Source: Candidatus Iainarchaeum sp.
GTDB lineage: Archaea > Iainarchaeota > Iainarchaeia > Iainarchaeales > VGJJ01
Direction: 5' to 3'
Assembly (NCBI GenBank): GCA_043803765.1
Contig: JAZDJQ010000014.1
Coordinates: 14,721 to 78,720, forward strand
Length of the DNA: 64,000 nucleotides
The notes beneath the pieces are model-generated. The model was not told the origin of the DNA. It saw only the letters and a program-made list of their open reading frames with translations, and ran no database searches. A program made the position numbers and the translations under genes. Positions 1 to 64,000 of this stretch are shown here, piece after piece; position 1 is the first letter of the stretch; the number at the start of each line of letters is the position of its first letter.

Positions 1-163
1 TTATGCGAAAACCGAATTTCCTTTTTTCGATAGCTCCCAACCGAGCAAGGGGACCCAACGCATGATTCACCGTACTTAATGAAATTCCCCATTTTTGGGC
101 TATTTCCAATTGGGTTTTAGCTCCCTGAAATAGAGAATAGAACACCCATTCGGATTTCTTCAT
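1..163 (-). CDS. Partial winged-HTH protein running off the left edge (MKKSEWVFYSLFQGAKTQLEIAQKWGISLSTVNHALGPL...)
   Basis: Manual translation from ATG at 163; HTH pattern TQLEIAQKWGISLSTVNHAL; TATA-like element at ~185-191. Confidence 0.7.
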   Translation of the reverse strand, partial: MKKSEWVFYSLFQGAKTQLEIAQKWGISLSTVNHALGPLARLGAIEKRKFGFRI

Positions 164-594
164 AGTAATAATATCCCATAAGTGTTTATATTGCTTTCGA
201 ATATCGTCGAAATAACTCCACTATACACAATGGGGATAGGACCCCAATTAAGCAGCCGGTTGGTAGCCGTACTTGTCCATGTGTAGGTGTCGAGCATAGG
301 ACACCATAATTTGGATAGGACCAACTCGATGGATTTCTTTTTTCGGGAGTCGGTTTCATTATCATGCAAATCTTGGAGGACAATATACAAATCCACGTAC
401 ATGGAACCATCAAAACGACGACCCATCGGTCGCAGGTTTCCAAAAGTGTTTACCGCGGCAAACCTCACTTTTCCGCTTTTGTCTACAATATTTTTGAAGA
501 AAACATCCATGACTTCTCCGATTTTCTCGTCAAAAATGGCTGAAATGGAAATAAAGAAATACGCGGATGAAAAATACGCAGCGGAGGGTAACAC
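160..594 (-). CDS. Hypothetical protein, possibly a gene fragment
   Basis: ORF track only; no recognisable motif; 3' part overlaps the promoter of the HTH gene. Confidence 0.3.
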   Translation of the reverse strand: MLPSAAYFSSAYFFISISAIFDEKIGEVMDVFFKNIVDKSGKVRFAAVNTFGNLRPMGRRFDGSMYVDLYIVLQDLHDNETDSRKKKSIELVLSKLWCPMLDTYTWTSTATNRLLNWGPIPIVYSGVISTIFESNINTYGILLL

Positions 595-621
595 TTTATT
601 CTAGGGTGATAGAATCCGGCG

Positions 622-1051
622 CTATGGCAGACTCTCGATTATTTCTTTTGTGGAATAGATTTTGATTTTTTCTTGCGTTCCCAAAAGTTTATCGTTTGTC
701 CAAATGGGAGACTTTTCTTTTAAAGCGAGGGCTAGAAAATCAATGTCTTCCGACAGTTCCTTATGATGGGTTTTTTCGGTCGATTCGATTAAATTTTTCG
801 CTGTTTTCAAAAAAGAAGAATATTCTTCCAGTGGAATGAACTCCACACACGGCCAAATCAAATCGTGCTTTTTCAAACTCTTCAATGGTTATTTCCGTTT
901 TGTGCAATATCTCTTTTTGATGATTGTTTATCTCCTCTAACGCATACTCAGGAGAAACGAATTCAAAGTCCTGACTGGTTGACAGTGACTTGAAAACAGA
1001 ATTAGACCAAAAACAGGTAATCAGAATATTGGTATCGACCACGAGCTTCAT
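622..1051 (-). pseudogene. vapC: PIN-domain (VapC-like) toxin, frameshifted
   Basis: N-half MKLVVDTNIL..SPEYALEEI (761..1051) and C-half EDIDFLALAL..IWTNDK (622..885) lie in different frames; the junction is a GTGTGTG run at ~844-850. Confidence 0.8.
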
Positions 1052-1258
1052 TCATATCAAGCCCTTTGCCTTCAAGGAATCTAATCGGCCCTTTCAGTCC
1101 ATTCGTACCAATTTGACAGACCAGCCCGAAATCGCTTCTTCTTCATTCAGTTTTCCAATCAACTGTTTCTTCCGCTCAAAAGAAAGAATAGTCAAAACCT
1201 TTTCTTCAATATCTGACAGTTTGGCTTGAATCTGCTTGAGAGTAACCGCTTCGCTCAT
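1052..1258 (-). pseudogene. Putative antitoxin with an in-frame TGA at codon 55
   Basis: Manual translation MSEAVTLKQ...WSVKLVRMD*KGRLDSLKAKGLI*; final stop abuts the PIN start codon. Confidence 0.6.
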
Positions 1259-1483
1259 ACAACAAAATCATTCCTTAGACTATAAAAACACGCTTTAACC
1301 AAAACACCAAAATGCACTTTATTCCTGGACAATATGCCTCGGGGGAGGGTGGAAGATAGCGGTAAACTGCCATTTGTAAGGAACAATACCGAACAGTATG
1401 TAGGAGTAAATAAAGGTTTCCGAGCCTGCGAGGGGGACATCACCATTTTGGAAAGCAAATCGATAGTTATTTTTTCAGATTGA

Positions 1484-1882
1484 TCATATTTTCTTTTTTG
1501 CTCCAACTTGCATCAACCGCTTTTGAATGTCCGTAAAAAGATTGTCTATTTTTTCGATTTCTTTGGCATCAAATGTGTATCCTACACCTTTGTAAACAAA
1601 AATTTGTGGATTTGTCCCAATAACAGGATTGCCGTGCTTTGTGATATTTGCCACATGGTTTAAGGAGCCAAGATCTTTATCCAATTGGACTAAATCGACT
1701 TCAGTTCCGATCTTTTCGGCCAATTTTAAAAATCGTTTAAAACGATTTAGTGTTGAACCAGTTTGTGATACCTGATGTTGATGTAAAACACTATTGATAA
1801 TTATTTCCGAGCTGTTGATCATCGTGGTCACACGGCCAATAAACTGTTGTGCATCAAATATTTGACGCTCAAATTCTTCCAT
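1484..1882 (-). CDS. Hypothetical helical protein (weak HEPN-like ANITKHG motif)
   Basis: 132-aa ORF; motif similarity only. Confidence 0.55.
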   Translation of the reverse strand: MEEFERQIFDAQQFIGRVTTMINSSEIIINSVLHQHQVSQTGSTLNRFKRFLKLAEKIGTEVDLVQLDKDLGSLNHVANITKHGNPVIGTNPQIFVYKGVGYTFDAKEIEKIDNLFTDIQKRLMQVGAKKKI

Positions 1883-1893
1883 TCAAACACCGC

Positions 1894-3186
1894 CTATCGC
1901 GAATCAGGATTTTCACGCAGATTAATTATCCAGTAAAACCCTGCTCCAATTATTAAAAATAAAAATAAAATCTGAAGATAGCCCCAGTCACTTGTTTGAT
2001 CCCAATAAGAGTTGTAAAACACGGTTCCTTTGAAGGCCTTATCCTTGGCTGATGCATAATGTCCTGCTTTGTATTCAGATTCGCTTCCACTATTGTATAA
2101 AACGTAGCCGAGCCAGCTAACTATTTTCAGAGGATTTCCTTTGGACATGTTCTTTTCACGCAAATCGTTTTCTAAACGCATTTGGGTGTCGGCTGGTCGT
2201 TGCAAATCAGCCAAGGCCGAACGATACTTGTCATTTGCCAATTTGCTTTCCGATATTACATTTTGAGTGGCGAGTACACTCGGCTCTATGTCCTTTTTGA
2301 AATTGTAACCGATGCAATACTGTTCACTGGTTCCAAGATTCCCAATCGCCTCTACCGGCTCGGAAAAATCAATCTCATCTGATTGAGTTAAAATCCAGAG
2401 CGCGAAGTTCGTTTGATCGATGCGTGAGACTGTTTCGCTCGAGTAGTTTCGATTTTTCGCGTCGTAAAACGGTTGCCGGATTTCATTTGACAGGTTGAAC
2501 ATCGACAAGTCAACCTTGTCCGTGAGGGTACATGAAAGATCGCGTGTTAGCTGTAGGAAAATGAAATATTCTGATCCTTGAATGGCCACTACCTTTTTTG
2601 AAAAGCGAATCCATTCTCTGCCGGCACGCTCGACAATTTCCCATCCATTTTGTTGCGCCTTTTCAGCAAATACATCAAAAACTTCTTCGGGAACGGTGGC
2701 TGAAATATTCCAAACGTTCGAGTCCACGAAGCTTACGATTTTTCCCGTAAAATTACAAATGTCGTTGGCCCCAGAAGCCCATTTCTTACACTGAATAGTG
2801 TTATCATATGTGGAAAAGGGGAGCTGGTAAATGCTGTTGTAATGGTAGATTGCTTCGAAAACCGTTTGCGACTCATTTTCGTTCGTCACGAAACGACATT
2901 GGCCACTTTCATTTTTTACGAGGGCTGTCCAATTGGAATCGAACGTCAAGAGGAAGTAACTTTTTTCATCAAATTCGAGATTCTGGTATTTGAAATCGGG
3001 GTTAAACGACCCGTATTCGGGGGCAAAATGATTTGCGTCACAGTATTGAATGTACGCGTAGTTCGTTTTCGGCTCAATGATATTTCTATCGCCAAGTCCC
3101 TTAGCGGCAAACATGAAAAGCCAGCTCCCAACAACCACTACAAGGATGATTGCCACGACCCATGCATCCACTTTAGAACCAGACAT
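1894..3186 (-). CDS. Membrane-anchored extracellular protein
   Basis: 430 aa; N- and C-terminal hydrophobic helices, several Cys and N-x-S/T sequons. Confidence 0.75.
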   Translation of the reverse strand: MSGSKVDAWVVAIILVVVVGSWLFMFAAKGLGDRNIIEPKTNYAYIQYCDANHFAPEYGSFNPDFKYQNLEFDEKSYFLLTFDSNWTALVKNESGQCRFVTNENESQTVFEAIYHYNSIYQLPFSTYDNTIQCKKWASGANDICNFTGKIVSFVDSNVWNISATVPEEVFDVFAEKAQQNGWEIVERAGREWIRFSKKVVAIQGSEYFIFLQLTRDLSCTLTDKVDLSMFNLSNEIRQPFYDAKNRNYSSETVSRIDQTNFALWILTQSDEIDFSEPVEAIGNLGTSEQYCIGYNFKKDIEPSVLATQNVISESKLANDKYRSALADLQRPADTQMRLENDLREKNMSKGNPLKIVSWLGYVLYNSGSESEYKAGHYASAKDKAFKGTVFYNSYWDQTSDWGYLQILFLFLIIGAGFYWIINLRENPDSR

Positions 3187-3241
3187 TAAATAGCAAAATA
3201 TTGATTAACACCTTTTCAACCTTTCGGAGTTTATCATTAGA

Positions 3242-3937
3242 ATGGACCCCCAAATCAAAGATGTTCTCACGCTTCTCGACGAAGCGGCCCATAAACGATG
3301 GTCGATTCGAGAAGAGCAGTTCAAGATGTATAAAATTGATACAACCGCAGTCGCCCAAGCCCAACAAATGGGTTTTATTCATTGGACCGGCGCAAACTAT
3401 ATTCTCACCGCAACAGGTCACGAAAAATTGTTACAATACGAGTCAGTCGATTCTCTACGAGAGATCCGAAAACACCTCCGAGTGGATAAAAAAGGCGTCA
3501 TTTTTGATAGCAACGCGTACGATAAAATTCTAGAAGGAGCTTTGACAAAGAGTGATATCGAATTGAGCCGACACAAAGGATTCGATTATTATATCACACA
3601 CATCCAGGCAGACGAGGTTGTGCGTTGCCCGGAAGTCGACAGACGCCAGCGATTAACCCTTGCAATGCTCACGCTAAAGCCAATTGTTATCCCTACCGAT
3701 TCAACGGTAGCAGGAGTATCACGGGTGGGATTTTCACGGTTAAGTGATGGACAAGACATGGAAAGCATTCGTAATGGCAGTCAAAGGCATACGAATGACG
3801 CATTGATAGGAGAAACTGCAATAAAAAATAAATTAATTCTTGTAACAGAGGACGATAGGCTTCGAACCAAAGTAAAAGATGCGAAGGGTATCGCAATGAC
3901 TATCGCTGAATTCAAAAATGAAATCGAAAAAGAATAA
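3242..3937 (+). CDS. PIN-domain ribonuclease with N-terminal wHTH-like region
   Basis: IFDSNAY, HIQADE, NDALIGETA, LVTEDDRL give the acidic PIN tetrad. Confidence 0.75.
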   Translation: MDPQIKDVLTLLDEAAHKRWSIREEQFKMYKIDTTAVAQAQQMGFIHWTGANYILTATGHEKLLQYESVDSLREIRKHLRVDKKGVIFDSNAYDKILEGALTKSDIELSRHKGFDYYITHIQADEVVRCPEVDRRQRLTLAMLTLKPIVIPTDSTVAGVSRVGFSRLSDGQDMESIRNGSQRHTNDALIGETAIKNKLILVTEDDRLRTKVKDAKGIAMTIAEFKNEIEKE

Positions 3938-4470
3938 TGAGAGTTATATTCATGAATTTTCAACCTTCAAACCAGCACCAAAAGTTTTTCGTCGAACATA
4001 TATTGGCGGCTGGCAAAAAGTATACGAAACCAAAACCAATGGCCACATTACGTCGAACAGACTTTGGAAAGGATGGATTTCTGGATTGCTATAATTCCTT
4101 TAACCAATATCTAAGGTGGCACTACTCTGGAACAGATAGGGACATGATAAATAGTTTTGTACAAAATTTTGGTGCTACCTACCAAACTACTTATGATGGA
4201 GGATATCCAGAAAAGTTATATCGGGATTTAACATTCCTACAGAAAAAACAGGTTCCAAATCTAAGTCAACCAGGAAAATCAATTATCGGGATAAACGATC
4301 CGAAAGACTTGTCCCAAGTTATTGATTATTTGTATGTTATCCGATGTAATTTTAATCATGGATCATTTTCAGTTCATGACGAACTTTACCAATCTATTGC
4401 GATACCTTCTTTTGAGGTTTTTTACTTAATTCTGTTCAAGATTCTTCGCCACGAAATACCAAATCAGTAA
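3937..4470 (+). CDS. HEPN-like protein
   Basis: LYVIRCNFNHG = RxxxxH HEPN motif; start overlaps the PIN gene stop (TAATG). Confidence 0.6.
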   Translation: MRVIFMNFQPSNQHQKFFVEHILAAGKKYTKPKPMATLRRTDFGKDGFLDCYNSFNQYLRWHYSGTDRDMINSFVQNFGATYQTTYDGGYPEKLYRDLTFLQKKQVPNLSQPGKSIIGINDPKDLSQVIDYLYVIRCNFNHGSFSVHDELYQSIAIPSFEVFYLILFKILRHEIPNQ

Positions 4471-4488
4471 TCATTCTATCTCTAAAAA

Positions 4489-4998
4489 TCACTCAAAATG
4501 TATTGTTCCGTTTTCGGCTATTCGTGCGATTTGCCAGTCGTATTTCTTTTCTTTGACTACTTGGTTTAGTTGTTCTCGTTGTGCGTTAAGCGGGGAGTTT
4601 TTCAGGTTTTTTGATAGGAGTAAAATTTCGTCTACTGTTCCATTTTTTGTCATGCCGTCGAAGACCACGAAGTCGATTGGATTCAATATAGGTTTCATGT
4701 CGTAGGGGTTTATTTTCAGTTCTTTAAGGATGGGCGAGATCGCTTTTCTTATTACTTTTTCTGCGCCTAATTGCCCTTTTTCGATTTGAATTTTTCGAAT
4801 GTTGGCTTCTTTTTCCTCAAACGATTCGACATTCTGTTCCAATACATTCATCTGTTTCTCGTAGTCGTCCAGCCATGTTTTTGGTGTTGGGGTTTTGGTG
4901 AATATCCGAAGGTCGGATACCCTGACTATTTCGTCACAGCACGGACAAAGGCAGAGTATTTTTCTAAATTCTTGGTACTCTTCTCCGAATCCTTTCAT
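4489..4998 (-). CDS. Holliday-junction-resolvase-like endonuclease paralog (Endonuc_Holl type), degenerate active site
   Basis: CPCC Zn-ribbon-like motif, coiled coil, PIDFVVFDG; ExK replaced by LSK; ATGA overlap with upstream paralog. Confidence 0.7.
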   Translation of the reverse strand: MKGFGEEYQEFRKILCLCPCCDEIVRVSDLRIFTKTPTPKTWLDDYEKQMNVLEQNVESFEEKEANIRKIQIEKGQLGAEKVIRKAISPILKELKINPYDMKPILNPIDFVVFDGMTKNGTVDEILLLSKNLKNSPLNAQREQLNQVVKEKKYDWQIARIAENGTIHFE

Positions 4999-5492
4999 TT
5001 TACCACCTTGAAGGATACTTTTTTGTCGTTTACTGCGTCTTTGACGGCTTTTTGGTGGGAGTTCAATCGTGCATTTCCTGTTTTTACTTCGATGAAACTC
5101 ATGGATTCTATTTTGTTGTTGCAACAACCGTTGAAGGTGATCATGTCAATGGGTTCGCCTAAAAACCGACAATCGGGCAACGCCCATTTGAAATCTTTTA
5201 AGATCGGAAAGAATACTTCCATTTCTTGCCCGAAGCCAACCGCTCTTGCCGTGATCTCTATTTTTTTAGTGTCTTCCAATGATTTACTCCTTTTCTCGAA
5301 ATCTTTCTTTTGTTGCTCAAAATCTTTAAGCAAACGTGCCCGCACAGCTAAGGCTTCGGGAGGAAAAGACTTCGTTCCATCAAATAAGAATGCTTCACCC
5401 AGCTTGAAACTTTCATTACATGAAGGACATTCCGCGTAAAGCTTCGAATCCTTCAACTCAAGAATCGTTTCTTTGGTGTCTTTACCATCCAT
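4995..5492 (-). CDS. Holliday-junction-resolvase-like PD-(D/E)xK endonuclease (Endonuc_Holl type)
   Basis: CPSC, RFLGEPIDMITFNG, FIEVKTGNARLNSHQ. Confidence 0.8.
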   Translation of the reverse strand: MDGKDTKETILELKDSKLYAECPSCNESFKLGEAFLFDGTKSFPPEALAVRARLLKDFEQQKKDFEKRSKSLEDTKKIEITARAVGFGQEMEVFFPILKDFKWALPDCRFLGEPIDMITFNGCCNNKIESMSFIEVKTGNARLNSHQKAVKDAVNDKKVSFKVVK

Positions 5493-5508
5493 ATTTTCGC
5501 TCCATCGA

Positions 5509-6114
5509 TCACTTTTTCTTTTTCGGGGATAGGATAGTGAATTTCGCAACCAGTCCAAGGACAATCAATCCGCCCACTATGAGAGCGATAGAAGAAAAAT
5601 CGGATTCCGGTACTTTACTTTCAACAAAGTTCATTGTATTGGCATCTTCTCCCATATTTAGAGTAGAAGCCGATTTGAATGACACTGTATAATCGTCAAC
5701 CAGTTCCCCGTTGTGAGTGGTAACCTTCGAAGGCATTGTAACTTTCGTAAGGATAGAAACTCCGGCAGGAGTCCTCTTATCCTCATAACGCAAATACTTT
5801 CCGTCCGTTTTTACAATAATTTTTACCGGATTTCCGCCTTCAGATGGAGATAAATCATATTCGATTATGAGTTCGGAATCAGTCTCTCTGCAAACGTTGT
5901 CGATTCGACTCAGGACAGATGGATCGGCTTCTGGACTATTTTGTGCCATATTTTTGAGCGAATTACAACTAGCGTTCGCCAATATCCCCGTTTTATCCAA
6001 AGAAACAAGACGATGTACGCTACCGTCAGCATTCACTTTCTCAGTCTGGCTACCGGAAATACAGCCAGAAAGTACGACCATTCCAACCAAAAAAATCAAA
6101 ATCACCTGCTTCAT
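5509..6114 (-). CDS. Lipoprotein (LppM-like) with C-terminal TM helix
   Basis: Lipobox VLSGC, VNADGS motif, C-terminal hydrophobic helix and Lys tail. Confidence 0.7.
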   Translation of the reverse strand: MKQVILIFLVGMVVLSGCISGSQTEKVNADGSVHRLVSLDKTGILANASCNSLKNMAQNSPEADPSVLSRIDNVCRETDSELIIEYDLSPSEGGNPVKIIVKTDGKYLRYEDKRTPAGVSILTKVTMPSKVTTHNGELVDDYTVSFKSASTLNMGEDANTMNFVESKVPESDFSSIALIVGGLIVLGLVAKFTILSPKKKK

Positions 6115-6127
6115 TTTTTGCCTCGTT

Positions 6128-6853
6128 TTATTGCTCCGTATAATTTCTGAATCGTGCCCTTATTTGGTCTCCACCTATTCTTGCTACTCCGTTTATTTCA
6201 ACTTTGTTAAATTGGCTTACATCGAGGGTTCCGGTGTAAACCAATGTTCCATTGTAGTAGACATTGTACCCCGTTAGTGTCTTTTGGATTTTGTAGGTGT
6301 CAAAAGTTGAAGAAGGTAAATCGGGAGAGACATATTTGAAACTGTCGCTACCGTTTACCCGTTCGATAATGAATACGTTTGAGTTGTATTGCGGGTCGGT
6401 AATGTCCCTATGCTTGTTTACAATGAGGGCATTTTGATTATCTTTAACAAACCAAATACCTGCTGAAGCCGCGCTCGAGGGCAAATTTTCCAACGCAACA
6501 TCAACTTGCACAGTCGTTTTGGTTGTTGGCCTACTGATTCTTCCCTCACTAACCCATGCCCCTTGCCAAGAATTAGTTATCGACTGGCCTTCAACCGTTA
6601 GAATAGGCTGATTACTACCTGAAACGGTCACACCAAACAGAGGCATACTATTCCAATTCCAAGAGTATCCGCCCCAAGAAAATCCTGGTCGACAAATTTG
6701 AACGGCAGTAGTAACTGACTGTGCGGAAACATTTTGAAAAGAAACAAACAGGACGGAAGCGAACAAGAGCAATACCAAGAGAGTTGCTCTATTTCTCCCA
6801 AGTCCGAAAAGAGCTTGGGGTTTAGCGCTGTTGACAGTTTTTTTCGTTATCAT
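6128..6853 (-). CDS. Secreted beta-sandwich (lectin/concanavalin-like) protein
   Basis: Signal peptide; beta-rich sequence with YNVYYNGTLV-type motif. Confidence 0.6.
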   Translation of the reverse strand: MITKKTVNSAKPQALFGLGRNRATLLVLLLFASVLFVSFQNVSAQSVTTAVQICRPGFSWGGYSWNWNSMPLFGVTVSGSNQPILTVEGQSITNSWQGAWVSEGRISRPTTKTTVQVDVALENLPSSAASAGIWFVKDNQNALIVNKHRDITDPQYNSNVFIIERVNGSDSFKYVSPDLPSSTFDTYKIQKTLTGYNVYYNGTLVYTGTLDVSQFNKVEINGVARIGGDQIRARFRNYTEQ

Positions 6854-6923
6854 AGGGTACTCATAGCGAGGATATTTAATAAGTCACATGATTACTCGAA
6901 TTGTCAAACCACAAATAGTGCAC

Positions 6924-7070
6924 TCAAACACTTCTTTCTTCCATTCTTCCAGAATGACATTCACCGCAACTGCTCGAAGAGTTACAGGATGAGCACGCAC
7001 TCAAACCGCACTTATTGCATATTTTTACCCTGGACGTTGTTCTCTCACAATTATGGCATTTTATTGACAT
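6924..7070 (-). CDS. 48-aa Cys-rich microprotein with four CxxC motifs
   Basis: Manual translation MSIKCHNCERTTSRVKICNKCGLSACSSCNSSSSCGECHSGRMEERSV; SD GAGGTGG and TATA at ~7102-7111. Confidence 0.7.
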   Translation of the reverse strand: MSIKCHNCERTTSRVKICNKCGLSACSSCNSSSSCGECHSGRMEERSV

Positions 7071-7113
7071 CCAACCACCTCAAATAAGCATTATTCTCCA
7101 GGTTTAAAATATT

Positions 7114-7129
7114 ACCCCAAAAATGGGGT
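7114..7129. promoter_or_regulatory. Palindromic operator ACCCCA-N4-TGGGGT
   Basis: Perfect 6-bp inverted repeat beside a TATA box; resembles the site at 7454-7469. Confidence 0.5.
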
Positions 7130-7153
7130 TATTTACAAGAAGAATACGCAGGA

Positions 7154-7417
7154 TTAATCCATTTTGACCTTGTCCAAATTTATGTTGGCTTTGACCAGCA
7201 TTTCTCGGCCATCCCGCCGCTTCTCTACCAATCCCTCTTTCTCCAGCATAGTGACGTAATCTGCACACTTATTGTAGGCCAGATTGGTCTCTCTACTAAG
7301 TTCTGTCACCGTTTTGGACCCATTTTGGGTTAGCTCGAGCATCCTGAACCGAGTCTTATTGGCCATGACTCTGATTTTTCGATAAAGCTCCTCACGACGA
7401 ATACCAGTCTTGAACAT
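7154..7417 (-). CDS. ArsR-type HTH transcriptional regulator
   Basis: MANKTRFRMLELT..KTVTELSRET..YVTMLEKEGLVEKRRDGRE. Confidence 0.85.
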   Translation of the reverse strand: MFKTGIRREELYRKIRVMANKTRFRMLELTQNGSKTVTELSRETNLAYNKCADYVTMLEKEGLVEKRRDGREMLVKANINLDKVKMD

Positions 7418-7453
7418 ACACCATTTTCAGGGTACCTTTTATAACTCAATAGA

Positions 7454-7469
7454 ACACCACTTTTGGTGT
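7454..7469. promoter_or_regulatory. Palindromic operator ACACCA-N4-TGGTGT upstream of mod
   Basis: Perfect inverted repeat between the divergent HTH and mod genes; degenerate copy at ~7418-7433. Confidence 0.55.
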
Positions 7470-7492
7470 AGTATTTGGGTTGTTGATTGGAA

Positions 7493-9535
7493 ATGCCGGA
7501 CTCCTTGATTGAAGAACTTCCTCGCATAATGGCGTATGGAAAAAAGGAAGCTCAGCGCATCTTAGACGGACTCTCCAAGCAAAATCGGGTTAGTTTACAA
7601 ACAAATGAAATGGTTTTGCCCACGAAGGCCAAGGCCGGAATTTTCTCCCATTTTGGCCAGGCTCTACACAGTTCTACTGATGTTGAATGGTTCAACCGAA
7701 TGATTTACGGAGACAACATTCTAACGATGCAGGCTTTATTAGCCGGCGACTCCGAAACAGGGCTGCCTTCCATGCGAGGAAAAATAGACCTAATCTACAT
7801 CGACCCACCATTTGACTCCAAAGCAGATTATCGGACAAAAATTCATTTACCGCATACAGACATTGAGCAGCGTCCAACTGTCATTGAACAATTTGCTTAT
7901 TCAGACACATGGGAACATGGGACAACATCATACTTGAAAATGATGGTACCACGACTTATCCTCATGAGGGAACTACTAAGCGAGAAGGGAAGTATCTACA
8001 TTCACATTGATTGGCACGTTGGACACTATGTAAAAGTAATGATGGATGAAATATTCGGAAAAGAGAATTTTATCAACGAGATTATTTGGCAAAAAGTAAG
8101 GTCTTCAAAAGGACAAGCAAAATCGTTTGGCAATGTTCATGATTCAATTTTTGTTTATGCGAAAACAAAATCTTATTTCTTCAATAAATTGTATACCGAA
8201 CACGATCAAGAAAGACTTGATACTCATTATAATAATATCGAATTAGAAACTGGTAGGAAATATCAACTGGCAGATTTTACACAAAAAGGTCAAGGTGAAC
8301 CAAAAAAATTTTCGAATATATTACTGACACCTCCTACTGGTAAACATTGGATTTGGTCACAGGAAAGAATTAATGAGGGAATGGTAAAGGGATTAATTGT
8401 TTTTACTAAATCAGGCAAGCCAAGAGTAAAAAGATTTTTAGATGAGTCGCAAGGATCTCCAATTGAAGACATTTGGACTGATGTATTTCCAATTAACTCT
8501 CAAGCCATCGAATCTATCGGTTACCCAACACAAAAACCAGAAGGACTTCTAGAACGAATAATCAAGGCATCTTCAAACGAAGGAGATTTAGTTTGCGACT
8601 TCTTTTGTGGTTCTGGCACAACAGCTACTATCGCAGAAAAACTTGGTAGAAAATGGATTGCTTCTGATTTAGGTAAGCCAGCTTGCATGATTATGCGGAA
8701 AAGATTGATTGACCAAGATGCGAAGCCTTTTTTGTATCAGTCTATTGGAGATTATCAGAAGGAGCAGTTCGAACATTCGCAACACAAGACAATCGGAGAG
8801 CTATCCCATGTCGTGATAAATTTGTATGGGGCATTACCTTTTCCTTACGGCCAGCATCCACAAAATAATTTAGGGTATATCAAGCAGTCTAAAACCCTTG
8901 TTTTTGTCGATTCGCCTTCTAAAATGACGGGGGCTAATACTTTGAAAAGAGCGCGGGAGTTGCGTGCTTCTTTTGCAGGAGGGTGGGAGAAAGTAGTTGT
9001 TTTGGGTTGGAATTTTGTCTGGGATATTGGACAAATCGTTGAAACAATGAATGACCCAAAATTAGAGGTTTTGGTCATTCCGCCCGACCTACTTGATCGC
9101 TTGAAAACCAAGGCCAGTTATGAGCAACTAATCAAATCAGGAAAAATCCGCTTTTCCTCCCTGCAGTATTTGACCGTGAAACCCATCATTAAGAACGATT
9201 CCGATAACGATCAGGACGAGTTGATTGTTTCCCTTGACAATTATATTCTGTTATCCCCAGACGCGCTTCCACTGGACAAAGAGAACAAGGAAAAGCTAGA
9301 AAAAACAATCGAGAAAGACCCATTGAGCTTGGTAGAATATTGGAATATTGACCCCGATTACGATGGAGAAATTTTTCGCAGCAAATGGCAGGAATATCGA
9401 GAAAACAACAAAGACCTCCGAATTAAACGAACCGCCAAAATTCTCGTACCCAAAATCAAAGGGAAGCGAAAAGTATGTGTGAAAGCAGTCGATGTTTTTG
9501 GTTTTGAAAGCGCTACTGTCCAGGAGATTGATTAA
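7493..9535 (+). CDS. mod: Type III R-M DNA methyltransferase (Mod)
   Basis: IYIDPPF catalytic motif, [19 protein letters not shown] motif (beta-class order). Confidence 0.92.
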
Positions 9536-12436
9536 ATGGTTAATATCAAATCTCTTGGAACGGGAAGTATCCCGCTTCGGTTAGCCGATTTGATTTCTGA
9601 AATGGCCAATAAGGAATGGGAAGAAGGAACATTTATCGAGAAAACGACTCCTATCACGCGAGATCTAATGCGGTATTGGGACCCGAAAGGAACTTTTTCC
9701 GATTCAAGGAAAGTAAATTTCCACGAGGGACAATGGCAGGCTATTTTGAATGCTATTTATGTCCATGAAATATTGAAAGTGAAAAGCGTCCACGACTTGT
9801 ATATGTCTATTCGCCCGGAGTTATTGGCTGAGATGGATATGATAGATTTGAAAAAAGAGAAATACGACTACCCGAAATATTGTATCCGAATGGCAACCGG
9901 AACGGGAAAAACATGGATTTTATCGGCATTGTTGATTTGGCAATATCTTAATGCGAAATATGAAGAAAAACCGTCGAATCGATTTTTCAAAAATTTTTTA
10001 TTGGTCGCGCCGGGAATTATTGTATATGAGCGGTTACTGGATGCATACCTTGGTAAACGAAAGGAAGATAGCAAAAGGGAATTTGAGGAGTCCGATTTCA
10101 AAAAATTCGAATCGCTTTTAATTCCAACTGCCTATACTGAAGAGATCTTAGGTTTTATCCAATCTAGCGTGTGCCAAAAAGACGAAATTGGAAGTAAAGT
10201 CACTGGAGACGGGCTGATTGCGATTACTAATTGGCACTTATTAATGGGGGACGAAGAAGACGATGAAGAAGGGACCCCGCTTGACACACCATACAAGGCT
10301 ATTCGAAAAATGCTTCCCATTACTCCCGGCAAAACGGGAAAGCATTCGTTGGAAACGTTGGACAATCAATACCTGCGCGGGAAGGGGATGGATTTCCTGG
10401 TGAATCTTACGGACTTGGTTGTATTCAATGATGAAGCCCACCATTTGGGTGAATTCAAGAAAGAGGATGAAATACTGGAGAAGAAATGGCAACAAGCATT
10501 GGACATGATTGCAAAAAGTAAAAGGAACTCTTTTTTGCAAGTTGATTTTTCCGCCACCCCATATATCATAACGGGATCGAAAAAGAGAACGAAACACTTT
10601 TTCCCGCATATTATTACTAATTTTGAAATTGTTCGAGCCATTAAACTTGGATTGGTTAAAACGGTGGCCATTGATAAGCGAAAGGAAATTGCTTCACTAC
10701 CATTGGAGTTCAAGGCTGAACGAGAGGGGAACACAATCAATTTGTCCGATGGTCAGCGGATCATGCTCAGCGCAGGGTTGGAACGGTTAAAAATTTTGGA
10801 AGAGGGATTTGAAAAAGAAGACAAAAAAAAGCACCCGAAAATGTTGGTGACGTGCGAAGACACCTCTGTGGTGCCGTTAGTAACGGAATTTCTGAAACAA
10901 AAAGGATTATCCGAAGAAGAAATACTTGAAATCCATTCCAATAAAAAAGGAGAAATCGGCCAGGTAGAATGGGAAAAAATAAAGATGCGATTATTCAATG
11001 TGGACAAGAGCCAAAACCCAAAAATAATCATTTCTGTGCTGATGCTGCGCGAGGGCTTTGATGTGAATAATATTTGCGTAATTGTCCCTCTACGCTCAAG
11101 CACATCCTATGTTTTATTGGAACAGACGATTGGCAGGGGTCTCCGACTCATGTGGCGTGAGCCAATATACGAGGACAGCAAACGCGAAAACAGGGAAAAA
11201 TTATTGATTCGAAAGGAAGAACCAGATAACTATATGGATATTTTGTCCATTGTCGAGCATCCCGCATTTATCGAGTTTTATGAAAAGGAGTTAAGCGAAG
11301 CGATTGGACAGACCAAAGTGCTTCCAAAAAAGGATAAAGTGGTGGGGGATATCATTTCCATCGGCCTGAAAGAAAATTATCAAAATTACGATTTCTTCTG
11401 GCCAGTTATAATCCATGATAAAGAAGAATACCTGAAATCCGAGGAACTTTCCATCGAAAAACTGCAACCTTTTCCAATCAGTTTGGAAGAACTAAAACCA
11501 TTCATCAATCGAGCAGGTGACACATTCTATGGGGAAGAATTGACCGTCAAGACAAAGTTTGGGGAATACACAGTAACTTCTGATATTTTTTCAGCCAAGA
11601 GCTATAATTCGTTTATTCAAAAAATTGTGAACGCTGTCAGCACTATCACAGTAAAAATTGGGAAAAAATCGCCTAAAAATTTTCCTACCATGCAAATCAA
11701 TACTGCCATCGTGGCAAAATTAACTGATGAATACATTCGGACGAGGTTATTTGGGCAAAAGTTCGACCCTTTACTCGGAAATAACTGGAGAGTCTTGGTC
11801 ATAACACAGGAACGAATCATTCAGCACATTATCAAAAATATTAGTCAATGCATTTATGACTTACAAAATAACCTAGACGTTCGCGATGCCCGAATTGAAA
11901 AGAGGTATTTTTCCAGTATTGGAGAGATGAAAATACGGGATACATATTCTATCAATGTAGCCAAAACAATCTACGATAAAATAGGGTTTCCATCGAATAA
12001 AGGGGGATTTGAAAAAGCATTTATCGAGTTCATTGATTCGGATTCAAAGGTAAAGGCTTTCATGAAAATCAACGAGTATTACCATGATTTTGCCTGTATA
12101 ATGTACCTTCGGGATGATGGAATGCTGCCTCGATATTATCCCGATTTCATTGTTCGTATAGCTGACCAAGTCTATTTAGTTGAAACAAAAGCCGACAGGG
12201 ATCTGAATAATGTGAACGTCAAACAAAAACGATTGGCGACGTTGGATTGGATTGCTAAAGTGAATAAGTTAAAACTGGAAGATCGAATGAGTTGTATCTG
12301 GAATTATGTTCTACTCGGCGAAAATACATTCTATGGAATGAGTGAAAAAGGCGCCACTACCCAGGAAATACTCGAGTACGCCAAACTATCTAAGGCCAAA
12401 GTCGAAGGAACACTTGGAGACTATTTGACACAATGA
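9536..12436 (+). CDS. res: Type III restriction endonuclease (Res)
   Basis: MATGTGKT, NDEAHH, FSAT, LREGFD, QTIGRGLR helicase motifs; C-terminal YPDF..VETK nuclease. Confidence 0.92.
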   Translation: MVNIKSLGTGSIPLRLADLISEMANKEWEEGTFIEKTTPITRDLMRYWDPKGTFSDSRKVNFHEGQWQAILNAIYVHEILKVKSVHDLYMSIRPELLAEMDMIDLKKEKYDYPKYCIRMATGTGKTWILSALLIWQYLNAKYEEKPSNRFFKNFLLVAPGIIVYERLLDAYLGKRKEDSKREFEESDFKKFESLLIPTAYTEEILGFIQSSVCQKDEIGSKVTGDGLIAITNWHLLMGDEEDDEEGTPLDTPYKAIRKMLPITPGKTGKHSLETLDNQYLRGKGMDFLVNLTDLVVFNDEAHHLGEFKKEDEILEKKWQQALDMIAKSKRNSFLQVDFSATPYIITGSKKRTKHFFPHIITNFEIVRAIKLGLVKTVAIDKRKEIASLPLEFKAEREGNTINLSDGQRIMLSAGLERLKILEEGFEKEDKKKHPKMLVTCEDTSVVPLVTEFLKQKGLSEEEILEIHSNKKGEIGQVEWEKIKMRLFNVDKSQNPKIIISVLMLREGFDVNNICVIVPLRSSTSYVLLEQTIGRGLRLMWREPIYEDSKRENREKLLIRKEEPDNYMDILSIVEHPAFIEFYEKELSEAIGQTKVLPKKDKVVGDIISIGLKENYQNYDFFWPVIIHDKEEYLKSEELSIEKLQPFPISLEELKPFINRAGDTFYGEELTVKTKFGEYTVTSDIFSAKSYNSFIQKIVNAVSTITVKIGKKSPKNFPTMQINTAIVAKLTDEYIRTRLFGQKFDPLLGNNWRVLVITQERIIQHIIKNISQCIYDLQNNLDVRDARIEKRYFSSIGEMKIRDTYSINVAKTIYDKIGFPSNKGGFEKAFIEFIDSDSKVKAFMKINEYYHDFACIMYLRDDGMLPRYYPDFIVRIADQVYLVETKADRDLNNVNVKQKRLATLDWIAKVNKLKLEDRMSCIWNYVLLGENTFYGMSEKGATTQEILEYAKLSKAKVEGTLGDYLTQ

Positions 12437-12633
12437 CTGACTTTGAAGAAATGAGTGTAATGTGCCCCAAATGCGGGGAAAAGAACACAATTATGTGGTT
12501 CCCTGCGAGACACCATTATGTTAGACAAAAAGGAACAACGGGCGGATCGGAATTAGCCTTTCGAGGCAAAAACGAAAAAGTACAGGGAAAATGTAAGTGT
12601 GGTTATACATTCAAGCCAAAGGATTTAGACTAA
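12433..12633 (+). CDS. Small Zn-ribbon protein
   Basis: CPKCG...CKCG; start overlaps the res stop. Confidence 0.65.
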   Translation: MTDFEEMSVMCPKCGEKNTIMWFPARHHYVRQKGTTGGSELAFRGKNEKVQGKCKCGYTFKPKDLD

Positions 12634-12756
12634 TATCGACGAACCGATTAGCTCAGTGGAGAGTGGCCGGAAGTTAGATGGGCGGGATGAATTTTCGTAT
12701 GAGTACCCGTGCCGTCAAGTGCATCTTTTATAGGTTGAAGGCTGGATAGGTTTTCT

Positions 12757-13299
12757 ATGCCCACTTTTTATTTTGATATTGAGACTACGGGTTTGGATGA
12801 GAAATCGTGCAAAGTGATTACCATCCAGTATCAGGAGTTAGATCGGAATTCGGGTAAACCAATTGGTGAACTCGTTATTTTGAAGGAGTGGGAGTCTTCC
12901 GAGCGCGATATTTTAGAAAAGTTTTTGATGGATACAGGGGCAGGAAACCCGCACCCTTTTTCGTTTGTTCCTGTGGGTTATAATTTAACGTTTGAGCATA
13001 ATTTTTTGAAGGAGCGAACGACAGTGAATCGTTTTGCACCATTCGATATTCTGAATAAACCTTGTATTGATTTACGGCCCATTGGTGTGATTATGAATCG
13101 AGGAGAGTTCAAAGGATCAGGCCTCGATAAAATTACTGGAAAACCCATGAACGGAAGCCAAGTACCCTCTTGGTATGCCAACAAAGAATATCAAAGAATT
13201 GTGGAATACGTTCAAGCCGAGGCCAAAGCATTCAATGAACTAAACGTATGGCTATACCAAAAACTGCCCGAATTTCTAACAACATTCAAGCAAAAATAG
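12757..13299 (+). CDS. DEDD/RNase H-like 3'-5' exonuclease domain protein
   Basis: YFDIETTG, VGYN..FE, IDL, EYVQAE motifs. Confidence 0.8.
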   Translation: MPTFYFDIETTGLDEKSCKVITIQYQELDRNSGKPIGELVILKEWESSERDILEKFLMDTGAGNPHPFSFVPVGYNLTFEHNFLKERTTVNRFAPFDILNKPCIDLRPIGVIMNRGEFKGSGLDKITGKPMNGSQVPSWYANKEYQRIVEYVQAEAKAFNELNVWLYQKLPEFLTTFKQK

Positions 13300-13317
13300 T
13301 GTCTGGAATCCATTTTT

Positions 13318-13710
13318 TTAGTTCTCTTCCGGTACTCGCAATCGCTTGACAATATCCTCGACGGTAATCCGATTTTCATCGTCCGCAGGAGGTACTTTTT
13401 CCATGGCTTTTACCGTAATCCCGCAAAGGAATCCAATACAGTTCGCATGATTGATAGTAACGCGATTTTGGCGGACATCGTTGACCGTTTGTTCCAATAA
13501 CGCTACCACATCCTTAACACTCTTGATGGCTACCGAATCTTCGGCTGGTTCCAACACCACTTTGCGTCCATTACGACCGCCTTCTACCTTAGCCAAGTGG
13601 CGCTTCTCCACCATCTCAGGCAGTTGTGAGTGTGCAAAACAATACACATCACTCAAGATTGCCTGTGCTTGGCACATGTTCCCGTCTTCCTTGATATACG
13701 TGCATTCCAT
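13318..13710 (-). CDS. Zn-finger protein resembling terminase-small-subunit-associated proteins
   Basis: C..DG..CQA....YCFAH followed by GG+basic motif and a helical C-terminus; function inferred. Confidence 0.5.
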   Translation of the reverse strand: MECTYIKEDGNMCQAQAILSDVYCFAHSQLPEMVEKRHLAKVEGGRNGRKVVLEPAEDSVAIKSVKDVVALLEQTVNDVRQNRVTINHANCIGFLCGITVKAMEKVPPADDENRITVEDIVKRLRVPEEN

Positions 13711-13725
13711 GCCTGATCCTCCGGT

Positions 13726-14157
13726 CTACTTCGTGGTACTGATTAGAAAGGCATAATCACTACGGACAAATGGATTGTTTTTTCGCCACAACTTGATAGA
13801 AAAGCAGTCCGAATAGCAATCGGATTCACCCGTGAAAATTACTTCGTAATCCATTTTCTTGACTACGTCTAAAACGGTTTGAATTTCCATCCCAGTAACT
13901 AAGCACGGTTGCAAAGTGATTACGTGTGTTTTTGGATTATACCTCGCTTCGTGGGTGACACGGCTATGGCCTTTTGGGGCGAGCTTATTCAGAATCGATA
14001 ACTCTGGATTCGTGTAAGCTAGACATTGTGGGTCACCACATAAATAATCCTCGATAGCCCCGTGGTTCATGTATTCCTTGGTACGATAAACTGTTTTACC
14101 GCACTCTGGACAGGGAAAGTCGTTTGCTTGTATCTCTATTCTTTCAGTTTCATTCAT
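13726..14157 (-). CDS. Zn-finger hypothetical protein
   Basis: CPECG...CGDPQC; SD GAGGTGA upstream. Confidence 0.65.
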   Translation of the reverse strand: MNETERIEIQANDFPCPECGKTVYRTKEYMNHGAIEDYLCGDPQCLAYTNPELSILNKLAPKGHSRVTHEARYNPKTHVITLQPCLVTGMEIQTVLDVVKKMDYEVIFTGESDCYSDCFSIKLWRKNNPFVRSDYAFLISTTK

Positions 14158-14205
14158 ATTTTCACCTCGTTTTTAGAGAGAGCGAGCACGCGCCCACCCC
14201 ACATG

Positions 14206-15726
14206 TTATAGTTGTTCAGTTGCCCCTCCCGTATTTGCTGTGCTACCCGTTTCTGCTGTGGAGAGATCTATTCCGCCTAATTCGTCTCCACTCAACGAAG
14301 CACGGGTGTCACGGGCCGCACGGGAGTTACGGGAGAGCCACCGTTTCGCATTATATTTTGCGAACAGGCTGTTCATTGAGGCATCCTCCCATTGAATCGC
14401 GCGGATACTATTCCCCTCTGAATTTTTCTCGTAATCGACACGGATTCCAAGTGCTTTCAGACGCTTCCCAATAATCCCCCCTCTGTCAGTCCTATTCAGA
14501 ACTGTAGTCGCAACGTCGCTGGGGGTGATTTCTTTTGTTAGGTTCGCCTCACTCCGCTCGATAAGATAGTGAACGATTTGCCCATCCAAAGTGGATTCAC
14601 GTTCCTTTACCACACGAAGGTTGTACCCGTATACAAAATTGGTGAACTTGTCCCATAGAACAGGGTCGTTTCCAAAAAGAACGGAAAAAGCAAGCATGGC
14701 CTGCTTAATACGTGAGTCCGCCCCGCCCAGTTGCATTTCCTGGATGATGTCAACGTTAAGCTTGTTCCGGTTACGCAACCGATACATCAAGAGCTTCCCG
14801 CGCAGTTCCTCCTGTTCGAGATAAAACCATGATGGAAGTATATTTGGAATATCATCACGCTTCGTTTCCTTCATTTCCTCCGTAATACATCGACTTTCGA
14901 GTGCTGAATCGGAAAAAGTCGACCGCGAACTAATTACCTTAGGGCCAAAAACGTCATGAGTTTCAATGTCATTTGGATCGTTTACATCACATCGCAAAAC
15001 AGGCTTATTTCGCTCATATCCACAGTTAAGAATTTTCACGACCTCATCGGCATGGTCACTTTTTCTACGATCCGCTTCTTCGATAATGACGGTACCTTTC
15101 CAAACGCTCTGCATCCGATACAAAGGCGCCGCTGTTACTGCACCATTTGAAAGGATTGGACGATAACACAAATGCCCAACCGCATCCAAACCGCGTGTCT
15201 TTCCAGTCGAAAAGTCTCCAATGAAACGGAGATATGGAACGGTGTGCAGAATATCAAATACCCATGAAAGGAGAACGTAATACGCTGAAAAAAGTTCAAA
15301 ATCGCTGGAAACATCTACGTACTTGTGAACAAACGCGCGAACATCTTCAACCAGTTTTTCCTCGCTTTCGTATTCTATGGCTTTCTTTGGCAAAATGACC
15401 GCGCGCTTTTTTACAGTTTCATTAACGAGCGGACAATACCTTTTCCCTAAGTAGTCCACGAAGTCAGAGTATTCTATTTTTCCTTCTTCCGTCAAGTGTA
15501 CGAATTGTGCAGTATTACCATCAAACACAAGTTCGTAAATGGTGTTCCCAACTTCCACCATAGGTGTCTCCTCTTCTTCAAGGCCCATGAACGAAAACTT
15601 TTCGCCACTACATCCAGAACATTTTTCAGGAGGATTCTGGGAGGCCATTATTACGGTGCAGTTATTGCACGCCCACGCTTGCGGGGTTAGATATAGTTTT
15701 CCTCGTGCCATTTTATTCACCCCCAT
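14206..15726 (-). CDS. Replication-associated P-loop ATPase/helicase (DUF3631-like) with N-terminal Zn ribbon
   Basis: CNNC..CSGC; Walker A GDFSTGKT; Walker B IIEEAD; ALESRC arginine finger; wHTH-like C-terminus. Confidence 0.75.
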   Translation of the reverse strand: MGVNKMARGKLYLTPQAWACNNCTVIMASQNPPEKCSGCSGEKFSFMGLEEEETPMVEVGNTIYELVFDGNTAQFVHLTEEGKIEYSDFVDYLGKRYCPLVNETVKKRAVILPKKAIEYESEEKLVEDVRAFVHKYVDVSSDFELFSAYYVLLSWVFDILHTVPYLRFIGDFSTGKTRGLDAVGHLCYRPILSNGAVTAAPLYRMQSVWKGTVIIEEADRRKSDHADEVVKILNCGYERNKPVLRCDVNDPNDIETHDVFGPKVISSRSTFSDSALESRCITEEMKETKRDDIPNILPSWFYLEQEELRGKLLMYRLRNRNKLNVDIIQEMQLGGADSRIKQAMLAFSVLFGNDPVLWDKFTNFVYGYNLRVVKERESTLDGQIVHYLIERSEANLTKEITPSDVATTVLNRTDRGGIIGKRLKALGIRVDYEKNSEGNSIRAIQWEDASMNSLFAKYNAKRWLSRNSRAARDTRASLSGDELGGIDLSTAETGSTANTGGATEQL

Positions 15727-15985
15727 TACGTCGAACAGAGTCTGTTAGCCCAACGATTAGAAAAGCCTCGCCGTTCGAAACTGCCGGACTAATTGACACG
15801 GTACTGCACGAGCCATAACCATTTACCATAGAGCTCGGGATGCGCAGCATGTAACATCTTCGTTCTTTTGCCCACAGACTGCGTTCAATTCGCAATCCGC
15901 GAAAAACGTCAAATTGCTGAGAGGTTGTTCCGGGAATTGTAGTTACCTGCACTCCCGCCTCATTTTTAACTATCGTTCGATCCAT
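15713..15985 (-). CDS. Hypothetical protein
   Basis: MDRTIVKNE... ORF overlapping the start of the ATPase gene. Confidence 0.5.
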   Translation of the reverse strand: MDRTIVKNEAGVQVTTIPGTTSQQFDVFRGLRIERSLWAKERRCYMLRIPSSMVNGYGSCSTVSISPAVSNGEAFLIVGLTDSVRRNGGE

Positions 15986-16110
15986 ATTGTGTGTCCTGTG
16001 GCTTTCCGTTCTCGGCGAGCCACTTTTTTTGGGCTTCCGTCGGCAAAAACCCCCCTTCAACGGCTTTACGAAGAAGCGTGATATATGCCGGCGGGGGCGA
16101 AAACTCCAAT

Positions 16111-16284
16111 TTAGGGAGATTGGGTTGCATCCGTTTCTCCCTTTTCCATTTCCTTTTGCAGACAATACCGGATAAGTCCGCTTAGGGTTCGACCACTATT
16201 TTGGCCGTATTCCTTCGCGGCCTCCGCAACGTTGGGTGGCAAGGAAATGGTGATTTTTCGGTATTTTTCGTGTTTATCGCCCAT
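16111..16284 (-). CDS. Ribbon-helix-helix (CopG/Arc-like) regulator, 57 aa
   Basis: Manual translation MGDKHEKYRKITISLPPNVAEAAKEYGQNSGRTLSGLIRYCLQKEM...; classic RHH pattern. Confidence 0.8.
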   Translation of the reverse strand: MGDKHEKYRKITISLPPNVAEAAKEYGQNSGRTLSGLIRYCLQKEMEKGETDATQSP

Positions 16285-16374
16285 AACCAGTATGGTCGAG
16301 CGCTTATTTTTAAGTATTACGGTAAACTATTCTGTCATATACCAATAATACTTCAGTCATCGGAGGCTGGTGTC

Positions 16375-17445
16375 ATGGCTCGAAAGAAGGCGACAATAGA
16401 CCCATATTTCAGGGAGTTGGATAACGAATCAGTTGCAAGTGTTGTCGTGTTCATCTATAAAACCCAAAAGGAGACAAACCTACCGGTTCGCTATTTAACA
16501 ATTAAAAACGAGATTTGTATCGTCAGAAAAATAATGTCCGAAAAGCACCTAACCACTATTTTGGGGATGTTATTTGAAAAAGAGTTATTGGAAAGGAGAG
16601 AAGAAAATCGAAAAAAGGTTTTTTACAGCATTAATCCAAATCTTCGGAATCAAATCCCGCCCTTTTTTGTTCGTTCATCCGATAGGCAAATCCTTTCATC
16701 ATATTCTCAAAAAGAAATTGTGGTAGACCAAAAAGTTCGTGCGTATGGACTGGATCATGAAACTTTTGATAAACCAGCCAGCCAGCTCTTTTTCCACGGA
16801 GTAGGTGTTTCAGATATTTTCCCGATTAAAGAAGATGAGGTAATAGTTATTCTTCCAGACAGCATGACAAATTCTAAACTGATTATTGGGAAAATATACA
16901 AACAGGTACATGAAATAAGCAATAGGAAAGTTTCAATAATGTCGAGATCGCAGCCGCTTTCTGGGATTCTTCCGGTTTTGAGAAATCTATTGTATAGAAC
17001 GGCAGAAATATCAAAAGAAAACCGAGCAGGCGAATTAAAAAAATACTATGAAACATATACATCACAAGAAAAAGTGATTTCGTCTTTTTTAGGGAGAAAC
17101 GAAGAAATCCTCCTGCACTTTTTGAGTAAAAAGAATTGGGACAGGGAATCAATTTTGGAAAATTTGAAACGTCCCATAATAGGAACCCGAATTGATGATT
17201 CCAATTACACCCCAACATGGCATGGAAAAGACATTACTGAACCTTTTTTGAAGGAACTACAAGAACTGAATATAGAGGAACGAGAAAAGATAGCCAATTT
17301 CTTCGTGAGTGTAACACAAAAATGTAAACCTCTCCCTCAAAAAATAAGTCTCGTTGCCCATTCGTTAGATCCAATTTTTGAAAAATCGGACTACATCGAC
17401 AAACATGCAAAAACGTTTATGGATAATATAGATAAACAATTGTAA
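16375..17445 (+). CDS. Large regulator with N-terminal wHTH (putative repressor)
   Basis: MSEKHLTTILGMLFEKELLERREENRKKVFYSIN; divergent from the RHH gene. Confidence 0.65.
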   Translation: MARKKATIDPYFRELDNESVASVVVFIYKTQKETNLPVRYLTIKNEICIVRKIMSEKHLTTILGMLFEKELLERREENRKKVFYSINPNLRNQIPPFFVRSSDRQILSSYSQKEIVVDQKVRAYGLDHETFDKPASQLFFHGVGVSDIFPIKEDEVIVILPDSMTNSKLIIGKIYKQVHEISNRKVSIMSRSQPLSGILPVLRNLLYRTAEISKENRAGELKKYYETYTSQEKVISSFLGRNEEILLHFLSKKNWDRESILENLKRPIIGTRIDDSNYTPTWHGKDITEPFLKELQELNIEEREKIANFFVSVTQKCKPLPQKISLVAHSLDPIFEKSDYIDKHAKTFMDNIDKQL

Positions 17446-17446
17446 A

Positions 17447-18736
17447 CTATCTGGGTCGCATGACTTCGAGTGCTTGCTCAGGAGTCAGTTGATCTACTTT
17501 TACGTTGAGTTTGTTCATCGCTTCAACCATCGCATTCAGCACGCTTCGTATTTGCCCATTCTCCTCCTGCATTTGTGTTAATTTATCTTTGTATTCCAGT
17601 CGCGCTTCCAATGTGAGGGGATTGTTGCATTTTTTGCAAAGAAGATTCGTGAACTCATTTAGTTCACCGCAGATATTGCACAATCGTGGTTTTAGAATAC
17701 TTTCCTCGTCCTTTTCTTTTTTCCCTAATCCATAGATTTTTCGAACGGCGTCGTGAACATCGCGCCCAGAAAGATGAATATAGGTAGCGGGCATTTCACT
17801 ACCAATTTGCCAGCCCATGACCTTGCACAATTGGGCCTCCGTTAATCGTCCAGCCAAATAAGTTGCGCGGGAGTGCCTCCAGTGATGCGGATTATAGGGT
17901 TTGTTGATACCTGCCCTCGTTGTTGTTTCGTCCAGAATTTTTCGGATTGAAGCATAGGAGAGTCTTTTTCCGCGATGTACGGGAGAAACAATCACAAACA
18001 AAGGCGCATTCTTGTCATCGCGTAGGGGGTGAATGTCTAACCATCCGCGAAGAAACGGAACACTGGACACCAAAAGGACTTGCCTCATTCCGGTTTTTCC
18101 ATCAAGCATGGCTGTGGCTTCGGTTCCATCAAATTGAATTGATTTAATTTTAGCATTACCAATCTCACCGATGCGCGCACCCGTTTCCCACAAAATAGAA
18201 ATGAGCGCTTTTTTCATGGGATGATCGGCCACTTGAATGATTTTGATGATTTCGTCCTCTGATAGCATCTCTTCTGGCAGTTTGTGCGAGTTTCCGCTTC
18301 GGATGCATTTAATCCATCGGACTTGGGACGGAAAAAAGTCGTTGTCGCCCAACAACCATTTGTAAAAGGCCTTGAGCATGCGTTTGTGCATAGTTCTTGT
18401 AGTCTCCCCCCACCCATTTCGATTCACGATTTGAGAAACAAGGTGTTCAATATCTTCTCGTGTAGCGGACTCGAAATCCTTCCCGATCATTTCAGCCAAA
18501 TTAGCCATCGTGAATAATACGCGGATTCGGCGGGCAAGACTGATGCCTCCTTCATTTTCCAAATGAATTCGATAGCGTTCAATCGTGCGTTTGTTTGTCT
18601 CGCTGATAATGTACGGTTTACCCTGCTTTCCGTGCTTCTTCTCAAAATCGCGTGGATATTTTTCTGGGAAAATTCGACTTAACAATAGCTCGTAGCGTCT
18701 TTCGTAGTTATGAAAACTCGTGGCTTCTGGCGGCAT
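17447..18736 (-). CDS. int: Tyrosine recombinase/integrase with C-terminal Zn ribbon
   Basis: ETGARIGE, DGKTG, HHWRHSR, MGW, TYIH catalytic set; CNIC..CKKC; lies next to a tRNA. Confidence 0.95.
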   Translation of the reverse strand: MPPEATSFHNYERRYELLLSRIFPEKYPRDFEKKHGKQGKPYIISETNKRTIERYRIHLENEGGISLARRIRVLFTMANLAEMIGKDFESATREDIEHLVSQIVNRNGWGETTRTMHKRMLKAFYKWLLGDNDFFPSQVRWIKCIRSGNSHKLPEEMLSEDEIIKIIQVADHPMKKALISILWETGARIGEIGNAKIKSIQFDGTEATAMLDGKTGMRQVLLVSSVPFLRGWLDIHPLRDDKNAPLFVIVSPVHRGKRLSYASIRKILDETTTRAGINKPYNPHHWRHSRATYLAGRLTEAQLCKVMGWQIGSEMPATYIHLSGRDVHDAVRKIYGLGKKEKDEESILKPRLCNICGELNEFTNLLCKKCNNPLTLEARLEYKDKLTQMQEENGQIRSVLNAMVEAMNKLNVKVDQLTPEQALEVMRPR

Positions 18737-18797
18737 ATAGGCACTCCCCGTTCGGTTGGTTTTATTCTTTACGGGGGCACTTTACTGCCATCTTCAA

Positions 18798-18871
18798 TGC
18801 CTCGGGGGAGACTTGAACTCCCGGCCTCCGGGTTATGAATCCGGCGCTCTAACCAACTGAGCTACCAAGGC
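18798..18871 (-). tRNA. tRNA-Met(CAT), probably elongator (Ile2 not excluded)
   Basis: GCCTTGGTAGCTCAGTTGGTTAGAGCGCCGGATTCATAACCCGGAGGCCGGGAGTTCAAGTCTCCCCCGAGGCA folds as a cloverleaf. Confidence 0.95.
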
Positions 18872-18956
18872 GGTGGATGAGAAGAATCGCCAAAGAAACC
18901 CTTTAAAATGAGCGGAGGTGAAGACTGGAAATAACCTCTTGTTAGTGTCTTATTCC

Positions 18957-19631
18957 TCACTCGTCGAATTCCAGCCGGCTTTTTACGGTGATTTTTTCTT
19001 CTCCCGCGAGTAATAATCGGTCGGCCATTCCTAGGAAGAGTCCTGTTTCTAATACTCCGGGGATGAGCCGTGCTTGCGTGTCTATTTCTTCGGGGGTTAA
19101 TCCTTCGTCTATTTCTACTTCGACTAAATAATGGCCTGATTCTGTTTTTTCCGGCTCCTGAGTGTATTGGGCGTGCCCTACTCTTCCTATTTGTTCTAAT
19201 AATAGTAGTGTTCTTTTCCATCCGAATGCGCTTATTTCGAATGGGACTTTTCCATGTAGTTTTTCAACGTACTCGTTTTCGGGGAGTATGGCAATGAGTT
19301 CGGCTGCGGATTGGGCAATCATTTTGTCTCGTATAAGTGAGAGAGAATAGCGTTTGATGAACGAGTAATCGTGATCGGCTTGTCCTACAAATTCGATGGC
19401 TAAATCTACTTCTCTTTCATTGAGCGTGGTTAAGGGTAGATGAAATGTTTGGGCGGTCTGTACTTGGCTGGTGGATGTGGGGATAATGGTTATTTCCCAT
19501 TTTTCCTTTTCGCATAATAATCCTATTTTTTTGAGTAATAATTCCCCTAATTGGTTTGTTCCTACGGCAAGTACTTGGTCTTTTTTCACATATTTGGATA
19601 TGAATGCGTCAATCGTGTCTTCGGATAGCAT
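18957..19631 (-). CDS. rpiA: Ribose-5-phosphate isomerase A homolog with degenerate catalytic motifs
   Basis: IPTSTSQ, DKMIAQSA, PFEI, TESGHYLV, IPGVLETGLF match RpiA; GTGST, DGADE and KGGG are altered. Confidence 0.8.
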   Translation of the reverse strand: MLSEDTIDAFISKYVKKDQVLAVGTNQLGELLLKKIGLLCEKEKWEITIIPTSTSQVQTAQTFHLPLTTLNEREVDLAIEFVGQADHDYSFIKRYSLSLIRDKMIAQSAAELIAILPENEYVEKLHGKVPFEISAFGWKRTLLLLEQIGRVGHAQYTQEPEKTESGHYLVEVEIDEGLTPEEIDTQARLIPGVLETGLFLGMADRLLLAGEEKITVKSRLEFDE

Positions 19632-19684
19632 ACTGGTTGAGCGTAGCGTAGTGGGGAATTTAAGGGAATTGGGAAAAAAAGGGA

Positions 19685-19710
19685 GACCCGGCATATGAGC
19701 GGCCGGGTGC
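19685..19710 (-). terminator. Hairpin followed by a T-run after the micropeptide genes
   Basis: ACCCGGC...GCCGGGT stem followed on the minus strand by CCCTTTTTTT. Confidence 0.5.
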
Positions 19711-19740
19711 AAAAGGAATGGTTGGGCTTTGTCCGCGGCG

Positions 19741-19827
19741 TTATGCTCGGCGGGCTCGGCGTCTTGTACTGGAGCGGCGAGCGCTGGATTCGCGTGATGC
19801 GCTGGCTCTTGCTCTTCGTGCTGCCAT
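19741..19827 (-). CDS. 28-aa Arg/Ser/Ala protamine-like micropeptide
   Basis: MAARRARASASRESSARRSSTRRRARRA; SD GGAGGATGA 6 nt upstream. Confidence 0.7.
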   Translation of the reverse strand: MAARRARASASRESSARRSSTRRRARRA

Positions 19828-19905
19828 GATGTTTCATCCTCCTTTTGTTTTTTTTTGTTGGTTCCGGTCGTGCCGGAAAAAAGGGTCCATTCCGCGTCTT
19901 TTTTC

Positions 19906-19968
19906 TTATCGCTTCTTGGACTTTCTTGCTTTATGAGCTGCCTTATGGGCTGCTTTCTTTTTTGGCAT
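19906..19968 (-). CDS. 20-aa Lys/Ala histone-H1-tail-like micropeptide
   Basis: MPKKKAAHKAAHKARKSKKR; SD AGGTGA; TATA TTTAAATA at 20041-20048 (minus strand). Confidence 0.7.
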   Translation of the reverse strand: MPKKKAAHKAAHKARKSKKR

Positions 19969-20216
19969 TGTGTGTCTTCACCTTTTCTTCGAGACCGAAA
20001 ATTTCGAAAAATTTTCGTTATTTGGTATGATGCGTTGTGCTATTTAAAGGTGTGTCTAAAACAAGCGTTTTGTTTCTGAGAAAAAAAATAATCGAACGAG
20101 ATGAATGTCATGGAGCCGCGTATTCGCTTGACAAAAAAAGTTCCATGATGAACGAATTTCGTGCAGGTGGGAATAAGGAAGATGAGCAGTAAATAGAACG
20201 AAGACTTTCTGCTGGT

Positions 20217-21066
20217 ATGGTTACTCGAGCGAACATGACCCGGGGGAAAGGGTGGAAGGGTATCGTGAGCGGGGACATTCGGATTCACTCCATTGGACCC
20301 TTGGGGAGACCCACCAAGTCGAGACATGTATTGAAACCCGGTGCCTCGGCGCATGCGATGGTGAAAGAGCACCCCTTGGGTCATCGGGGGATGATTCCAC
20401 AGATCTCGGCTAGGAGTATTTTGGCCCGGCTGGGGGTCCAGGTCCATTTTTCTCAAGAACAGATCAGGGAATTGGTCTCAGGGGATCTTCCTCGGCAAGT
20501 CACTCTATCTCATTCGGGGCATATTCCCATCCAGATCCGCCGGGGTAATCGCACCCATCGAGTGTATTATCCCAATCATTCATTATCCGTGGGAAAAAAG
20601 GAGGCAAGGATATTGCTGAAACGGGGGGACTTGGTTCTCGGCAATGATTTCAAGTGGCTTCCTTCCGGGATGCTCGAATTGACCCCGCATGCTGTAGTAT
20701 ATGAGATTCCTAGGAGTGATATTGCGACTCTTTCCAAAATCAATTGGGCTACTGGAAGCAAGCGAAAAGTGTTGATGCAGTACCTCCAGAGGAAAAAAAA
20801 ACCTCTTCGGACGGATTTAGGTAGGATTGTCTTGACCGAGTGTAAGTATGTCAAGCTCCCCAACGGTGGGAATGCTCCTCTTAGGGTCTACGGATGGGAC
20901 TTCACAGCACATCCATTCCTGCTTCATTGATCCGGGGTATGAGGGTTCTATTGTTCTGGAGCTTTTGGGATTCAAGGAAAATGTGAAGCCGGAGAAGATT
21001 CTCGTCCGGCTTATTCGTCCGGTAGATGGGAACCTAATACCAAGGTCTGCCCAGAGGAAAAAATGA
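20217..21066 (+). pseudogene. dCTP-deaminase/dUTPase-fold protein, frameshifted near 20870
   Basis: IVLTECKYVKLP in one frame and HSCFIDPGYEGSIVLEL in the next. Confidence 0.55.
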
Positions 21067-21368
21067 GCAGAGTCTCTGGCCTGCCTATTTTTTTACAGAA
21101 TTTTTTTTATTCAAAAAAAACATTTGATGGAGCAAAGTTTTGGCAGGCTTTTTCCTAAAACCGGTGTTTGAAACGCGCGGCCCATTTGCCACCCGCTCCA
21201 ACATATGTCCACCTCTCCGTGCGAGAAAAAAATATCAAGAAATAGTCAACCGCTGCACGCGCATCGTGCGCAGAAAGTGATAAACTAGTTTTCACGCCAA
21301 TTTTTTGTGGGTTTCACAACCTGAAAAATTTTCCCTTAGTTTAAAGGATTTTAGTCCAAATCTCAGGC

Positions 21369-21716
21369 ATGGAACTCGTAAAATACACGCGCCGCATTAC
21401 GTTGAGCGAGGAAGAGGCCGATTTCTTCTATTCGGAGATTCTACTCGAGAAGAAGACTAAAAAAGTGGTGAATTTCTCCGTCATACAAACATATCAGCCG
21501 CATGAAACCGAGTTTTTAGTGAAAAAGCACGATTGCTCGCACGGAAACTATCACATCCACCATTTTTATCGGGGCAAAGGAACTATTATTGAGGAAACGA
21601 ATGAACCCCTAACCAACGAGTTGTTTGATCAAGCCAAACAGGACATTCTGCAGAATTGGTTTGTTTATCGTACGCAATTCTGCAACCGGGGGTTAGATCA
21701 AGAAAATAAACGATAG
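21369..21716 (+). CDS. Putative toxin (TumE/DUF6516-like)
   Basis: KKHDCSHGNYHIH motif; paired with a downstream HTH gene. Confidence 0.6.
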   Translation: MELVKYTRRITLSEEEADFFYSEILLEKKTKKVVNFSVIQTYQPHETEFLVKKHDCSHGNYHIHHFYRGKGTIIEETNEPLTNELFDQAKQDILQNWFVYRTQFCNRGLDQENKR

Positions 21717-21747
21717 AGTTATAATCTTCATGTTATACATGTGATGT

Positions 21748-22116
21748 ATGAAAGAACTTTTGACGGTCATCATCGGCGGGGGCATGGATGCGGATGACCG
21801 AGAATTGTTTACCAACCCCGAAAAAGGAATGAAACAGCCGCGAAACGTGCTGTATGTCAAATCATTCACCCAGATGGAACGCCTTCTTTCGGCCAAAAAA
21901 CTGGACTTGCTCCAATATCTTATTAAAATCAAGAAATCCAAAAAGAAAAAATCGGTTAGCATCATTGCGAACGAACTTGAACGCAAACAAGAGGCCATTT
22001 CACTCGATTTGCACAAACTCGCCGCCTTGCATGTAATTGAACTCAAACGCGAAGGGCAAAGTGTTTACGCTACCACCCAATTCGATGGGATTGAGATACA
22101 GACAGCGAAGACGTAG
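21748..22116 (+). CDS. HVO_A0114-like HTH antitoxin/regulator
   Basis: LLSAKKLDLL..SVSIIANELERKQEAISLDLHKL. Confidence 0.75.
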   Translation: MKELLTVIIGGGMDADDRELFTNPEKGMKQPRNVLYVKSFTQMERLLSAKKLDLLQYLIKIKKSKKKKSVSIIANELERKQEAISLDLHKLAALHVIELKREGQSVYATTQFDGIEIQTAKT

Positions 22117-22282
22117 CAAAAAAAATAGCCTCTGGGAGATTGAAAATCTTCCAATTCTTTCCGCACGATTGGAGGTTACCGATTCGGGAAAAACCTCTGG
22201 CTTGCCCACTTTTTCAATGGTTTTTGCAAAGCAAAAAGCCTCTGGCTTGCCCACTTTTTGCAGGCTTTTTACGTGAGTAAAA

Positions 22283-22355
22283 AGCCTCTGGCGAGAGTTG
22301 AACTCGCGACCTCCACATTACCAATGTGGCGCTCTAACCACTGAGCTACAGAGGC
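22283..22355 (-). tRNA. tRNA-Thr(GGT)
   Basis: Cloverleaf; anticodon arm CCACA-TTGGTAA-TGTGG. Confidence 0.96.
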
Positions 22356-22565
22356 GTTCCTTAGTGAAAGACATCGAAAAAAGCATTTAAATGGGCGGTT
22401 GGCCGGTGTGGGGATTAATATGGGCTAAGATAGTTGGTAGGGGGGTGATAGGATGGATGATAAAGGAATGAGTCGTTTGACTACTCGTAAGCGGTTGGGA
22501 AGGATGCCCAATCGGGGGCATGGGGTTAATTATGGGAAGCCGAAGCGGGTTGGTTGATAGGGTAG

Positions 22566-23855
22566 TCATTTTTTGGGATTAGGGAGAGAGTGAGAGGTTA
22601 GTTCTTTGATGAGCGAGTCGAGTGGGGTTGTTTTCACCATTTTTTCCTCCCCGCTTTCCATGTTTCGTATTTTTACGCTGTTTTGTTTGAGTTCGTCTTC
22701 TCCTAGGAATACTACGTAGGGGAATTTTTTAGTGTTGGCATAATTCATGTTTTTTCCTATGCTTCTTCCCATGAGGTCGAGCTCGATGCGTAGTCCTTTC
22801 TCTCTTAGTTTTCCGGCTAATTGTTGTGCGTCGGGATATACTTTTCCAATGGGCAGGATGTAGGCATTCATTCTTTCTTCATCCCATTTTTCAATGAGTA
22901 TGTCCATGAGTCGGTCGACTCCAAATGATATTCCTACTGCGGGCATTTCCAATCCCCCAAGCGATTGAATGAGTTCGTCGAATCGTCCTCCTCCTCCTAC
23001 GCTCACGCGGGCACCGGCGAATACTTCAAACACGGTTCCGGTGTAGTATTCGAGTCCCCGCATGAGAGAGGGGTCGAACTTTAGGTAGGATTGTTTTTTT
23101 TGTGTGGCAATCGTGTCAAATAGTTGTTCGAGTGCAGTAACTCCCGTCAAATCCAGTTTGGCTTGGGTGAGTTCTTTCTTTATTTTGGATAATGGGCTTT
23201 CCATGTAGGCTAGGATGCTCGTTGATAGGAATTGTTTTTCTAATTCTTCTTTTACTCCTTCTAATCCTATTTTGTCTAGTTTGTCTAATATGCGCATTGC
23301 ATCTTTTGATTTCGCGGGGGGAATATCGCATAATGTGAGTAGTTCGTTGATGATGCGTCGGTCATTGATTCGGATAAAGAATTGGGTGAAACCCAGCTCT
23401 TTCATCACATCGATGGCGAATGAAATGCATTCAGCATCCGCGGCAGGATGGGTTGTTCCAATAATGTCGCAGTCCGCTTGGGTGAATTCCCTGTACCGCA
23501 TGGCTTGCGGATTATCATACCGGTATACGGTTCCCATGTTGAATGTTTTCACGGGTTTGGGTAAATCGGGGTTTCCTGCTAGTACGCGGGCGAGGCTTGT
23601 TGTGTGTTCAAACCGTAATCCTAGTTTCCTACCGGATTGGTCATCTAATAGGTATAGTTCTTTTGCTGCTTCTTCCCCTCCTCCCCCTTTGATTGTTAAT
23701 GTTTCCAAGTGTTCTAATATGGGGAATTGGACGGGTTCGAACGCATAACGGTATGCGCATTCTTGGATTGTTTTTTCAATCCATTTTTTGAGGCGTGCTT
23801 GTTTTCCAATGATATCGCGCATTCCTTTCACAGGACTCGTTGAGCGTGGAGGCAT
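22566..23855 (-). CDS. hisS: Histidine--tRNA ligase
   Basis: LRFEHT, YRYDNPQ..RYREFTQ, RGLEYYTG, GGGRFD motifs; anticodon-binding domain. Confidence 0.97.
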   Translation of the reverse strand: MPPRSTSPVKGMRDIIGKQARLKKWIEKTIQECAYRYAFEPVQFPILEHLETLTIKGGGGEEAAKELYLLDDQSGRKLGLRFEHTTSLARVLAGNPDLPKPVKTFNMGTVYRYDNPQAMRYREFTQADCDIIGTTHPAADAECISFAIDVMKELGFTQFFIRINDRRIINELLTLCDIPPAKSKDAMRILDKLDKIGLEGVKEELEKQFLSTSILAYMESPLSKIKKELTQAKLDLTGVTALEQLFDTIATQKKQSYLKFDPSLMRGLEYYTGTVFEVFAGARVSVGGGGRFDELIQSLGGLEMPAVGISFGVDRLMDILIEKWDEERMNAYILPIGKVYPDAQQLAGKLREKGLRIELDLMGRSIGKNMNYANTKKFPYVVFLGEDELKQNSVKIRNMESGEEKMVKTTPLDSLIKELTSHSLPNPKK

Positions 23856-24010
23856 ACCTCCAAGTGGAGTGATAAAAGGAATTTAAACCCGGTTCTGTGT
23901 TGGAAAAAAGCGGGGTGCTGAAACGATAGATTAGAATGGTATTGCTTTCGTGGGGGGGGCTGGCACAACCTCCTTTAAAAGTATTCATTGAACCTTTTTC
24001 CATAGTGAAT

Positions 24011-24082
24011 GGCCCGCGCAGTGTGGTGGTCGCATACAAGCCTGTGGAGCTTGTGGTACGGGTTCGAATCCCGTCGTGGGCA
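24011..24082 (+). tRNA. tRNA-His(GTG) with encoded G-1 and atypical C8/G14/A73
   Basis: Acceptor GCCCGCG/CGTGGGC; anticodon arm CAAGC-CTGTGGA-GCTTG; T-arm ACGGG-TTCGAAT-CCCGT. Confidence 0.9.
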
Positions 24083-24141
24083 TAAGTTGCTGGAGATGTA
24101 GCCCCCATATCTATAAACGCCACTTCAATAAGCAATAGTTT

Positions 24142-24807
24142 ATGGGGAGAGTTGGTAGAGTAGCTCGACAAAAAAAGTCTTACATTCATCAAAAGTATCT
24201 TCCCTTTACCAAAAAATTCGCAAAAGAAATAGAGTGGAAAGGAAGAGTGACAGAAATTTTTCAACAAAACGATATTCACTTACGAGGAGTAAAACTAAAG
24301 CCAAAAAGTATATTGGTCGAATTAGGCTCTTGGAAGGAAAAACCGGGTGGACTAATGCTTGACTATTCAAATGTAATGAAAATATCGTCTCATTTTGGAT
24401 TGAAAGTTAAAGCCGAATATTCTGATCGGAATGGAAGAGCAGAGCACGGAAACTATTTTTATCGAGAAGTAGGAGATGGAATGATTGAAACCCTGAACCT
24501 CAAAGAATCGGGCGAGTTACAGGCTTTCAAGAATCCACGCGAGTATCTTGAGTTACCATCAAAAGTTCAAAAACGAAGACTGGGACGAATCCACTCAGTC
24601 GTTTTCACCGATAATAAAGGAAATCATGTTTTCACCTATCATCATTATGTAGGCCGTGAACATATGCCGCAACAATTTCTAACTCATCGCGGGTATGTTG
24701 AATTCTTTGCTCATAAGTTAGCTCCTGTTTTGGCAAAAATGCTCACTGAAAGAAAAGCACGAAAAACAGGGCCAAAATATTTGAAGTGGCTCAGCATGCA
24801 AAAATAA
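24142..24807 (+). CDS. Basic hypothetical protein
   Basis: 221-aa ORF with TATA-like element upstream; no recognised motif. Confidence 0.7.
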   Translation: MGRVGRVARQKKSYIHQKYLPFTKKFAKEIEWKGRVTEIFQQNDIHLRGVKLKPKSILVELGSWKEKPGGLMLDYSNVMKISSHFGLKVKAEYSDRNGRAEHGNYFYREVGDGMIETLNLKESGELQAFKNPREYLELPSKVQKRRLGRIHSVVFTDNKGNHVFTYHHYVGREHMPQQFLTHRGYVEFFAHKLAPVLAKMLTERKARKTGPKYLKWLSMQK

Positions 24808-24829
24808 ACGCAAAAAAAATTGAAAGTAA

Positions 24830-25060
24830 CTACTGATATTTCGCAAAATCCTCTTCATTTATTTTTGCTAATTCCAATGCGCTTTTCAGTGTGGACATTT
24901 TCAATTCTTTATGAACAGGCACTACCGTTCCAACCGTTCCCTCCGGAGTCACTTTCTTCAACACGACGTGGCTTCCACGTTGACGTGCAATGGAGAAACC
25001 AAACTTGTTGCACAGTATTTTGATGCATTCCTTTCCAGAAATGCGCTTAAGCTCGGGCAT
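24830..25060 (-). CDS. hicA: HicA toxin
   Basis: GFSIARQRGSHVVL..VVPVHKELKMSTLKS. Confidence 0.9.
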   Translation of the reverse strand: MPELKRISGKECIKILCNKFGFSIARQRGSHVVLKKVTPEGTVGTVVPVHKELKMSTLKSALELAKINEEDFAKYQ

Positions 25061-25259
25061 TTCCCGCCACCTCAAAAGTAGTAAAGACGGGTCTGGAAAC
25101 GCTTTCTAATGGAAATTCCTCCAAATACAATTCGGTGGCTTCTTTCAGATTGGCTACGGCTTCTTCAATGGTGTTGCCTTGACTGGCTGTGCCGACTTCG
25201 GGGCACTTAGCCACATACATATCTTCTTCTTTGTGAACCACGGCAGTTAGAGTGTACAT
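25047..25259 (-). CDS. hicB: HicB antitoxin
   Basis: YVAKCPEVGTASQGNTIEEAVANLKEATELYLE. Confidence 0.92.
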   Translation of the reverse strand: MYTLTAVVHKEEDMYVAKCPEVGTASQGNTIEEAVANLKEATELYLEEFPLESVSRPVFTTFEVAGNARA

Positions 25260-25378
25260 ATACACCAATAAGCAACCTCCTTTTTTTAACCTTAAGTTAT
25301 ACCCCTTTTCTGATAGTGGGCGTATTGCCTCACTAACTCCTGCCCCTCGTGGGCACTTGGAAACGCTACGGATGATAG

Positions 25379-26386
25379 TCACAGGAAAATATTCCAATAG
25401 TTTTCAGTAAACTCTTTGGTAAGGAATGCGACGAGTTTTTCATAGGATTTGGGTGCTGATTTGAATAACTCGGCTTTATCGGCTTCCTGCAAGGTATCAA
25501 TGTATATTGACCGGTTTTTTTGGCGAATAATGGTGGGGGGATACTTGTTTTTCAAAAGAATGTAGTTGAATAGCATTCTCCCCGTTCTTCCATTCCCGTC
25601 CATGAACGGATGAATTTTTTCAAATTTGTGGTGGAGGAGGGTAGCTAAAACGAACGGGTGAAGTTTATTTTTGTTTTCCTGATACCACTCCAACAAGAGA
25701 TTCATGTCAGTCTTAACAAAGGGTGCGGGGGTTGATTTGAAATTAGCTCTTGTTACACGCACATCGTGTGCTCGATACCCTGTACGCGAATCAATATTTT
25801 TTAAGAGCCCTGAGTGAATCCTCACGATAAGATCGTGATTTAGCTCTTCAGTAGAATCCTTCATTTTTAGAAAAACTTTTTCGGTATTCTGCAGGTCGTA
25901 AATCTCTCGCAGACTCTTGTTTTTGGGAGTCAACCCTTCTTCCAATAGGTTTCGTGCCTCCGCCAGCGTGATCGTGTTACCTTCTATAGCCGCGGTGTTG
26001 AACGAGAACTCCACAATAAAGTTCTTCCAAACTTCTTCTTTGGTCAACGAATCCAGTTTTTCAAAATCGGAATGAAAATGAAGACGGCATGCTTCAATAT
26101 CCTCCAGTTTTTCCTTCAAGTAGGGGTCGTGCTTTAATTTGAGGGACTTAGCCTTCTCCGTGAATCGGTTGGACTCCAAGAAGTTTTGGATGGTACGATG
26201 GGATTTGCGAATTTTCGCCTGTTGAGCAGGCAAATGTTCGAGTGCCTCTTTCGCTTCCGTAAGCGAAGTCCCTAAGTACGCGACATCCTTGACCATCAGC
26301 TTAGAGCCTTTTCTCTCTGAAACACGCAAGTAATAGTAAAACTTCCCGCCCACCTTTTTCTTGTAGAGATAAACCATACCAATCAA
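25379..26386 (-). CDS. fic: Fic-domain protein
   Basis: HPFMDGNGRTGR Fic motif; TAAIEGN inhibitory-helix-like motif. Confidence 0.93.
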   Translation of the reverse strand: MIGMVYLYKKKVGGKFYYYLRVSERKGSKLMVKDVAYLGTSLTEAKEALEHLPAQQAKIRKSHRTIQNFLESNRFTEKAKSLKLKHDPYLKEKLEDIEACRLHFHSDFEKLDSLTKEEVWKNFIVEFSFNTAAIEGNTITLAEARNLLEEGLTPKNKSLREIYDLQNTEKVFLKMKDSTEELNHDLIVRIHSGLLKNIDSRTGYRAHDVRVTRANFKSTPAPFVKTDMNLLLEWYQENKNKLHPFVLATLLHHKFEKIHPFMDGNGRTGRMLFNYILLKNKYPPTIIRQKNRSIYIDTLQEADKAELFKSAPKSYEKLVAFLTKEFTENYWNIFL

Positions 26387-26408
26387 AGAGCATTAGCCAA
26401 TATAAACA

Positions 26409-26445
26409 TACCCTTTACAACATTAATTTTATAATGTAAAGGGTA
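26409..26445. promoter_or_regulatory. Inverted repeat TACCCTTTACA-N15-TGTAAAGGGTA upstream of fic
   Basis: Perfect 11-bp arms adjacent to the TATA at ~26399-26406. Confidence 0.6.
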
Positions 26446-26673
26446 AGTTATTTGAGTTAGAAGAAGATATTAACCCCTCGGCGTCATTTCTGTCATAAAG
26501 GGTTTGCGGGCTTCGCCCCCAGCGCTTTTAGTCCCTCGTGGGCACTTTCCTTAGGTGATTGGTTCAAAATCCCTTCGAGGAGAAAAATAGGATTAGAATG
26601 GTTTTTGCCCCTAGAGGGTAGTCTGGACAGAAAAAGCACTTTGTAAATCTTCACGGCGGAACAGTTGGGTTGA

Positions 26674-26694
26674 CCTTTTATTTAAAATAAAAGG
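26674..26694. promoter_or_regulatory. Palindrome CCTTTTATTT-A-AAATAAAAGG containing a TATA box
   Basis: Perfect 10-bp arms immediately upstream of the LAGLIDADG start. Confidence 0.6.
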
Positions 26695-26703
26695 GACTCA
26701 TGC

Positions 26704-27753
26704 ATGTCGAGGCTATTATTGGATAAAGAAAATCGCAAGCTCCTTTTTGACATTCTAAAAAGGCATTACCGGATTTTGACAGTAAGACAATTAGCCGAAA
26801 AAATGGGTTTTAGTTATCAAACACTTAAAACGTGGCAAATGGGAAAATACCTTGTTCCGGCGAGAGCGATACCAAAGCATATTTTGAAAGCAATAAAAAT
26901 AGATGAAATCAAAGCGGCAGATTGGGGAAAATTAAAGATACAAGAGATGCAAAAAAAAGACCTGTTGTTTCTCCGGCGAGCAAAGATGCAGAAGAAAATA
27001 AAATTACTGCAGAATCACGCATATTCGTTCATGAACAGAAAGATAAAATTAGATAATGAAACTGTTTTGTTCAGTCATCATGATCTTCGAAAGGGAGTCA
27101 CGCTTCCTGTAGAAATGACTCCTGAACTAGCCGAAGAGATAGGAATGCATATTGGAGACGGCACGCTACCAGTCAAGAAATATAGTTATTCTCTTCGAGG
27201 GGATATCTTGGAGGAGGAGTATTATACAAATCATGTTCAACCGTTATATAAGAAAGTATTTGGGATCAAAACGCGATTATTGAAACGACCTCCTATTTGT
27301 GGGATAGAATTTGATTCCAAGGCCATTTACACATTCAAGAGTAGGGTGCTGGGATTGACAATTGGGGAGAAAAAAGAATGTGTTTCTGTTCCGCGGGCGA
27401 TTATGGATTCGGATAATCCAGATGTATACAAAGCATTTCTCCGTGGAATCGTTGATACGGATGGTTGTTTCTATATGCCATCCACTAAACAGTATCCGCG
27501 CGTGGATATCTGTATCCTCTCAAGGCCATTAATCAGGGATATGGATTTGATTCTCAAACGATTGGGATTTATGCCTTCCACCAGTTTCAAGTTTTGTACC
27601 ATACGACTAAATGGGACGGTGCAGTTTCATAAGTGGATGAATGAAATCGGGTCAAAGAACCCAAAGCACTTAAAAAGGATTCACCAGATAAAATCTCTCA
27701 TCCCATGGAAGGAAATCGTCAAAACAATTGAGAATTCTGCCCGTGTAGTGTAA
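26704..27753 (+). CDS. Free-standing LAGLIDADG homing endonuclease with N-terminal HTH
   Basis: LAEEIGMHIGDG and AFLRGIVDTDG motifs; TVRQLAEKMGFSYQTLKTW HTH; no intein splicing motifs. Confidence 0.9.
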   Translation: MSRLLLDKENRKLLFDILKRHYRILTVRQLAEKMGFSYQTLKTWQMGKYLVPARAIPKHILKAIKIDEIKAADWGKLKIQEMQKKDLLFLRRAKMQKKIKLLQNHAYSFMNRKIKLDNETVLFSHHDLRKGVTLPVEMTPELAEEIGMHIGDGTLPVKKYSYSLRGDILEEEYYTNHVQPLYKKVFGIKTRLLKRPPICGIEFDSKAIYTFKSRVLGLTIGEKKECVSVPRAIMDSDNPDVYKAFLRGIVDTDGCFYMPSTKQYPRVDICILSRPLIRDMDLILKRLGFMPSTSFKFCTIRLNGTVQFHKWMNEIGSKNPKHLKRIHQIKSLIPWKEIVKTIENSARVV

Positions 27754-27812
27754 TCTGGATATCACACGGGTTTGCGGAACCCGTAATCTGGGTTCAAATC
27801 CCAGCACGGGTG
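27739..27812 (+). tRNA. tRNA-Arg(GCG)
   Basis: Cloverleaf; anticodon arm CGGGT-TTGCGGA-ACCCG; first 15 nt overlap the endonuclease ORF. Confidence 0.93.
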
Positions 27813-27946
27813 CTTAGGGGGCTTCGGCCCCCATTTTTCTTTTGACTGGGCGTCTACTTTTCTTTTTCTCAAAAAGAAAAGGAGTGCGTTCCCGAATCCA
27901 AGCAGGGGTGCTTTTGACAAAAAAACGGTTGGATTTGCGCGTTCGT

Positions 27947-29047
27947 TTAGGTGGGTGTTTCTTCCGTGTGGGTGTAGGTTGGTTGCTGGGGTACGGTTGG
28001 TGGAGCACTCGATGGTAGCGTTTCGTATCCTCCTGTGTTGTCTTCTTTTTCATTCGTTGAGTCGGTGTTTTCGTTTTCGTATGTTTCGGATGGGATGAAC
28101 AAATACAGGAGTGTTCCAAATACTGCGGATAATGGTTGTAGGATGAATGTTGCGATGAGAATGAATAGCATTGTTCCCATGAATGCTGCGATTGCCCAGT
28201 AGAAGTCGTGCAGTGCTTTGTATCCTGGAACGCTTTTTTGTATTTGGCTGATTAATACATCGGTGTTTATTTTCTTTTGCTGTTCTTCTACTTGTGCGTC
28301 TATTTTGTCTTTGTAGTTTGGAGAATTCACGTTTTGTAGTGTTTGGTCCATGAGCGTGACAAATTGTATCACGTCCGGGTCGGTGCTATCGCGTAGTTGT
28401 GAAAAGGATTGGGTTTCCATCACTTGAACAAGGGTGTTTCGTTGGGTGGTGATGAGGAAATCGGATGTGATGGTTTGTAGGTTTAGTTGTTGAACTATTT
28501 TCCCTTGGAATAACGCATCCTCGAATTGGGAGTAGAGGTTTTGGCTTTGGGGGATGGCAACAATCGATAGTGTGACAAGTACTCCTATTCCGAGTATTTG
28601 CATTCCTCGTTGTGCTCCGGCGAAACTGGAGCGGAACACGACGAAATTTTTTAGTTCTAATCGTTTCATTCGGCTGGTTTCAATCATGAGTGGAATCGCT
28701 CCAAAATAGAATAGGGCGAGCGGGTACCATTGTGCGAATTTTGAAAAGAGTATTGCCCCGATCGCACATGCGATAATAGATGGAATGATAGTTCCTACGT
28801 ACACGCGTCCTCTTTCGTCTTTGTCTGCGGTAGCGGTAATGAGTGAAATGGTGAGGGAGAAAAACAGTACGAATAATGCGAAGGGTAATGAGAGGATGAA
28901 TCCAACCGATTGGATGTTTCCCACGCTTATGAGCAGCGTGTCAGGGGTTATTCCAAGTTGGTCGAGGAAGAATGCCCATGCAAGAGTGAATACGAGTATT
29001 CCTCCTGCTATGACTATTGTTTTGCGCGAGGCCCATTCTCCATTCAT
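27947..29047 (-). CDS. Multi-pass membrane protein
   Basis: About 6 hydrophobic helices with a large soluble loop. Confidence 0.8.
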   Translation of the reverse strand: MNGEWASRKTIVIAGGILVFTLAWAFFLDQLGITPDTLLISVGNIQSVGFILSLPFALFVLFFSLTISLITATADKDERGRVYVGTIIPSIIACAIGAILFSKFAQWYPLALFYFGAIPLMIETSRMKRLELKNFVVFRSSFAGAQRGMQILGIGVLVTLSIVAIPQSQNLYSQFEDALFQGKIVQQLNLQTITSDFLITTQRNTLVQVMETQSFSQLRDSTDPDVIQFVTLMDQTLQNVNSPNYKDKIDAQVEEQQKKINTDVLISQIQKSVPGYKALHDFYWAIAAFMGTMLFILIATFILQPLSAVFGTLLYLFIPSETYENENTDSTNEKEDNTGGYETLPSSAPPTVPQQPTYTHTEETPT

Positions 29048-29952
29048 ACTAGACGGAGGACTTTTTTATCGTTTATTAAGATGGTAGTCTCGAACTGGGA
29101 AACGATGGCTCCTTTCTTTTCTTGTAACACCGGATGGGGAGTTAGTGCTCCGAATTTTACGAGTTCTCGCAGGGCGATTTTTCGTTGAAAGGAAGTTATT
29201 TTCATGTCTCGTGCAATCCATCGTTCAGCGAATGGTAATCCATCGTATGTTTCGGCGCAGAAATCATATAGTTTTCGTGCGATGGGATTCCGCACCGTGT
29301 TTGTTTTTTCGTTTACTTCGAAAATGTCCACTCGGCTTCCTTCGCTGATACGGCCGGTCCCTTGGATGGAAGCAAATGGTTCGAGTGCGTAGGCGTGATT
29401 ATCTTCTAATACGGTGGATTCTCCTGTTTCGATATTGGGAATGGTGGGAGAGCAGTGTGCATGGTATTGGTCGACTCCATGCCCGGATAGATTGTGAATG
29501 GGGTCTACTTTTCGTTCTTTGAGTTTTTTTTGGATTGCTTTTCCAATATCTGAAACGAATGCTCCTTCTTTGACTTGTGTGAATCCTTCTTCGAGTGCTT
29601 CTTTTGTTGCCTCGAGAAGGTTTTTCACTTCGTTTTTTTTGGAAAAATCGAGTGTGATGGCCGCGTCAACGATGTATCCTTTTTGGTGCACTCCGATGTC
29701 TACTTTTAATACGTCTCCTTTTTCGACTCGTGTGTCATCTTCTTCGCTTGGCGTGTAGTGCGCAGCTAATTCGTTAAGTGAAAGATTGAGCGGGAATGCT
29801 ATTCCGCACCCGTTTTTTTTCATGAGGGGTTCTATTTCTTCTGCGATATCCAATAATTTCATTCCGGGTTGGATGAATTCTTCTGCTCGTTTTCGGCATA
29901 GTGCGTGTACTTTTGCTGCCGTTTGGTAGTGTTCGACAATGGAATGTTCCAT
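29044..29952 (-). CDS. map: Methionine aminopeptidase type II
   Basis: AFPLNLS..AAHYTP, KVDIGVH..GYIVDAA, LSGHG, ALEPF, SQFETT. Confidence 0.96.
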   Translation of the reverse strand: MEHSIVEHYQTAAKVHALCRKRAEEFIQPGMKLLDIAEEIEPLMKKNGCGIAFPLNLSLNELAAHYTPSEEDDTRVEKGDVLKVDIGVHQKGYIVDAAITLDFSKKNEVKNLLEATKEALEEGFTQVKEGAFVSDIGKAIQKKLKERKVDPIHNLSGHGVDQYHAHCSPTIPNIETGESTVLEDNHAYALEPFASIQGTGRISEGSRVDIFEVNEKTNTVRNPIARKLYDFCAETYDGLPFAERWIARDMKITSFQRKIALRELVKFGALTPHPVLQEKKGAIVSQFETTILINDKKVLRLV

Positions 29953-30008
29953 ACGTATGAAAAAGTGTCCAAAAGGTTAATTAATCCGCAAGGCGAGTCA
30001 AGGATACG

Positions 30009-30416
30009 ATGAAACCTCGTAGGTCTAATCCTTCTCCAAGGAAGAGAACTCTTCTGCCCAAGCGAAAGCAGGAATATATTCGGTCGTTTAAACGAGCGTT
30101 AGAATCTCACATGAAATCCGTTGAGGAAATGGAAGAATACAATCGTATTCCTTCCCAGAAACGAAAAAGCCCGGGGCGGTATACTCGGAGTCGTTCGCAA
30201 TGGGCGGAATGGAAAAAATCCGCTCATATTGCTAATGCTATTAGACGGGAGTTAACATCAAAGTATGGGAAAGAATTGTTTTCAATGTGGGAGAAATCCC
30301 ATAAAAGCCCTGCGCGTGCATTCCTTCAATCGGTTGATAACGAGTTGAGAGTATTGAAAAAGGAAATTCCTGAAGCAAAAACAATGATTCCAAAATGGAT
30401 AAGCGTGGTTGAGTAA
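30009..30416 (+). CDS. Basic hypothetical protein
   Basis: 135 aa with Arg/Pro-rich N-terminus. Confidence 0.65.
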   Translation: MKPRRSNPSPRKRTLLPKRKQEYIRSFKRALESHMKSVEEMEEYNRIPSQKRKSPGRYTRSRSQWAEWKKSAHIANAIRRELTSKYGKELFSMWEKSHKSPARAFLQSVDNELRVLKKEIPEAKTMIPKWISVVE

Positions 30417-30554
30417 AAAAAATAGTATTCTAGAACCCCAGCGCCCTCTTACAGTGATGGAGCAGGCAGCTGATTTGCTTTATTTGGCTCGTTGCCGGAG
30501 GCGGATGGAACAGGAGGATAGAGAAATGGTATTAGCGAATATTCCGCATTGATT

Positions 30555-32993
30555 TTAGGCAAATGCCCCTAATCCTGTTTGTTTTCCCCCTCGTTCCAAA
30601 TCCGTGGTATCATATCCTAGTTCTAGGAATATTTTTTTGATAGCAGGAAGTATTTGGTTGTGGACATAGTATTCCGCGTCATAGTCTCCTTCTTTTACGA
30701 ATTCTTCTAATTCTGCTTTGTCGGAGATGCTTTTTCCTGTTTGGGTGATAATGTATCCGAGGAGTTGGCCTACTTTTATTTCTTTTCCTCTTTTTTGTGC
30801 TTTTAGTGCTGCGGCTACGTGCGGTCCGATTGAAGTATAGGATTCGGGTTTTCGTTGCAATTGTGTTAGCACCACCAGTTCTTTTTTTGGAACTTTTCCT
30901 GCACGGAGTTGAATAATAACATCGAATACAATGCGATGGGCGTTCTCGGGTTTTCCATTTATGAGTATTTCGTATAATACTTTTTTTTGTGTTTCTCTTG
31001 CAATGAGTGAATGGTCTCGTCGTACATACTCAAATCCTACTATCGTGAGGTGGTGGTCATAATCTGCCAGCGCGTATCTTTTTTTGGCGGCGCGTCCTTC
31101 TTTTTTGGTAACAAAGAGTCCTCGTTTATAGAGTCCTTCGAATTCTAATTCCATTCTTCCGGGTAGTTTTTTGTTCACGTTCTCGACGAATTTTTTGATG
31201 TCGGTTTCTTTTTGGGCTGGGTTTAGTAATAGGAATGCTGAATCCGAGTCAGCGTAAAGTGGAGAATATCCTTCTTTCTCTGCCCATTGTAGTGTTTGGT
31301 GGATGTAGTGCCGTGCCCATGCGGTGATGGCTCGGGCGCTTTCTCTTGAATACCATCGGAATCGGGGATAGGCGAGTGTTCCAAAAAACGAGTTGAGTAG
31401 TATTTTCAGTGCTTGTTTTCTTCCTTTAAGAAAGGGGAGTTGTGGGTCATTTTGGGGTGTTTCGTCTATTTTTTTTTGTACGGCGATTCGTGCGTCGAGT
31501 ATTCGTTCTAATACGATGGTGAATAATCCTTTTTGTTTTGTGCAAAACCAGTGTTCGGTAGGAGAAAGGTTGGCTCCTTTTTTGCATGCAGGATGCTTGC
31601 AATCCAGTGTTTCGGGTGAAATGTTGTGGGATATCATGATGCTGGGGTACATGGAGCGGAAATCGAGTACGGCTAAATGCGTGTGTAATCCTGCCACGGG
31701 TTCTTTGACGTATCCTCCTTCGATTGGGTTTTGTAATCGTCCTTGTACTTGGGAATCGGTTGGGGGTTGCGGGAAAATCTGTTGGAGGCGTGCGCTTTCG
31801 TTCATGAGAATGGTTTCGACTAGTTGGGAGGCGGTGCTTCGCGAAACATCGTATAAGGGCAAATGTACTAGTCGGCTGAGTTCCAGTAATAGGGGTAGAA
31901 ATTCGTCCCCTAAACGTTGAGTGTATTCGGCATCGGTGAGATTGTATTTGGCCAGTTTGTCTAATCCTTTTTGCGTGTTCCATGTTTCCCATATTTGGGA
32001 ATGATTGAGTGTTTTTTCTCCTTCTCCAAATACGGTTCGCATGACGCTTTCCAAGTCAAGTTTGGGTGATTTTAGTACTTGAAAGCGTGTTAATAGTTTC
32101 ATGAGCTGTAACACGTCGATATGTTGTATTCCTTGGAGTCGTGCATATTTGTTTGCTCCTCGTGTAATAAGTTGAACGTTTCCAAAACCAAATAGTGGGG
32201 TTATTCCTGCATGTTTGGCGCGTTCATGAATGAAAGGGAAGTCGAATCCATCTCCATAATACGTGTAGAGAATGTCCACGTCTCCTAGTGAAAGGAATGT
32301 AAAAAATTGGTTGAGTATTGCTGATTCGTTTCCGCATCCAACCGTGTAGGCGTTGTGGTAGTCGTTTGCCATGAATACTTTTTTTCCTGCGGGAGTTGTT
32401 GCTGCAATGGAAATGATTTCGTTTTTTTCGGGTGTGGGGATTTTTCCCGTGCCATATGTTTCGATGTCGAATGCTCCTGTGCGAAAAACGTAGGGAGAAG
32501 CGTCTGTTTGTGTAATCGTGTTAATCGTTCCTTCTTGGGTGAGGGTGATGGTTACTCCTTCCGTAGGAGTGAGTTGTTTGTCGAGGAGATACCGTTTAGT
32601 ATAGGGGATGTTGGCTTCGCACACGTTGTGTGTGAAAGGATAATGGAGGATTTCTTCCCTTGCACGCAGGAGGTCTTCAATTGTGGAAAAGGAAAAGCGC
32701 AGATAGGAGTGCATTTCTCGCTCCACGAATTCTATCTGAATAGGCTTGGTTCCGCCGATGTGGGTTTCTTCTTTGAGCTGTTTGACGAGTGTTTTTCCAT
32801 TCGTTGAGGGGACTAATTCCACATAGAAATAAGGTGAAAATCCTTCATCGGTGAGGCAAATGACATTGGATTCTTCATTGGAAGAGGAGGGGATTTGTCG
32901 CCGTACATATACGTCAATAACACTCTTTCCTTTGCTTTCACGCGTCTGAACGTCAAGGAGTACCCCTTTGAGGCATGTTGGAGTGGGGGGCAT
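30555..32993 (-). CDS. polB: Family B DNA polymerase
   Basis: Exo FDIET; DFRSMYPS; KILLNSFFG; YADSDS; KKRYA; C-terminal QTGLGAF PIP box. Confidence 0.96.
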   Translation of the reverse strand: MPPTPTCLKGVLLDVQTRESKGKSVIDVYVRRQIPSSSNEESNVICLTDEGFSPYFYVELVPSTNGKTLVKQLKEETHIGGTKPIQIEFVEREMHSYLRFSFSTIEDLLRAREEILHYPFTHNVCEANIPYTKRYLLDKQLTPTEGVTITLTQEGTINTITQTDASPYVFRTGAFDIETYGTGKIPTPEKNEIISIAATTPAGKKVFMANDYHNAYTVGCGNESAILNQFFTFLSLGDVDILYTYYGDGFDFPFIHERAKHAGITPLFGFGNVQLITRGANKYARLQGIQHIDVLQLMKLLTRFQVLKSPKLDLESVMRTVFGEGEKTLNHSQIWETWNTQKGLDKLAKYNLTDAEYTQRLGDEFLPLLLELSRLVHLPLYDVSRSTASQLVETILMNESARLQQIFPQPPTDSQVQGRLQNPIEGGYVKEPVAGLHTHLAVLDFRSMYPSIMISHNISPETLDCKHPACKKGANLSPTEHWFCTKQKGLFTIVLERILDARIAVQKKIDETPQNDPQLPFLKGRKQALKILLNSFFGTLAYPRFRWYSRESARAITAWARHYIHQTLQWAEKEGYSPLYADSDSAFLLLNPAQKETDIKKFVENVNKKLPGRMELEFEGLYKRGLFVTKKEGRAAKKRYALADYDHHLTIVGFEYVRRDHSLIARETQKKVLYEILINGKPENAHRIVFDVIIQLRAGKVPKKELVVLTQLQRKPESYTSIGPHVAAALKAQKRGKEIKVGQLLGYIITQTGKSISDKAELEEFVKEGDYDAEYYVHNQILPAIKKIFLELGYDTTDLERGGKQTGLGAFA

Positions 32994-33028
32994 AGCCTTT
33001 TTTTAAGGGCCAAAGCCTCTTTTAATCC

Positions 33029-33478
33029 ATGCCCGTACCCTCTCCTAATTCATCATCTGCTCCTTCTCAAAAGGGTGGCGAATATGTCTTTACACTTAAT
33101 CGGGATGTGAAGGCGTTGAATGCGGCCGTCATGGTGATGATGCAGAAGATTAAACTCCTTGTTCGGAATGAGAAAATATTGGGGCGTAATCTTATTGTTC
33201 TAAATAAGAGGGTTCGTGACATTCAGATGCAGGCGGGGGCAAATGGCAATCAGGAAATGTCCGATTCGGTAAGGGAAACAATAGATGAATTGGCAACCGG
33301 CATGCGTGCGGTTTCTCAGCGGTTAGTTGAATTAGAATCTAAGTTGGATGAGTTGTCTCGTCAGTCGGCTAAAGCGGAGGATGTGAAAGAAATAAAGTAT
33401 GTGGTGGACACAATGAATCCATTGCATTTTGTTACGATTGAACAGGCCAATGAAATGATTGGAAAAAACAGGAAGTAG
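33029..33478 (+). CDS. Coiled-coil hypothetical protein
   Basis: Heptad-rich 149-aa ORF divergent from polB. Confidence 0.7.
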   Translation: MPVPSPNSSSAPSQKGGEYVFTLNRDVKALNAAVMVMMQKIKLLVRNEKILGRNLIVLNKRVRDIQMQAGANGNQEMSDSVRETIDELATGMRAVSQRLVELESKLDELSRQSAKAEDVKEIKYVVDTMNPLHFVTIEQANEMIGKNRK

Positions 33479-33485
33479 TAGGAGC

Positions 33486-34091
33486 ATGGTCCTAAAAATA
33501 ACCGCTATTATTTTTGATTGGGGCGGGGTACTATCGAGTAAGTCTGCGTTGAGGGATTTTTTGAAAGAGTATGCCAAGCAACATGGAGTGAATCCTATTG
33601 AGTTAGAAGAAAAGATTATGAATGCTTTTCAGGAAGCAAAGGTGGGCAAAATGACCTCTGAGGATTTTTATGGTGTTATTGCCAAAATGACAAAGACGAA
33701 ACCGGCCGACATCCATGATTCGTTTCAATCGTTTTTTAGAAGCAATTATGATAGCATTGAATTGGCTCGCATTCTCAAGAAGAGGTACAAGGTAGCCTTG
33801 TTAACGAACAATATTGGGATTTGGATAGAATCCGCGCTTCATAAAAACAAACTAACCGACTTTTTTGATGTGGTCATTTCCTCTCATTCGGTTAAGATGG
33901 CTAAACCAAATCCTGAAATTTACCATGAGATCCTTCGCGCACTCGGAGTCTCTAGTGCGGAATGCGTATTCATTGATGATAAACAAAAAAATGTGGATAC
34001 GGCTAATAGCATGGGAATGCACGGCATCACATTCACGTCAACGGCTCAACTCAAGCGGGACTTAGAAAAGTTGGGTGTGACTACGACATAA
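33486..34091 (+). CDS. HAD-superfamily phosphatase
   Basis: IFDWGGVL, LLTNN, KPNPEIY, FIDD. Confidence 0.93.
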   Translation: MVLKITAIIFDWGGVLSSKSALRDFLKEYAKQHGVNPIELEEKIMNAFQEAKVGKMTSEDFYGVIAKMTKTKPADIHDSFQSFFRSNYDSIELARILKKRYKVALLTNNIGIWIESALHKNKLTDFFDVVISSHSVKMAKPNPEIYHEILRALGVSSAECVFIDDKQKNVDTANSMGMHGITFTSTAQLKRDLEKLGVTTT

Positions 34092-35631
34092 AAAAGTCCT
34101 TAATTACCGGTTGAGAGTACGTGTCTCGGATGTTCACGCGGTAATTTTTTCTTCCTGCTAGTGTTACGGCGGCTTCCCTTCCGGCTACTACACTTAGTTT
34201 GGCGTCTAATATCCCTAATAGTCCTTTTGGAATATCGGCTTCTTGTGCGGAGGATACTAGGAATCCGACATCTTGATTTACGCTTAATGTGAGAAGCCGT
34301 TCAATTTCTTTTCCTATAATGGTTGCGTGTAGGTCATTGAATAGTTTTCCTGCTTCTGGAATGAGGATGAATGTTTTTACTCTGCCGGATACTCCTTTGC
34401 GGGAGTACATTTCGTATATTCCTTTTAGTACGGCATGAATGAGTATTTTTTGCAGTTTGGGTGCGACGTTTTTCAATCGTAATACTCCTACTCGTCCAAT
34501 GGATTGGAACCATGATTTGCTTATTTCTTCCGTTGGATTGATTCCATTGAACAATCCGGGGTAGATTTGGTTGAGTAGGGTGAATATTCTTCCTATGCTT
34601 CCCATTTGGAATGCATTGAATGTTTGGGATGGGGGTAGTTGTCTTAGAATCCCGTGTATTTCGTCTACTGAACTTACGTGATGTTCTCGTAAGAATTCGA
34701 TTAGCCGGTTTCCTAATTCCGTGTGAGATAGTCCGAGTGCTTCGGTTAATCCTTCTGGGTGGACTTGGGATAAGTCTATTTTTAGGTTTTCGGGTGGAAC
34801 AAACTCTTTGAGTGGAAATCCGATTGGGTCTCCTTCGATTTTTTGTTCTCGTAATCGTTGAGTATTGGGATTGGGGCTTCGCATGACCGAATATTCGTTT
34901 TCCCAATCCACGATGACGAGGGGGATGTTTGAAAATAGGGCTCCTTCTCCTATGATTTGGAGGATGTGTTTTCGATGTTCTGCACGTGCGTTGAATATTC
35001 CTGTTTTTTTGAAGAATGATATGGGTTCTTTTACAACAAGGTTGTTTCCCGTTATTCCCAGTACGAATTCTCCGGGCATTGCCCCCATGTGTCCGGATGC
35101 GGTAGCAGCAGCCAGCACTCCTTGGTCGGCATTCTCCACGAAATGGGCATTTGTGGTAATACTCGTATAGAGTAATGGCATGGAGAAGAATGCTTCGGCG
35201 ATAGAGGGGGGATTTTCATTCATGGGTTTAAGTGTAATATCGTATGCTTTTCCTACTTCTTGGAGTAATCCTGCTCCCATGTCCAGTTTTTTGAGAAGAA
35301 TATCCGTCTGTTCAAGTACAATTCCTTCTTCCCATACTACGGAAATAGGGGTGCTGCCTAATAGCAGGAATGAAGATGTTTCTCCGGGCGAGTGTTTCGT
35401 TAGTAGAAGTATCTCTCTTGGTAGTGTTTGAATGAATCCGTTTACATCCCCCGTAGCATAGTAGGGGTGGTAGAATTCGCACGTTGCATGGGTATAGTTT
35501 CCATTTTCCTTTTGTAAAAGTTGTACAAATAGTGTTTTCTGGGGATTGAGGTATATTTCCATCTCCCTCTCTTTGACGGTTCCTTTTAGGAGTAATGTCC
35601 ATGGTCCTTGCGCGATTTTGAATAATGGCAT
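34081..35631 (-). CDS. HerA/FtsK-like protein with degenerate Walker motifs
   Basis: IVDWENEY, ILIPEAG, FLVSSAQ motifs in HerA order; the P-loop position reads NARAEHRK. Confidence 0.55.
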   Translation of the reverse strand: MPLFKIAQGPWTLLLKGTVKEREMEIYLNPQKTLFVQLLQKENGNYTHATCEFYHPYYATGDVNGFIQTLPREILLLTKHSPGETSSFLLLGSTPISVVWEEGIVLEQTDILLKKLDMGAGLLQEVGKAYDITLKPMNENPPSIAEAFFSMPLLYTSITTNAHFVENADQGVLAAATASGHMGAMPGEFVLGITGNNLVVKEPISFFKKTGIFNARAEHRKHILQIIGEGALFSNIPLVIVDWENEYSVMRSPNPNTQRLREQKIEGDPIGFPLKEFVPPENLKIDLSQVHPEGLTEALGLSHTELGNRLIEFLREHHVSSVDEIHGILRQLPPSQTFNAFQMGSIGRIFTLLNQIYPGLFNGINPTEEISKSWFQSIGRVGVLRLKNVAPKLQKILIHAVLKGIYEMYSRKGVSGRVKTFILIPEAGKLFNDLHATIIGKEIERLLTLSVNQDVGFLVSSAQEADIPKGLLGILDAKLSVVAGREAAVTLAGRKNYRVNIRDTYSQPVIKDFFMS

Positions 35632-35699
35632 GCCAATTCCACCCAGGGTATTTTTATAGCAGGCGACTCTCGTATATAAATATCAGTAAGGGAGCGCGT

Positions 35700-36287
35700 A
35701 TGAACGAGGAAGTAGTGCATAATACCATCCAGAAAATGAGGGATGCCGGCCTTTCCGAGAGTGTGATTTCTTCCACGCTCACCGATTTGGGTCTTTCTCC
35801 AGCACAGACGCAGGCTTATTTGGCTGGGAGAAGCAGTCCTGTTCCTTCTCCTGTTTCTAATTCTGTTTCGCAAGGCCAAAATGATTCGTCGCGTGGGGAA
35901 GAGTATTCTCCTTCTCTTTCGGATGCTGATCATGAAGTGATTTCGTCTCGTACGAGTGATAAGGTAGTGCAGCGTTTGGATGAGCGGAATTCTTTTCGTG
36001 AGGAAGAAAATTCTCTTAAGGATAATATTACGCATCTTGCATTGGAACAGCATGGGGTACAGTTGCGGGATACTCATCAGGCGGTTATTGAGTTGCATGA
36101 TAAATTGGATGGAACGAATCTTGATACGATGTCCAGTCGTCTTAGTTCCCTTGTTACGCGTATGGAACAGTTGCAGCAAAGTCAATCGGATACTAGGGCG
36201 TTGGCGGGGGCATTGCAATTATTATTACAGAAGGTGTTGGAGACAAATCAGCAAATTTTGTTTGAATTGAAGAAGGAAAAAAAATGA
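35700..36287 (+). CDS. Hypothetical protein with linker and coiled coil
   Basis: N-terminal helical domain, Ser/Pro linker, heptad C-terminus. Confidence 0.7.
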   Translation: MNEEVVHNTIQKMRDAGLSESVISSTLTDLGLSPAQTQAYLAGRSSPVPSPVSNSVSQGQNDSSRGEEYSPSLSDADHEVISSRTSDKVVQRLDERNSFREEENSLKDNITHLALEQHGVQLRDTHQAVIELHDKLDGTNLDTMSSRLSSLVTRMEQLQQSQSDTRALAGALQLLLQKVLETNQQILFELKKEKK

Positions 36288-36793
36288 GGAAACCTTCAGC
36301 GCATAAGGGAATTATGGCGTTCCGCCGCAAAATAGCCAGGGGAGTGAAAGTGGATAGAGTAGTGTATACCGGTCGTGAGAGGAGGGCTTCTCCTAATCCT
36401 TGGTCAGGTCGCCGCGGAAAGAATGGTTGGAGGGTAGTGGGGGAGAATAGTTTCTTGAAATCTTTTCCGGAAGAACACCGTGGAGAAGTGCAGAAGCAGA
36501 TTCAGGCATTGCGGAATGTTTTCACAATAATGAAAAAAGAAGCAGGGGGGAACGAACGGGCGGCGAAGGCCCGTTTGATTAGATCACTAAATAGAATGGG
36601 GTTAGCCATCACCTATCGAGGGGAATTCCTAGGGGCGATACTGATTGAGGAGGTAGCGGTCGGGGAATCGAAAAGGTTTTCCAAAATCGCGTTTGATCCC
36701 ATCCGGAACAAGTTCTACTATGTGAATACGCGCCGTCATCCTAATACGCTTACTGAAAGGGAGCCGGATTGGGATAAGATGGGTCGTGGATGA
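36284..36793 (+). CDS. Basic hypothetical protein
   Basis: 169 aa, Arg-rich; ATGA overlap with upstream gene. Confidence 0.65.
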   Translation: MRKPSAHKGIMAFRRKIARGVKVDRVVYTGRERRASPNPWSGRRGKNGWRVVGENSFLKSFPEEHRGEVQKQIQALRNVFTIMKKEAGGNERAAKARLIRSLNRMGLAITYRGEFLGAILIEEVAVGESKRFSKIAFDPIRNKFYYVNTRRHPNTLTEREPDWDKMGRG

Positions 36794-36825
36794 TAGTGAA
36801 GGGGGGGAAATAGTTGGACTGGAAC

Positions 36826-37518
36826 CTATTTTCGTGCATAGAAAATGCTGAATGCTCCGTGCATCCATTTGATTTGAATGTTTTGAAAACCGGCTTCTTT
36901 TAGCAACTCGATTGATTCCATTGGTGTTAATGGATAATCGTGTTTTGTCTCCTTATCAAAATTTTCTCGTGCGAATTCTTGGGTCGCTCCTTTTTCTAGG
37001 GCAAATCGAAGTCTTTGATTCAAGACGTGTTGTTGGATTTTCTCGTCGGAATATTTTATCAGGTCCGACCAGACCAATACTCCACCATCGGCGAGCCACC
37101 CGTTTATTCTTTCGAATAGTGCCGGCTTTCTTTTGTATGGCACATTATGCAGCACAATGTTGGATACTACCGCATCGTAGGATTCGTTTGGTAGAAAATC
37201 TAAAATGTCTTGGTTAATTACTTGCACTTTCCTAGCATATTGTTCCAGATTTATTCTTGATGTCCTTGCCATGTCCGGTGAGGTTTCTACGCAGGCGATG
37301 GTTGAATTGGGTAGCTTTTGGAAAATCAGTCTCTCGATATTTCCTATGCCTGAACCGATGTCCAATATGCGAGTAGGAGAGAATAGTGTGAGTATGTCAG
37401 TCACTTCTTCTGCCATTTCATCGTATTTTGGTATAAATCGCCTTGCTTCTAGGAGATATTTTTCTCCTGTTCCTTGTGCAAGACTGCCATAGAATCCTTG
37501 AGCGACTCTATTGTCCAT
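36826..37518 (-). CDS. Class I SAM-dependent methyltransferase (CmoA-like)
   Basis: ILDIGSGIG, YDAVVSNIVLH, LADGG. Confidence 0.9.
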   Translation of the reverse strand: MDNRVAQGFYGSLAQGTGEKYLLEARRFIPKYDEMAEEVTDILTLFSPTRILDIGSGIGNIERLIFQKLPNSTIACVETSPDMARTSRINLEQYARKVQVINQDILDFLPNESYDAVVSNIVLHNVPYKRKPALFERINGWLADGGVLVWSDLIKYSDEKIQQHVLNQRLRFALEKGATQEFARENFDKETKHDYPLTPMESIELLKEAGFQNIQIKWMHGAFSIFYARK

Positions 37519-37559
37519 ACAATGGAATGATACGAAGTTCTTATGAATCTTTAGATGGA

Positions 37560-37967
37560 TTACTTGGAGAATAGTTTTCCTAAACTGTCGAGTATTTTTT
37601 GAGCGCTGTCCGCTGTTTTTTCTACTGGTTTTTTGATTGTCCATTTTGAGTTTTGGGCATCTCGATAACTTTTGGCGTGGCTTGGTGCCTGTTGTTCGTT
37701 TATTTTTTCCACTATTCCTTTTCCTACTGAGTCAAAAAAGTTTTTTGGATACTTTCCGTTTGTTGCTTCTAATTCCTTCATTTCTTCTTCATACACTTTT
37801 TTTGTTTTTTTTCCCATTCGGCGGATAGTGGAATTCGTTCCTTCTCCTGCACGTGCTAGGAAGTAGGCTAGAATAAGCAGTCCTGCAACGGCTATCCAAA
37901 ATATTTGGTTGGTTTGAAATAGTATCCAGAGAAATACAGTAAGTGTGAGTAGGGAGAATGCATTCAT
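37560..37967 (-). CDS. Membrane hypothetical protein
   Basis: Two N-terminal TM helices and a charged tail. Confidence 0.7.
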   Translation of the reverse strand: MNAFSLLTLTVFLWILFQTNQIFWIAVAGLLILAYFLARAGEGTNSTIRRMGKKTKKVYEEEMKELEATNGKYPKNFFDSVGKGIVEKINEQQAPSHAKSYRDAQNSKWTIKKPVEKTADSAQKILDSLGKLFSK

Positions 37968-37974
37968 AGGAGCA

Positions 37975-38337
37975 TCACCGATACTCCCCCATCCCGCCCA
38001 TTCCACCCATTCCTCCATATTGGTCTCCTTGTCCTCCCATTCCTTGGAGCATGGCCATCATGTCGGGGCTCATTCCTTCTGGAGTGTCTTCGGATGGTTT
38101 TACTCCTATGAGGTATGCGAGGATGACGAGTCCTACTATAATATAGAATAGTTCTCCTTGCAGTTCTCCCCCTAGGAAGAAGAAAGTAATCCCGGTTACG
38201 AGTGTGAGGAGTATTCCGGAGATGGAATGAAGGGATAGGAGTAGAAAGAGGAGAATGATTAATCCTAACCATGTAATAGGATATTGCATGGCGATGGCAA
38301 GTAGAAAAACGGCCACGGCATATGTTAAAGTGTCCAC
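37975..38337 (-). CDS. Small membrane protein with Gly/Met-rich tail
   Basis: Hydrophobic core; GGMGGMGGMG C-terminus. Confidence 0.75.
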   Translation of the reverse strand: MDTLTYAVAVFLLAIAMQYPITWLGLIILLFLLLSLHSISGILLTLVTGITFFFLGGELQGELFYIIVGLVILAYLIGVKPSEDTPEGMSPDMMAMLQGMGGQGDQYGGMGGMGGMGEYR

Positions 38338-38352
38338 GTCATTCGTTCCTCC

Positions 38353-38598
38353 TTATTTGTCAAATATTCCTACTTTGGTGAATACGTCTTTTCCAAATGT
38401 GGCGAATGCCCACAATCCTACTAATAACCATACGAGTTCTGGGAACTGATAAAAAGTGAGGAATACAATCACGATTGCGGTTACAATAGCGAGGCGTGAA
38501 CTTCCTACGTTTCCTTTTGCCCAGTTGTATATCCAGATGAATAGGAAAATGGTAATGGCCAAATGGACGTTGTCGAGCAAGGCGTCGTACCAGAGCAT
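38353..38598 (-). CDS. Small membrane protein
   Basis: Three hydrophobic segments; TATA upstream. Confidence 0.75.
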   Translation of the reverse strand: MLWYDALLDNVHLAITIFLFIWIYNWAKGNVGSSRLAIVTAIVIVFLTFYQFPELVWLLVGLWAFATFGKDVFTKVGIFDK

Positions 38599-38642
38599 AC
38601 GTACTATTGCGGCTGGATTGTCCTATTTAAGGGGTGCTCTTT

Positions 38643-40229
38643 TCACCCGTCATAGGAGCGGGATTCATCCGCATGATGCAGGTATTTTTCCCATGTTATG
38701 CGTCGTAGTTCTTCTCCTGTTTGGGTGGGGTATTTTCCGGTGAGGCAGGCGGTGCAGAGATGTTCTTCGTCCAGTTGCAGTGCGGTAAATAATCCTTTTA
38801 GTGTTTGATAGTGCAGTGTTTCGACTCCTATTTCGTGTGCGAGTTTTTTTTCAATCGTGTGAATAATTTCTTCTTTTTCTTGGGTTATTGTTTGAGCGTA
38901 GGGTACGGCTGCCAGTTCTTTGTAGGTTGTCATGTCGATTCCATAGAAACAGGGGTGGAGAATAGGAGGGCAGGAGATTCGGGCGTGGACTTCAAGCGCT
39001 TTTCCTTCTTTTCGAATGCGTTCAGCTAGTATTCGTAGCGTATTTCCTCGTACGAGGGAGTCCTCTACGAGTATGACTTTTTTTCCTTTTAGTACCGATG
39101 CATTGATCGTGAATTTTTCTTTTATTTTGTCTTGCCATTCTCCTCCTTCAATGAATGTTCTTCCTATGTATCGGTTTCGTAGTAATCCTTCTTTTGCTGG
39201 CAGGTTAAGTGTGTAGGCATATCCGTCTGCTGCGGGTTTGCTTGTATCCGGTACATTGACTACAATATAGTCTGTTCGATTTGTTTTGATTTTTTCATTT
39301 TGTGCGAGTTGTACTCCTAATTGGTAGCGTGTTTCATAAACTGGCCTAGTTGAGAGTGTGCTTCCTGCTGATGCAAAATAGACCCATTCGAACATGCAGT
39401 GTGCGGACTGTTCGTGTGTTCCCATATATCTCGTATGAGTAAGTTTGTTGTGATGCACGCGCAGTATTTCTCCTGGTTTGATGTCGTGTATTCCATTGGG
39501 TACGAAGGGTAGGATGGCACAGTTTTCACTTGCTGCGAGGAAAAAATCGGGCGTGTCTACGTAGCATAGTGGTTTGAATCCTTTTGGGTCGCGTGCAAGA
39601 ACGAGTTCTCCCATTGCGTTGATAAAAGCAAGTGAGTAGGCTCCTTCTGCTTGTTCAAATAAATCGTGGAATGCGTTTTCGATTGGTCGTGGTTCATCGC
39701 TTCCGAGTTGATGGGCAATAAGGTGCATGAGTGTTTCGGTGTCTGATTTTCCATGAAAATAATAGGATTCTTTAACTAAGTGTTCTCGTATGTGCGGTGC
39801 ATTAGTAATCGTTCCATTGAATGCGTAGGCGAACCATTTCCACATTCGTGCGTGTGTTCGTTCAAAGGGTTGGGCGTCATCGCATGTGTTGCTTCCGCTT
39901 GTAGAATAGCGTGTGTGGCCGATTCCTATTGTTCCTTCGTTTTGTGTAAGGGTGTTTTTTCCTTTTTCAGTATCACCTAGGGAGAATACCTCATGTACGA
40001 GTCCGTTTCCTTTGTGCGTGCGGATGAGTGGGACTCGTTTTTCGTGGTAGGTTGAAATGCCGGCGGATAATTGTCCGCGATGTTGGAGTTGTTGGAGCAT
40101 TTTTTGGAGGAAGAATGCCGCTCCTCCTGGTGGATAATGCGATAATTCCTTTTTGAGGTAGACGGCGGCAATACCGCAGGCTTCATGCGGGTGTGTATTA
40201 AAAGTAATGGGGGTGGATTTCATTCTCAT
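38643..40229 (-). CDS. purF: Amidophosphoribosyltransferase
   Basis: HEACGI propeptide/Cys1, QHRGQ, GHTRYST, VEDSLVRG, Fe-S cysteines. Confidence 0.96.
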   Translation of the reverse strand: MRMKSTPITFNTHPHEACGIAAVYLKKELSHYPPGGAAFFLQKMLQQLQHRGQLSAGISTYHEKRVPLIRTHKGNGLVHEVFSLGDTEKGKNTLTQNEGTIGIGHTRYSTSGSNTCDDAQPFERTHARMWKWFAYAFNGTITNAPHIREHLVKESYYFHGKSDTETLMHLIAHQLGSDEPRPIENAFHDLFEQAEGAYSLAFINAMGELVLARDPKGFKPLCYVDTPDFFLAASENCAILPFVPNGIHDIKPGEILRVHHNKLTHTRYMGTHEQSAHCMFEWVYFASAGSTLSTRPVYETRYQLGVQLAQNEKIKTNRTDYIVVNVPDTSKPAADGYAYTLNLPAKEGLLRNRYIGRTFIEGGEWQDKIKEKFTINASVLKGKKVILVEDSLVRGNTLRILAERIRKEGKALEVHARISCPPILHPCFYGIDMTTYKELAAVPYAQTITQEKEEIIHTIEKKLAHEIGVETLHYQTLKGLFTALQLDEEHLCTACLTGKYPTQTGEELRRITWEKYLHHADESRSYDG

Positions 40230-40272
40230 TAGTTGGTTTTCAATCTACTTAAACGTAAGGAGGGAAAACGAA

Positions 40273-40998
40273 TTAGGAATCCCCGCCTAATCCGGCTGCT
40301 GCTTCATAGCGATTAGTAAATTTTCTTTCTCGTCTCTTTCGTTTGGGTCCGCGGTCTTCTCCTTCTCCATCTTTTATGGGGTATTCGAAATCCTCTACTT
40401 TTTTTGGAAACGCTTCTTCGTTTGGAATGTCTCCTTTTTGAAGCATTATTTCTTTGGCTAATAGCCAGTACACGAGTGCAAGGGATTTTCTTCCTTTGTT
40501 GTTGATGGGGATAACCACGTCCACGTTTGCGAGGACATTGTTTGTGGAGGCGAGTGCTACTACTACTGCGCGTACTTTGCTTGCTTCGGCGATCGCTTGT
40601 GCGTCGGATTCGGGTTCGGTAATAATAACAAGTTGGGGTTGGATGAATTCTTTTCCTTCTGGATTGGTGAATGTTCCGGGTACGAATCTCCCGGTAATCG
40701 CATACGCTCCTATGCTTTTGGCGAATTCCTCTGCGGGTGTTTTTCCATAGAGTTTTCGTGAGACGATTACTATTTTCTTTGAGTCGAACTTTGAAAGGAA
40801 TTGTCCTACTTGTTTTACTCGTTCGTCGATTACTTGTACGTCTAATACTTTCAATCCGTCTTTGCGTTGTTTGTAGATATAGCGCAACATGTCCCCGCTC
40901 TTGAATCGGGTTCCGATGTGTGCCCCGGTGGTGAGGTATTTTTCGATTGCCGGATTGGCAACCGGAACATTTTGGTTGTCTTCTTGGATATCAGTCAT
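40273..40998 (-). CDS. rps2: 30S ribosomal protein uS2
   Basis: GAHIGT, GRFVPGTFTNP, INNKGRKS. Confidence 0.97.
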   Translation of the reverse strand: MTDIQEDNQNVPVANPAIEKYLTTGAHIGTRFKSGDMLRYIYKQRKDGLKVLDVQVIDERVKQVGQFLSKFDSKKIVIVSRKLYGKTPAEEFAKSIGAYAITGRFVPGTFTNPEGKEFIQPQLVIITEPESDAQAIAEASKVRAVVVALASTNNVLANVDVVIPINNKGRKSLALVYWLLAKEIMLQKGDIPNEEAFPKKVEDFEYPIKDGEGEDRGPKRKRRERKFTNRYEAAAGLGGDS

Positions 40999-41021
40999 AT
41001 ATTTTCGTTCCTCTTAATCAT

Positions 41022-41216
41022 TTAGGTATTGTATCTCATTACATCGTCAATGAGCTCAACGTGTGCCATGAGCATGCGGCGGCAACAATAGCGTGTTATG
41101 CCAAGTTCTTTGAATACTTCTTCGGGTGTTTCTCCTTTTAGCGTTCGCTGTTTGTATTCTTCGAATTGTCCGGCGAGGGGTTTTCCGCAGGAAAAGCATC
41201 GGATGGGTGTGATCAT
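41022..41216 (-). CDS. rpoN: RNA polymerase subunit Rpo10 (N)
   Basis: PIRCFSCGK..RYCCRRML. Confidence 0.97.
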   Translation of the reverse strand: MITPIRCFSCGKPLAGQFEEYKQRTLKGETPEEVFKELGITRYCCRRMLMAHVELIDDVMRYNT

Positions 41217-41236
41217 GGTTTTTCGTTCCTCCTGTT

Positions 41237-41644
41237 TCATCGTTTTGAGTGTTGTTTCTTAGTACGTGCTTTTGGTCCTAATGGCTTTTTGGGTTCTGTT
41301 CGGCGGGAATCGTCGACTAATAGCATTCGGTCGTATGCTAAATATTTCTTTTTGAGTTTTTCGTCTCGTGTGTAGCCCATAATTGCTTTTGCGATACTGG
41401 TTCGGGCGGCGACGGCTTGGCTCATGGCTCCTGACCCTGTTACGTTGACGGAAATGTTGATTCCTTGTATTGCGTCTCCTGCAAGAATGATAGGTTCTCG
41501 TATGAGGGCTTGGACAATGGCCGGTTCTACTAGTTCTAGTCTTCGTGAGTTAATACGTATAATTCCTTTTCCTTCTGATACGGTTGCTTTGGCGACGGCT
41601 TCTTTTTTGGTTGCTTTGAATTGTGTTTCTTTTTTCTTTGCCAT
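41237..41644 (-). CDS. rps9: 30S ribosomal protein uS9
   Basis: YDRMLLVDDSRRTEPKK..ARTKKQHSKR. Confidence 0.96.
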   Translation of the reverse strand: MAKKKETQFKATKKEAVAKATVSEGKGIIRINSRRLELVEPAIVQALIREPIILAGDAIQGINISVNVTGSGAMSQAVAARTSIAKAIMGYTRDEKLKKKYLAYDRMLLVDDSRRTEPKKPLGPKARTKKQHSKR

Positions 41645-41648
41645 ACTG

Positions 41649-42137
41649 TTATCCCTTCACCGGTTGATGATATCCTAGTGCGCGTGCTAATTCCAATACG
41701 CTTGTAATGTTTTTTGTTTTGGTGTTGCGTGCTTTCTCGAATATTTCGATTCCTTCTTTTTTGACGTTCGACGGAATGCCAATGTATGTTTTGAGTCGTC
41801 TCATGGCATCGCGTCCCCGTTCTTGTTTAGAGGGAACCATTCCTTCTACTATTTCGCGTACAATACGGTCGGGTGTTTTGTGGAATATTGGTCCGTATTC
41901 GGGGTTTCCTCTTGGTCGTAAATCCAATCGTGTCTGCCATCGCTTTACTAGTAATCGGTCATTTCCTGTGAATACGGCTTTTTCCGTGTTAATGATAATA
42001 ATCGTGTCTCCTTTTAGTAGTTTTTCTGCCACGAGGCTGGCCATTCTTCCTACGATGAGGTTGGTAGCATCAATCGTGTGCGTTCGCTGCATTTTTACCG
42101 TAATGGTCTTTTTTGTTGTTTGGTTTGGAGTAGTCAT
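41649..42137 (-). CDS. rpl13: 50S ribosomal protein uL13
   Basis: IDATNLIVGRMAS..GPIFHKTPD. Confidence 0.96.
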   Translation of the reverse strand: MTTPNQTTKKTITVKMQRTHTIDATNLIVGRMASLVAEKLLKGDTIIIINTEKAVFTGNDRLLVKRWQTRLDLRPRGNPEYGPIFHKTPDRIVREIVEGMVPSKQERGRDAMRRLKTYIGIPSNVKKEGIEIFEKARNTKTKNITSVLELARALGYHQPVKG

Positions 42138-42144
42138 AGGAGTA

Positions 42145-42513
42145 TTATTTCACCAATACTAGTTTTTTGGATGGGATTTTTTCCTTTACTAATTCTTCTA
42201 ATAGGTGTGCTTTTCCTTTTGCTTCTTCTATTTTTCTCTTGGCGCTTCCCGTATAACGTAATGCGGCTACGTGGATTGGCTGGTTAAGTGTTCCATTTCC
42301 TAATACGATTCCCGGTACCAAAAGTATTTTGTCGGGGTGGGTTGTTCCCATTTTGTTGAGATGCGTTAAGTTTACCTCTGTTCGTCTTCGTGTGGAAGTG
42401 GTGAGTAAAGTAGAGAGTACAGTATAGGCTCCTTCTTTGGTTGCCTTTCCATGTTTCTCAATGGCAACTACCAGGGCTCTGGTTCTAATGTGGGTTGGTC
42501 CGGTGCGTTTCAT
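42145..42513 (-). CDS. rpl18e: 50S ribosomal protein eL18
   Basis: RRRTEVNL..VPGIVLGNG..SAKRKIEEAKG. Confidence 0.95.
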   Translation of the reverse strand: MKRTGPTHIRTRALVVAIEKHGKATKEGAYTVLSTLLTTSTRRRTEVNLTHLNKMGTTHPDKILLVPGIVLGNGTLNQPIHVAALRYTGSAKRKIEEAKGKAHLLEELVKEKIPSKKLVLVK

Positions 42514-42547
42514 AGTAAATCATGGATTGTTTTTTTCTTGTTTGAAA

Positions 42548-42631
42548 TGCAGGAGACAGGATTCGAACCTGCGAAGGCACTAAGCCACGGGATCTTAAGT
42601 CCCGCCCCTTTGACCGCTCGGGAACTCCTGC
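42548..42631 (-). tRNA. tRNA-Leu(TAA)
   Basis: Cloverleaf with long variable arm; anticodon arm CGGGA-CTTAAGA-TCCCG. Confidence 0.96.
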
Positions 42632-42699
42632 GGGTAGCAAGAAATGGACCCCGATAGCGTTAATAAGGTGGGCTTTTTCTCCCTTTTTTTCACGTGGTG

Positions 42700-43467
42700 T
42701 TACAACCCCTCCTCGATTTGGTGATGGAAATCTTTTGTTTTTTCGATTAATACGTTGCAGGCTGAATGGAGGATGTCCTTGTTGCTCATTCCCCCGTGCG
42801 TTTCCATCATGAGAATAAACCCTGAGTCATCGGCATCTACTTGGATGTGTTGGCTTCCCCCTACTTCCTCGCAACGTCCGCAGAGGGTACAGTCTCCTGC
42901 TTCGGTGATGCTGAGTTTTTTTCCTTTTGTTTCGATAATGTTGACGGGGCAGCTTTTGATTATTTTTTCCATTATTGCGGGAGAAATAGTATCGGCGATG
43001 GTGAAAATGGGGAGGGCGCGGTATCCTATTACGGCGGGTTGGAACTTGACATGGTCTTTTCCTTGTCCCATGATGGCTTCTCCTTCTAGTCGGATGCGTT
43101 GGTCTGCTTTAAGTTTTGTGAGTGGTATTTTTTCATCGACTATTTTGATTCCGGGGTCGGCTATTTTGATGTCTTTGCTGTATACCGTTCCGGGCCCTGC
43201 TATGTCAAGGGAGATTTTTATTTTGTCTCCTAATTTGTATGATTTAACATCCGTTGTGAGTGGGATAAGTCCGAGTCGGTGGCCTAAAAACTCGTCAAAT
43301 AATACCCCGTTATTTTCGTAGATGGATAATTCTTCGATTGCGAGAGTGGGAACTTCGCTCATTACTACTCGGCGAAGCGCGTTGATTGTAGATGTACTTG
43401 TTCCTTTGATTAAAATGTGGGAAGTATTTCCCTTATCCGTTAATACTTTGATTGCGTTTCGTGCCAT
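42700..43467 (-). CDS. rpoD: RNA polymerase subunit Rpo3 (D)
   Basis: NALRR..EVPTLAI, HRLGLIPL, ferredoxin-like CTLCGRC. Confidence 0.96.
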   Translation of the reverse strand: MARNAIKVLTDKGNTSHILIKGTSTSTINALRRVVMSEVPTLAIEELSIYENNGVLFDEFLGHRLGLIPLTTDVKSYKLGDKIKISLDIAGPGTVYSKDIKIADPGIKIVDEKIPLTKLKADQRIRLEGEAIMGQGKDHVKFQPAVIGYRALPIFTIADTISPAIMEKIIKSCPVNIIETKGKKLSITEAGDCTLCGRCEEVGGSQHIQVDADDSGFILMMETHGGMSNKDILHSACNVLIEKTKDFHHQIEEGL

Positions 43468-43485
43468 ATGTTGTAGTCCTCCATC

Positions 43486-43890
43486 CTAGACTTTCTTGCT
43501 CCGGTGTTTCTTTTTCTTTCGTGTTCCATCGTGCGGGGTAGGAGTTACATTCTCAATGGAGAGGATGCGTATCCCATTTCGTGTTAAGCTTCGAATGCCT
43601 GCTTCTGCTCCCTGCCCCGGGTTGCGTGGTCGTATTCCTCCTTTGGCGCGCACACGCACATGTACGGTGAAAATTCCTTTTTCTCTTGCTTTTTGGGCGA
43701 TGATTTCGGCTATTTTCATTGCGGCGTACGGGCTTCCTTCTTTATGCTGTGTTTTGATAACGACTCCGCCTGAGCACTTGGCCAGTGTCTCGGACCCTGT
43801 GGCGTCGGTTAGGAGCATGATGGTGTTGTTGTGCGTTGCGAAAATGTGCACTAATCCTATTTTGTCTTCGCGTCCGGTCATGGTATTCAC
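43486..43890 (-). CDS. rps11: 30S ribosomal protein uS11
   Basis: HIFATHNNTI, SPYAAM, VTPTPHDG. Confidence 0.97.
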   Translation of the reverse strand: MNTMTGREDKIGLVHIFATHNNTIMLLTDATGSETLAKCSGGVVIKTQHKEGSPYAAMKIAEIIAQKAREKGIFTVHVRVRAKGGIRPRNPGQGAEAGIRSLTRNGIRILSIENVTPTPHDGTRKKKKHRSKKV

Positions 43891-44543
43891 TTCCCTTCCT
43901 TTGTTTCGGCTTCATTCAATGCATCGGTTGCATCGGGCGATACGGGTTTTTCTGTTTCTTCTCCTGCTAATACTGTTTCTACTCCTGTTGGTTCGCCCCG
44001 CATTTCGGCGAAGTCTTTTTCGATTTGTTTTTTATCCTTTTTTGCTGTTTCTGGACTTTCGAGTATCATGGGTTTTCCAAAATAGGCGATGGTTGCTTCT
44101 TCTTCTTTTGTTACCATGTAGGATGGAATGGTTACTTTTTTGTTATTGATTCCAATATGACCGTGCGTAATGAATTGTCGTGCCTGTTTGGTGGTGTTGG
44201 CTAAGTGTTTTCTCCATACAATTGTTTGAAGCCTTCTTTCCATTAGGCTTTCGAGTGTTAATCCTAATACTTCGCTCACGGTTGGTTTTCCTCTCATTAT
44301 CCCTGCGTGTACAAGTGAATTGAGTAGTTCTTTTTCTTTTTCTACTCTTTTTTCCAGTGGGAGCGCTAATACTTTTTTGGCGTTCGCTCTTTTGTTTCGC
44401 AGTAATTCATTCACTCGCCGTAACTCGCGTTTATTGTGAAGGCCGTATAATTCAAGTGTTTCTTTTTCTTGGTCTAACAGCTTTTTATCCCACGGCTTCT
44501 TGGGGTTGCTGTATTTTTTTCGTGCGAATCTTGGGTCTCCCAT
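43887..44543 (-). CDS. rps4: 30S ribosomal protein uS4
   Basis: MGDP.., ERRLQT, ARQFITHGHI. Confidence 0.97.
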   Translation of the reverse strand: MGDPRFARKKYSNPKKPWDKKLLDQEKETLELYGLHNKRELRRVNELLRNKRANAKKVLALPLEKRVEKEKELLNSLVHAGIMRGKPTVSEVLGLTLESLMERRLQTIVWRKHLANTTKQARQFITHGHIGINNKKVTIPSYMVTKEEEATIAYFGKPMILESPETAKKDKKQIEKDFAEMRGEPTGVETVLAGEETEKPVSPDATDALNEAETKEGK

Positions 44544-44555
44544 GTGTGTTCACCT

Positions 44556-45071
44556 TTATTTTTTCTTTGCTCCGGTTTCCGGTGCCGCTGGTTTTCCTGC
44601 AGTAGCGGGCTTTTCTTCTTTCTTCTTTTCTACTCCTACTGCTGCTCCTTTGTTTCGTCCGCTTGTTTTGGTGCGTTGTCCTCGTACGGTTAGGCCGAGT
44701 GAGTGGCGTATTCCTTTGTAGGATCGGAGTTTCTTCATTGTTTGCAAATCGTTTCGGATGGCAAAGTCGAGTTCATTTGTTACAAGGTGGGCCGTGTTTC
44801 CGTTTATTGCGCGTCGGCGGTTCAGCATCCATTCGGGGATGCGATGCTGGTCAGGGTGCATGACAATATCCTCTAGTTTGGCATCCTGTTCTTCAGTAAT
44901 GCTTCCTAATGGAGCGGTATGGGCTACTCCAAATTCTTTTTCGAATTGGTAGGCTATTGCGCGTGCCATTCGGGTTCCAATTCCTTTGATTCCGGTTAGT
45001 GCCCTGAAAATGGGCTTGTTTCCGTTTAGGTCGCGGTTGGCAATTCGTACAAAGTAGCGGTGTTCGGCCAT
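44556..45071 (-). CDS. rps13: 30S ribosomal protein uS13
   Basis: ALTGIKGIG, YKGIRH..GLTVRGQRT. Confidence 0.97.
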   Translation of the reverse strand: MAEHRYFVRIANRDLNGNKPIFRALTGIKGIGTRMARAIAYQFEKEFGVAHTAPLGSITEEQDAKLEDIVMHPDQHRIPEWMLNRRRAINGNTAHLVTNELDFAIRNDLQTMKKLRSYKGIRHSLGLTVRGQRTKTSGRNKGAAVGVEKKKEEKPATAGKPAAPETGAKKK

Positions 45072-45084
45072 ACTGTTTTCTCCT

Positions 45085-45312
45085 TTATCCTTTCAGCGCC
45101 TCGCTGAGTTGTTTTCGAGTGTAATTTTCTGGAAGGCTGATGATTTGACTTGTTGGGAGTAAGTGTTGGATGTTTGCTTTTGATTTTTTGGTTTGCGGTC
45201 CTTCAATTACTACCATTCCTTTTTTTGTTTTTTCTAAAACAATTACTTTTTGTCCTGCATCTCGTCCGTGTGTTTTGTAGCACACTCTTCCCTGCGTGAA
45301 TATTTCAATCAT
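45085..45312 (-). CDS. rpl14e: 50S ribosomal protein eL14
   Basis: GRVCYKTHGRDAGQK..NIQHLLPT. Confidence 0.93.
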   Translation of the reverse strand: MIEIFTQGRVCYKTHGRDAGQKVIVLEKTKKGMVVIEGPQTKKSKANIQHLLPTSQIISLPENYTRKQLSEALKG

Positions 45313-45650
45313 GCGCTCACCTTTTTGTCAAGCTGTTGTACGTAGGGTTTGATTCGTAAATCTAAATCGTTTGTTTTTTTGGTTCCTGTTTTTACTCGAA
45401 TTGTTTCAATAATCACTTTGCTTCGGCATTCTGAGCACAAAATGCCTGCGAACACTCCAGTGGGGCGTCGTTGTGTTTTTGTTTTTCCTTTTCGTTGTGC
45501 GTTATTTAGTCCGTTGGGAACTCCGTGAAGATTTTTTTGGCATAATGCGCACGTAAGTTTAGCGTGCTTTTTTCCTTTAACCACCATCTTGGTTCCTTTA
45601 GCGGTGCGGCGGAAGACGCGGTGTTTTCTTCTATCGGATTTAGTTGGCAT
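45309..45650 (-). CDS. rpl34e: 50S ribosomal protein eL34
   Basis: CALC..LHGVP..RRPT..GILCSEC. Confidence 0.93.
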   Translation of the reverse strand: MPTKSDRRKHRVFRRTAKGTKMVVKGKKHAKLTCALCQKNLHGVPNGLNNAQRKGKTKTQRRPTGVFAGILCSECRSKVIIETIRVKTGTKKTNDLDLRIKPYVQQLDKKVSA

Positions 45651-46146
45651 GATTTTTTCCTTCGGATGGTAGTAGTTGTGCGTGGATGGGTTGTTTTTCT
45701 TCCTGTTTTTTGAAATACCAGTTAATGACATGGTTCACGAAGAGCGAGATGATGAAGCTGCATAGGACATAGTACCAGAACCAATCGGTTGTTTTCCATA
45801 TCCAATTGAATGGTGGAAATAATGGTACGGTGATTCCTTGATATACTTGGCTTATCATCGCATAGAGGGGGATGAACACAATCATGTTGCCAATCATCAG
45901 CTTGGGCATTGTTTTCATGCTCATGGTTGTGAGTGACATCATTTCTTGTTGTACTCTCTCCAATTCCTGCGGATTCGCTTCTTTTCCTTTCGCCATCAAC
46001 TCCTTGTATTCCTTGTTTTTTTCCTGCATTTTTTTTTGGTTTTTTCTCATTTCTTTTCTGTCCGTGAGCACCGTTTGGATGGTTTGGGTGATGACCGCGA
46101 ATAGGGCGGCGACGAGTACCAAATCCACTTGGGGGCTGACGAACAT
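45640..46146 (-). CDS. EMC3/TMCO1 (DUF106, Oxa1-superfamily) membrane protein
   Basis: TM-coiled coil-TM-TM with WFWYYVLCS; conserved position after secY. Confidence 0.9.
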   Translation of the reverse strand: MFVSPQVDLVLVAALFAVITQTIQTVLTDRKEMRKNQKKMQEKNKEYKELMAKGKEANPQELERVQQEMMSLTTMSMKTMPKLMIGNMIVFIPLYAMISQVYQGITVPLFPPFNWIWKTTDWFWYYVLCSFIISLFVNHVINWYFKKQEEKQPIHAQLLPSEGKNHAN

Positions 46147-46256
46147 AGTTTTTTTGCTGGAAAATGCCAAAATCCCTCAGGATAAGGGGTTTTTCCTACC
46201 CAATCCCCTTGAGGAATGTTTTAAAACAGTGGTTGGTCGTTTCCTGCATTTTCCTC

Positions 46257-47642
46257 CTATTTTTCTCCAAAGAAGGCCTTGAGGGCAGGATGCATGTCCA
46301 TCAGCTGGGCTTTGGCCAATTCTTCGTATAATCGGTATACGATTCCTACGGCGAGTAATACCCCTGTTCCGGATACGAGAGAGGCGACTGTAATATCGGA
46401 TAGGCCGGCGAGTAACCCTACAAAAATGGACCCTAGAATCGTGACTTGGGGGATGTAGCGGTCAAGCACTTTTTGCATAATCCTCGGGTCTCGTCTAAAT
46501 CCCGGAATGCTCATCCCGCTTCGGTCGAGTTGCTCCGATACGGCTTTGCTTCCTTGCCCGCCTAACTCGATCCAGAATTTTCCAAATACGACACAGGCAA
46601 GTACGAGTAATACCAAATAGACGATGGCCTGCACCACTTCCATAGCGGTTGTGGATGTAATTCCCAATGTTAATAGTCCTTCAATAAGTGAAAATCCTCC
46701 TCCTACTCGTGGGGGTTGTGTTGCCCAAGAGAGGCCTGAGAAGAGCGTGTTGAGGTAAGGTATTCCTGCGGTGAGGGCGGCCCATAATTGTACGTTGGCG
46801 AATAAAGCGGCGGCGAGAATCACGGGCATGTTGCTCACGTAGAGGAATTTTACTGGAAATCGTCCTCCTGCTCCTGTTTGTCCCATGGCAATGGGAATGT
46901 TTACATGCATTCCTTCGGCAAATACCACTCCGAGGAAAATGAGGATAACAAATAGAATAGGAACAAGTCCTACGAATGCACTGTATGCGTTTCCTTCGAT
47001 TAGGGATTGTGCAATGGTAAATATTCGTCCTGCGCTTCCAAATGCGTCAGCAGGTCGGAAGACTTGCCAGAAAAACCCTTGGGCGACTCCTCCTGCAATG
47101 AATAATCCTATTCCGCTTCCAATTCCCCATTTTGAAACCATTTCGTCTAAGTATAACAGGACAATACTTCCTATGGCAATTTGAAGCATGACAAATGGAA
47201 ACATTCCTTCTCCTGCTTGTAGGAATCCTACTCCGGGTATGCCAAACCCAAGAAATGCGGCTCCTTCAAAGAAAGAAAGAATAATGGCGAGTAATTTTTG
47301 GGTGCTGGTAAAACGTGCTTTGTTTTCTGGGATGGATAAATCTATCTTTAGAAATCCTCCTCCTACAAGTAATTGCAGAATAATGGATGCTAACACAATG
47401 GGTCCAATTCCTACTGTGATGAGCGACCCGATATCGGATGCTAAAATGGTTTGGAGCGCTTCCACTTGTTGAATGGACTGTCCCGTGAGTCCGATTAGTT
47501 CAATTTGACTCATGGAAAAGAATAGAATGAGTGCTGCTGCTGAATAGAATATGCGGCGCATGAGCGGGGGGCTTGTTTCCGGTCGGCGAACCTCGGGTAA
47601 CATTTTGAGAATGGGGTCCAGCTTCGCGAAGACATCCACCAT
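46257..47642 (-). CDS. secY: Preprotein translocase SecY
   Basis: LPEV..P, GIGPIV, KWGIGSG, YVSNMPVI, IPGFRRD. Confidence 0.98.
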   Translation of the reverse strand: MVDVFAKLDPILKMLPEVRRPETSPPLMRRIFYSAAALILFFSMSQIELIGLTGQSIQQVEALQTILASDIGSLITVGIGPIVLASIILQLLVGGGFLKIDLSIPENKARFTSTQKLLAIILSFFEGAAFLGFGIPGVGFLQAGEGMFPFVMLQIAIGSIVLLYLDEMVSKWGIGSGIGLFIAGGVAQGFFWQVFRPADAFGSAGRIFTIAQSLIEGNAYSAFVGLVPILFVILIFLGVVFAEGMHVNIPIAMGQTGAGGRFPVKFLYVSNMPVILAAALFANVQLWAALTAGIPYLNTLFSGLSWATQPPRVGGGFSLIEGLLTLGITSTTAMEVVQAIVYLVLLVLACVVFGKFWIELGGQGSKAVSEQLDRSGMSIPGFRRDPRIMQKVLDRYIPQVTILGSIFVGLLAGLSDITVASLVSGTGVLLAVGIVYRLYEELAKAQLMDMHPALKAFFGEK

Positions 47643-48127
47643 TATGCATCGCCGTCCCGCAGTGAAGGGTCGTTGACTTTCGTCTCGCCCGCATCTGCAT
47701 TGAATGTGTCTTCAATTTCTCCCTCGGCTTCTTCTATTTTTTGCCGGGCTTTTTCACTTACTTTAATATGGCGAATATACAAGTTTTCGGGAACAATTCC
47801 CGATCCTAATAGTTTGGATACTCCTACTTTTCTTCCATCAATAATCCATAATCCGTCTTCTTGTACTATTTTTCCTTGGTCTGCCCATTTGGGCAGGTAG
47901 GAAGCAAGTTGGGAAACATTAATAGCGATCCCTTTCGTTGTGCGTGGGTTTTGTCTTACTTTGACACCGAATGTTGCATGGTATTTAGAGAACTTGTGTT
48001 TGTGGCTTCCTGCTTTTCCTCTTCCTCCGCGGTTCCCTGCTCCACGTCTGTTCTTGGTGTCGCCGTGTCCGTGCGTCCGCTCTCCTCGTTGCTTGTTTCG
48101 GGTTGTTTTTTTGCTTCGAACGACCAT
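47642..48127 (-). CDS. rpl15: 50S ribosomal protein uL15
   Basis: RGERTHGHG..RGAGNRGGRGKAG. Confidence 0.96.
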   Translation of the reverse strand: MVVRSKKTTRNKQRGERTHGHGDTKNRRGAGNRGGRGKAGSHKHKFSKYHATFGVKVRQNPRTTKGIAINVSQLASYLPKWADQGKIVQEDGLWIIDGRKVGVSKLLGSGIVPENLYIRHIKVSEKARQKIEEAEGEIEDTFNADAGETKVNDPSLRDGDA

Positions 48128-48139
48128 TTTTTCACCTTT

Positions 48140-48598
48140 TTACATCATGCTTGCGAGGAGTGCATCCATTCCTTCTGGATGAAAACCGAGCGGTCCTTTT
48201 AATGTGACTGGTTTCTTTGTCCCTTTTCTTCCGAATCCCTTTCGCGGTGCATTGAGCCGGAAAACGGGTTTGATTCCTATTTTAGATAGTGTTGTTTTCT
48301 TTTCACTCATATCGTTTGCGAGCGCGTCAAATGAACTAATCTTTTTTTCTTTCAAATAGTCAAGAGTAAGCGCCTTGTCTCCTTCAATGTGTCCTCTTTT
48401 TTGTAGAAGCTTGGTTAGTGTTTCTTTTTTCACGTTTCCGTACGCCACATAGTCTTTTACTTTTGTAAGGATTCCTTCCATTCCTTTTTCTTGGATAATC
48501 ACGCAATGGTTTTTCCTATCCAAGTTGAGTGTGGCGAGCGCGGCTTGAATATCTGCTCGCACATGCTTGAGTCCACGAATACGTATAATGGCGAACAT
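48140..48598 (-). CDS. rpl30: 50S ribosomal protein uL30
   Basis: AIIRIRG, VKDYVAYG, PVFRLNAPRKGF. Confidence 0.96.
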   Translation of the reverse strand: MFAIIRIRGLKHVRADIQAALATLNLDRKNHCVIIQEKGMEGILTKVKDYVAYGNVKKETLTKLLQKRGHIEGDKALTLDYLKEKKISSFDALANDMSEKKTTLSKIGIKPVFRLNAPRKGFGRKGTKKPVTLKGPLGFHPEGMDALLASMM

Positions 48599-49440
48599 TA
48601 TGCGTGTCCTCCTTTGGTTAGTTTAGTATGAATATCGGGGGATGCGCGCATTTGGTTTAATCGTTCTAATGCATTATAGGCTGCACGTATATAGTTGAGA
48701 CGGGTATCGCTGCTTCCAGTAGTGCGTCCCCATACGTCCGTGATTCCTGCAAACCTGAAAACGTCTTGGATTTGTTTTCCTACTACTAATCCTGTTCCTT
48801 GAGGGGCAGGAGATAATGTTACTCGTACGGAACCGCATTTTCCAGTAATTTTGAATGGCACGCTTCGTGTCGTATCGGAATAGTCTTCCCATGAGCCTGA
48901 CCCTACTCGTACGGGTATGAGATTAAGTCGTGCTACTCGTGAGGCTTTGCGTATTGCCCCGTATCGTTCCTTATCCGACCCTAGTCCTAGTCCTAAATAT
49001 TTTTTTCCATCTCCTACTAATACGTAGGCGGAGAAGTTGAAGCTTCTTCCGGCGGCACGAACATACGTTGTCTTTCGCGTATCGAGTACTTTTTCGGTTA
49101 GGTCGGGTACAAGCGTGTCAATAATCTCTGATTCTAAAATGGGGACGTTTCGTGCCCATAATTCTTCCATAGTTGAAATCTCTCCTTTTTGAACTAGTTT
49201 TCCTGCTTCGGTTTTGGGATTCCATGCTTGTAATGCGGATTGTCGATCGCGCTGTTCGCTTGTGAGTGGAGCGGAAGCTTCCATTTCTTTTAGTTGTTCA
49301 TCCGTTAAGAGTTCTTTTCTTGGTAGTTCTCCTGATCGTCCGCGTCGCATTGGGCCGCGTGAACTATTGCGTGTGTTTCCTCTTCCGAATGGTTTTCGAG
49401 GACCTCTTCCTCTAGTACTAGGTGATCGTGATCCCATCAT
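48598..49440 (-). CDS. rps5: 30S ribosomal protein uS5
   Basis: WNPKT, GSGSWE, GKCGSVRV..PAPQGTG. Confidence 0.96.
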   Translation of the reverse strand: MMGSRSPSTRGRGPRKPFGRGNTRNSSRGPMRRGRSGELPRKELLTDEQLKEMEASAPLTSEQRDRQSALQAWNPKTEAGKLVQKGEISTMEELWARNVPILESEIIDTLVPDLTEKVLDTRKTTYVRAAGRSFNFSAYVLVGDGKKYLGLGLGSDKERYGAIRKASRVARLNLIPVRVGSGSWEDYSDTTRSVPFKITGKCGSVRVTLSPAPQGTGLVVGKQIQDVFRFAGITDVWGRTTGSSDTRLNYIRAAYNALERLNQMRASPDIHTKLTKGGHA

Positions 49441-50018
49441 GCGTTTCCGCCCTCCATTATTTCTTTTTTGGCCAATTCAACCGTTTTGGTGAATGCGCGG
49501 GTATCTATTTTTTTTCCTGCGTATGTGGAGAATTGGTTCGTATTGGTTTTTGAGGATGCGTGCTGGGCAAACTCTTCTATGTGTTTTCCTGTTAATCGTC
49601 CTTCTTTTGGGAATGAGGTGGTATCGGCGTGTACGGTGACACCGGCGTCTTGTATTCCTTTTACTGCGGCAAACAATCGTGTTCCTAGAACGGGTGGCTG
49701 TACTCCTAAATCAACAATGATTTCTTTTACATCCTTTTTGAGCATTCGTTTTCCTGCAAGTAACCCGGTAAGGTAGGCGGCAGGAATATTTCCCCCGTGT
49801 CCGTTGTACGAAAACTTTCCTAATTCTTTTGTGTGGGCCGCTGCGATTATTTTGTCTTTTCCTTCGGTAGATTTGACGCATTGAATGTTCATGTGATTCG
49901 TTGATTTTCGTATCACTGCGCGTGAAAATCCGCTTTTTAGGAAAGCCAATCGTTTAGTGTAATTGGTTCTTCCTTCCGCTCGGCGTCGGAATGGTTTCAG
50001 ATAGGTGCTGGTACTCAT
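49437..50018 (-). CDS. rpl18: 50S ribosomal protein uL18
   Basis: FRRRAEGRTNY..AAYLTGLLAG. Confidence 0.96.
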   Translation of the reverse strand: MSTSTYLKPFRRRAEGRTNYTKRLAFLKSGFSRAVIRKSTNHMNIQCVKSTEGKDKIIAAAHTKELGKFSYNGHGGNIPAAYLTGLLAGKRMLKKDVKEIIVDLGVQPPVLGTRLFAAVKGIQDAGVTVHADTTSFPKEGRLTGKHIEEFAQHASSKTNTNQFSTYAGKKIDTRAFTKTVELAKKEIMEGGNA

Positions 50019-50461
50019 TTCGCTTCCCCCTGAACGGTTTGCTCTAAATGTTTCTTTCCTCTAAAGTGGTTTCCTTTTACTTGGCGATAAAGCGTGCGAT
50101 ACGTTTGGGTGACTTTTCCTTCTTTTCTTAGCTGGCGCAGTGTTTTTCGTAGTGCGCGTACTCGTGTAATCCATTGTTTTCTTGGTTTGGAGCGTGCTTT
50201 TTTTGTCCCGGTGCGTTTTCCTTTTCCTGTTTTTCTTCCCAGTCTTTTTTTTGCGTGCAGGATGCGTGCTCCTCCGCGTGAGTGGTGTTGGTCCTTTCTT
50301 TTTCGTACAATGCGTTGACTGATAAGATTGCGCACATCATCTCGTGTCATGGCTTCCGCTGCTTTGGTCATTTGGTCGGGGTCCACCCAGATTTTGGACT
50401 CTCCTACTTGCATGATTTCGGCAGCCATTCTTTTTAGTTTTCTTGGATTCATATCATTCAT
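50015..50461 (-). CDS. rpl19e: 50S ribosomal protein eL19
   Basis: KRMAA..KIWVDP, TRDDVR, YRTLYRQVKG. Confidence 0.96.
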   Translation of the reverse strand: MNDMNPRKLKRMAAEIMQVGESKIWVDPDQMTKAAEAMTRDDVRNLISQRIVRKRKDQHHSRGGARILHAKKRLGRKTGKGKRTGTKKARSKPRKQWITRVRALRKTLRQLRKEGKVTQTYRTLYRQVKGNHFRGKKHLEQTVQGEAK

Positions 50462-50465
50462 TCCT

Positions 50466-51110
50466 TTAGTTCAGTACATGGATTTTCTTCTCGTTTGCTA
50501 GTTGGATGAGTTCGATTCTCTTTTTTCTCCCAATAGTAGATGAAATTCGTGCTGCGTGAGTGGGTTGAATCATTTCGAGGTCTTTTTTTGTGTAGACCAT
50601 TATTTCACGGTAACCGGATGGGTGTATTCCTCGTGTTGCTTTGGGTGTGCGATAACCCGTGTTAACAACTGCTCCATCGTCTCGGCGTTGCTGCATGTCT
50701 TCTCCTCTTGGTTTTCTCCACTTGTCATACTTTTCATTTTTTCTCGTTCGAATATTTTTCTTTCCGAATCGTCCCCAAAATACTGGTTTCCATTTATTGG
50801 ATAATAATTCCATTATGTTTTTGGCTTCTTTTGTTTTAACTACTTTAATCTTTTTCACCCATACTGCTTTGGCTCCTTTCTTTTTGGCGGGCTTTCCTGA
50901 TAGGGCTTCGGTTTTATTTTTTTCTTCTTTTTTCTTTTTCTCTTCTTTTGTTTTAGGCACTTTTGGCAGAGTAGTCGCAGAACCACTCGTATGAATATGA
51001 GTGGTAGAAATGGGTGCCTTTCCTTCTATTTTGGTAGTTATTGGTGTCTCTTCTTTTGCGGGGGGGATTGTTTTCATGCTGGTCTTCTCGCTTTTTGTTT
51101 CGTTTGTCAT
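50466..51110 (-). CDS. rpl32e: 50S ribosomal protein eL32 with long N-terminal extension
   Basis: WRKPRG, GYRTP..RGIHPSGYRE. Confidence 0.93.
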   Translation of the reverse strand: MTNETKSEKTSMKTIPPAKEETPITTKIEGKAPISTTHIHTSGSATTLPKVPKTKEEKKKKEEKNKTEALSGKPAKKKGAKAVWVKKIKVVKTKEAKNIMELLSNKWKPVFWGRFGKKNIRTRKNEKYDKWRKPRGEDMQQRRDDGAVVNTGYRTPKATRGIHPSGYREIMVYTKKDLEMIQPTHAARISSTIGRKKRIELIQLANEKKIHVLN

Positions 51111-51655
51111 GCGGTTTCCCCCTTCTCAGTGATATAAATTCCATCTTGGAATACGCGTTGGTCCTTTTTTGTGTCCCGCGTTGCTTTTTCAAGATTGGCT
51201 GCTGTTTGGGATACTTCTTCAATATTATTTCCCGATACTGTAATCTCTTTTCCTTTTACTTCTACTTTTGTTTCTCCTATAATTAGGGATAAGCGCGGGT
51301 TTTTTTCTCCTAAATAATTGGCAATTTCCACGTGTTTTTCTTTTACTTTAATATTCATTGGAAAGTGGGAGTGAACAACTGCTAGTTTGTATTTGAATCC
51401 TTTTTCTAGTCCTGTAATGAGATTTCGTATGTGTGCGGCATGGGAACGCATTGTTGCAATAGTGAATCGTCTTTTGTTGAGCGGAGTTATCGTGATGGTG
51501 TTCCCCTCGCTTCTAAGTGTGACTTCGGGGGCGACTAGTTTTTTGGATACATTTTTCCCATTTTTGGTGAGCGTGAGGACTCCTCGTTCATAGGCGGGAG
51601 TGATTCCGGCTGGAATCGTTACTTTTTCGACTGTTCTTTCTGCCATAATAATCAA
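51107..51655 (-). CDS. rpl6: 50S ribosomal protein uL6
   Basis: HSHFPM, NYLGEK, DQRVFQDGIYI. Confidence 0.96.
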   Translation of the reverse strand: MIIMAERTVEKVTIPAGITPAYERGVLTLTKNGKNVSKKLVAPEVTLRSEGNTITITPLNKRRFTIATMRSHAAHIRNLITGLEKGFKYKLAVVHSHFPMNIKVKEKHVEIANYLGEKNPRLSLIIGETKVEVKGKEITVSGNNIEEVSQTAANLEKATRDTKKDQRVFQDGIYITEKGETA

Positions 51656-51672
51656 CTTCTTAGGGTATGTTT

Positions 51673-52065
51673 TTAGTAGATGTAGGCGAGTAGCCTTCCT
51701 CCTATTGATTTTTCCTTGCTTTCGGCGTGAGTCATCACTCCTTGGGAAGTGGACACGATAATCGTTCCAATGTCCCGTGCAGGGAGGAATCTTTTTTCAT
51801 ACCTTTCAAAGTCATCCTTTTTGACGGCATAGCGTGGCTTGATAGCCGCCACCTTGTTTATTTTTCCCTGTAATCCTACAGTATAGAACGTCTTGTGTCG
51901 TTCTTTCACTACTTCGAAATCGGCAATATATCCTTTTTCTTTCATGACGCGAAGTATCTCGTGAATGAGTTTGCTTCCCGGTTTTACGATAACTTTCCGT
52001 TTGGAGGCGTTCTCGCTATTTTGGATGCTGACCAGCGCGTCTGCGATTGGATCGATTTGGCTCAT
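51673..52065 (-). CDS. rps8: 30S ribosomal protein uS8
   Basis: DPIADAL, IVSTSQGVMTH..GGRLLAYIY. Confidence 0.97.
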   Translation of the reverse strand: MSQIDPIADALVSIQNSENASKRKVIVKPGSKLIHEILRVMKEKGYIADFEVVKERHKTFYTVGLQGKINKVAAIKPRYAVKKDDFERYEKRFLPARDIGTIIVSTSQGVMTHAESKEKSIGGRLLAYIY

Positions 52066-52082
52066 GTTTTTTCACACCTCCA

Positions 52083-52277
52083 TTAGCTATACTTCTTAAA
52101 TCCCATCATGGGAGCGAATTCCTTGAAACATCGCCTGCACAAGTTAATGCCATATTTGTGGACCATTCCCTTGTTGTTGTGACAGTTCAAGCAGTATGCG
52201 TTTCTTCCCGTCTTGGGTCTCTTTTTTTGTTGGGCTTTCATTTTGGCTTTGTTTTCGTTTATCATATGTTTGCTCAA
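52083..52277 (-). CDS. rps14: 30S ribosomal protein uS14
   Basis: CLNC..KYGINLCRRCFKE..GFKKY. Confidence 0.96.
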   Translation of the reverse strand: MSKHMINENKAKMKAQQKKRPKTGRNAYCLNCHNNKGMVHKYGINLCRRCFKEFAPMMGFKKYS

Positions 52278-52283
52278 CTTCCT

Positions 52284-52823
52284 TTACATTTTCTCCATTA
52301 CTTTCACGTTGAAATTTTCCTGCATGTAGGCAATCGACTCGTCTCGTGTGATGCGGTGATGTATTCCTACTTTTGCAGGACGTAATCGTCTTTTCTTTAC
52401 ACGAAAACCCGGCCTTTCAAGTGTTACCAGTACATCAAACCCTCGAATTCCAAGTTTAGGGTCATATTTTGTTCCGGGTAAGTCAATGTATTCTTTAATT
52501 CCAAACCCCACGTTTCCATTTTTGTCAAAGTATCGTTTAAGGAGCGTGTTTTCCTTTGCTTGGAGTGCATTCTTGAGGAAGTTTTTTGCTTTTTCTTTGC
52601 GCAGGGTTACTTTTACTCCAATGGGTAGTCCTTCACGAATTCCCCATGTTGGAATTTTAACTTTGCATTTGGTCTGCACAGGTAATCCTCCTGTGATTTT
52701 TTTGAGAATCTCCCCTGCTTTTTGTAACGGTTCCCCTGTTTGTCCTACTCCCATGTTTACAGTTACTTTTTCTAATCGTATTCCTCGCATGGGATTGGTT
52801 TTCTTTTCTTTTCCGGTTGTCAT
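52284..52823 (-). CDS. rpl5: 50S ribosomal protein uL5
   Basis: NPMR..KVTVNMGVG, FGIKEYID..YDP. Confidence 0.97.
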   Translation of the reverse strand: MTTGKEKKTNPMRGIRLEKVTVNMGVGQTGEPLQKAGEILKKITGGLPVQTKCKVKIPTWGIREGLPIGVKVTLRKEKAKNFLKNALQAKENTLLKRYFDKNGNVGFGIKEYIDLPGTKYDPKLGIRGFDVLVTLERPGFRVKKRRLRPAKVGIHHRITRDESIAYMQENFNVKVMEKM

Positions 52824-53560
52824 GCTGTCTTCTCTCCTTCCATGTGAGTCTTAATCCATTCAGCCGTTTCATCATCAATCATCATGACATTTTTTGTAGT
52901 GGTTTGAAATGTTGTCTCTCCTTCTGACAAATCAACAAGTGCATCGCGTTTCATTGTTCCTTTGATTACGTGGGTGATTTTGGCTATTTCTCCTACGTGT
53001 GTTCCGCCAATAATGAATACGCGCCCTCCTTTCTTGAATGAAAGATGCCCTTCTACTTGTTGAGCGTCTGTTTTCACTAAAACGGAGTCTCCTACATTCA
53101 CTTCTTTTGGAACATTTTCGTATGTTTTTCCATCGTGTGTCTGGATGATTGTTTTTCCTTTCGCCACGATTTTCTTCCGGATTACCTTAACGGGTTTTAC
53201 TAGTGTTGAATGAGTGAGTTCGTGCACGGTCATTCTTCCATAGGTATCAAGGGATAGTCGGTATGTTTTCTTGGTCGCGGGTACCATAATCGTGTCAAAT
53301 AAGCCAACTGGAAACTGGTATTCTTTGCGTGGTTTTCCTTCTACGATGATTGCTCCTCGTGCAAGCAGTTGTTTTGTTTCGTGCATTGTTTTGGATAATG
53401 CCAGCATGTCTCGGACGAGCATTCCGAGTGGAATGCTTGTCTTCGTTGTATGCGTGCCGGGCATTGTTTTGATAGCCCATACGTGTGTCTTCCGTTTCAG
53501 GTAACGAATAGGGTTTGCGGCCACGCGTTTTTGTCGATTAAGATGTCCTTTTTTTGCCAT
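52820..53560 (-). CDS. rps4e: 30S ribosomal protein eS4
   Basis: PGTH..SIPL..RDML, FPVGLFD, THDG, IGGTHVG. Confidence 0.96.
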   Translation of the reverse strand: MAKKGHLNRQKRVAANPIRYLKRKTHVWAIKTMPGTHTTKTSIPLGMLVRDMLALSKTMHETKQLLARGAIIVEGKPRKEYQFPVGLFDTIMVPATKKTYRLSLDTYGRMTVHELTHSTLVKPVKVIRKKIVAKGKTIIQTHDGKTYENVPKEVNVGDSVLVKTDAQQVEGHLSFKKGGRVFIIGGTHVGEIAKITHVIKGTMKRDALVDLSEGETTFQTTTKNVMMIDDETAEWIKTHMEGEKTA

Positions 53561-53566
53561 GCTTCG

Positions 53567-53974
53567 TCACTCCTTTTTTTCTTCTCCCTTTGTTTGTTTA
53601 GCGTCTTCTTTCGCTGTTGGGATTTCTTTCCCTTTTCGTTTGAATCGTTTCTTGTCTTTTGTTTCTATTCCCGTAATGAGCACGTTGCTTGGTTTGAATG
53701 CGATGAATGCTTCTTTTCCATCTGTTTTCTTGCGCATAATTCCTTGAATGAATAATTTGTTTCGGGCATAATCTACTTGCGTGATGTTTCCTGTCTTTCC
53801 TTTGTAATCTCCCCGCGTGACTTTTACCGTGTCCCCTACTCGTACAGTAGTTGTGCGTTTTCCATATTTGGAACGCAGTTCTTTTGCGAGTGAAGCGCTC
53901 ATTAATTTCCTTTGAGTGCGTAAATCGGCATGGTAGATAGCCAATCGTTGTTTTCCGGGGTTGCGTGTGACCAT
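53567..53974 (-). CDS. rpl24: 50S ribosomal protein uL24
   Basis: PGKQR, VRVGDTVKVTRGDYKG. Confidence 0.96.
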   Translation of the reverse strand: MVTRNPGKQRLAIYHADLRTQRKLMSASLAKELRSKYGKRTTTVRVGDTVKVTRGDYKGKTGNITQVDYARNKLFIQGIMRKKTDGKEAFIAFKPSNVLITGIETKDKKRFKRKGKEIPTAKEDAKQTKGEEKKE

Positions 53975-53987
53975 TATGTTTCTCTCC

Positions 53988-54386
53988 TTATACGATTCCT
54001 GCGGATATTCCCGCAATTTTGGGAAAGCGTTCCCCTACTTCTTTGGCGATAACACCTTTCACTTCGGACGCTTTGGGCAGTCCTTTATCATCTACTAATA
54101 CAACGGCGTTATCTTCAAATTTGATGCGTGTTCCGTCTGGGCGCTTGTATTCTTTTTTTACTCGTACGATTACTGCGCGTTCTACTTTGCTTCGGATGGC
54201 AGGTTTTCCTGTTTTCACCACGATATTCACCATGTCCCCAATTCCTGCAGATGGCTGCATTCTTTTTCGTGCCGTGTGGCGGAAAACGGAGATGATTTCG
54301 ACTTCTTTTGCTCCGGAGTTATCCGTGCAGAAGCAGCGGGATTTCTTCGTCAGGCCTTTTGTTACGGATGCGCTGATGGCTTTCAT
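53988..54386 (-). CDS. rpl14: 50S ribosomal protein uL14
   Basis: DNSGAK, RPDGTRIKFEDNA. Confidence 0.97.
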   Translation of the reverse strand: MKAISASVTKGLTKKSRCFCTDNSGAKEVEIISVFRHTARKRMQPSAGIGDMVNIVVKTGKPAIRSKVERAVIVRVKKEYKRPDGTRIKFEDNAVVLVDDKGLPKASEVKGVIAKEVGERFPKIAGISAGIV

Positions 54387-54769
54387 TCGGATTCCTCCGC
54401 TTTGGCTTCTTCTTTAGCGTGTTTCAATTTCGTTCCTTCTTTCATTTCTTCGTGTTCCGGTTCACTTTGGGAGTGGCCGAGTATTTCGGTGATAACGAAT
54501 GCTTTGGTCTTGCTTATTTTTCGTGTTTCTCCAATGCGTACAATATCATTTTCTTTTGCATTAATCCATTCGGGATTGTGGGCATGGACGCGGGAGCGGA
54601 GCTTCTTGTAGCGCTCGTACTTGGATACATATACCACGATTTCTCTTTCAACGGTTACAGTCTTGGGTGCTTTTGCACTTATGACTTTTCCTACGAGTGA
54701 GTTGCCCCGTACAGGATAGTATTTTCCATTTCCTGATGTTTGAGTAGTTGTTTTCGTTTTTTTAGGCAT
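54383..54769 (-). CDS. rps17: 30S ribosomal protein uS17
   Basis: KYERY..HAHNP..GETRKISKTK. Confidence 0.96.
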   Translation of the reverse strand: MPKKTKTTTQTSGNGKYYPVRGNSLVGKVISAKAPKTVTVEREIVVYVSKYERYKKLRSRVHAHNPEWINAKENDIVRIGETRKISKTKAFVITEILGHSQSEPEHEEMKEGTKLKHAKEEAKAEESE

Positions 54770-55064
54770 AGAGTGTATTCCCCCCGTTCTTGAGTCGTTC
54801 GATGGGTGTGTACAGCATTTTTTTTCCTTCGAGTATTACTTGTTCGTTTCCCAGTGTGAATGCAAATGTGTTTTCGTTCTTTGGAATGGTCTTTATTCCA
54901 TTTGTTGTTTCAATGGAGAATGTTCGTTGTGTCTCATCAACGATGATTCCATTAACTCCTTTTTTGGATGCATCCGTGCTTTTTTCTATTTTTACGGCAA
55001 GTCCGATGAGTTCGTGGATGGGAAGTCTTTCCCTTGTTATCGTGTATTTTTCTGTTTTAATCAT
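54762..55064 (-). CDS. rnp1: RNase P protein component 1 (Rpp29)
   Basis: HELIGL..GIIVDET..IPK; conserved operon position. Confidence 0.93.
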   Translation of the reverse strand: MIKTEKYTITRERLPIHELIGLAVKIEKSTDASKKGVNGIIVDETQRTFSIETTNGIKTIPKNENTFAFTLGNEQVILEGKKMLYTPIERLKNGGNTLYA

Positions 55065-55356
55065 GGATTGAATTCTCCTTGAACCCTTCTTGGATGAGTA
55101 TTTTTTTTACTTCGATTCGGTGGTTTCCCTGCAATTCGATTTTCCCGTTTTGGATTGTTCCTCCGCACGCGAGTTTGGTTTTCAGGGTTTTAGCCACTTC
55201 TTTTGCAATGTCCGCATCCAGGCCTTCGACGATGGTGATGTATTTTCTAAACCTTCGTTGTTCGGTCCGAATTGTTATTTTTTGGTTTTCCTTTGCAATC
55301 TGTCCGCAAACACAGATGTTTTTAGGCAGGCCACATGTGGCGCACATTGTTTCCAT
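55057..55356 (-). CDS. Translation initiation factor aIF1 (SUI1)
   Basis: CGLPKNICVC, LKTKLACGGT..IELQGNH. Confidence 0.95.
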   Translation of the reverse strand: METMCATCGLPKNICVCGQIAKENQKITIRTEQRRFRKYITIVEGLDADIAKEVAKTLKTKLACGGTIQNGKIELQGNHRIEVKKILIQEGFKENSIHD

Positions 55357-55358
55357 CC

Positions 55359-55580
55359 CTAGTTTTTCACCTCATTCGTTTTTTTTATTTCGTCCGCACG
55401 ATTAAACGTGTGAATACGTGCAATATGTCTCCGGATATTCCGTGCTTTTCCCGGGCTCTCGGGCCGAGTATTAGTTGATTTGACTGCATTCTCTGCTGCG
55501 AGCTCATTCTTGAGTTCCGTGAGTTTTCGTATGCGTTCGTTCACGCTCATTTTTCGGAGGTCATTCAGTTTCTTGTTCAT
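55359..55580 (-). CDS. rpl29: 50S ribosomal protein uL29
   Basis: LRKMS..PGKARNIRRHIARIHT. Confidence 0.93.
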   Translation of the reverse strand: MNKKLNDLRKMSVNERIRKLTELKNELAAENAVKSTNTRPESPGKARNIRRHIARIHTFNRADEIKKTNEVKN

Positions 55581-56332
55581 GATGCGTCCTCTGTTTTGTT
55601 TTCAGTAATGGGAATTTCTTCAATGATTGTTTGCTCGATTTTTTTAGCCGTTTCTTCTACAACGTTGGGAGTGATAACAACTGTTTTTCCTTCTGATGGT
55701 GTGATGGTTTCAGCAGCACTTGTTTTTCTATCAGCAAAAGTCTGTTTCATGTCAATCTTATCCGGGAAGAATACTCCGGGTCGGATGATTCGTACGATTA
55801 CTCCAATTGCCCCTACTTTTGGATAGGTGGTTACCTTGGCTTGGTCCACTAATTGCACTTGGTCTCCCACTTTTTTCATATATCCTTTGGCGAATCGTAC
55901 TTGGCGTTTTCGACCGCCTTTTCCTGCCAGTTTTCCCGAGAGAACGATTTCAACCCCAACGGCTCCGGCACGTTCAATGTCTTGTAATGTTCTGAATGCT
56001 ACGCTTCTCCATGCGAATCCTCGTTCAATCATGCTTTTCATTTTGTCGGCGACACTCTTCGCATCCAAGTCGGGTTGTGTGATTTCCTTTATTTCGATCT
56101 GGGGGTTATCTACTCCGTACTGGCTTGAAATGGTTTCAGTGAGAGAACGGATATTTTGCCCTCCTTTTCCAATAGCTAATCCGGGCCGGGAAACGTTCAC
56201 TACAATGCGTGTAACAAGGGGGGTTTTGACCATTTCGAATCCTGTAAAACCTGCACGGTTGAGTTCTTTCTTCAAATATTGATGAAGCTGTACCTTTTTG
56301 AGGGATTGCTTCACAAAATGTTTCTCATTCAT
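55577..56332 (-). CDS. rps3: 30S ribosomal protein uS3
   Basis: RPGLAIGKGG KH domain, GVEIVLSGKL. Confidence 0.97.
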   Translation of the reverse strand: MNEKHFVKQSLKKVQLHQYLKKELNRAGFTGFEMVKTPLVTRIVVNVSRPGLAIGKGGQNIRSLTETISSQYGVDNPQIEIKEITQPDLDAKSVADKMKSMIERGFAWRSVAFRTLQDIERAGAVGVEIVLSGKLAGKGGRKRQVRFAKGYMKKVGDQVQLVDQAKVTTYPKVGAIGVIVRIIRPGVFFPDKIDMKQTFADRKTSAAETITPSEGKTVVITPNVVEETAKKIEQTIIEEIPITENKTEDAS

Positions 56333-56805
56333 GTTCTTACCTCCCTCACGATGACTTCAATGTGCGTGCTCTTTGCTTTGCGTGATTTTCCTGAAATGCG
56401 TCCCTGTGCTTGATTGGTTGTGCGTTGAAATCCTTGGTTGGCGGTTGCATGAATCACGCGTAATTTTTTAACGTCGAGTCCTTTCACATCGGCGTTGGCG
56501 CGCACCGTGTTAAGCAAGTTTAACCATACTTGGCATGCACGTTGAGGGTAGCGTCCTGCTTTTACTCCGCTTACTGCGTTTCCCCTTCGGTGCGGAACCT
56601 TCTTATTGTATGTTCTCAATGGGAGGGGTATTTTTTGCTCGATAACATTGTGCAGGAATAATTCTCCATCCTGAATGAGTTTTCCCTTTAATGCGCGTGA
56701 TATTTCAATGCTGTATTTCAAACTGGCAGGTTGATTCGTTGAATACGCGCGTGCCATTCGGGAGTCGTCCCATTTTCCAAGATAGTTATAGGTTGTTTTG
56801 ACCAT
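56329..56805 (-). CDS. rpl22: 50S ribosomal protein uL22
   Basis: HRRG..GRYP, NADVKGLD, THIEV. Confidence 0.96.
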   Translation of the reverse strand: MVKTTYNYLGKWDDSRMARAYSTNQPASLKYSIEISRALKGKLIQDGELFLHNVIEQKIPLPLRTYNKKVPHRRGNAVSGVKAGRYPQRACQVWLNLLNTVRANADVKGLDVKKLRVIHATANQGFQRTTNQAQGRISGKSRKAKSTHIEVIVREVRT

Positions 56806-56817
56806 GTTGATTCACCT

Positions 56818-57219
56818 TTACTTTGCCGTCACCGCGGAGCTGCTCTTGGTGCTTCCTAATCCTGCTTTTCCGTGCCGGACTTGCTTCCGTGTTAAGACAT
56901 ATTCTCCAAGGCGGTGGCCCATCATTTCGGGTTGTATTTCAAATTGTTCGAATGAGTTTCCTTTGTATACGGCCATCTTTAGTCCTACCATTATTGGCAT
57001 AATAACAAATTGTCTCAAATGCGTTTTAATTGGCTTGGTTTGGGGTTTTCCTTCTTTGATTTGTGTATGAATAGTGGTTATTTTTTCTAATAGGTGCGCA
57101 TTCACTCCTCTTTCGAGTGAGCGTCGTGAACGTGCACTTGTTAGTTTGGCAAACTCTTCTATTTTCATTTGCTGCAACTCTCCGATGCTTTTTCCCATGT
57201 AGGTGTATTCTTTTGCCAT
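56818..57219 (-). CDS. rps19: 30S ribosomal protein uS19
   Basis: IKTHLR, PEMMGHRLGE, GSTKSS. Confidence 0.97.
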   Translation of the reverse strand: MAKEYTYMGKSIGELQQMKIEEFAKLTSARSRRSLERGVNAHLLEKITTIHTQIKEGKPQTKPIKTHLRQFVIMPIMVGLKMAVYKGNSFEQFEIQPEMMGHRLGEYVLTRKQVRHGKAGLGSTKSSSAVTAK

Positions 57220-57233
57220 TCGTTTTCACTCCG

Positions 57234-57959
57234 TCAGTTCTTCTTTTTCCTTCCTGTTCGCTTGGACGCAATAGCACCTACCTTTCGTCCAGCCGGTGCA
57301 CTTCGTGCCGTGGACTTGGACTTTCCGGGGTGGTGCTGGCTTCCACCAAATGGATGAGCGTTGGGGTTCATGGCCACACCGCGTACAATGGAATGGTATT
57401 TTTTCTTTGCTTTTTTTGCGTGGTGTTTCTTTCCTGCTTTTACAAATGGTTTGTCCACGCGTGTCCCGCAGGATACGCTTCCAATGGTAGCACGTGCATC
57501 GGGATGCACGCGAATCGTTTTGGTACTTGGAAGTTTAATGAGAACGTTTCGTGCTTCTTTTGTGACGACTAATCCAAATACGCCGGAGCCTCGTACGAGT
57601 TTTCCCCCATCTCCCGGTCGTATTTCTACATTGAATACGGGGGCGCCTTCTGGAATGTATTTTACGGGGAGAATATTTCCTATTTCGATGCGTGCATCTT
57701 TTCCTAATTCTACTCGTTGTCCAATGTAGATTCCTTCTGCGGCGAAATTGTACATCGTTTGATTATTCTCTAATGTGATGCGTGCCAATGCTGCTGTTTT
57801 CGTTGGGTCGTTCACGATATCCACCACTTGTCCAATGATTTTTCCTTCTCGCTGTGCTTCGTTGAATGGTGAATACTCTACATCGGCTACCCCGTGAAAG
57901 CTGGCGCGAAAACGATTGCTTCCTTTTCCTCTTCGTTGAAGGATGAGTCGTTTACCCAT
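57234..57959 (-). CDS. rpl2: 50S ribosomal protein uL2
   Basis: QRRGKG, PGDGGK, VRGVAMNPNAHPFGG. Confidence 0.98.
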   Translation of the reverse strand: MGKRLILQRRGKGSNRFRASFHGVADVEYSPFNEAQREGKIIGQVVDIVNDPTKTAALARITLENNQTMYNFAAEGIYIGQRVELGKDARIEIGNILPVKYIPEGAPVFNVEIRPGDGGKLVRGSGVFGLVVTKEARNVLIKLPSTKTIRVHPDARATIGSVSCGTRVDKPFVKAGKKHHAKKAKKKYHSIVRGVAMNPNAHPFGGSQHHPGKSKSTARSAPAGRKVGAIASKRTGRKKKN

Positions 57960-57960
57960 G

Positions 57961-58353
57961 TTAGATAACCCCTAGTTTGGCCGCGAGTTCTTCGGCCTTG
58001 TATTTCTTGTTCAATTTCACCGTGACTTTTTTTCTTCCCCGCATATCGTTCACAATATTTATTTTTTCTACTTTAACATTGTATACTTTTTCTACTAGTT
58101 TTTTGATATCGGATTTGGTTGCTTTTTCAGTAGCAATGAAGGATAGTTTGTTCTCTTTTTCAATGAGCGTAATCGCTTTCTCTGTCATGAGGGGGTATTT
58201 TAACAATCCAAAGTCCTCTAATTCGAGGGAGAACGCCTTGGTTTTCTTTGTTTCTGTTTTACTTGTTTTTTCGGGCGCGGCCTCGGATTTCGCTTTTGCC
58301 TTTTCTTCCATTTTGGCTTCCATTACATTGGCCGTCATGGATTTATCTGACAT
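57961..58353 (-). CDS. rpl23: 50S ribosomal protein uL23 with N-terminal extension
   Basis: YPLMTEKA..ENKL.F..ATKSDIK. Confidence 0.95.
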   Translation of the reverse strand: MSDKSMTANVMEAKMEEKAKAKSEAAPEKTSKTETKKTKAFSLELEDFGLLKYPLMTEKAITLIEKENKLSFIATEKATKSDIKKLVEKVYNVKVEKINIVNDMRGRKKVTVKLNKKYKAEELAAKLGVI

Positions 58354-58354
58354 G

Positions 58355-59161
58355 TTATACGGCCCCCTTCTTGGATAGCATTTCAATAGCCCCTTCTGTC
58401 CAAATAGTCAGTCTTCCTGCTACGCTTCCGGGTGCTAAATGTTCGGCATTGAGTGATTGTACTTGTATGATGTCGACTCCTGGAAGATTGCGTGCTGCTT
58501 TGTAGATGGGTTGTGTTCCATTTGTTACAATCAAGAGTGATTTCTTTTTCTTGAATGGTTTTCCCCTGTTTTTGTTTTTCCCGGGGCGTGTTTGTTTGGC
58601 TGATTTGGCATGCAGTACATCGTCTTTTACGTGCAATTTTTCTAATGCGTTCAACACTTTTTTTGTTTTGGATACTTTTTCAAATGTATGATCGACAATG
58701 AGTGGGAATATTTCTTCATCGAATCGGTGTCCTCGTTCCTTTACTAGTTTTTTGTTAATGGATGCGGCGATGGCACTGGCGATGGCTTTTTTTCTTTCTT
58801 TGGTATTGATGCGTTCCTCGGTAATTTGTAGTACTTTGGGTCCGTGGGCTTTAGGTCCTCCTACTGCTTGGGGAATAGAGGCTACTTTTCCATATAGTAT
58901 TCCTCTTCGATTGCGTAAACGGGGCAGGCGTGCTTTTCCAACATTAATGGTGCGGTGCATGGTGGGTTTTCCTCTCACTCCAATGTATTCCGCGGTATTG
59001 TTTCTTCCTGCTCCGGGTTTGTTTCCAAATGGTTGAATGCGGGTGCTTTGAATTGCAAGTACGGCCCTTCGAATAAGGTTTGGGTCATATGCCGTGTGAA
59101 ACACGCTGGGAAGAGTAATGTCTTTGCTCTTCTTTCCATCTATTGAAAAAACGCTGGACAT
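58355..59161 (-). CDS. rpl4: 50S ribosomal protein uL4
   Basis: ARLPR, VGGPKAH, ARNLPGVD, LAPG..GRLTIWT. Confidence 0.97.
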   Translation of the reverse strand: MSSVFSIDGKKSKDITLPSVFHTAYDPNLIRRAVLAIQSTRIQPFGNKPGAGRNNTAEYIGVRGKPTMHRTINVGKARLPRLRNRRGILYGKVASIPQAVGGPKAHGPKVLQITEERINTKERKKAIASAIAASINKKLVKERGHRFDEEIFPLIVDHTFEKVSKTKKVLNALEKLHVKDDVLHAKSAKQTRPGKNKNRGKPFKKKKSLLIVTNGTQPIYKAARNLPGVDIIQVQSLNAEHLAPGSVAGRLTIWTEGAIEMLSKKGAV

Positions 59162-60195
59162 TAGAATTTCACTCCGGTTGTAGAAACATAATCAATATTC
59201 CCTAATTGGTAGTGGCGTGAAGGATTAGGCCGGATACACTCGCGCAATCCCACTAATCGTTTAACGGTACCGGGTACGCTTCCCACAATGATGAGGTATT
59301 CGTTTTGAATAACTCCGTAGTGTTCAAATCCCTGTGCGGGGTTTACTCTGGTTGCATCTTCTCCTACTTTCAAAATGTGTTTGTTGAATTCAGTGCGATT
59401 ATGATACCCTAATTGTCCGGGTCGTGCTACGGAGAATTGTACTGTTTTAGGATTGAGTGGTGAAATGCTTCCTACGGCACGGATGTATTTTGCTTTGGGG
59501 CGAAACGTCTTTACTCCAAACCGTGCGACTACTCCTCCAAATCCAAATCCTCGTGTAACGGCTTTTACATCTATTTCTTGGTTTTCTTTGAATGTTTCTT
59601 TTACTAAGATAGGGTGTCCTAGTTTTTCCTTGGCATACGCAATCTGCTCGTCTACACTTCCTGATAATGCGACCTCTGCCATTTCTGCTTTCTTTTTTCC
59701 AATGTTTGTTTTTTCAGGATGCGTGTGCACGAGAAGACGAATGGAATGCAGTTCTCCTTTTTTGGTTTCAAGCGTTTCGAATGTGAGGGTTGTTTTTTGG
59801 TTTTTAGAATGAGTATTTTTTTTGTGGGTTGATTTTTTCTTAAAAGAAGGAAGTCGTTTCATGGCGGACTTTTCAATCTTGTCCGTTACAATATCTCCCA
59901 ACACATGCATTCCATACGCGTCCTGTGTGTAGGCGCGGATTCCCATAACATGTAATGGGGGGCACTCTACAATAGTGGCGGGAATTTGTTTGTCCATTTT
60001 TTCATGTCGTCCGCCTGAATGCATGCTTTTTGCTATAATGTGAATCATTCCTACTTTGTATCCGTAAAAGTTGAGTGGCTTAACCGGTCCTTCTTTTTTG
60101 GGAAATGAACTAAAAGTGGGAGTAGCCTTCGCTGCCCTTTTTCGTGGGCGGAATGCCAGGCTTCCCTTTCGGGGATTGTGTCGTGCGCGAACCAT
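59161..60195 (-). CDS. rpl3: 50S ribosomal protein uL3
   Basis: PRKGSLAFRPRKRA, GYKVGM, GQLGYHNRTE. Confidence 0.97.
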   Translation of the reverse strand: MVRARHNPRKGSLAFRPRKRAAKATPTFSSFPKKEGPVKPLNFYGYKVGMIHIIAKSMHSGGRHEKMDKQIPATIVECPPLHVMGIRAYTQDAYGMHVLGDIVTDKIEKSAMKRLPSFKKKSTHKKNTHSKNQKTTLTFETLETKKGELHSIRLLVHTHPEKTNIGKKKAEMAEVALSGSVDEQIAYAKEKLGHPILVKETFKENQEIDVKAVTRGFGFGGVVARFGVKTFRPKAKYIRAVGSISPLNPKTVQFSVARPGQLGYHNRTEFNKHILKVGEDATRVNPAQGFEHYGVIQNEYLIIVGSVPGTVKRLVGLRECIRPNPSRHYQLGNIDYVSTTGVKF

Positions 60196-60353
60196 CTTTT
60201 TTCCCTTTTTGTGTGAATGGAAGCGACTGGTGCGCGTCAAAAAAGAGATATATTTTTCTGACGGCATTTACCTTTCGTTGAAAGGCAGTCTGCCACTCTT
60301 AACTACGAATTCCCCAAAGAAACGCATTTAAAGCAACCGCCTAGGCGGGAGCA

Positions 60354-62606
60354 TTACTCTCTTTCGGGGTGCATCCAGGGCTCACCTTCTTCTTTTTCAA
60401 TAATAGAGGAGGGAGAAGAGGTGTTTTTCCCATGGATAATGGCATCGGTAGAAGAAATAGGAGGCTTAGGCTTGAGAATATACCATGCCCCGATTAGGAG
60501 AATAAGAAGGAGGATACCCCCCCATAATCCACTCACCATGGAAACAAAAGCGGCAGCCCCTTGTCCAATAGAATTTTTTGGATGGAATGTAATAGGATAG
60601 GTTCCAGCAGGGTAAGGAGTCCCGCTTAGAGTAATCATTCCAGTGAATGGTTGTGAAAGTACCGTGGACGGTTGGATGGTAAGCGTTATCTTTTTTGTTT
60701 CCCCTGAAGATAATGAGACGTTTGGGTTCCCGGTAATAGTCCATGAAGAAGGAATTACTACTTCTACGATTCCATTAATCGTGTTAGGCGTGTTGTTTTC
60801 TATTGTTACGTCAAGAATGTATTCATTTTGAATGGTTGGAGTAGAACGAATGAGTGGAGAGATAATAATTTCGGGTTGATTGTCCAAAAGATAAATCGTA
60901 TGCGCAACAGTGTATCCTGCACTTGTGAGTTGAATGAGGACGTGGGATTGTCCTTTGATAACTGACGTTGGAAAATAAACGAGTGGAGAATCCAATCCTG
61001 GGATGGTGATTGTTTTCTGATAGGATGTGTTGCCGGGTTTTCCAGTAATGGTAACGACTGCTTCTTGCGTGTAAGCACTCTTGTTTTCAATCGTGAGAGC
61101 GAATTCGGGGGCATTCCCTATGGTTAATTGGGTTGGGGGATTCTTGAATTGAATGGGTGCATCTTCCAATCCTGAAAATAACACGGTGCTTTCACTTTTT
61201 TTGGATGCACAGCCGTCTATTTCTATCGTTAGTGTGAGTGTTTGGGAAGTAGCCGATACATCCGTAAAGTATATTGTCTGCGTTTTTGCTGTTTGAGATG
61301 GAACGTACACAATATTTGGAACTACTTCTCCATGTGTAGTGTGCAGTGTTACTTTGGCAGGCGTTGAAAGTGGATTGTGAATAAGAATATCTTGTTGTGG
61401 GATTCCTTTTAGCACTAATACGGAAGAAAGATTAGTGTAGAATGCATTGCATGTTTCACCTTTGCTTCCTGTGAAATAGAATGGGATTTTTTTTGCACTC
61501 ACAAAACAGGAATTTCCATTCGTAAAATGCCCTTTCATGGAGGCAAATGCATTCCCATCAAATGAGGAAGAATAAGCATACCCCGTTCCTTCAATCAATA
61601 CCTCGTCGCTTTCATTAAATGGGATGAACGCAGGAATAGCAAGCGTGTCAAATTGCACTTGATAGTTGACATCTTTTATTGAAAATTCATCAATATAGAA
61701 ATGATGGGGTGTTTTGTTAGTAATAGCAATCGTTTGCGTGGTGGTGTTTCCCGATGTCACGTATAGCGGAGAGGTATCAATCGCAATGTCGGCGCAAACG
61801 CTTGTTTCGGTTCCTGCGTCTTCTACTGTTACTTCGAATTCGTCATCGATTTCACTAAAGGAACAATCGACTCCGTCTTCAAATTCTCCTCGTATTTCAA
61901 TGAAAACGAAATCCGTTTCATCTTCTGAAACGTTTTGGGCTTTTAGTTCAATGGAGTAATTGCGTGATGTATTTGCTTCCAAATCTTTCTCAAATTGGGA
62001 ATCGCCAAATGATGGGTCAAGAGTGGTGCTAAAAAATGGAGCGTCATCAAAAACATTGAATCCTTGTAGGGTGAAATCCTTGTTGGAATTATTTTTTAGT
62101 GAAATAGAGTGAGTCGTGTTTACTCCTTCCATAATCGAAACATCGTTGGATTGAATCGTAATGAGTGAACAAGCATTCTCTCCGTCTTCAATAACAACAT
62201 CAACGGTGAAAGTGAGTTCGCTGAAATTGCATGTTTCATCATCAAAATTTCCTTTGATGCGTATTTGGAATGTGTCCTCTTCGTCGTCTGCTATGTCCAT
62301 CGTATCGTATTCGAGGCGGATAATCTCCGAGTCGTCTTTTTCTATATCGTTAGGAAAATCCTCTACTGAAATGTCAAAGAAGGGTGAACTCTCATCTACC
62401 TGCACATCGTCTATCTCAAATGTTTCATTGGATTCGTTTTCAATATATATTGAAAACGGTTTCCCGTCTTTTCCTTCTTGAAATGTTACATCAAGGGGAG
62501 ATAATTCAATGTCATTGCATAGGGCAGAAGCATGCACAATACTAGGAATTCCTGCAAATAGGATGAGTAAAACAGGAACCAATATCCCAATATGAGGAGA
62601 AGGCAT
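60354..62606 (-). CDS. Large membrane-anchored surface protein with tandem Ig-like domains
   Basis: Signal peptide, repeated ~110-120-aa beta domains each with a Cys pair, C-terminal TM helix. Confidence 0.8.
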   Translation of the reverse strand: MPSPHIGILVPVLLILFAGIPSIVHASALCNDIELSPLDVTFQEGKDGKPFSIYIENESNETFEIDDVQVDESSPFFDISVEDFPNDIEKDDSEIIRLEYDTMDIADDEEDTFQIRIKGNFDDETCNFSELTFTVDVVIEDGENACSLITIQSNDVSIMEGVNTTHSISLKNNSNKDFTLQGFNVFDDAPFFSTTLDPSFGDSQFEKDLEANTSRNYSIELKAQNVSEDETDFVFIEIRGEFEDGVDCSFSEIDDEFEVTVEDAGTETSVCADIAIDTSPLYVTSGNTTTQTIAITNKTPHHFYIDEFSIKDVNYQVQFDTLAIPAFIPFNESDEVLIEGTGYAYSSSFDGNAFASMKGHFTNGNSCFVSAKKIPFYFTGSKGETCNAFYTNLSSVLVLKGIPQQDILIHNPLSTPAKVTLHTTHGEVVPNIVYVPSQTAKTQTIYFTDVSATSQTLTLTIEIDGCASKKSESTVLFSGLEDAPIQFKNPPTQLTIGNAPEFALTIENKSAYTQEAVVTITGKPGNTSYQKTITIPGLDSPLVYFPTSVIKGQSHVLIQLTSAGYTVAHTIYLLDNQPEIIISPLIRSTPTIQNEYILDVTIENNTPNTINGIVEVVIPSSWTITGNPNVSLSSGETKKITLTIQPSTVLSQPFTGMITLSGTPYPAGTYPITFHPKNSIGQGAAAFVSMVSGLWGGILLLILLIGAWYILKPKPPISSTDAIIHGKNTSSPSSIIEKEEGEPWMHPERE

Positions 62607-62661
62607 ACTATACTATCATCCGCACCCCCTTTAAAAAGAATTACTTATGCACGTTAATCAG

Positions 62662-63831
62662 TTAATCTTCATCCCCTTCTTCTTCTATCATTTCCTTCAA
62701 TCGTCGTAAAATAGCCTTTTTTGGGTCTTCTTCTCCTTGTTGGGGGGGTATTTCTTCATTGGATAATGGGGCTGATTGGGAGGCAGAGTACTTTTTCTCT
62801 GATTGTGTGATTTGAGACTCTTGTTTCTTAAGGTGAGCACGTAACGCATTCATATCCCCTTGGTCTATTTTTTCTTCCCCTAGTTGAGCGTGTTCTTTTT
62901 CTTTTCTTTCTAGATAGGCGAGTTCAGATGGAGATAATCCCTGCACCTCTTCGAATGGAAGCTGTTTAATTGCTTCTTCCTCTGTTAATTCTTCTTGTAC
63001 TCCTTTGGATGAATATTCTTCTTTCTCTTGTATGTTGTGAGGATAGGTTAATTCGTCTGCTCGTACTTCTCCTGAAACGGGGCGGGTTGATTTAACAGGA
63101 CGAGAAGTAGAAGGACGTGCTACTGGTGTCATGCTTGAATAAGATGGAGTGGTAGAAGAAACAGGTTTTGATATAGCAGGAGTTGAAGGAATTGGGTTTT
63201 CTTTTTTTGGAATTTGCCGTGCCACCCATGGTGGCATGTAGGGAGTGCGTTCTAGTGAAGGAGGGGCAGAAGATACTTTTTCCATTGATTGGGTGATGGG
63301 GGAAATAGGTTTGAATGCACGAATACTTCTTTCATTAGAAGGGATGTTTCCAATGGACGGAATGTCTTCGTAGGGCATTTTTTCTTGAATGGTGTTGGAT
63401 GAACGGTTATCTATGGGAGATGGTTTTTTTTCACGCGATGGGAAAATTGTTTGGGGTGGGAGGGATTCTTTCCATGCAGCGGCATGAGGAAAAGTGGGCA
63501 GGGGTGGGAGAGAGGTAGACTCTTGACGTATCGTTTGTTTTTTTGTTGGAGGAGAAAAAACGGGTTGTTTTTCCTTCTCACGCATTATTTCATCTAATTG
63601 TTGTCGCACGGCATCTTTAGCTTGCGGACTCACGGAAGTAGAGCTTGTGCTTTGCAGTAGAGATTTTGGAACATCTTTTTTTCCAAATAACGCACCACGT
63701 ATGTTTTTGACAAAAGTGGGGGCTAAATCATCCCTTGGAATTTCTCCCAGTTCTTGTTTCTTTTTCCGTGCAAGGAGATAAGCATTGATTTCATCTACTT
63801 CTTCAGGGAGAGCCATTCCTCCTTCATCCAA
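62662..63831 (-). CDS. Pro/Ser-rich intrinsically disordered protein
   Basis: 389-aa low-complexity ORF; alternative ATG at 63816. Confidence 0.7.
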   Translation of the reverse strand: MDEGGMALPEEVDEINAYLLARKKKQELGEIPRDDLAPTFVKNIRGALFGKKDVPKSLLQSTSSTSVSPQAKDAVRQQLDEIMREKEKQPVFSPPTKKQTIRQESTSLPPLPTFPHAAAWKESLPPQTIFPSREKKPSPIDNRSSNTIQEKMPYEDIPSIGNIPSNERSIRAFKPISPITQSMEKVSSAPPSLERTPYMPPWVARQIPKKENPIPSTPAISKPVSSTTPSYSSMTPVARPSTSRPVKSTRPVSGEVRADELTYPHNIQEKEEYSSKGVQEELTEEEAIKQLPFEEVQGLSPSELAYLERKEKEHAQLGEEKIDQGDMNALRAHLKKQESQITQSEKKYSASQSAPLSNEEIPPQQGEEDPKKAILRRLKEMIEEEGDED

Positions 63832-63877
63832 GTCGAGAATAAAAAAACCGCGTATTTACAGGACTCTGGGACATAAT

Positions 63878-64000
63878 TCAGCCTGCCATGTGGTTGGCTG
63901 AGTAGTTGTGTAGGGTGGCTCTTGTGAGTGCGGTGGTGATGATTCTTTGGGTTATTTTTTGTGGTATTTTTCCGAATTTTCTTTTGTCTTTTGAGAAGTT
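63878..64000 (-). CDS. C-terminal part of an unidentified ORF entering from the right edge
   Basis: Open frame NFSKDKRK...NHMAG* from the window end. Confidence 0.35.
   Translation of the reverse strand, partial: NFSKDKRKFGKIPQKITQRIITTALTRATLHNYSANHMAG

Follow-up and report, generated by a model that had tools for sequence, protein, structure and literature searches.

Conserved Lys- and Arg-rich micro-ORFs upstream of rpiA in an Iainarchaeota archaeon: candidate gene-encoded polycations

Small polycationic proteins in known systems

Very small and strongly basic proteins have been described in several settings. Protamines, the arginine-rich nuclear basic proteins of sperm, are short, disordered and rich in Arg with interspersed Ser or Thr, and they evolve fast, keeping composition rather than sequence. 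The C-terminal tail of linker histone H1, the chlamydial proteins Hc1 and Hc2 and Pseudomonas AlgP share a low-complexity polycation built of Lys and Ala, in some cases with Pro or Thr. Conserved composition combined with variable sequence and length is typical of disordered polycations that bind polyanions by electrostatic contact, protamines and H1 tails among them. The tiny basic ribosomal proteins eL41, Thx, bS22 and bL37 form another group (20–35 aa, >40% Lys and Arg, missed by annotation), and those that are known show position-specific conservation and occupy fixed rRNA pockets. A further point of reference is the attenuator leader peptide, in which a short ORF and a terminator hairpin precede a gene on the same strand.

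The micro-ORFs considered here resemble each of these systems in the respects just listed, except for the position-specific conservation and rRNA pockets of the ribosomal group. Open-access full text and preprints, as searched, describe no protamine- or H1-tail-like peptide that stands alone in archaea or DPANN, and the available part of a review of archaeal histones names the Diapherotrites as histone-bearing and mentions H1 for eukaryotes only.

A bicistronic cassette upstream of rpiA

The window analysed is a stretch of 64,000 nucleotides (G000:C14:14721-78720) from a 1,022,810-bp assembly in 19 contigs, 93% complete, of a DPANN archaeon of the Iainarchaeota with a genome of ~1 Mb. A 585-bp gap separates rpiA, the downstream gene for ribose-5-phosphate isomerase A (18957..19631, minus strand; Pfam Rib_5-P_isom_A, E 5.3e-28), from a divergent gene on the other flank (20217-20930), and the whole micro-ORF cassette lies within it on the minus strand. 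rpiA is outside the micro-operon and serves only as a synteny anchor.

In the direction of reading, the cassette opens with a TATA box, TTTAAATA (20041..20048, minus strand), read from the sequence, whose core TTAAATA is invariant in 13/13 aligned promoters of the genus, 71–92 nt 5' of the ORF1 ATG. Folding places an A/T-rich inverted repeat of 22 nt with a 9-bp stem near the expected transcription start (19996..20017, minus strand), where it may act as a 5'-terminal mRNA hairpin or as an operator. A hairpin folds near the expected start in all 15 genus sequences, with differing stem sequences, and for 10 sequences out of 13 a perfect stem as long is found in no more than 5% of shuffles (mean 7.9 bp against 4.3 bp). 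An order-wide 5'-UTR hairpin was considered and dropped, as the shuffle test reached ≤5% in just 4 of 25 cases; the feature holds within the genus alone.

The Shine-Dalgarno (SD) sequence of ORF1, AGGTGA (19978..19983, minus strand), stands 9 nt before the ATG of this Lys/Ala-rich frame of 20 aa (19906..19968 including the stop, minus strand), and genus homologues keep GGTGA or GGAG in the same role. The spacer that follows carries a GC hairpin of the form TTCCGG-loop-CCGGAA (19862..19878, minus strand), again read from the sequence; hairpins with other stem sequences occupy the matching position in 8 of 13 genus spacers, and none was found in the five short spacers of that set (47–62 nt). ORF2, an Arg/Ser/Ala-rich frame of 28 aa (19741..19827, minus strand), begins at an ATG 10 nt behind the SD sequence GGAGG (19838..19842, minus strand), a motif that lies 5' of ORF2 in 15/15 genus loci. 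The cassette closes with an apparent terminator, a GC hairpin CCCGGC..GCCGGG followed by seven T (19674..19707, minus strand), and a GC hairpin with a T-rich run lies 3' of ORF2 in all 15 genus sequences.

The first-pass annotation had reported the TATA box, both SD sequences, both ORFs, the inter-ORF hairpin and the terminator-like hairpin, and each lies at the minus-strand position it gave; both ORFs are also, as it remarked, smaller than gene-caller cut-offs. rpiA has its own TATA-like motif, TTAAAT (19658..19663, minus strand), 32 nt before its ATG, marking a separate unit that is probably leaderless, and a motif of this kind can be seen ahead of the next gene in 14 of the 15 sequences from the genus. 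To judge from this arrangement of elements, the cassette is one bicistronic unit, separate from rpiA. A scan for sigma-70 promoters and intrinsic terminators listed none of the cassette sites and is irrelevant to an archaeon.

The 3' end of the 16S rRNA (...GGATCACCTCCT) is complementary to the SD sequences of both ORFs. A strong 5-mer SD sequence precedes 10% of 673 long ORFs in the genome, against 2% at an internal control position; SD use in this genome is real but limited.

Peptide composition and likeness to known families

ORF1 encodes 8 Lys, 2 Arg and 5 Ala among its 20 residues and no acidic residue, and ORF2 encodes 11 Arg (39%) and a single Glu among its 28. The net charge is about +10 for each, rising above +20 in the Arg/Thr type described below, and the micropeptides contain no hydrophobic residues, signal peptide, or hydrophobic or amphipathic face. 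The Lys/Ala-rich composition of the disordered H1/H5 tail is found in ORF1 and 13 homologues, a likeness of composition only and not of membership. The earlier comparison of ORF1 with H1 tails (Lys/Ala) and of ORF2 with protamines (Arg/Ser) is sound at this level.

Beyond composition the resemblance ends. Unlike linker histones H1/H5, ORF1 has no winged-helix domain (Linker_histone) and no Pfam match, and at 20 aa it is too short; compared with H1 and bacterial H1-like proteins generally, the micropeptides are archaeal, stand alone at 10–59 aa and have no globular domain. Pfam gives no match to Hc1 or HC2. In contrast to protamines, ORF2 is lower in Arg and has no long Arg tracts, no Pfam homology to Protamine_P1/P2 and relatives appears at E up to 10, and the ORFs are prokaryotic, SD-translated by prediction and coexistent with histones. 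By profile comparison the micropeptides belong to none of the protamine, H1, Hc1/Hc2 or eL41 families, and the likeness is one of composition and presumed physics only.

The same residue pattern bears on where such peptides could act. DPANN archaea are often host-associated and Arg-rich peptides can cross membranes, which would suit an action on anionic membranes or export as cell-penetrating or antimicrobial peptides against a host or competitor. Polyphosphate is another conceivable target, the H1-like AlgP being described, in the part of the source available, as an organiser of polyphosphate granules. Targets of this kind are nevertheless very improbable, given the missing signal peptide and hydrophobic or amphipathic face and a conserved neighbourhood free of secretion or immunity genes. 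Searches for PPK1 and PPK2 came up empty in the organism's own, 93%-complete genome, which makes polyphosphate in particular an unlikely partner.

Conservation within the genus

The rpiA-anchored locus is present in 15 of 17 genomes of the genus, the other two being 86% and 79% complete. A DNA search of 40 relatives matched the region in same-genus genomes; a match in G020, outside the family, was discarded, being the end of an ORF of 202 aa. Short ORFs upstream of rpiA are conserved among these relatives, as the first-pass annotation would lead one to expect: Arg/Ser homologues of ORF2 occur in 15/15 loci and Lys/Ala homologues of ORF1 in 13/15. In G012 and G004 the Arg/Ser ORF lies farther upstream of rpiA with other DNA in between, and G015 and G008 retain the promoter and carry, in place of ORF1, a long leader that is structured (-41 and -45 kcal/mol). 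At 68 distant Iainarchaeota rpiA loci (rpiA identity ≤51%), the 1.5 kb upstream, ~95 kb in all on one strand, held no such ORF by a composition-plus-SD filter. The linkage to rpiA thus appears only within the genus.

Mean column identity in the ORF1 and ORF2 alignments is 47–53%, with near-zero invariant positions after Met-Ala, and lengths within this one genus range from 11 to 34 aa for ORF1, from 21 to 32 aa for ORF2 and from 32 to 71 aa for the third type, ORF3. The conserved trait, as far as these alignments go, is composition and not sequence or length.

Signs of translation

Several features argue that the ORFs are translated. Homologues of both in the genus conserve the ATG, the SD sequence and the frame. 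Pooled across species, ORF1 and ORF2 have 170 Arg codons, of which CGT, CGG and AGG together make up ~3%, compared with 39% genome-wide (377 long ORFs) and 18% in a set of 20 ribosomal-protein genes plus EF1A; in the three micro-ORFs of the genome itself they account for 4 of 33. The Ala codon GCG is likewise depleted, at 4–7% in the micro-ORFs where the genome as a whole has 21% and the reference set 12%. Micro-ORF codon choice therefore resembles that of ribosomal-protein genes, in a comparison that sets pooled related species against the reference set of one genome. Ser is drawn from both TCN and AGY codons and Arg from both CGN and AGA; because the Ser codons come from two families, the low complexity is a property of the protein and not of a DNA repeat.

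The Lys codons carry a signal of their own. AAG supplies 58% of 127 Lys codons in ORF1 homologues, against 23–26% in the genome, and in 25 Lys-rich ORFs from across the order the longest A-run averages 7.0 where local codon usage predicts 11.1, with at most 2.2% of simulations giving a run as short in 13 of the 25. Lys codons are, on these figures, arranged so as to break poly(A) runs. Long A-runs cause slippage of polymerases and ribosomes, and since their avoidance matters only if the frame matters, it counts as a sign of translation.

Substitution ratios add little: the median pN/pS is 0.37 over 78 pairs of ORF1 sequences and 0.71 over 105 pairs of ORF2 sequences, in short, saturated, protein-guided alignments of low-complexity sequence, which biases such ratios and makes them weak evidence. 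The ORF2 value, near neutral, is consistent with little positional constraint.

That these are not genes, and instead frames left open by chance or within a non-coding RNA, might be argued from their size below gene-caller cut-offs, from the blindness of profile searches to them, and from the 65% GC of ORF2 in a genome of 43% GC. The conservation, SD, codon and A-run evidence runs against such a view, as do the absence of comparable ORFs from the distant rpiA loci and of matches to a reversed search pattern (see below). RNA structure prediction for ORF2 finds no conserved base pair among 14 sequences, and single-sequence folding gives a z-score of +0.58. The non-gene explanation is strongly disfavoured, to the point of being close to negligible, and the sequence evidence indicates that ORF1 and ORF2 are real, conserved, translated small-protein genes.

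A wider class in the genome, family and order

A looser filter applied to both strands of the organism's 1.02-Mb genome returned 21 matches, three of which are low-complexity polycations: ORF1, ORF2 and ORF3. The last is an Arg/Thr/Ala-rich frame of 47 aa (G000:C13:31006-31149, minus strand) with its own TATA box, GGAGG and terminator. When the genus was searched with ORF3 DNA, 10 of the 16 other genomes gave a locus, and an Arg/Thr ORF is present in all 11 loci returned, the organism's own included; Lys and Arg together make up 44–59% of residues in genes of this type, of which G003 holds a further, 60-aa copy. The sister genus, represented by G017, has a stand-alone Arg-rich gene of 23 aa with a TATA box and GGAGG, away from rpiA. 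Arg-rich micro-genes were seen in the window's family only.

The Lys-rich type extends much farther. A loose pattern, consisting of an SD sequence followed by Met-Ala-Ala and two basic-type codons, matched in 54 of 196 genomes of the order. The 30 loci returned all come from outside the family, and a Lys-rich micro-ORF of 10–59 aa occurs in 22 of them; the remaining eight are three EF1A genes, three copies of a conserved 51-aa protein and two long proteins. The tight pattern SD + MAAKKK gave 25 sites in 24 of 215 genomes from the phylum, and each site begins a Lys-rich ORF of 10–38 aa, and its reversed control gave no match in the same 215 genomes; 0 of 19 genomes from other orders matched this narrow pattern. 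In G019, a single contig of 839,632 bp from a family without a pattern match, a strict composition scan yielded exactly one ORF, a Lys/Ala frame of 23 aa with the SD sequence GGGGTGA and a TATA box. Across the order, Lys-rich micro-genes were thus seen in nine families or more. ORF1 would belong with this order-wide class by its type, homology not being provable from such sequences. With no such ORF in the 68 distant loci, exactly one in G019 and few genome-wide, the cassette is far beyond chance expectation.

A 64-aa acidic ORF just upstream in G019 was considered as a possible partner gene; any small acidic ORF at all accompanies only 1 of 46 other loci, and the association is not general.

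G015, a genus member assembled as a single contig of 1,048,949 bp, carries the Arg/Ser gene, the Arg/Thr gene and an Arg-rich candidate of 16 aa. It has no convincing Lys-rich cassette, the K-containing matches of 11 and 13 aa being without a TATA-like motif within 200 nt. That the Lys type is missing from this single-contig genome while Arg types are kept suggests that the Lys and Arg types are interchangeable or redundant.

These distributions divide the earlier proposal of a two-peptide operon. One cassette with archaeal promoter, SD sequences and terminator stands; an obligatory pair does not, because the ORF types are found singly in relatives and ORF3 lies at another locus. The Arg/Ser gene occurs alone in G015, G008 and G017, and Lys-rich micro-genes occur alone in other families of the order. 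Such separate occurrence also weighs against the function then proposed, a dedicated protamine-like two-peptide DNA-condensation module for ultrasmall or dormant cells with a Ser-phosphorylation switch. The compositional analogy on which it draws is real, the genome is small at 1.02 Mb, and the conserved inverted repeat in the 5'-UTR could be a regulatory site; histone genes are kept, however, in 18/18 genomes of the family. As a dedicated module the arrangement is distinctly improbable.

These genes are invisible to annotation and to profile searches. Ten examples (30–71 aa) were looked up by exact sequence in a collection of 15 billion proteins, and all ten are missing from it. The ORF1 and ORF2 peptides hit no Pfam-A family by hmmscan at E up to 10 and no PDB chain by phmmer at the same limit. 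A profile built from 15 ORF2 sequences found nothing among 1.84 billion representatives, and a homologue search with the 47-aa ORF3 scored none of five candidates. An ORF2 HMM run against 151 genomes recovered 3 of 15 other genus genomes and missed its own; being blind to known homologues, it gives negatives elsewhere that carry no weight. In a protein atlas, homologues of ORF1 and ORF2 fall near unnamed clusters only (0.92–0.93 and 0.81, respectively), which are leads and nothing firmer; the nearest named cluster to the ORF1 homologue, with Pfam HC2 on 20% of its members, lies at 0.84, below the 0.9 threshold for a lead.

Genomic neighbourhoods

The position of the units is constant within a family and varies between families. 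In the genus of the window the unit lies upstream of rpiA. One family has it between the two primase subunit genes (5 loci) and another has it upstream of priS; in a third it adjoins a KaiC-like ATPase gene (8 loci), in a fourth it is flanked by DUF63 and a methylase gene, and in a fifth its neighbours are folate genes or an eL41-like gene; at two loci a Lys-rich ORF directly precedes a RimK-like ATP-grasp gene, at 25–62 nt. Behind the Lys-rich ORF, priS has a TATA-like box of its own in L150, L154 and L157. Varying neighbours, together with the separate TATA-like boxes of the downstream genes examined, argue that the units are independent transcription units and not leaders of one particular gene.

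The same observations decide largely against regulatory leader peptides or uORFs, through which the level of charged tRNA, or a ribosome stalled on Lys- or Arg-rich codons, would govern the terminator and the gene behind it, here rpiA. A short ORF and a terminator hairpin ahead of a same-strand gene do recall an attenuator, and the closeness of the two Lys-rich ORFs to the RimK-like gene could be read in this sense. Yet rpiA and priS appear to have promoters of their own, the downstream gene differs from family to family, other DNA intervenes in G012 and G004, and ORF3 and the G017 gene stand alone. Stalling-prone poly(A) runs are avoided, and the genus folds contain no alternative antiterminator pairing. 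Control of this kind is extremely improbable.

A ribosomal role deserves more weight and is the chief competitor of the reading favoured below. Lineage-specific micro-proteins that thread into rRNA in the manner of eL41, Thx, bS22 and bL37 would fit the size, charge and strong expression signals of the ORFs, which are probably, like the tiny ribosomal proteins, highly expressed, and their codon preferences match those of ribosomal-protein genes. The single Lys-rich micro-gene of G019 and the occurrence of such genes in many families have the look of a core gene, and the Lys-rich ORF of L141 adjoins an eL41-like gene. According to the part of the literature available, bS22 and bL37 were themselves overlooked until cryo-EM. 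In contrast to known tiny ribosomal proteins, neither sequence nor length is conserved even within the genus, the order-wide ORFs span 10–59 aa, there is no position-specific conservation, and the Lys type is dispensable in G015. No unit lies inside a ribosomal-protein operon and no PDB chain matches. The Pfam eL41 model (PF05162, a conserved Trp-containing basic core) does not match ORF1 or ORF2 at E up to 10, and a better eL41 candidate exists as a separate gene at G000:C11:51984-52046 (13.7 bits against a cut-off of 22.3). A ribosomal role for the micropeptides is accordingly rather unlikely.

A possible role as nucleic-acid counter-ions

Conservation of composition only, variable length, the lack of hydrophobic residues and the lack of a fold family favour reading ORF1 and ORF2 as abundant polycations, disordered and non-specific in their binding to DNA and/or RNA, a reading to which we give about an even chance of being right. 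We infer the transcript ends, the abundance of the peptides, their binding partner and their physiological role as follows. The TATA promoter of the micro-operon would yield a transcript that probably begins with a hairpin; ORF1 and ORF2 would be translated from their own SD sequences, and transcription would stop at the hairpin and T-run before the rpiA promoter. The products would be small unstructured polycations of about +10 each, binding nucleic acid by non-specific electrostatic contact. As bulk counter-ions they could neutralise DNA and make it more compact, lend stability to RNA, or both, in the way of H1 tails, protamines and polyamines. The partner may be DNA, RNA or the ribosome, among which the sequence does not distinguish.

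Since histone genes occur in all genomes of the family, the peptides would not replace histones and would act beside them. Alba was found in 0/18 genomes of the family, the single-contig one included, and in 18 of 23 genomes of other families. As a separate observation, the absence of Alba coincides with the appearance of Arg-rich genes, a coincidence that amounts to one evolutionary event; three Alba-less genomes of other families show no Arg-rich ORF with the narrow pattern. Polyamine synthesis was also considered as a link and is uninformative: spermidine synthase exceeds the cut-off in 9 of 41 relatives, sporadically across the whole order, and the family does not differ in this from the other relatives.

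A broader proposal, tentative and on balance doubtful, is that the Iainarchaeota use gene-encoded oligocations, oligo-Lys across the order together with Arg/Ser and Arg/Thr types in the Alba-less family, as bulk nucleic-acid counter-ions. Were it true, such a system would assume functions that elsewhere fall to polyamines, Alba or histone tails, and its Ser and Thr residues might be tunable by phosphorylation. Polycationic nucleic-acid-binding peptides are well known; if this reading holds, what would be unexpected is their occurrence in the archaeal domain and their stand-alone form.

Should the peptides be made, they would constitute an abundant class of archaeal proteins unseen by annotation pipelines, and the combination of an SD sequence, a start codon and extreme Lys/Arg content without hydrophobic residues offers a recipe for finding such genes elsewhere. 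The finding would be new on either of two accounts, as polycations working beside archaeal histones or as lineage-specific ribosomal micro-proteins. If the oligocation system is real, it would represent a minimalist form of chromatin or RNA packaging for ultrasmall cells, a prokaryotic parallel to protamines and H1 tails.

Genomic context of the window cassette

Directly downstream of rpiA, the gene that follows the ORF1–ORF2 cassette, a tRNA-Met gene (window 18798-18871) is abutted by a gene for a tyrosine integrase (Phage_integrase, E 8.7e-17), the pair spanning window 17447-18871. On the minus strand, window 47642-60267 carries the main operon of ribosomal-protein genes (L3 to L15), 20 of which were confirmed by Pfam; this operon served as the reference for highly expressed codons. 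A search for the Alba domain (PF01918) found it in none of the 18 genomes of the window's family, a single-contig genome included, and in 18 of the 23 genomes taken from the order's other families.

Neighbors of Lys-rich micro-genes across the order

At six loci in other families, genes for the large and small primase subunits flank the Lys-rich micro-gene, or priS lies directly downstream of it; five of these loci (L149, L150, L153, L154, and L157) belong to one family and the sixth (L148) to another. The micro-gene at the primase loci has its own TATA box and its own terminator. Elsewhere, Lys-rich micro-ORFs of 27 aa (L152, genome G168) and 10 aa (L158, G149) are found 25 and 62 nt upstream, respectively, of a gene for a RimK-like ATP-grasp ligase on the same strand, and we raise the question of whether these ligases act on the Lys-rich peptides.

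In the single-contig genome G019, from another family, the Lys-rich micro-ORF begins 47 nt past the end of an extremely acidic 64-aa ORF with an Asp/Glu-rich tail (L215:18803-18997, minus strand). No comparable acid-base pair was seen in the 46 other loci checked. A conserved 51-aa protein with two Cys residues and the start MAAKKPFGGY, encoded at L137 (G116), L145 (G139), and L146 (G113), has no relation to the polycations; it was retrieved through the shared start pattern.

Outside the window, the same genome contains a small basic ORF resembling eL41, with Trp-Lys-Trp in its basic core (contig C11:51918-52058, plus strand). Its match to Pfam Ribosomal_L41 reaches 13.7 bits (cut-off 22.3), and the 16S rRNA gene (C11:53163-54658) follows ∼1.1 kb downstream. 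A 42-aa homologue adjoins a Lys-rich micro-gene at L141 (G048; about 1194-1322, minus strand).

Variation of the cassette within the genus

Comparison of the sequences downstream of the Arg/Ser-rich ORF2 revealed, in most genus members, a short C-rich motif (CCCAA or CTCCCAAT-like) a few bases 3′ of the stop codon, at window 19715-19735 and at the equivalent place in the genus loci. This motif could base-pair with the Shine-Dalgarno sequence GGAGG of ORF2. G015 (L035) and G008 (L036), the two members of the genus that diverge most, lack the Lys/Ala-rich ORF1; in its place, within the 160-190 nt separating the TATA box from the start of ORF2, they have a long leader that folds strongly (−41.5 and −45.5 kcal/mol, respectively) and retains the first A/U hairpin. 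The folded leader may represent a different regulatory solution in these two genomes.

Follow-up and report, generated by a model that had tools for sequence, protein, structure and literature searches.

Recombinase-less units bounded by displaced tRNA-His 3' ends in a Candidatus Iainarchaeum genome: probable scars of successive integrase insertions

Two displaced copies of the tRNA-His 3' end bound two units of about 1.2 kb in the genome of Candidatus Iainarchaeum sp. (GCA_043803765.1; here G000), within a 64,000-nt stretch of contig JAZDJQ010000014.1 that is referred to below as the window. These copies are probably, at odds of roughly two in three, the att scars of successive tyrosine-integrase insertions that left integrase-less passengers behind. 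It is suggested that two rounds of site-specific recombination, one following the other, brought mobile DNA into the tRNA-His 3' end. The recombination core would run from the 3' strand of the T-stem through the discriminator base, and each insertion would have restored tRNA-His and displaced the earlier junction downstream. The leftovers would be two ~1.2-kb passengers without a recombinase, one carrying an orphan gene and hicBA and the other fic. The likeliest enzyme is a zinc-ribbon tyrosine integrase, of which G000 has one beside tRNA-Met and another on contig C17; it may either have acted in trans or have been lost from the units. Any present mobility of the His units is, like the enzyme and the order of events, put forward conditionally.

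Conserved anchors mark both sides of the locus, the HisRS gene on the left (22566..23855, - strand; Pfam tRNA-synt_His 6.3e-50), which served to find the locus in relatives, and tRNA-Arg(GCG) on the right (27739..27813, + strand). Between them, tRNA-His(GTG) occupies 24012..24082 on the + strand (ARAGORN; Rfam 55.1 bits), and its last 13 nt, CCCGTCGTGGGCA (24070-24082, +; repeat family D2), form the putative tRNA-proximal att copy. Unit 1 (~1.26 kb, 24083..25342) is followed by copy 2 of the tRNA-His 3' end and trailer, CCCCTCGTGGGCACTT (25343..25358, +), and unit 2 (~1.17 kb, 25359..26532) by copy 3, likewise 3' end and trailer, CCCTCGTGGGCACTT (26533..26547, +). The original prediction started from a tRNA-His 3'-end core recurring at 25347 and 26536 and from 15 bp common to the two downstream copies, and both observations are borne out by exact plus-strand matches: the 9-mer TCGTGGGCA stands on the + strand at 24074, 25347 and 26536, three same-strand copies inside 2.5 kb, and the 15-mer CCCTCGTGGGCACTT is exact at both 25344 and 26533. 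With one further, unrelated copy at 7617 (-), the window holds four matches to the 9-mer against 0.40 expected, a count reached in 0/100 shuffles. Counted over the whole genome, the 9-mer does not exceed background (8 matches versus 6 for the reversed control), three of the eight being the same-strand His cluster, and the identity of the His copies to the resident tRNA is short (12/13). The inserts are bounded by an intact tRNA-His and displaced same-strand 3' fragments, as in a tRNA-gene island, and, as in a CIME, attL and attR are retained while integration and transfer genes are missing from the units. The units are poorer in GC (0.38-0.43) than the sequence on either side of them (0.44-0.47); no terminal inverted repeats were found at the unit ends, and no Rfam family other than tRNA in the window or the hairpin-module loci. 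Past copy 3 lies a third inserted segment (26548..27738, +), which no His copy bounds, and behind tRNA-Arg(GCG) a short hairpin module (27814..27911, +) that ends in a degenerate tRNA-Arg 3'-end copy, AATCCAAGCAGGGGTGC (27895-27911).

The gene content of the two units is as originally claimed. Unit 1 carries the orphan ORF (24142-24807, +), hicA (24830-25075, -; Pfam HicA 2e-14) and hicB (25047-25262, -; a HicB-like match below cut-off), and unit 2 carries fic (25379-26386, -; Pfam Fic 2e-21; PADLOC PDC-S04 1.7e-36 and SoFic 5.3e-28), in whose upstream region lies a palindrome (26405-26449, inverted repeat I2). HicAB and Fic, the latter matching candidate defence families, are cargo typical of mobile DNA. 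At the DNA level hicBA is matched in G017 (80% identity) and in G029 (68%), and the fic unit has DNA homologs at 72% in G006, G004 and G001; the homologs form units of similar size and geometry at tRNA-Glu (G029, hicBA) and tRNA-Ser (G006, fic). Metagenome contigs yielded no relative to a Fic query and 0 matches to the exact 26-nt stretch across copy 3 and its right flank. The orphan ORF had no homologs in the genome contigs, matched only itself among 5.8 billion proteins and gave no usable atlas match. It was considered as an integrase remnant on account of a 52-residue, 25%-identity match to an integrase C-terminus (pairwise E 6e-4; tblastn E 0.047) and rejected, the zinc-ribbon cysteines being missing. 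The third segment holds an HTH + LAGLIDADG ORF (26704-27753, +; Pfam LAGLIDADG_3 7.3e-06, with a PHROG transcriptional regulator match) that overlaps the start of tRNA-Arg.

Comparison with the 12 same-genus genomes that have both tRNAs on the fetched stretch reveals an insertion polymorphism. In seven, tRNA-His and tRNA-Arg stand 40-141 bp apart, so that the insert, including the HTH + LAGLIDADG segment, is missing at the same site; in the other five, 0.8-3.9 kb of unrelated cargo lies between them, as against 3656 bp in G000. Given the unrelated cargo in five relatives and G000 and the short spacer in seven, the interval is an insertion hot spot. The relatives, far from sharing the identical gene content that would have refuted the original prediction, differ at exactly the tRNA-His locus. 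Furthermore, the copies are of a foreign allele: they read CCCCT...GGGCAC-TT, like the tRNA-His and trailer of other species, where the G000 tRNA reads CCCGT...GGGCA-t. The allele of copy 2 is that of G001, G003 and G005 and not that of the resident tRNA, copy 3 is 17/17 identical to the tRNA-His end and trailer of G005, and the 15-mer CCCTCGTGGGCACTT also occurs in G004, 2179 bp behind its tRNA-His. Matches of the CCTTCGTGGGCA type in five relatives were set aside as chance, their flanks being unrelated.

The candidate for the recombinase at the His locus is the integrase family at tRNA-Met. In the window, tRNA-Met(CAT) (18798-18871) and an adjoining tyrosine integrase (17447-18736) form the head of an integrase-bearing array (17447..18871, -), and a 13-bp tRNA-Met 3'-end copy, CTCCCCCGAGGCA (1335..1347, -), closes a 17.45-kb integrase-bearing element; this 13-bp core, 17.45 kb away, corresponds in tRNA position to the His core. 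A six-frame PF00589 search of G000 found three genes only, of which the best-scoring tyrosine recombinase is XerA (NF040815 272.6 versus 220). Besides the tRNA-Met member, G000 has a zinc-ribbon integrase on contig C17, and in relatives the family stands next to many tRNA genes: a tRNA gene adjoins its homologs in 11 of the 23 loci scanned, and an integrase adjoins tRNA-Tyr in G016 and G001. The window integrase has a 91%-identical copy in one other record and an 86% nt-identical copy on G004:C9, and the C17 integrase has a 92%-identical copy in G004, though the HisRS of G004 is just 63% identical. That integrase copies are closer than HisRS between the two genomes suggests a shared mobile gene pool. 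The C17 integrase junction borders protein-coding host genes; TCATGGGCAC, 83 nt upstream of that integrase, was considered as a tRNA-His-like core and rejected, about four such 10-mers being expected genome-wide and the homologous G004 position not being conserved.

Neither His unit encodes a recombinase, a point of the original prediction that gene content, PF00589 and tblastn all uphold. No integrase or remnant was recognisable in the two His units or in the other 10 integrase-less kb-scale units of G000; tblastn with 15 integrases on these units gave a best E of 0.047, and an integrase trace is missing from 12/13 kb-scale units in the genome, one being present in the tRNA-Met array. No integrase adjoins tRNA-His in any genome searched, and no parent integrase-bearing element for tRNA-His was found in the relatives searched. 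Had the units simply decayed, fragments of an integrase should survive in places, and the fact that none were seen is a point against reading the copies as scars; the short identity to the resident tRNA, the lack of common arms beside the His core and the lack of an integrase beside any tRNA-His in the genomes searched weigh against it too. The His copies nevertheless have parallels throughout the genome. The proposed scan downstream of other tRNAs found 10-mers from tRNA 3' ends, on the same strand and at most 30 kb downstream, 17 times in G000 versus 1, 1 and 0 times in three controls, which makes such copies a genome-wide feature. The second outcome that would have spoken against the prediction, a motif at background regardless of tRNAs, thus did not occur either. 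This 1-Mb genome holds arrays with two, three and five downstream copies. The His locus alone is an ordinary-looking small insertion scar; what sets the lineage apart is how far it has taken this cassette-like habit, stacks of recombinase-less units far larger than this one occurring in G000 and in its relatives.

This habit raises the possibility that G000 harbours an integron-like system, as originally proposed with a tRNA 3' end as its primary site, in which a recombinase encoded elsewhere would capture, stack and exchange small cassettes with one tRNA-derived site each, perhaps recognised as a folded single strand. This scenario is rather unlikely. What stands of the proposal is that recombinase-less inserted units are anchored on a tRNA 3' end; the attC-like His sites and the integron integrase do not. 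In an integron, every cassette ends in an attC site, an imperfect palindrome that folds as a single strand. The hairpins noted ahead of both copies do exist, but their folding energy is at background: as DNA, the 60 nt left of copy 2 fold at -6.6 kcal/mol and those left of copy 3 at -4.7 kcal/mol, values equalled by 13% and 33% of 3000 random genome windows respectively, and folds that take in the core are no more remarkable (equalled by 15% and 23% of random windows). The ACCCCT..TTTCTG motif described ahead of the copies is not beyond chance, 99/300 shuffles equalling the alignment score of the two left flanks. Attribution of attC-like folded junctions to tRNA-His must therefore be given up, the folds being ordinary and the flanks without a common motif, and no conserved arms adjoin the core of the His units, unlike those of the tRNA-Met and tRNA-Tyr units. 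No IntI-type integrase was found by the array, the three tyrosine recombinases of the genome scoring 213.8 (XerA), 44.4 and 45.7 bits against TIGR02249, under its cut-off of 265. Nor are the genes promoterless, co-oriented single-gene cassettes: both strands of unit 1 carry genes, hicBA and fic face the tRNA, and each of these two has upstream DNA of its own (81 and 147 nt respectively), with the palindrome ahead of fic.

The stronger arguments for an integron-like system come from tRNA-Tyr, where arrays occur in 7/17 genus genomes. The sites there are 70-100 bp long and 85-95% conserved between species, with the core repeated in inverted orientation at a distance of 30-33 nt, an arrangement kept in 16-18 of 18 aligned sites, and the four G000 sites with the inverted arm have folds in the top 0.4-3.3% of random windows. 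The cassettes (0.6-3 kb) are 77-91% identical between species, against 65-71% for the flanking core DNA; their positions in the array differ between species, their orientation is kept and the blocks of homology begin at the sites. The array of G002 has eight sites and no integrase inside, and the cargo abounds in toxin-antitoxin genes. Given that these sites are long and conserved and contain an inverted core repeat, the integron analogy fits better at tRNA-Tyr than at tRNA-His. The absence of integrase traces from nearly all kb-scale units and the recurrence of hicBA and fic units at tRNA-Glu and tRNA-Ser also speak for it. Nevertheless, the inverted repeat shows no covariation, the core being invariant, and may just as well be duplex DNA to which a protein binds; ordinary tandem insertion of related elements also predicts conserved arms; and decayed elements are expected to keep toxin-antitoxin genes longest. 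The tRNA-Tyr site had 0 matches in viral contigs.

A wider reading, which is offered tentatively and has a somewhat better chance of being correct, is a genus-wide cassette economy in which zinc-ribbon integrases encoded elsewhere stack recombinase-less cassettes with tRNA sites, traded between species, behind tRNA genes. This would be a functional analogue of the integron, with the tRNA 3' end in the role of attI and the His islets as two cassettes. A symbiont-type archaeal genome of 1 Mb contains several stacks of tiny, recombinase-less units rich in toxin-antitoxin genes behind its tRNA genes, and for the tRNA-Tyr units interspecies exchange outpaces divergence of the core genome. If the recombinase does act in trans, integron-like gene capture would have arisen by a second route, independent of the first, with the genome's most conserved sequences as landing pads, and a flexible gene pool in very small genomes would be explained. 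Direct testing in vitro is possible, given how compact and clearly delimited the sites and both integrases are.

Successive integrase insertion must also be weighed against homologous recombination, by which the tRNA-His/tRNA-Arg interval would be swapped with foreign DNA and the His copies would be carried-over pieces of a donor tRNA-His. The foreign allele and trailer of the copies would be accounted for, two conserved tRNA genes frame the locus in 12/12 relatives with both tRNAs, and the G000 tRNA-Arg(GCG) allele differs from that of most relatives, with the other allele type present behind it as a displaced copy. However, this is improbable: such replacement gives no account of the same start position in the tRNA, of direct same-strand copies or of the way these bound the units, nor of the 17-to-1 downstream excess across the genome or of integrases at such junctions.

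It is less probable still that the His copies were made by hairpin mini-inserts, which duplicate tRNA ends in this lineage, and that genes landed between them later. A 3'-end copy lies at most 300 nt downstream of 13/46 tRNAs (control 0/46), mostly behind a conserved hairpin; the most distal tRNA-Met copy of G004 is of this hairpin type; and the hairpin left of His copy 3 is similar to that right after tRNA-Arg (family D12). Hairpin-type copies, however, begin in the T-loop (AATCC...) behind GGTTCYGAAT, whereas the His copies begin in the 3' strand of the T-stem, like the integrase-type tRNA-Met copies, and the family hairpin is missing from the His flanks. Short copies are also seen in the window at tRNA-Thr(GGT) (22283-22355), which is followed by three of them (22130..22355, -); a DUF7718/HVO_A0114 gene pair (21369-22116) lies immediately past these. 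An inverted acceptor-strand copy was not found behind tRNA genes in general, and a 47-bp hairpin repeat was considered as a REP/RAYT system and rejected, the sole Y1 transposase locus being without that hairpin.

Chance is excluded by the 0/100 shuffles, the exact 15-mer pair and the same 15-mer in G004, and an enzyme of another class is scarcely credible: neither Cas1 nor a serine recombinase was found in the genome (93% complete), the His units lack the terminal inverted repeats that a casposon would also have, along with a target duplication, and the one Y1_Tnp gene (C4:232-591) has its own, different hairpins and belongs to the HUH Y1 family (IS200/IS605 type), whose TnpA reads subterminal hairpins and which is not known to make a target duplication, whereas the His units have direct repeats and no significant hairpins.

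Among known systems, chromosomal integrons consist of stacked small recombinase-less cassettes, rich in toxin-antitoxin genes, with one site each, that are exchanged between species. The tRNA-Tyr arrays resemble them in all these respects. They differ in that there is no IntI, no attI/Pc platform and no attC-type fold at the His junctions, in that both strands carry genes, which have upstream regions of their own, and in that the primary site is the end of a tRNA gene. IMEX such as the CTX phage are recombinase-less elements stacked at dif by the host Xer, some of which use a folded single-strand site. Recombinase-less tandem stacking at one chromosomal site is common to both, but the site here is a tRNA end and not dif, and nothing ties the XerA of G000 to the junctions.

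The arrangement is nevertheless of a known kind (tandem tDNA islands, CIMEs), and no earlier description for this lineage was found in the limited collection of literature searched. In the sources cited here, islands end in a regenerated tRNA and a displaced fragment (PMC4383910), re-use of one site builds arrays (PMC6563490; preprint 10.1101/2020.12.28.424599), and CIMEs are att-flanked elements without an integrase (PMC6323972). Tyrosine-integrase tRNA islands (Islander database, PMC4383910; archaeal integrated elements, PMC6563490) share with the His locus the intact tRNA that marks one end and the displaced 3' fragment, on the same strand, that marks the other, units stacked by site re-use, mobile-type cargo and a core in the T-stem/acceptor region; the His units differ in being 1.2 kb long, with 1-3 genes, no integrase and an identity block of 13-15 bp. 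Islander counts tandems only with an integrase per member and lists four arrays of at least three among 3919 islands (PMC4383910). CIMEs (ICEberg 2.0, PMC6323972) likewise have attL/attR flanks and no integration genes and stand in tandem with or near integrase-bearing elements, by accretion with which they would be mobilised. They are described as bacterial deletion derivatives of conjugative elements, however, whereas this is a DPANN archaeon without conjugation genes, without integrase remnants in the units and with many tiny tRNA-Tyr units that share complete conserved sites. Prochlorococcus tycheposons (preprint 10.1101/2020.12.28.424599) carry their own integrase and leave remnants that include fragmented integrases, none of which is detectable in the G000 units; in common with the present case, a few tRNA genes of a streamlined genome seed islands of successive integration, with scattered partial tRNAs and adaptive or defence cargo.

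The last nine bases of the tRNA-His(GTG) gene (24012-24082, forward strand), TCGTGGGCA, recur on the same strand at 25347 and 26536, and the exact 15-mer CCCTCGTGGGCACTT, common to both downstream copies, bears out the original prediction that these share 15 bp. Within the window the 9-mer occurs four times against 0.40 expected, a count matched by none of 100 shuffles; the fourth occurrence, at 7617, lies on the opposite strand in unrelated surroundings. Across the 1.02-Mb genome (G000) the 9-mer is at background (8 matches versus 6 for a reversed control), and the distinctive feature is the same-strand cluster behind tRNA-His, not genome-wide frequency. The copies bound two units that are slightly AT-richer than their flanks. 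Unit 1 (24083-25342) contains an ORF of 221 codons, for which no relatives were found anywhere, and then, on the opposite strand, hicA and hicB, while unit 2 (25359-26532) contains fic, also on the opposite strand, with a palindrome in the region upstream of the gene and a product matching the candidate defence families PDC-S04 and SoFic. Both gene content and a recombinase search agree with the prediction that neither unit carries a recombinase gene. The copies are not exact matches to the resident tRNA: tRNA-His of G000 ends in CCCGTCGTGGGCA followed by t, while in the copies the sequence is CCC(C)TCGTGGGCAC and then TT, the tRNA-His allele and trailer of other species, with 17 of 17 positions matching the tRNA-His end and trailer of the related genome G005. 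The last 1.19 kb before tRNA-Arg, with an HTH-LAGLIDADG ORF that begins at 26704 and overlaps the start of tRNA-Arg, is a third insertion without a bounding His copy.

This free-standing ORF (26704-27813 region) covers the first 15 nt of tRNA-Arg(GCG), an allele unlike that of most relatives and resembling the genome's own tRNA-Arg(CCG); a 3' end that matches the other allele type lies displaced 81 nt downstream of the gene, and the tRNA gene could have been replaced via a homing endonuclease. Elsewhere in the window (21369-22116), a DUF7718 and HVO_A0114 gene pair just downstream of tRNA-Thr and its three short 3'-end copies could represent one more small unit, of two genes, at the end of a tRNA.

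The HisRS gene was located in 38 of 41 related genomes and the neighbouring DNA was fetched from 14 of the same genus (HisRS identity 54-69%), in 12 of which tRNA-His and tRNA-Arg(GCG) both lie on the fetched stretch. Given that the two genes are 40-141 bp apart in seven of these 12 and that larger gaps of 827, 1152, 1441, 1441 and 3917 bp in the other five hold unrelated genes (secreted and membrane proteins, a phosphoesterase-like gene and others), the interval, which measures 3656 bp in G000, is an insertion hot spot. The junction region of the predicted array therefore does vary among relatives; the lack of variation that would have spoken against the array was not observed. The same 15-mer is found 2179 bp behind tRNA-His of G004. 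A search of the 41 genomes turned up no additional tRNA-His 3' end except in G000 and G004.

It was proposed that each copy is preceded by a hairpin and by ACCCCT..TTTCTG, and that the junctions are attC-like folded sites of an integron-like system. When the 60 nt left of each copy were folded as DNA and compared with 3000 random windows of G000, both hairpins proved to exist, but their stability is ordinary: -6.6 kcal/mol for the copy near 25347 and -4.7 kcal/mol for that near 26536, values that 13% and 33% of the random windows equal or better. Folds that take in the core plus the following 60 nt are ordinary too, local alignments revealed no shared flank motif, ACCCCT..TTTCTG included, beyond the level of shuffles, and no terminal inverted repeats were found at the unit ends. 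Attachment through attC-like folds is thus unsupported at this locus; apart from the hairpins the observation holds, and the prediction was right in kind, in that recombinase-less units are anchored on a tRNA end, but not in the mechanism that it specified.

The copies behind tRNA-His are part of a wider habit. In a scan of the kind originally proposed, a 10-mer from the 3' end of each of the 46 tRNAs of G000 was sought on the same strand over the 30 kb that follow the gene, giving 17 matches against 1, 1 and 0 in three control placements and about one expected. Kilobase-scale arrays besides that at tRNA-His occur at tRNA-Tyr and tRNA-Met, and single units lie behind tRNA-Phe, tRNA-Cys and tRNA-Ile. 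A separate phenomenon is seen at short range, where a 3'-end copy falls within 300 nt downstream of 13 of the 46 tRNAs and a 5'-end copy within 300 nt upstream of five (control 0/46 in each case). Most such 3' copies begin within the T-loop and are preceded by a conserved hairpin and GGTTCYGAAT, whereas the His copies start in the 3' strand of the T-stem and lack that hairpin.

The order after these tRNAs is a T-run, the hairpin (CCCCGGGG-T5..A5-GGCCGG, with a recurrent G-G mismatch), GGTTCYGAAT and a copy of the tRNA's own 3' end, as at C1:48830-48975, C18:92891-93085 and C4:39074-39260 of G000 and 27814-27911 of the window. The architecture recurs in five other species of the genus and has no Rfam match; at the orthologous tRNA-Leu(CAA) genes of G000 and the related G006, each copy has the acceptor sequence of its own species. 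The hairpin unit of about 47 bp (consensus AAAGGCCGAAGCGAAGCAACTTTTCCCCGGGGTTTTTACGAAGTAA) also forms intergenic tandem arrays, some of them away from tRNAs, at C18:54731-55004 (L068, 5.8 copies), C6:12.4 kb (L069) and C11:56.2 kb (L070). Modules of 70-93 nt precede five tRNAs, Arg-TCT, Arg-TCG, Arg-CCG, Ser-GCT and Ser-TGA (C7:3062-3155, minus strand; C9:10795-10883; C18:91611-91701; C18:15856-15926; C7:19236-19307, minus strand). The Arg-type module comprises a copy of the tRNA's first 10-15 nt, a stem-TTTCG-stem hairpin, CACCGA.GGACTA and a second hairpin whose loop, about 27 nt before the tRNA, resembles a TATA box; in relatives this module lies directly after tRNA-His.

At tRNA-Met in the window a tyrosine integrase directly adjoins the tRNA, the element being closed by a 13-bp copy 17.45 kb away with two further copies beyond, and its core spans the part of the tRNA that the His core also covers, running from the T-stem 3' strand to the discriminator. 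Mobile elements stacked in the ordinary manner account for this array. The tRNA-Met integrase is one of three tyrosine recombinases in G000, together with XerA and a paralog on contig C17 that is 32% identical to it and shares its C-terminal zinc ribbon; none of the three reaches the integron-integrase cut-off. A single Y1 HUH transposase lies within its own IS-like locus, and neither Cas1 nor a serine recombinase was found in this 93% complete genome. Both integrases have copies, more than 90% identical as proteins, in one other genome of the genus, where HisRS identity is only 63%; the species therefore draw on a common mobile gene pool. Of 23 loci scanned in relatives, 11 have an integrase-family homolog beside a tRNA gene (Asn, Gly, Tyr, Asp, Cys, Glu or Ser), including homologs directly after tRNA-Tyr in G016 and G001; none was found at tRNA-His.

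The C17 integrase (C17:13581-14936), of which G004 has a 92%-identical relative, heads an element (L115, C17:13489-20244) that carries an ArdC/IrrE-like gene and a pair of Endonuc_Holl genes and borders host genes (T2SSF-like and PAC2), not a tRNA. The Y1 transposase gene (L114, C4:1-930), of IS200/IS605 type, has its own flanking hairpins and lies beside tRNA-Arg(CCT).

The integron analogy is not to be dismissed outright, and it is the tRNA-Tyr arrays, not the His junctions, that keep it alive. The array of G000 (C12:125774-135874, minus strand) has five downstream copies and units of 0.8-3.6 kb carrying Fic, a UDG-like gene, TauE, ABM and a carbamoyltransferase, and related arrays occur in G002 (L171; eight sites in 11 kb, units of 0.6-3.1 kb, no integrase in the array), G004 (L173 and L174), G016 (L172) and G001 (L175). 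In these arrays up to eight conserved sites of 70-100 bp separate integrase-less cassettes of 0.6-3.6 kb. In contrast to the short His scars, each site is long, consisting of a degenerate copy of roughly 40 nt from the tRNA 3' half (its last 17-20 nt perfect), a 30-33-nt spacer of one of three sequence classes, and an inverted core copy, GTCCCG(C/A)CG. In 16-18 of 18 aligned sites, drawn from five species, the core and its inverted copy retain a 6-bp pairing; the core is invariant, which leaves no covariation to observe. The folds of the four G000 sites with the inverted arm rank within the best 0.4-3.3% when compared with random windows. Among 17 genomes of the genus, the tRNA-Tyr end 13-mer occurs 2-6 times in seven, always on one strand, once in eight and not at all in two, and its reversed control is absent from all 17. 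Cargo includes HicAB (several times), MazF, ParE and UPF0175, as well as AAA_14/DUF4143 ATPase, NUDIX, SurE and glycosyltransferase genes. Between species, cassettes show 77-91% identity, compared with 65-71% for the core DNA upstream of tRNA-Tyr. Cassettes differ in array position and keep their orientation, and homology blocks begin at sites, as with an 88%-identical block of 1511 nt shared by G000 and G016, which starts at a site in each genome.

The hicBA and fic genes of the His units behave likewise: G029 has a hicBA pair (68% DNA identity) in a 562-bp unit between tRNA-Glu and an 18-bp copy of its end, G006 has fic (72%) behind tRNA-Ser(GCT) with a partial tRNA-end copy 1253 nt downstream, and in both cases the genes are oriented much as at tRNA-His and start at a similar distance from the distal copy. 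Two readings agree with these data: the units may be active cassettes mobilised in trans, or decayed elements of which addictive toxin-antitoxin genes are what survives longest. Two facts lean towards active cassettes: even 0.6-kb Tyr units retain complete arms on both sides, and a tblastn search of all 12 integrase-less kilobase-scale units of G000 with 15 integrases found no integrase traces (best E 0.047). Neither point is proof.

Repeated tyrosine-integrase insertion at a regenerated tRNA 3' end is the most likely origin of the His locus, given the intact tRNA at one end with displaced 3' fragments on the same strand, the insertion polymorphism among relatives, the foreign allele in the copies, the mobile-type cargo and the equivalent core at the integrase-bearing neighbour tRNA-Met. 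It is suggested that a candidate tyrosine integrase would insert DNA site-specifically at the tRNA-His end, regenerating the site; the fic unit would have entered first and the orphan/hicBA unit next, such that the newest unit adjoins the tRNA, an order we infer from which base follows GGGCA at each of the three junctions. Earlier reports describe tRNA-gene islands and tandem arrays with the same features (PMC4383910; PMC6563490; preprint 10.1101/2020.12.28.424599), and no description of such arrays for this lineage was found in the limited literature searched. Bacterial cis-mobilizable elements, as portrayed in PMC6323972, resemble the His units in keeping both att sites while the integrase is absent. 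The His locus is thus a fresh example of an already known kind, and the extent of the habit in this genus, together with its cassette-like order, makes it a variant worth a direct test.
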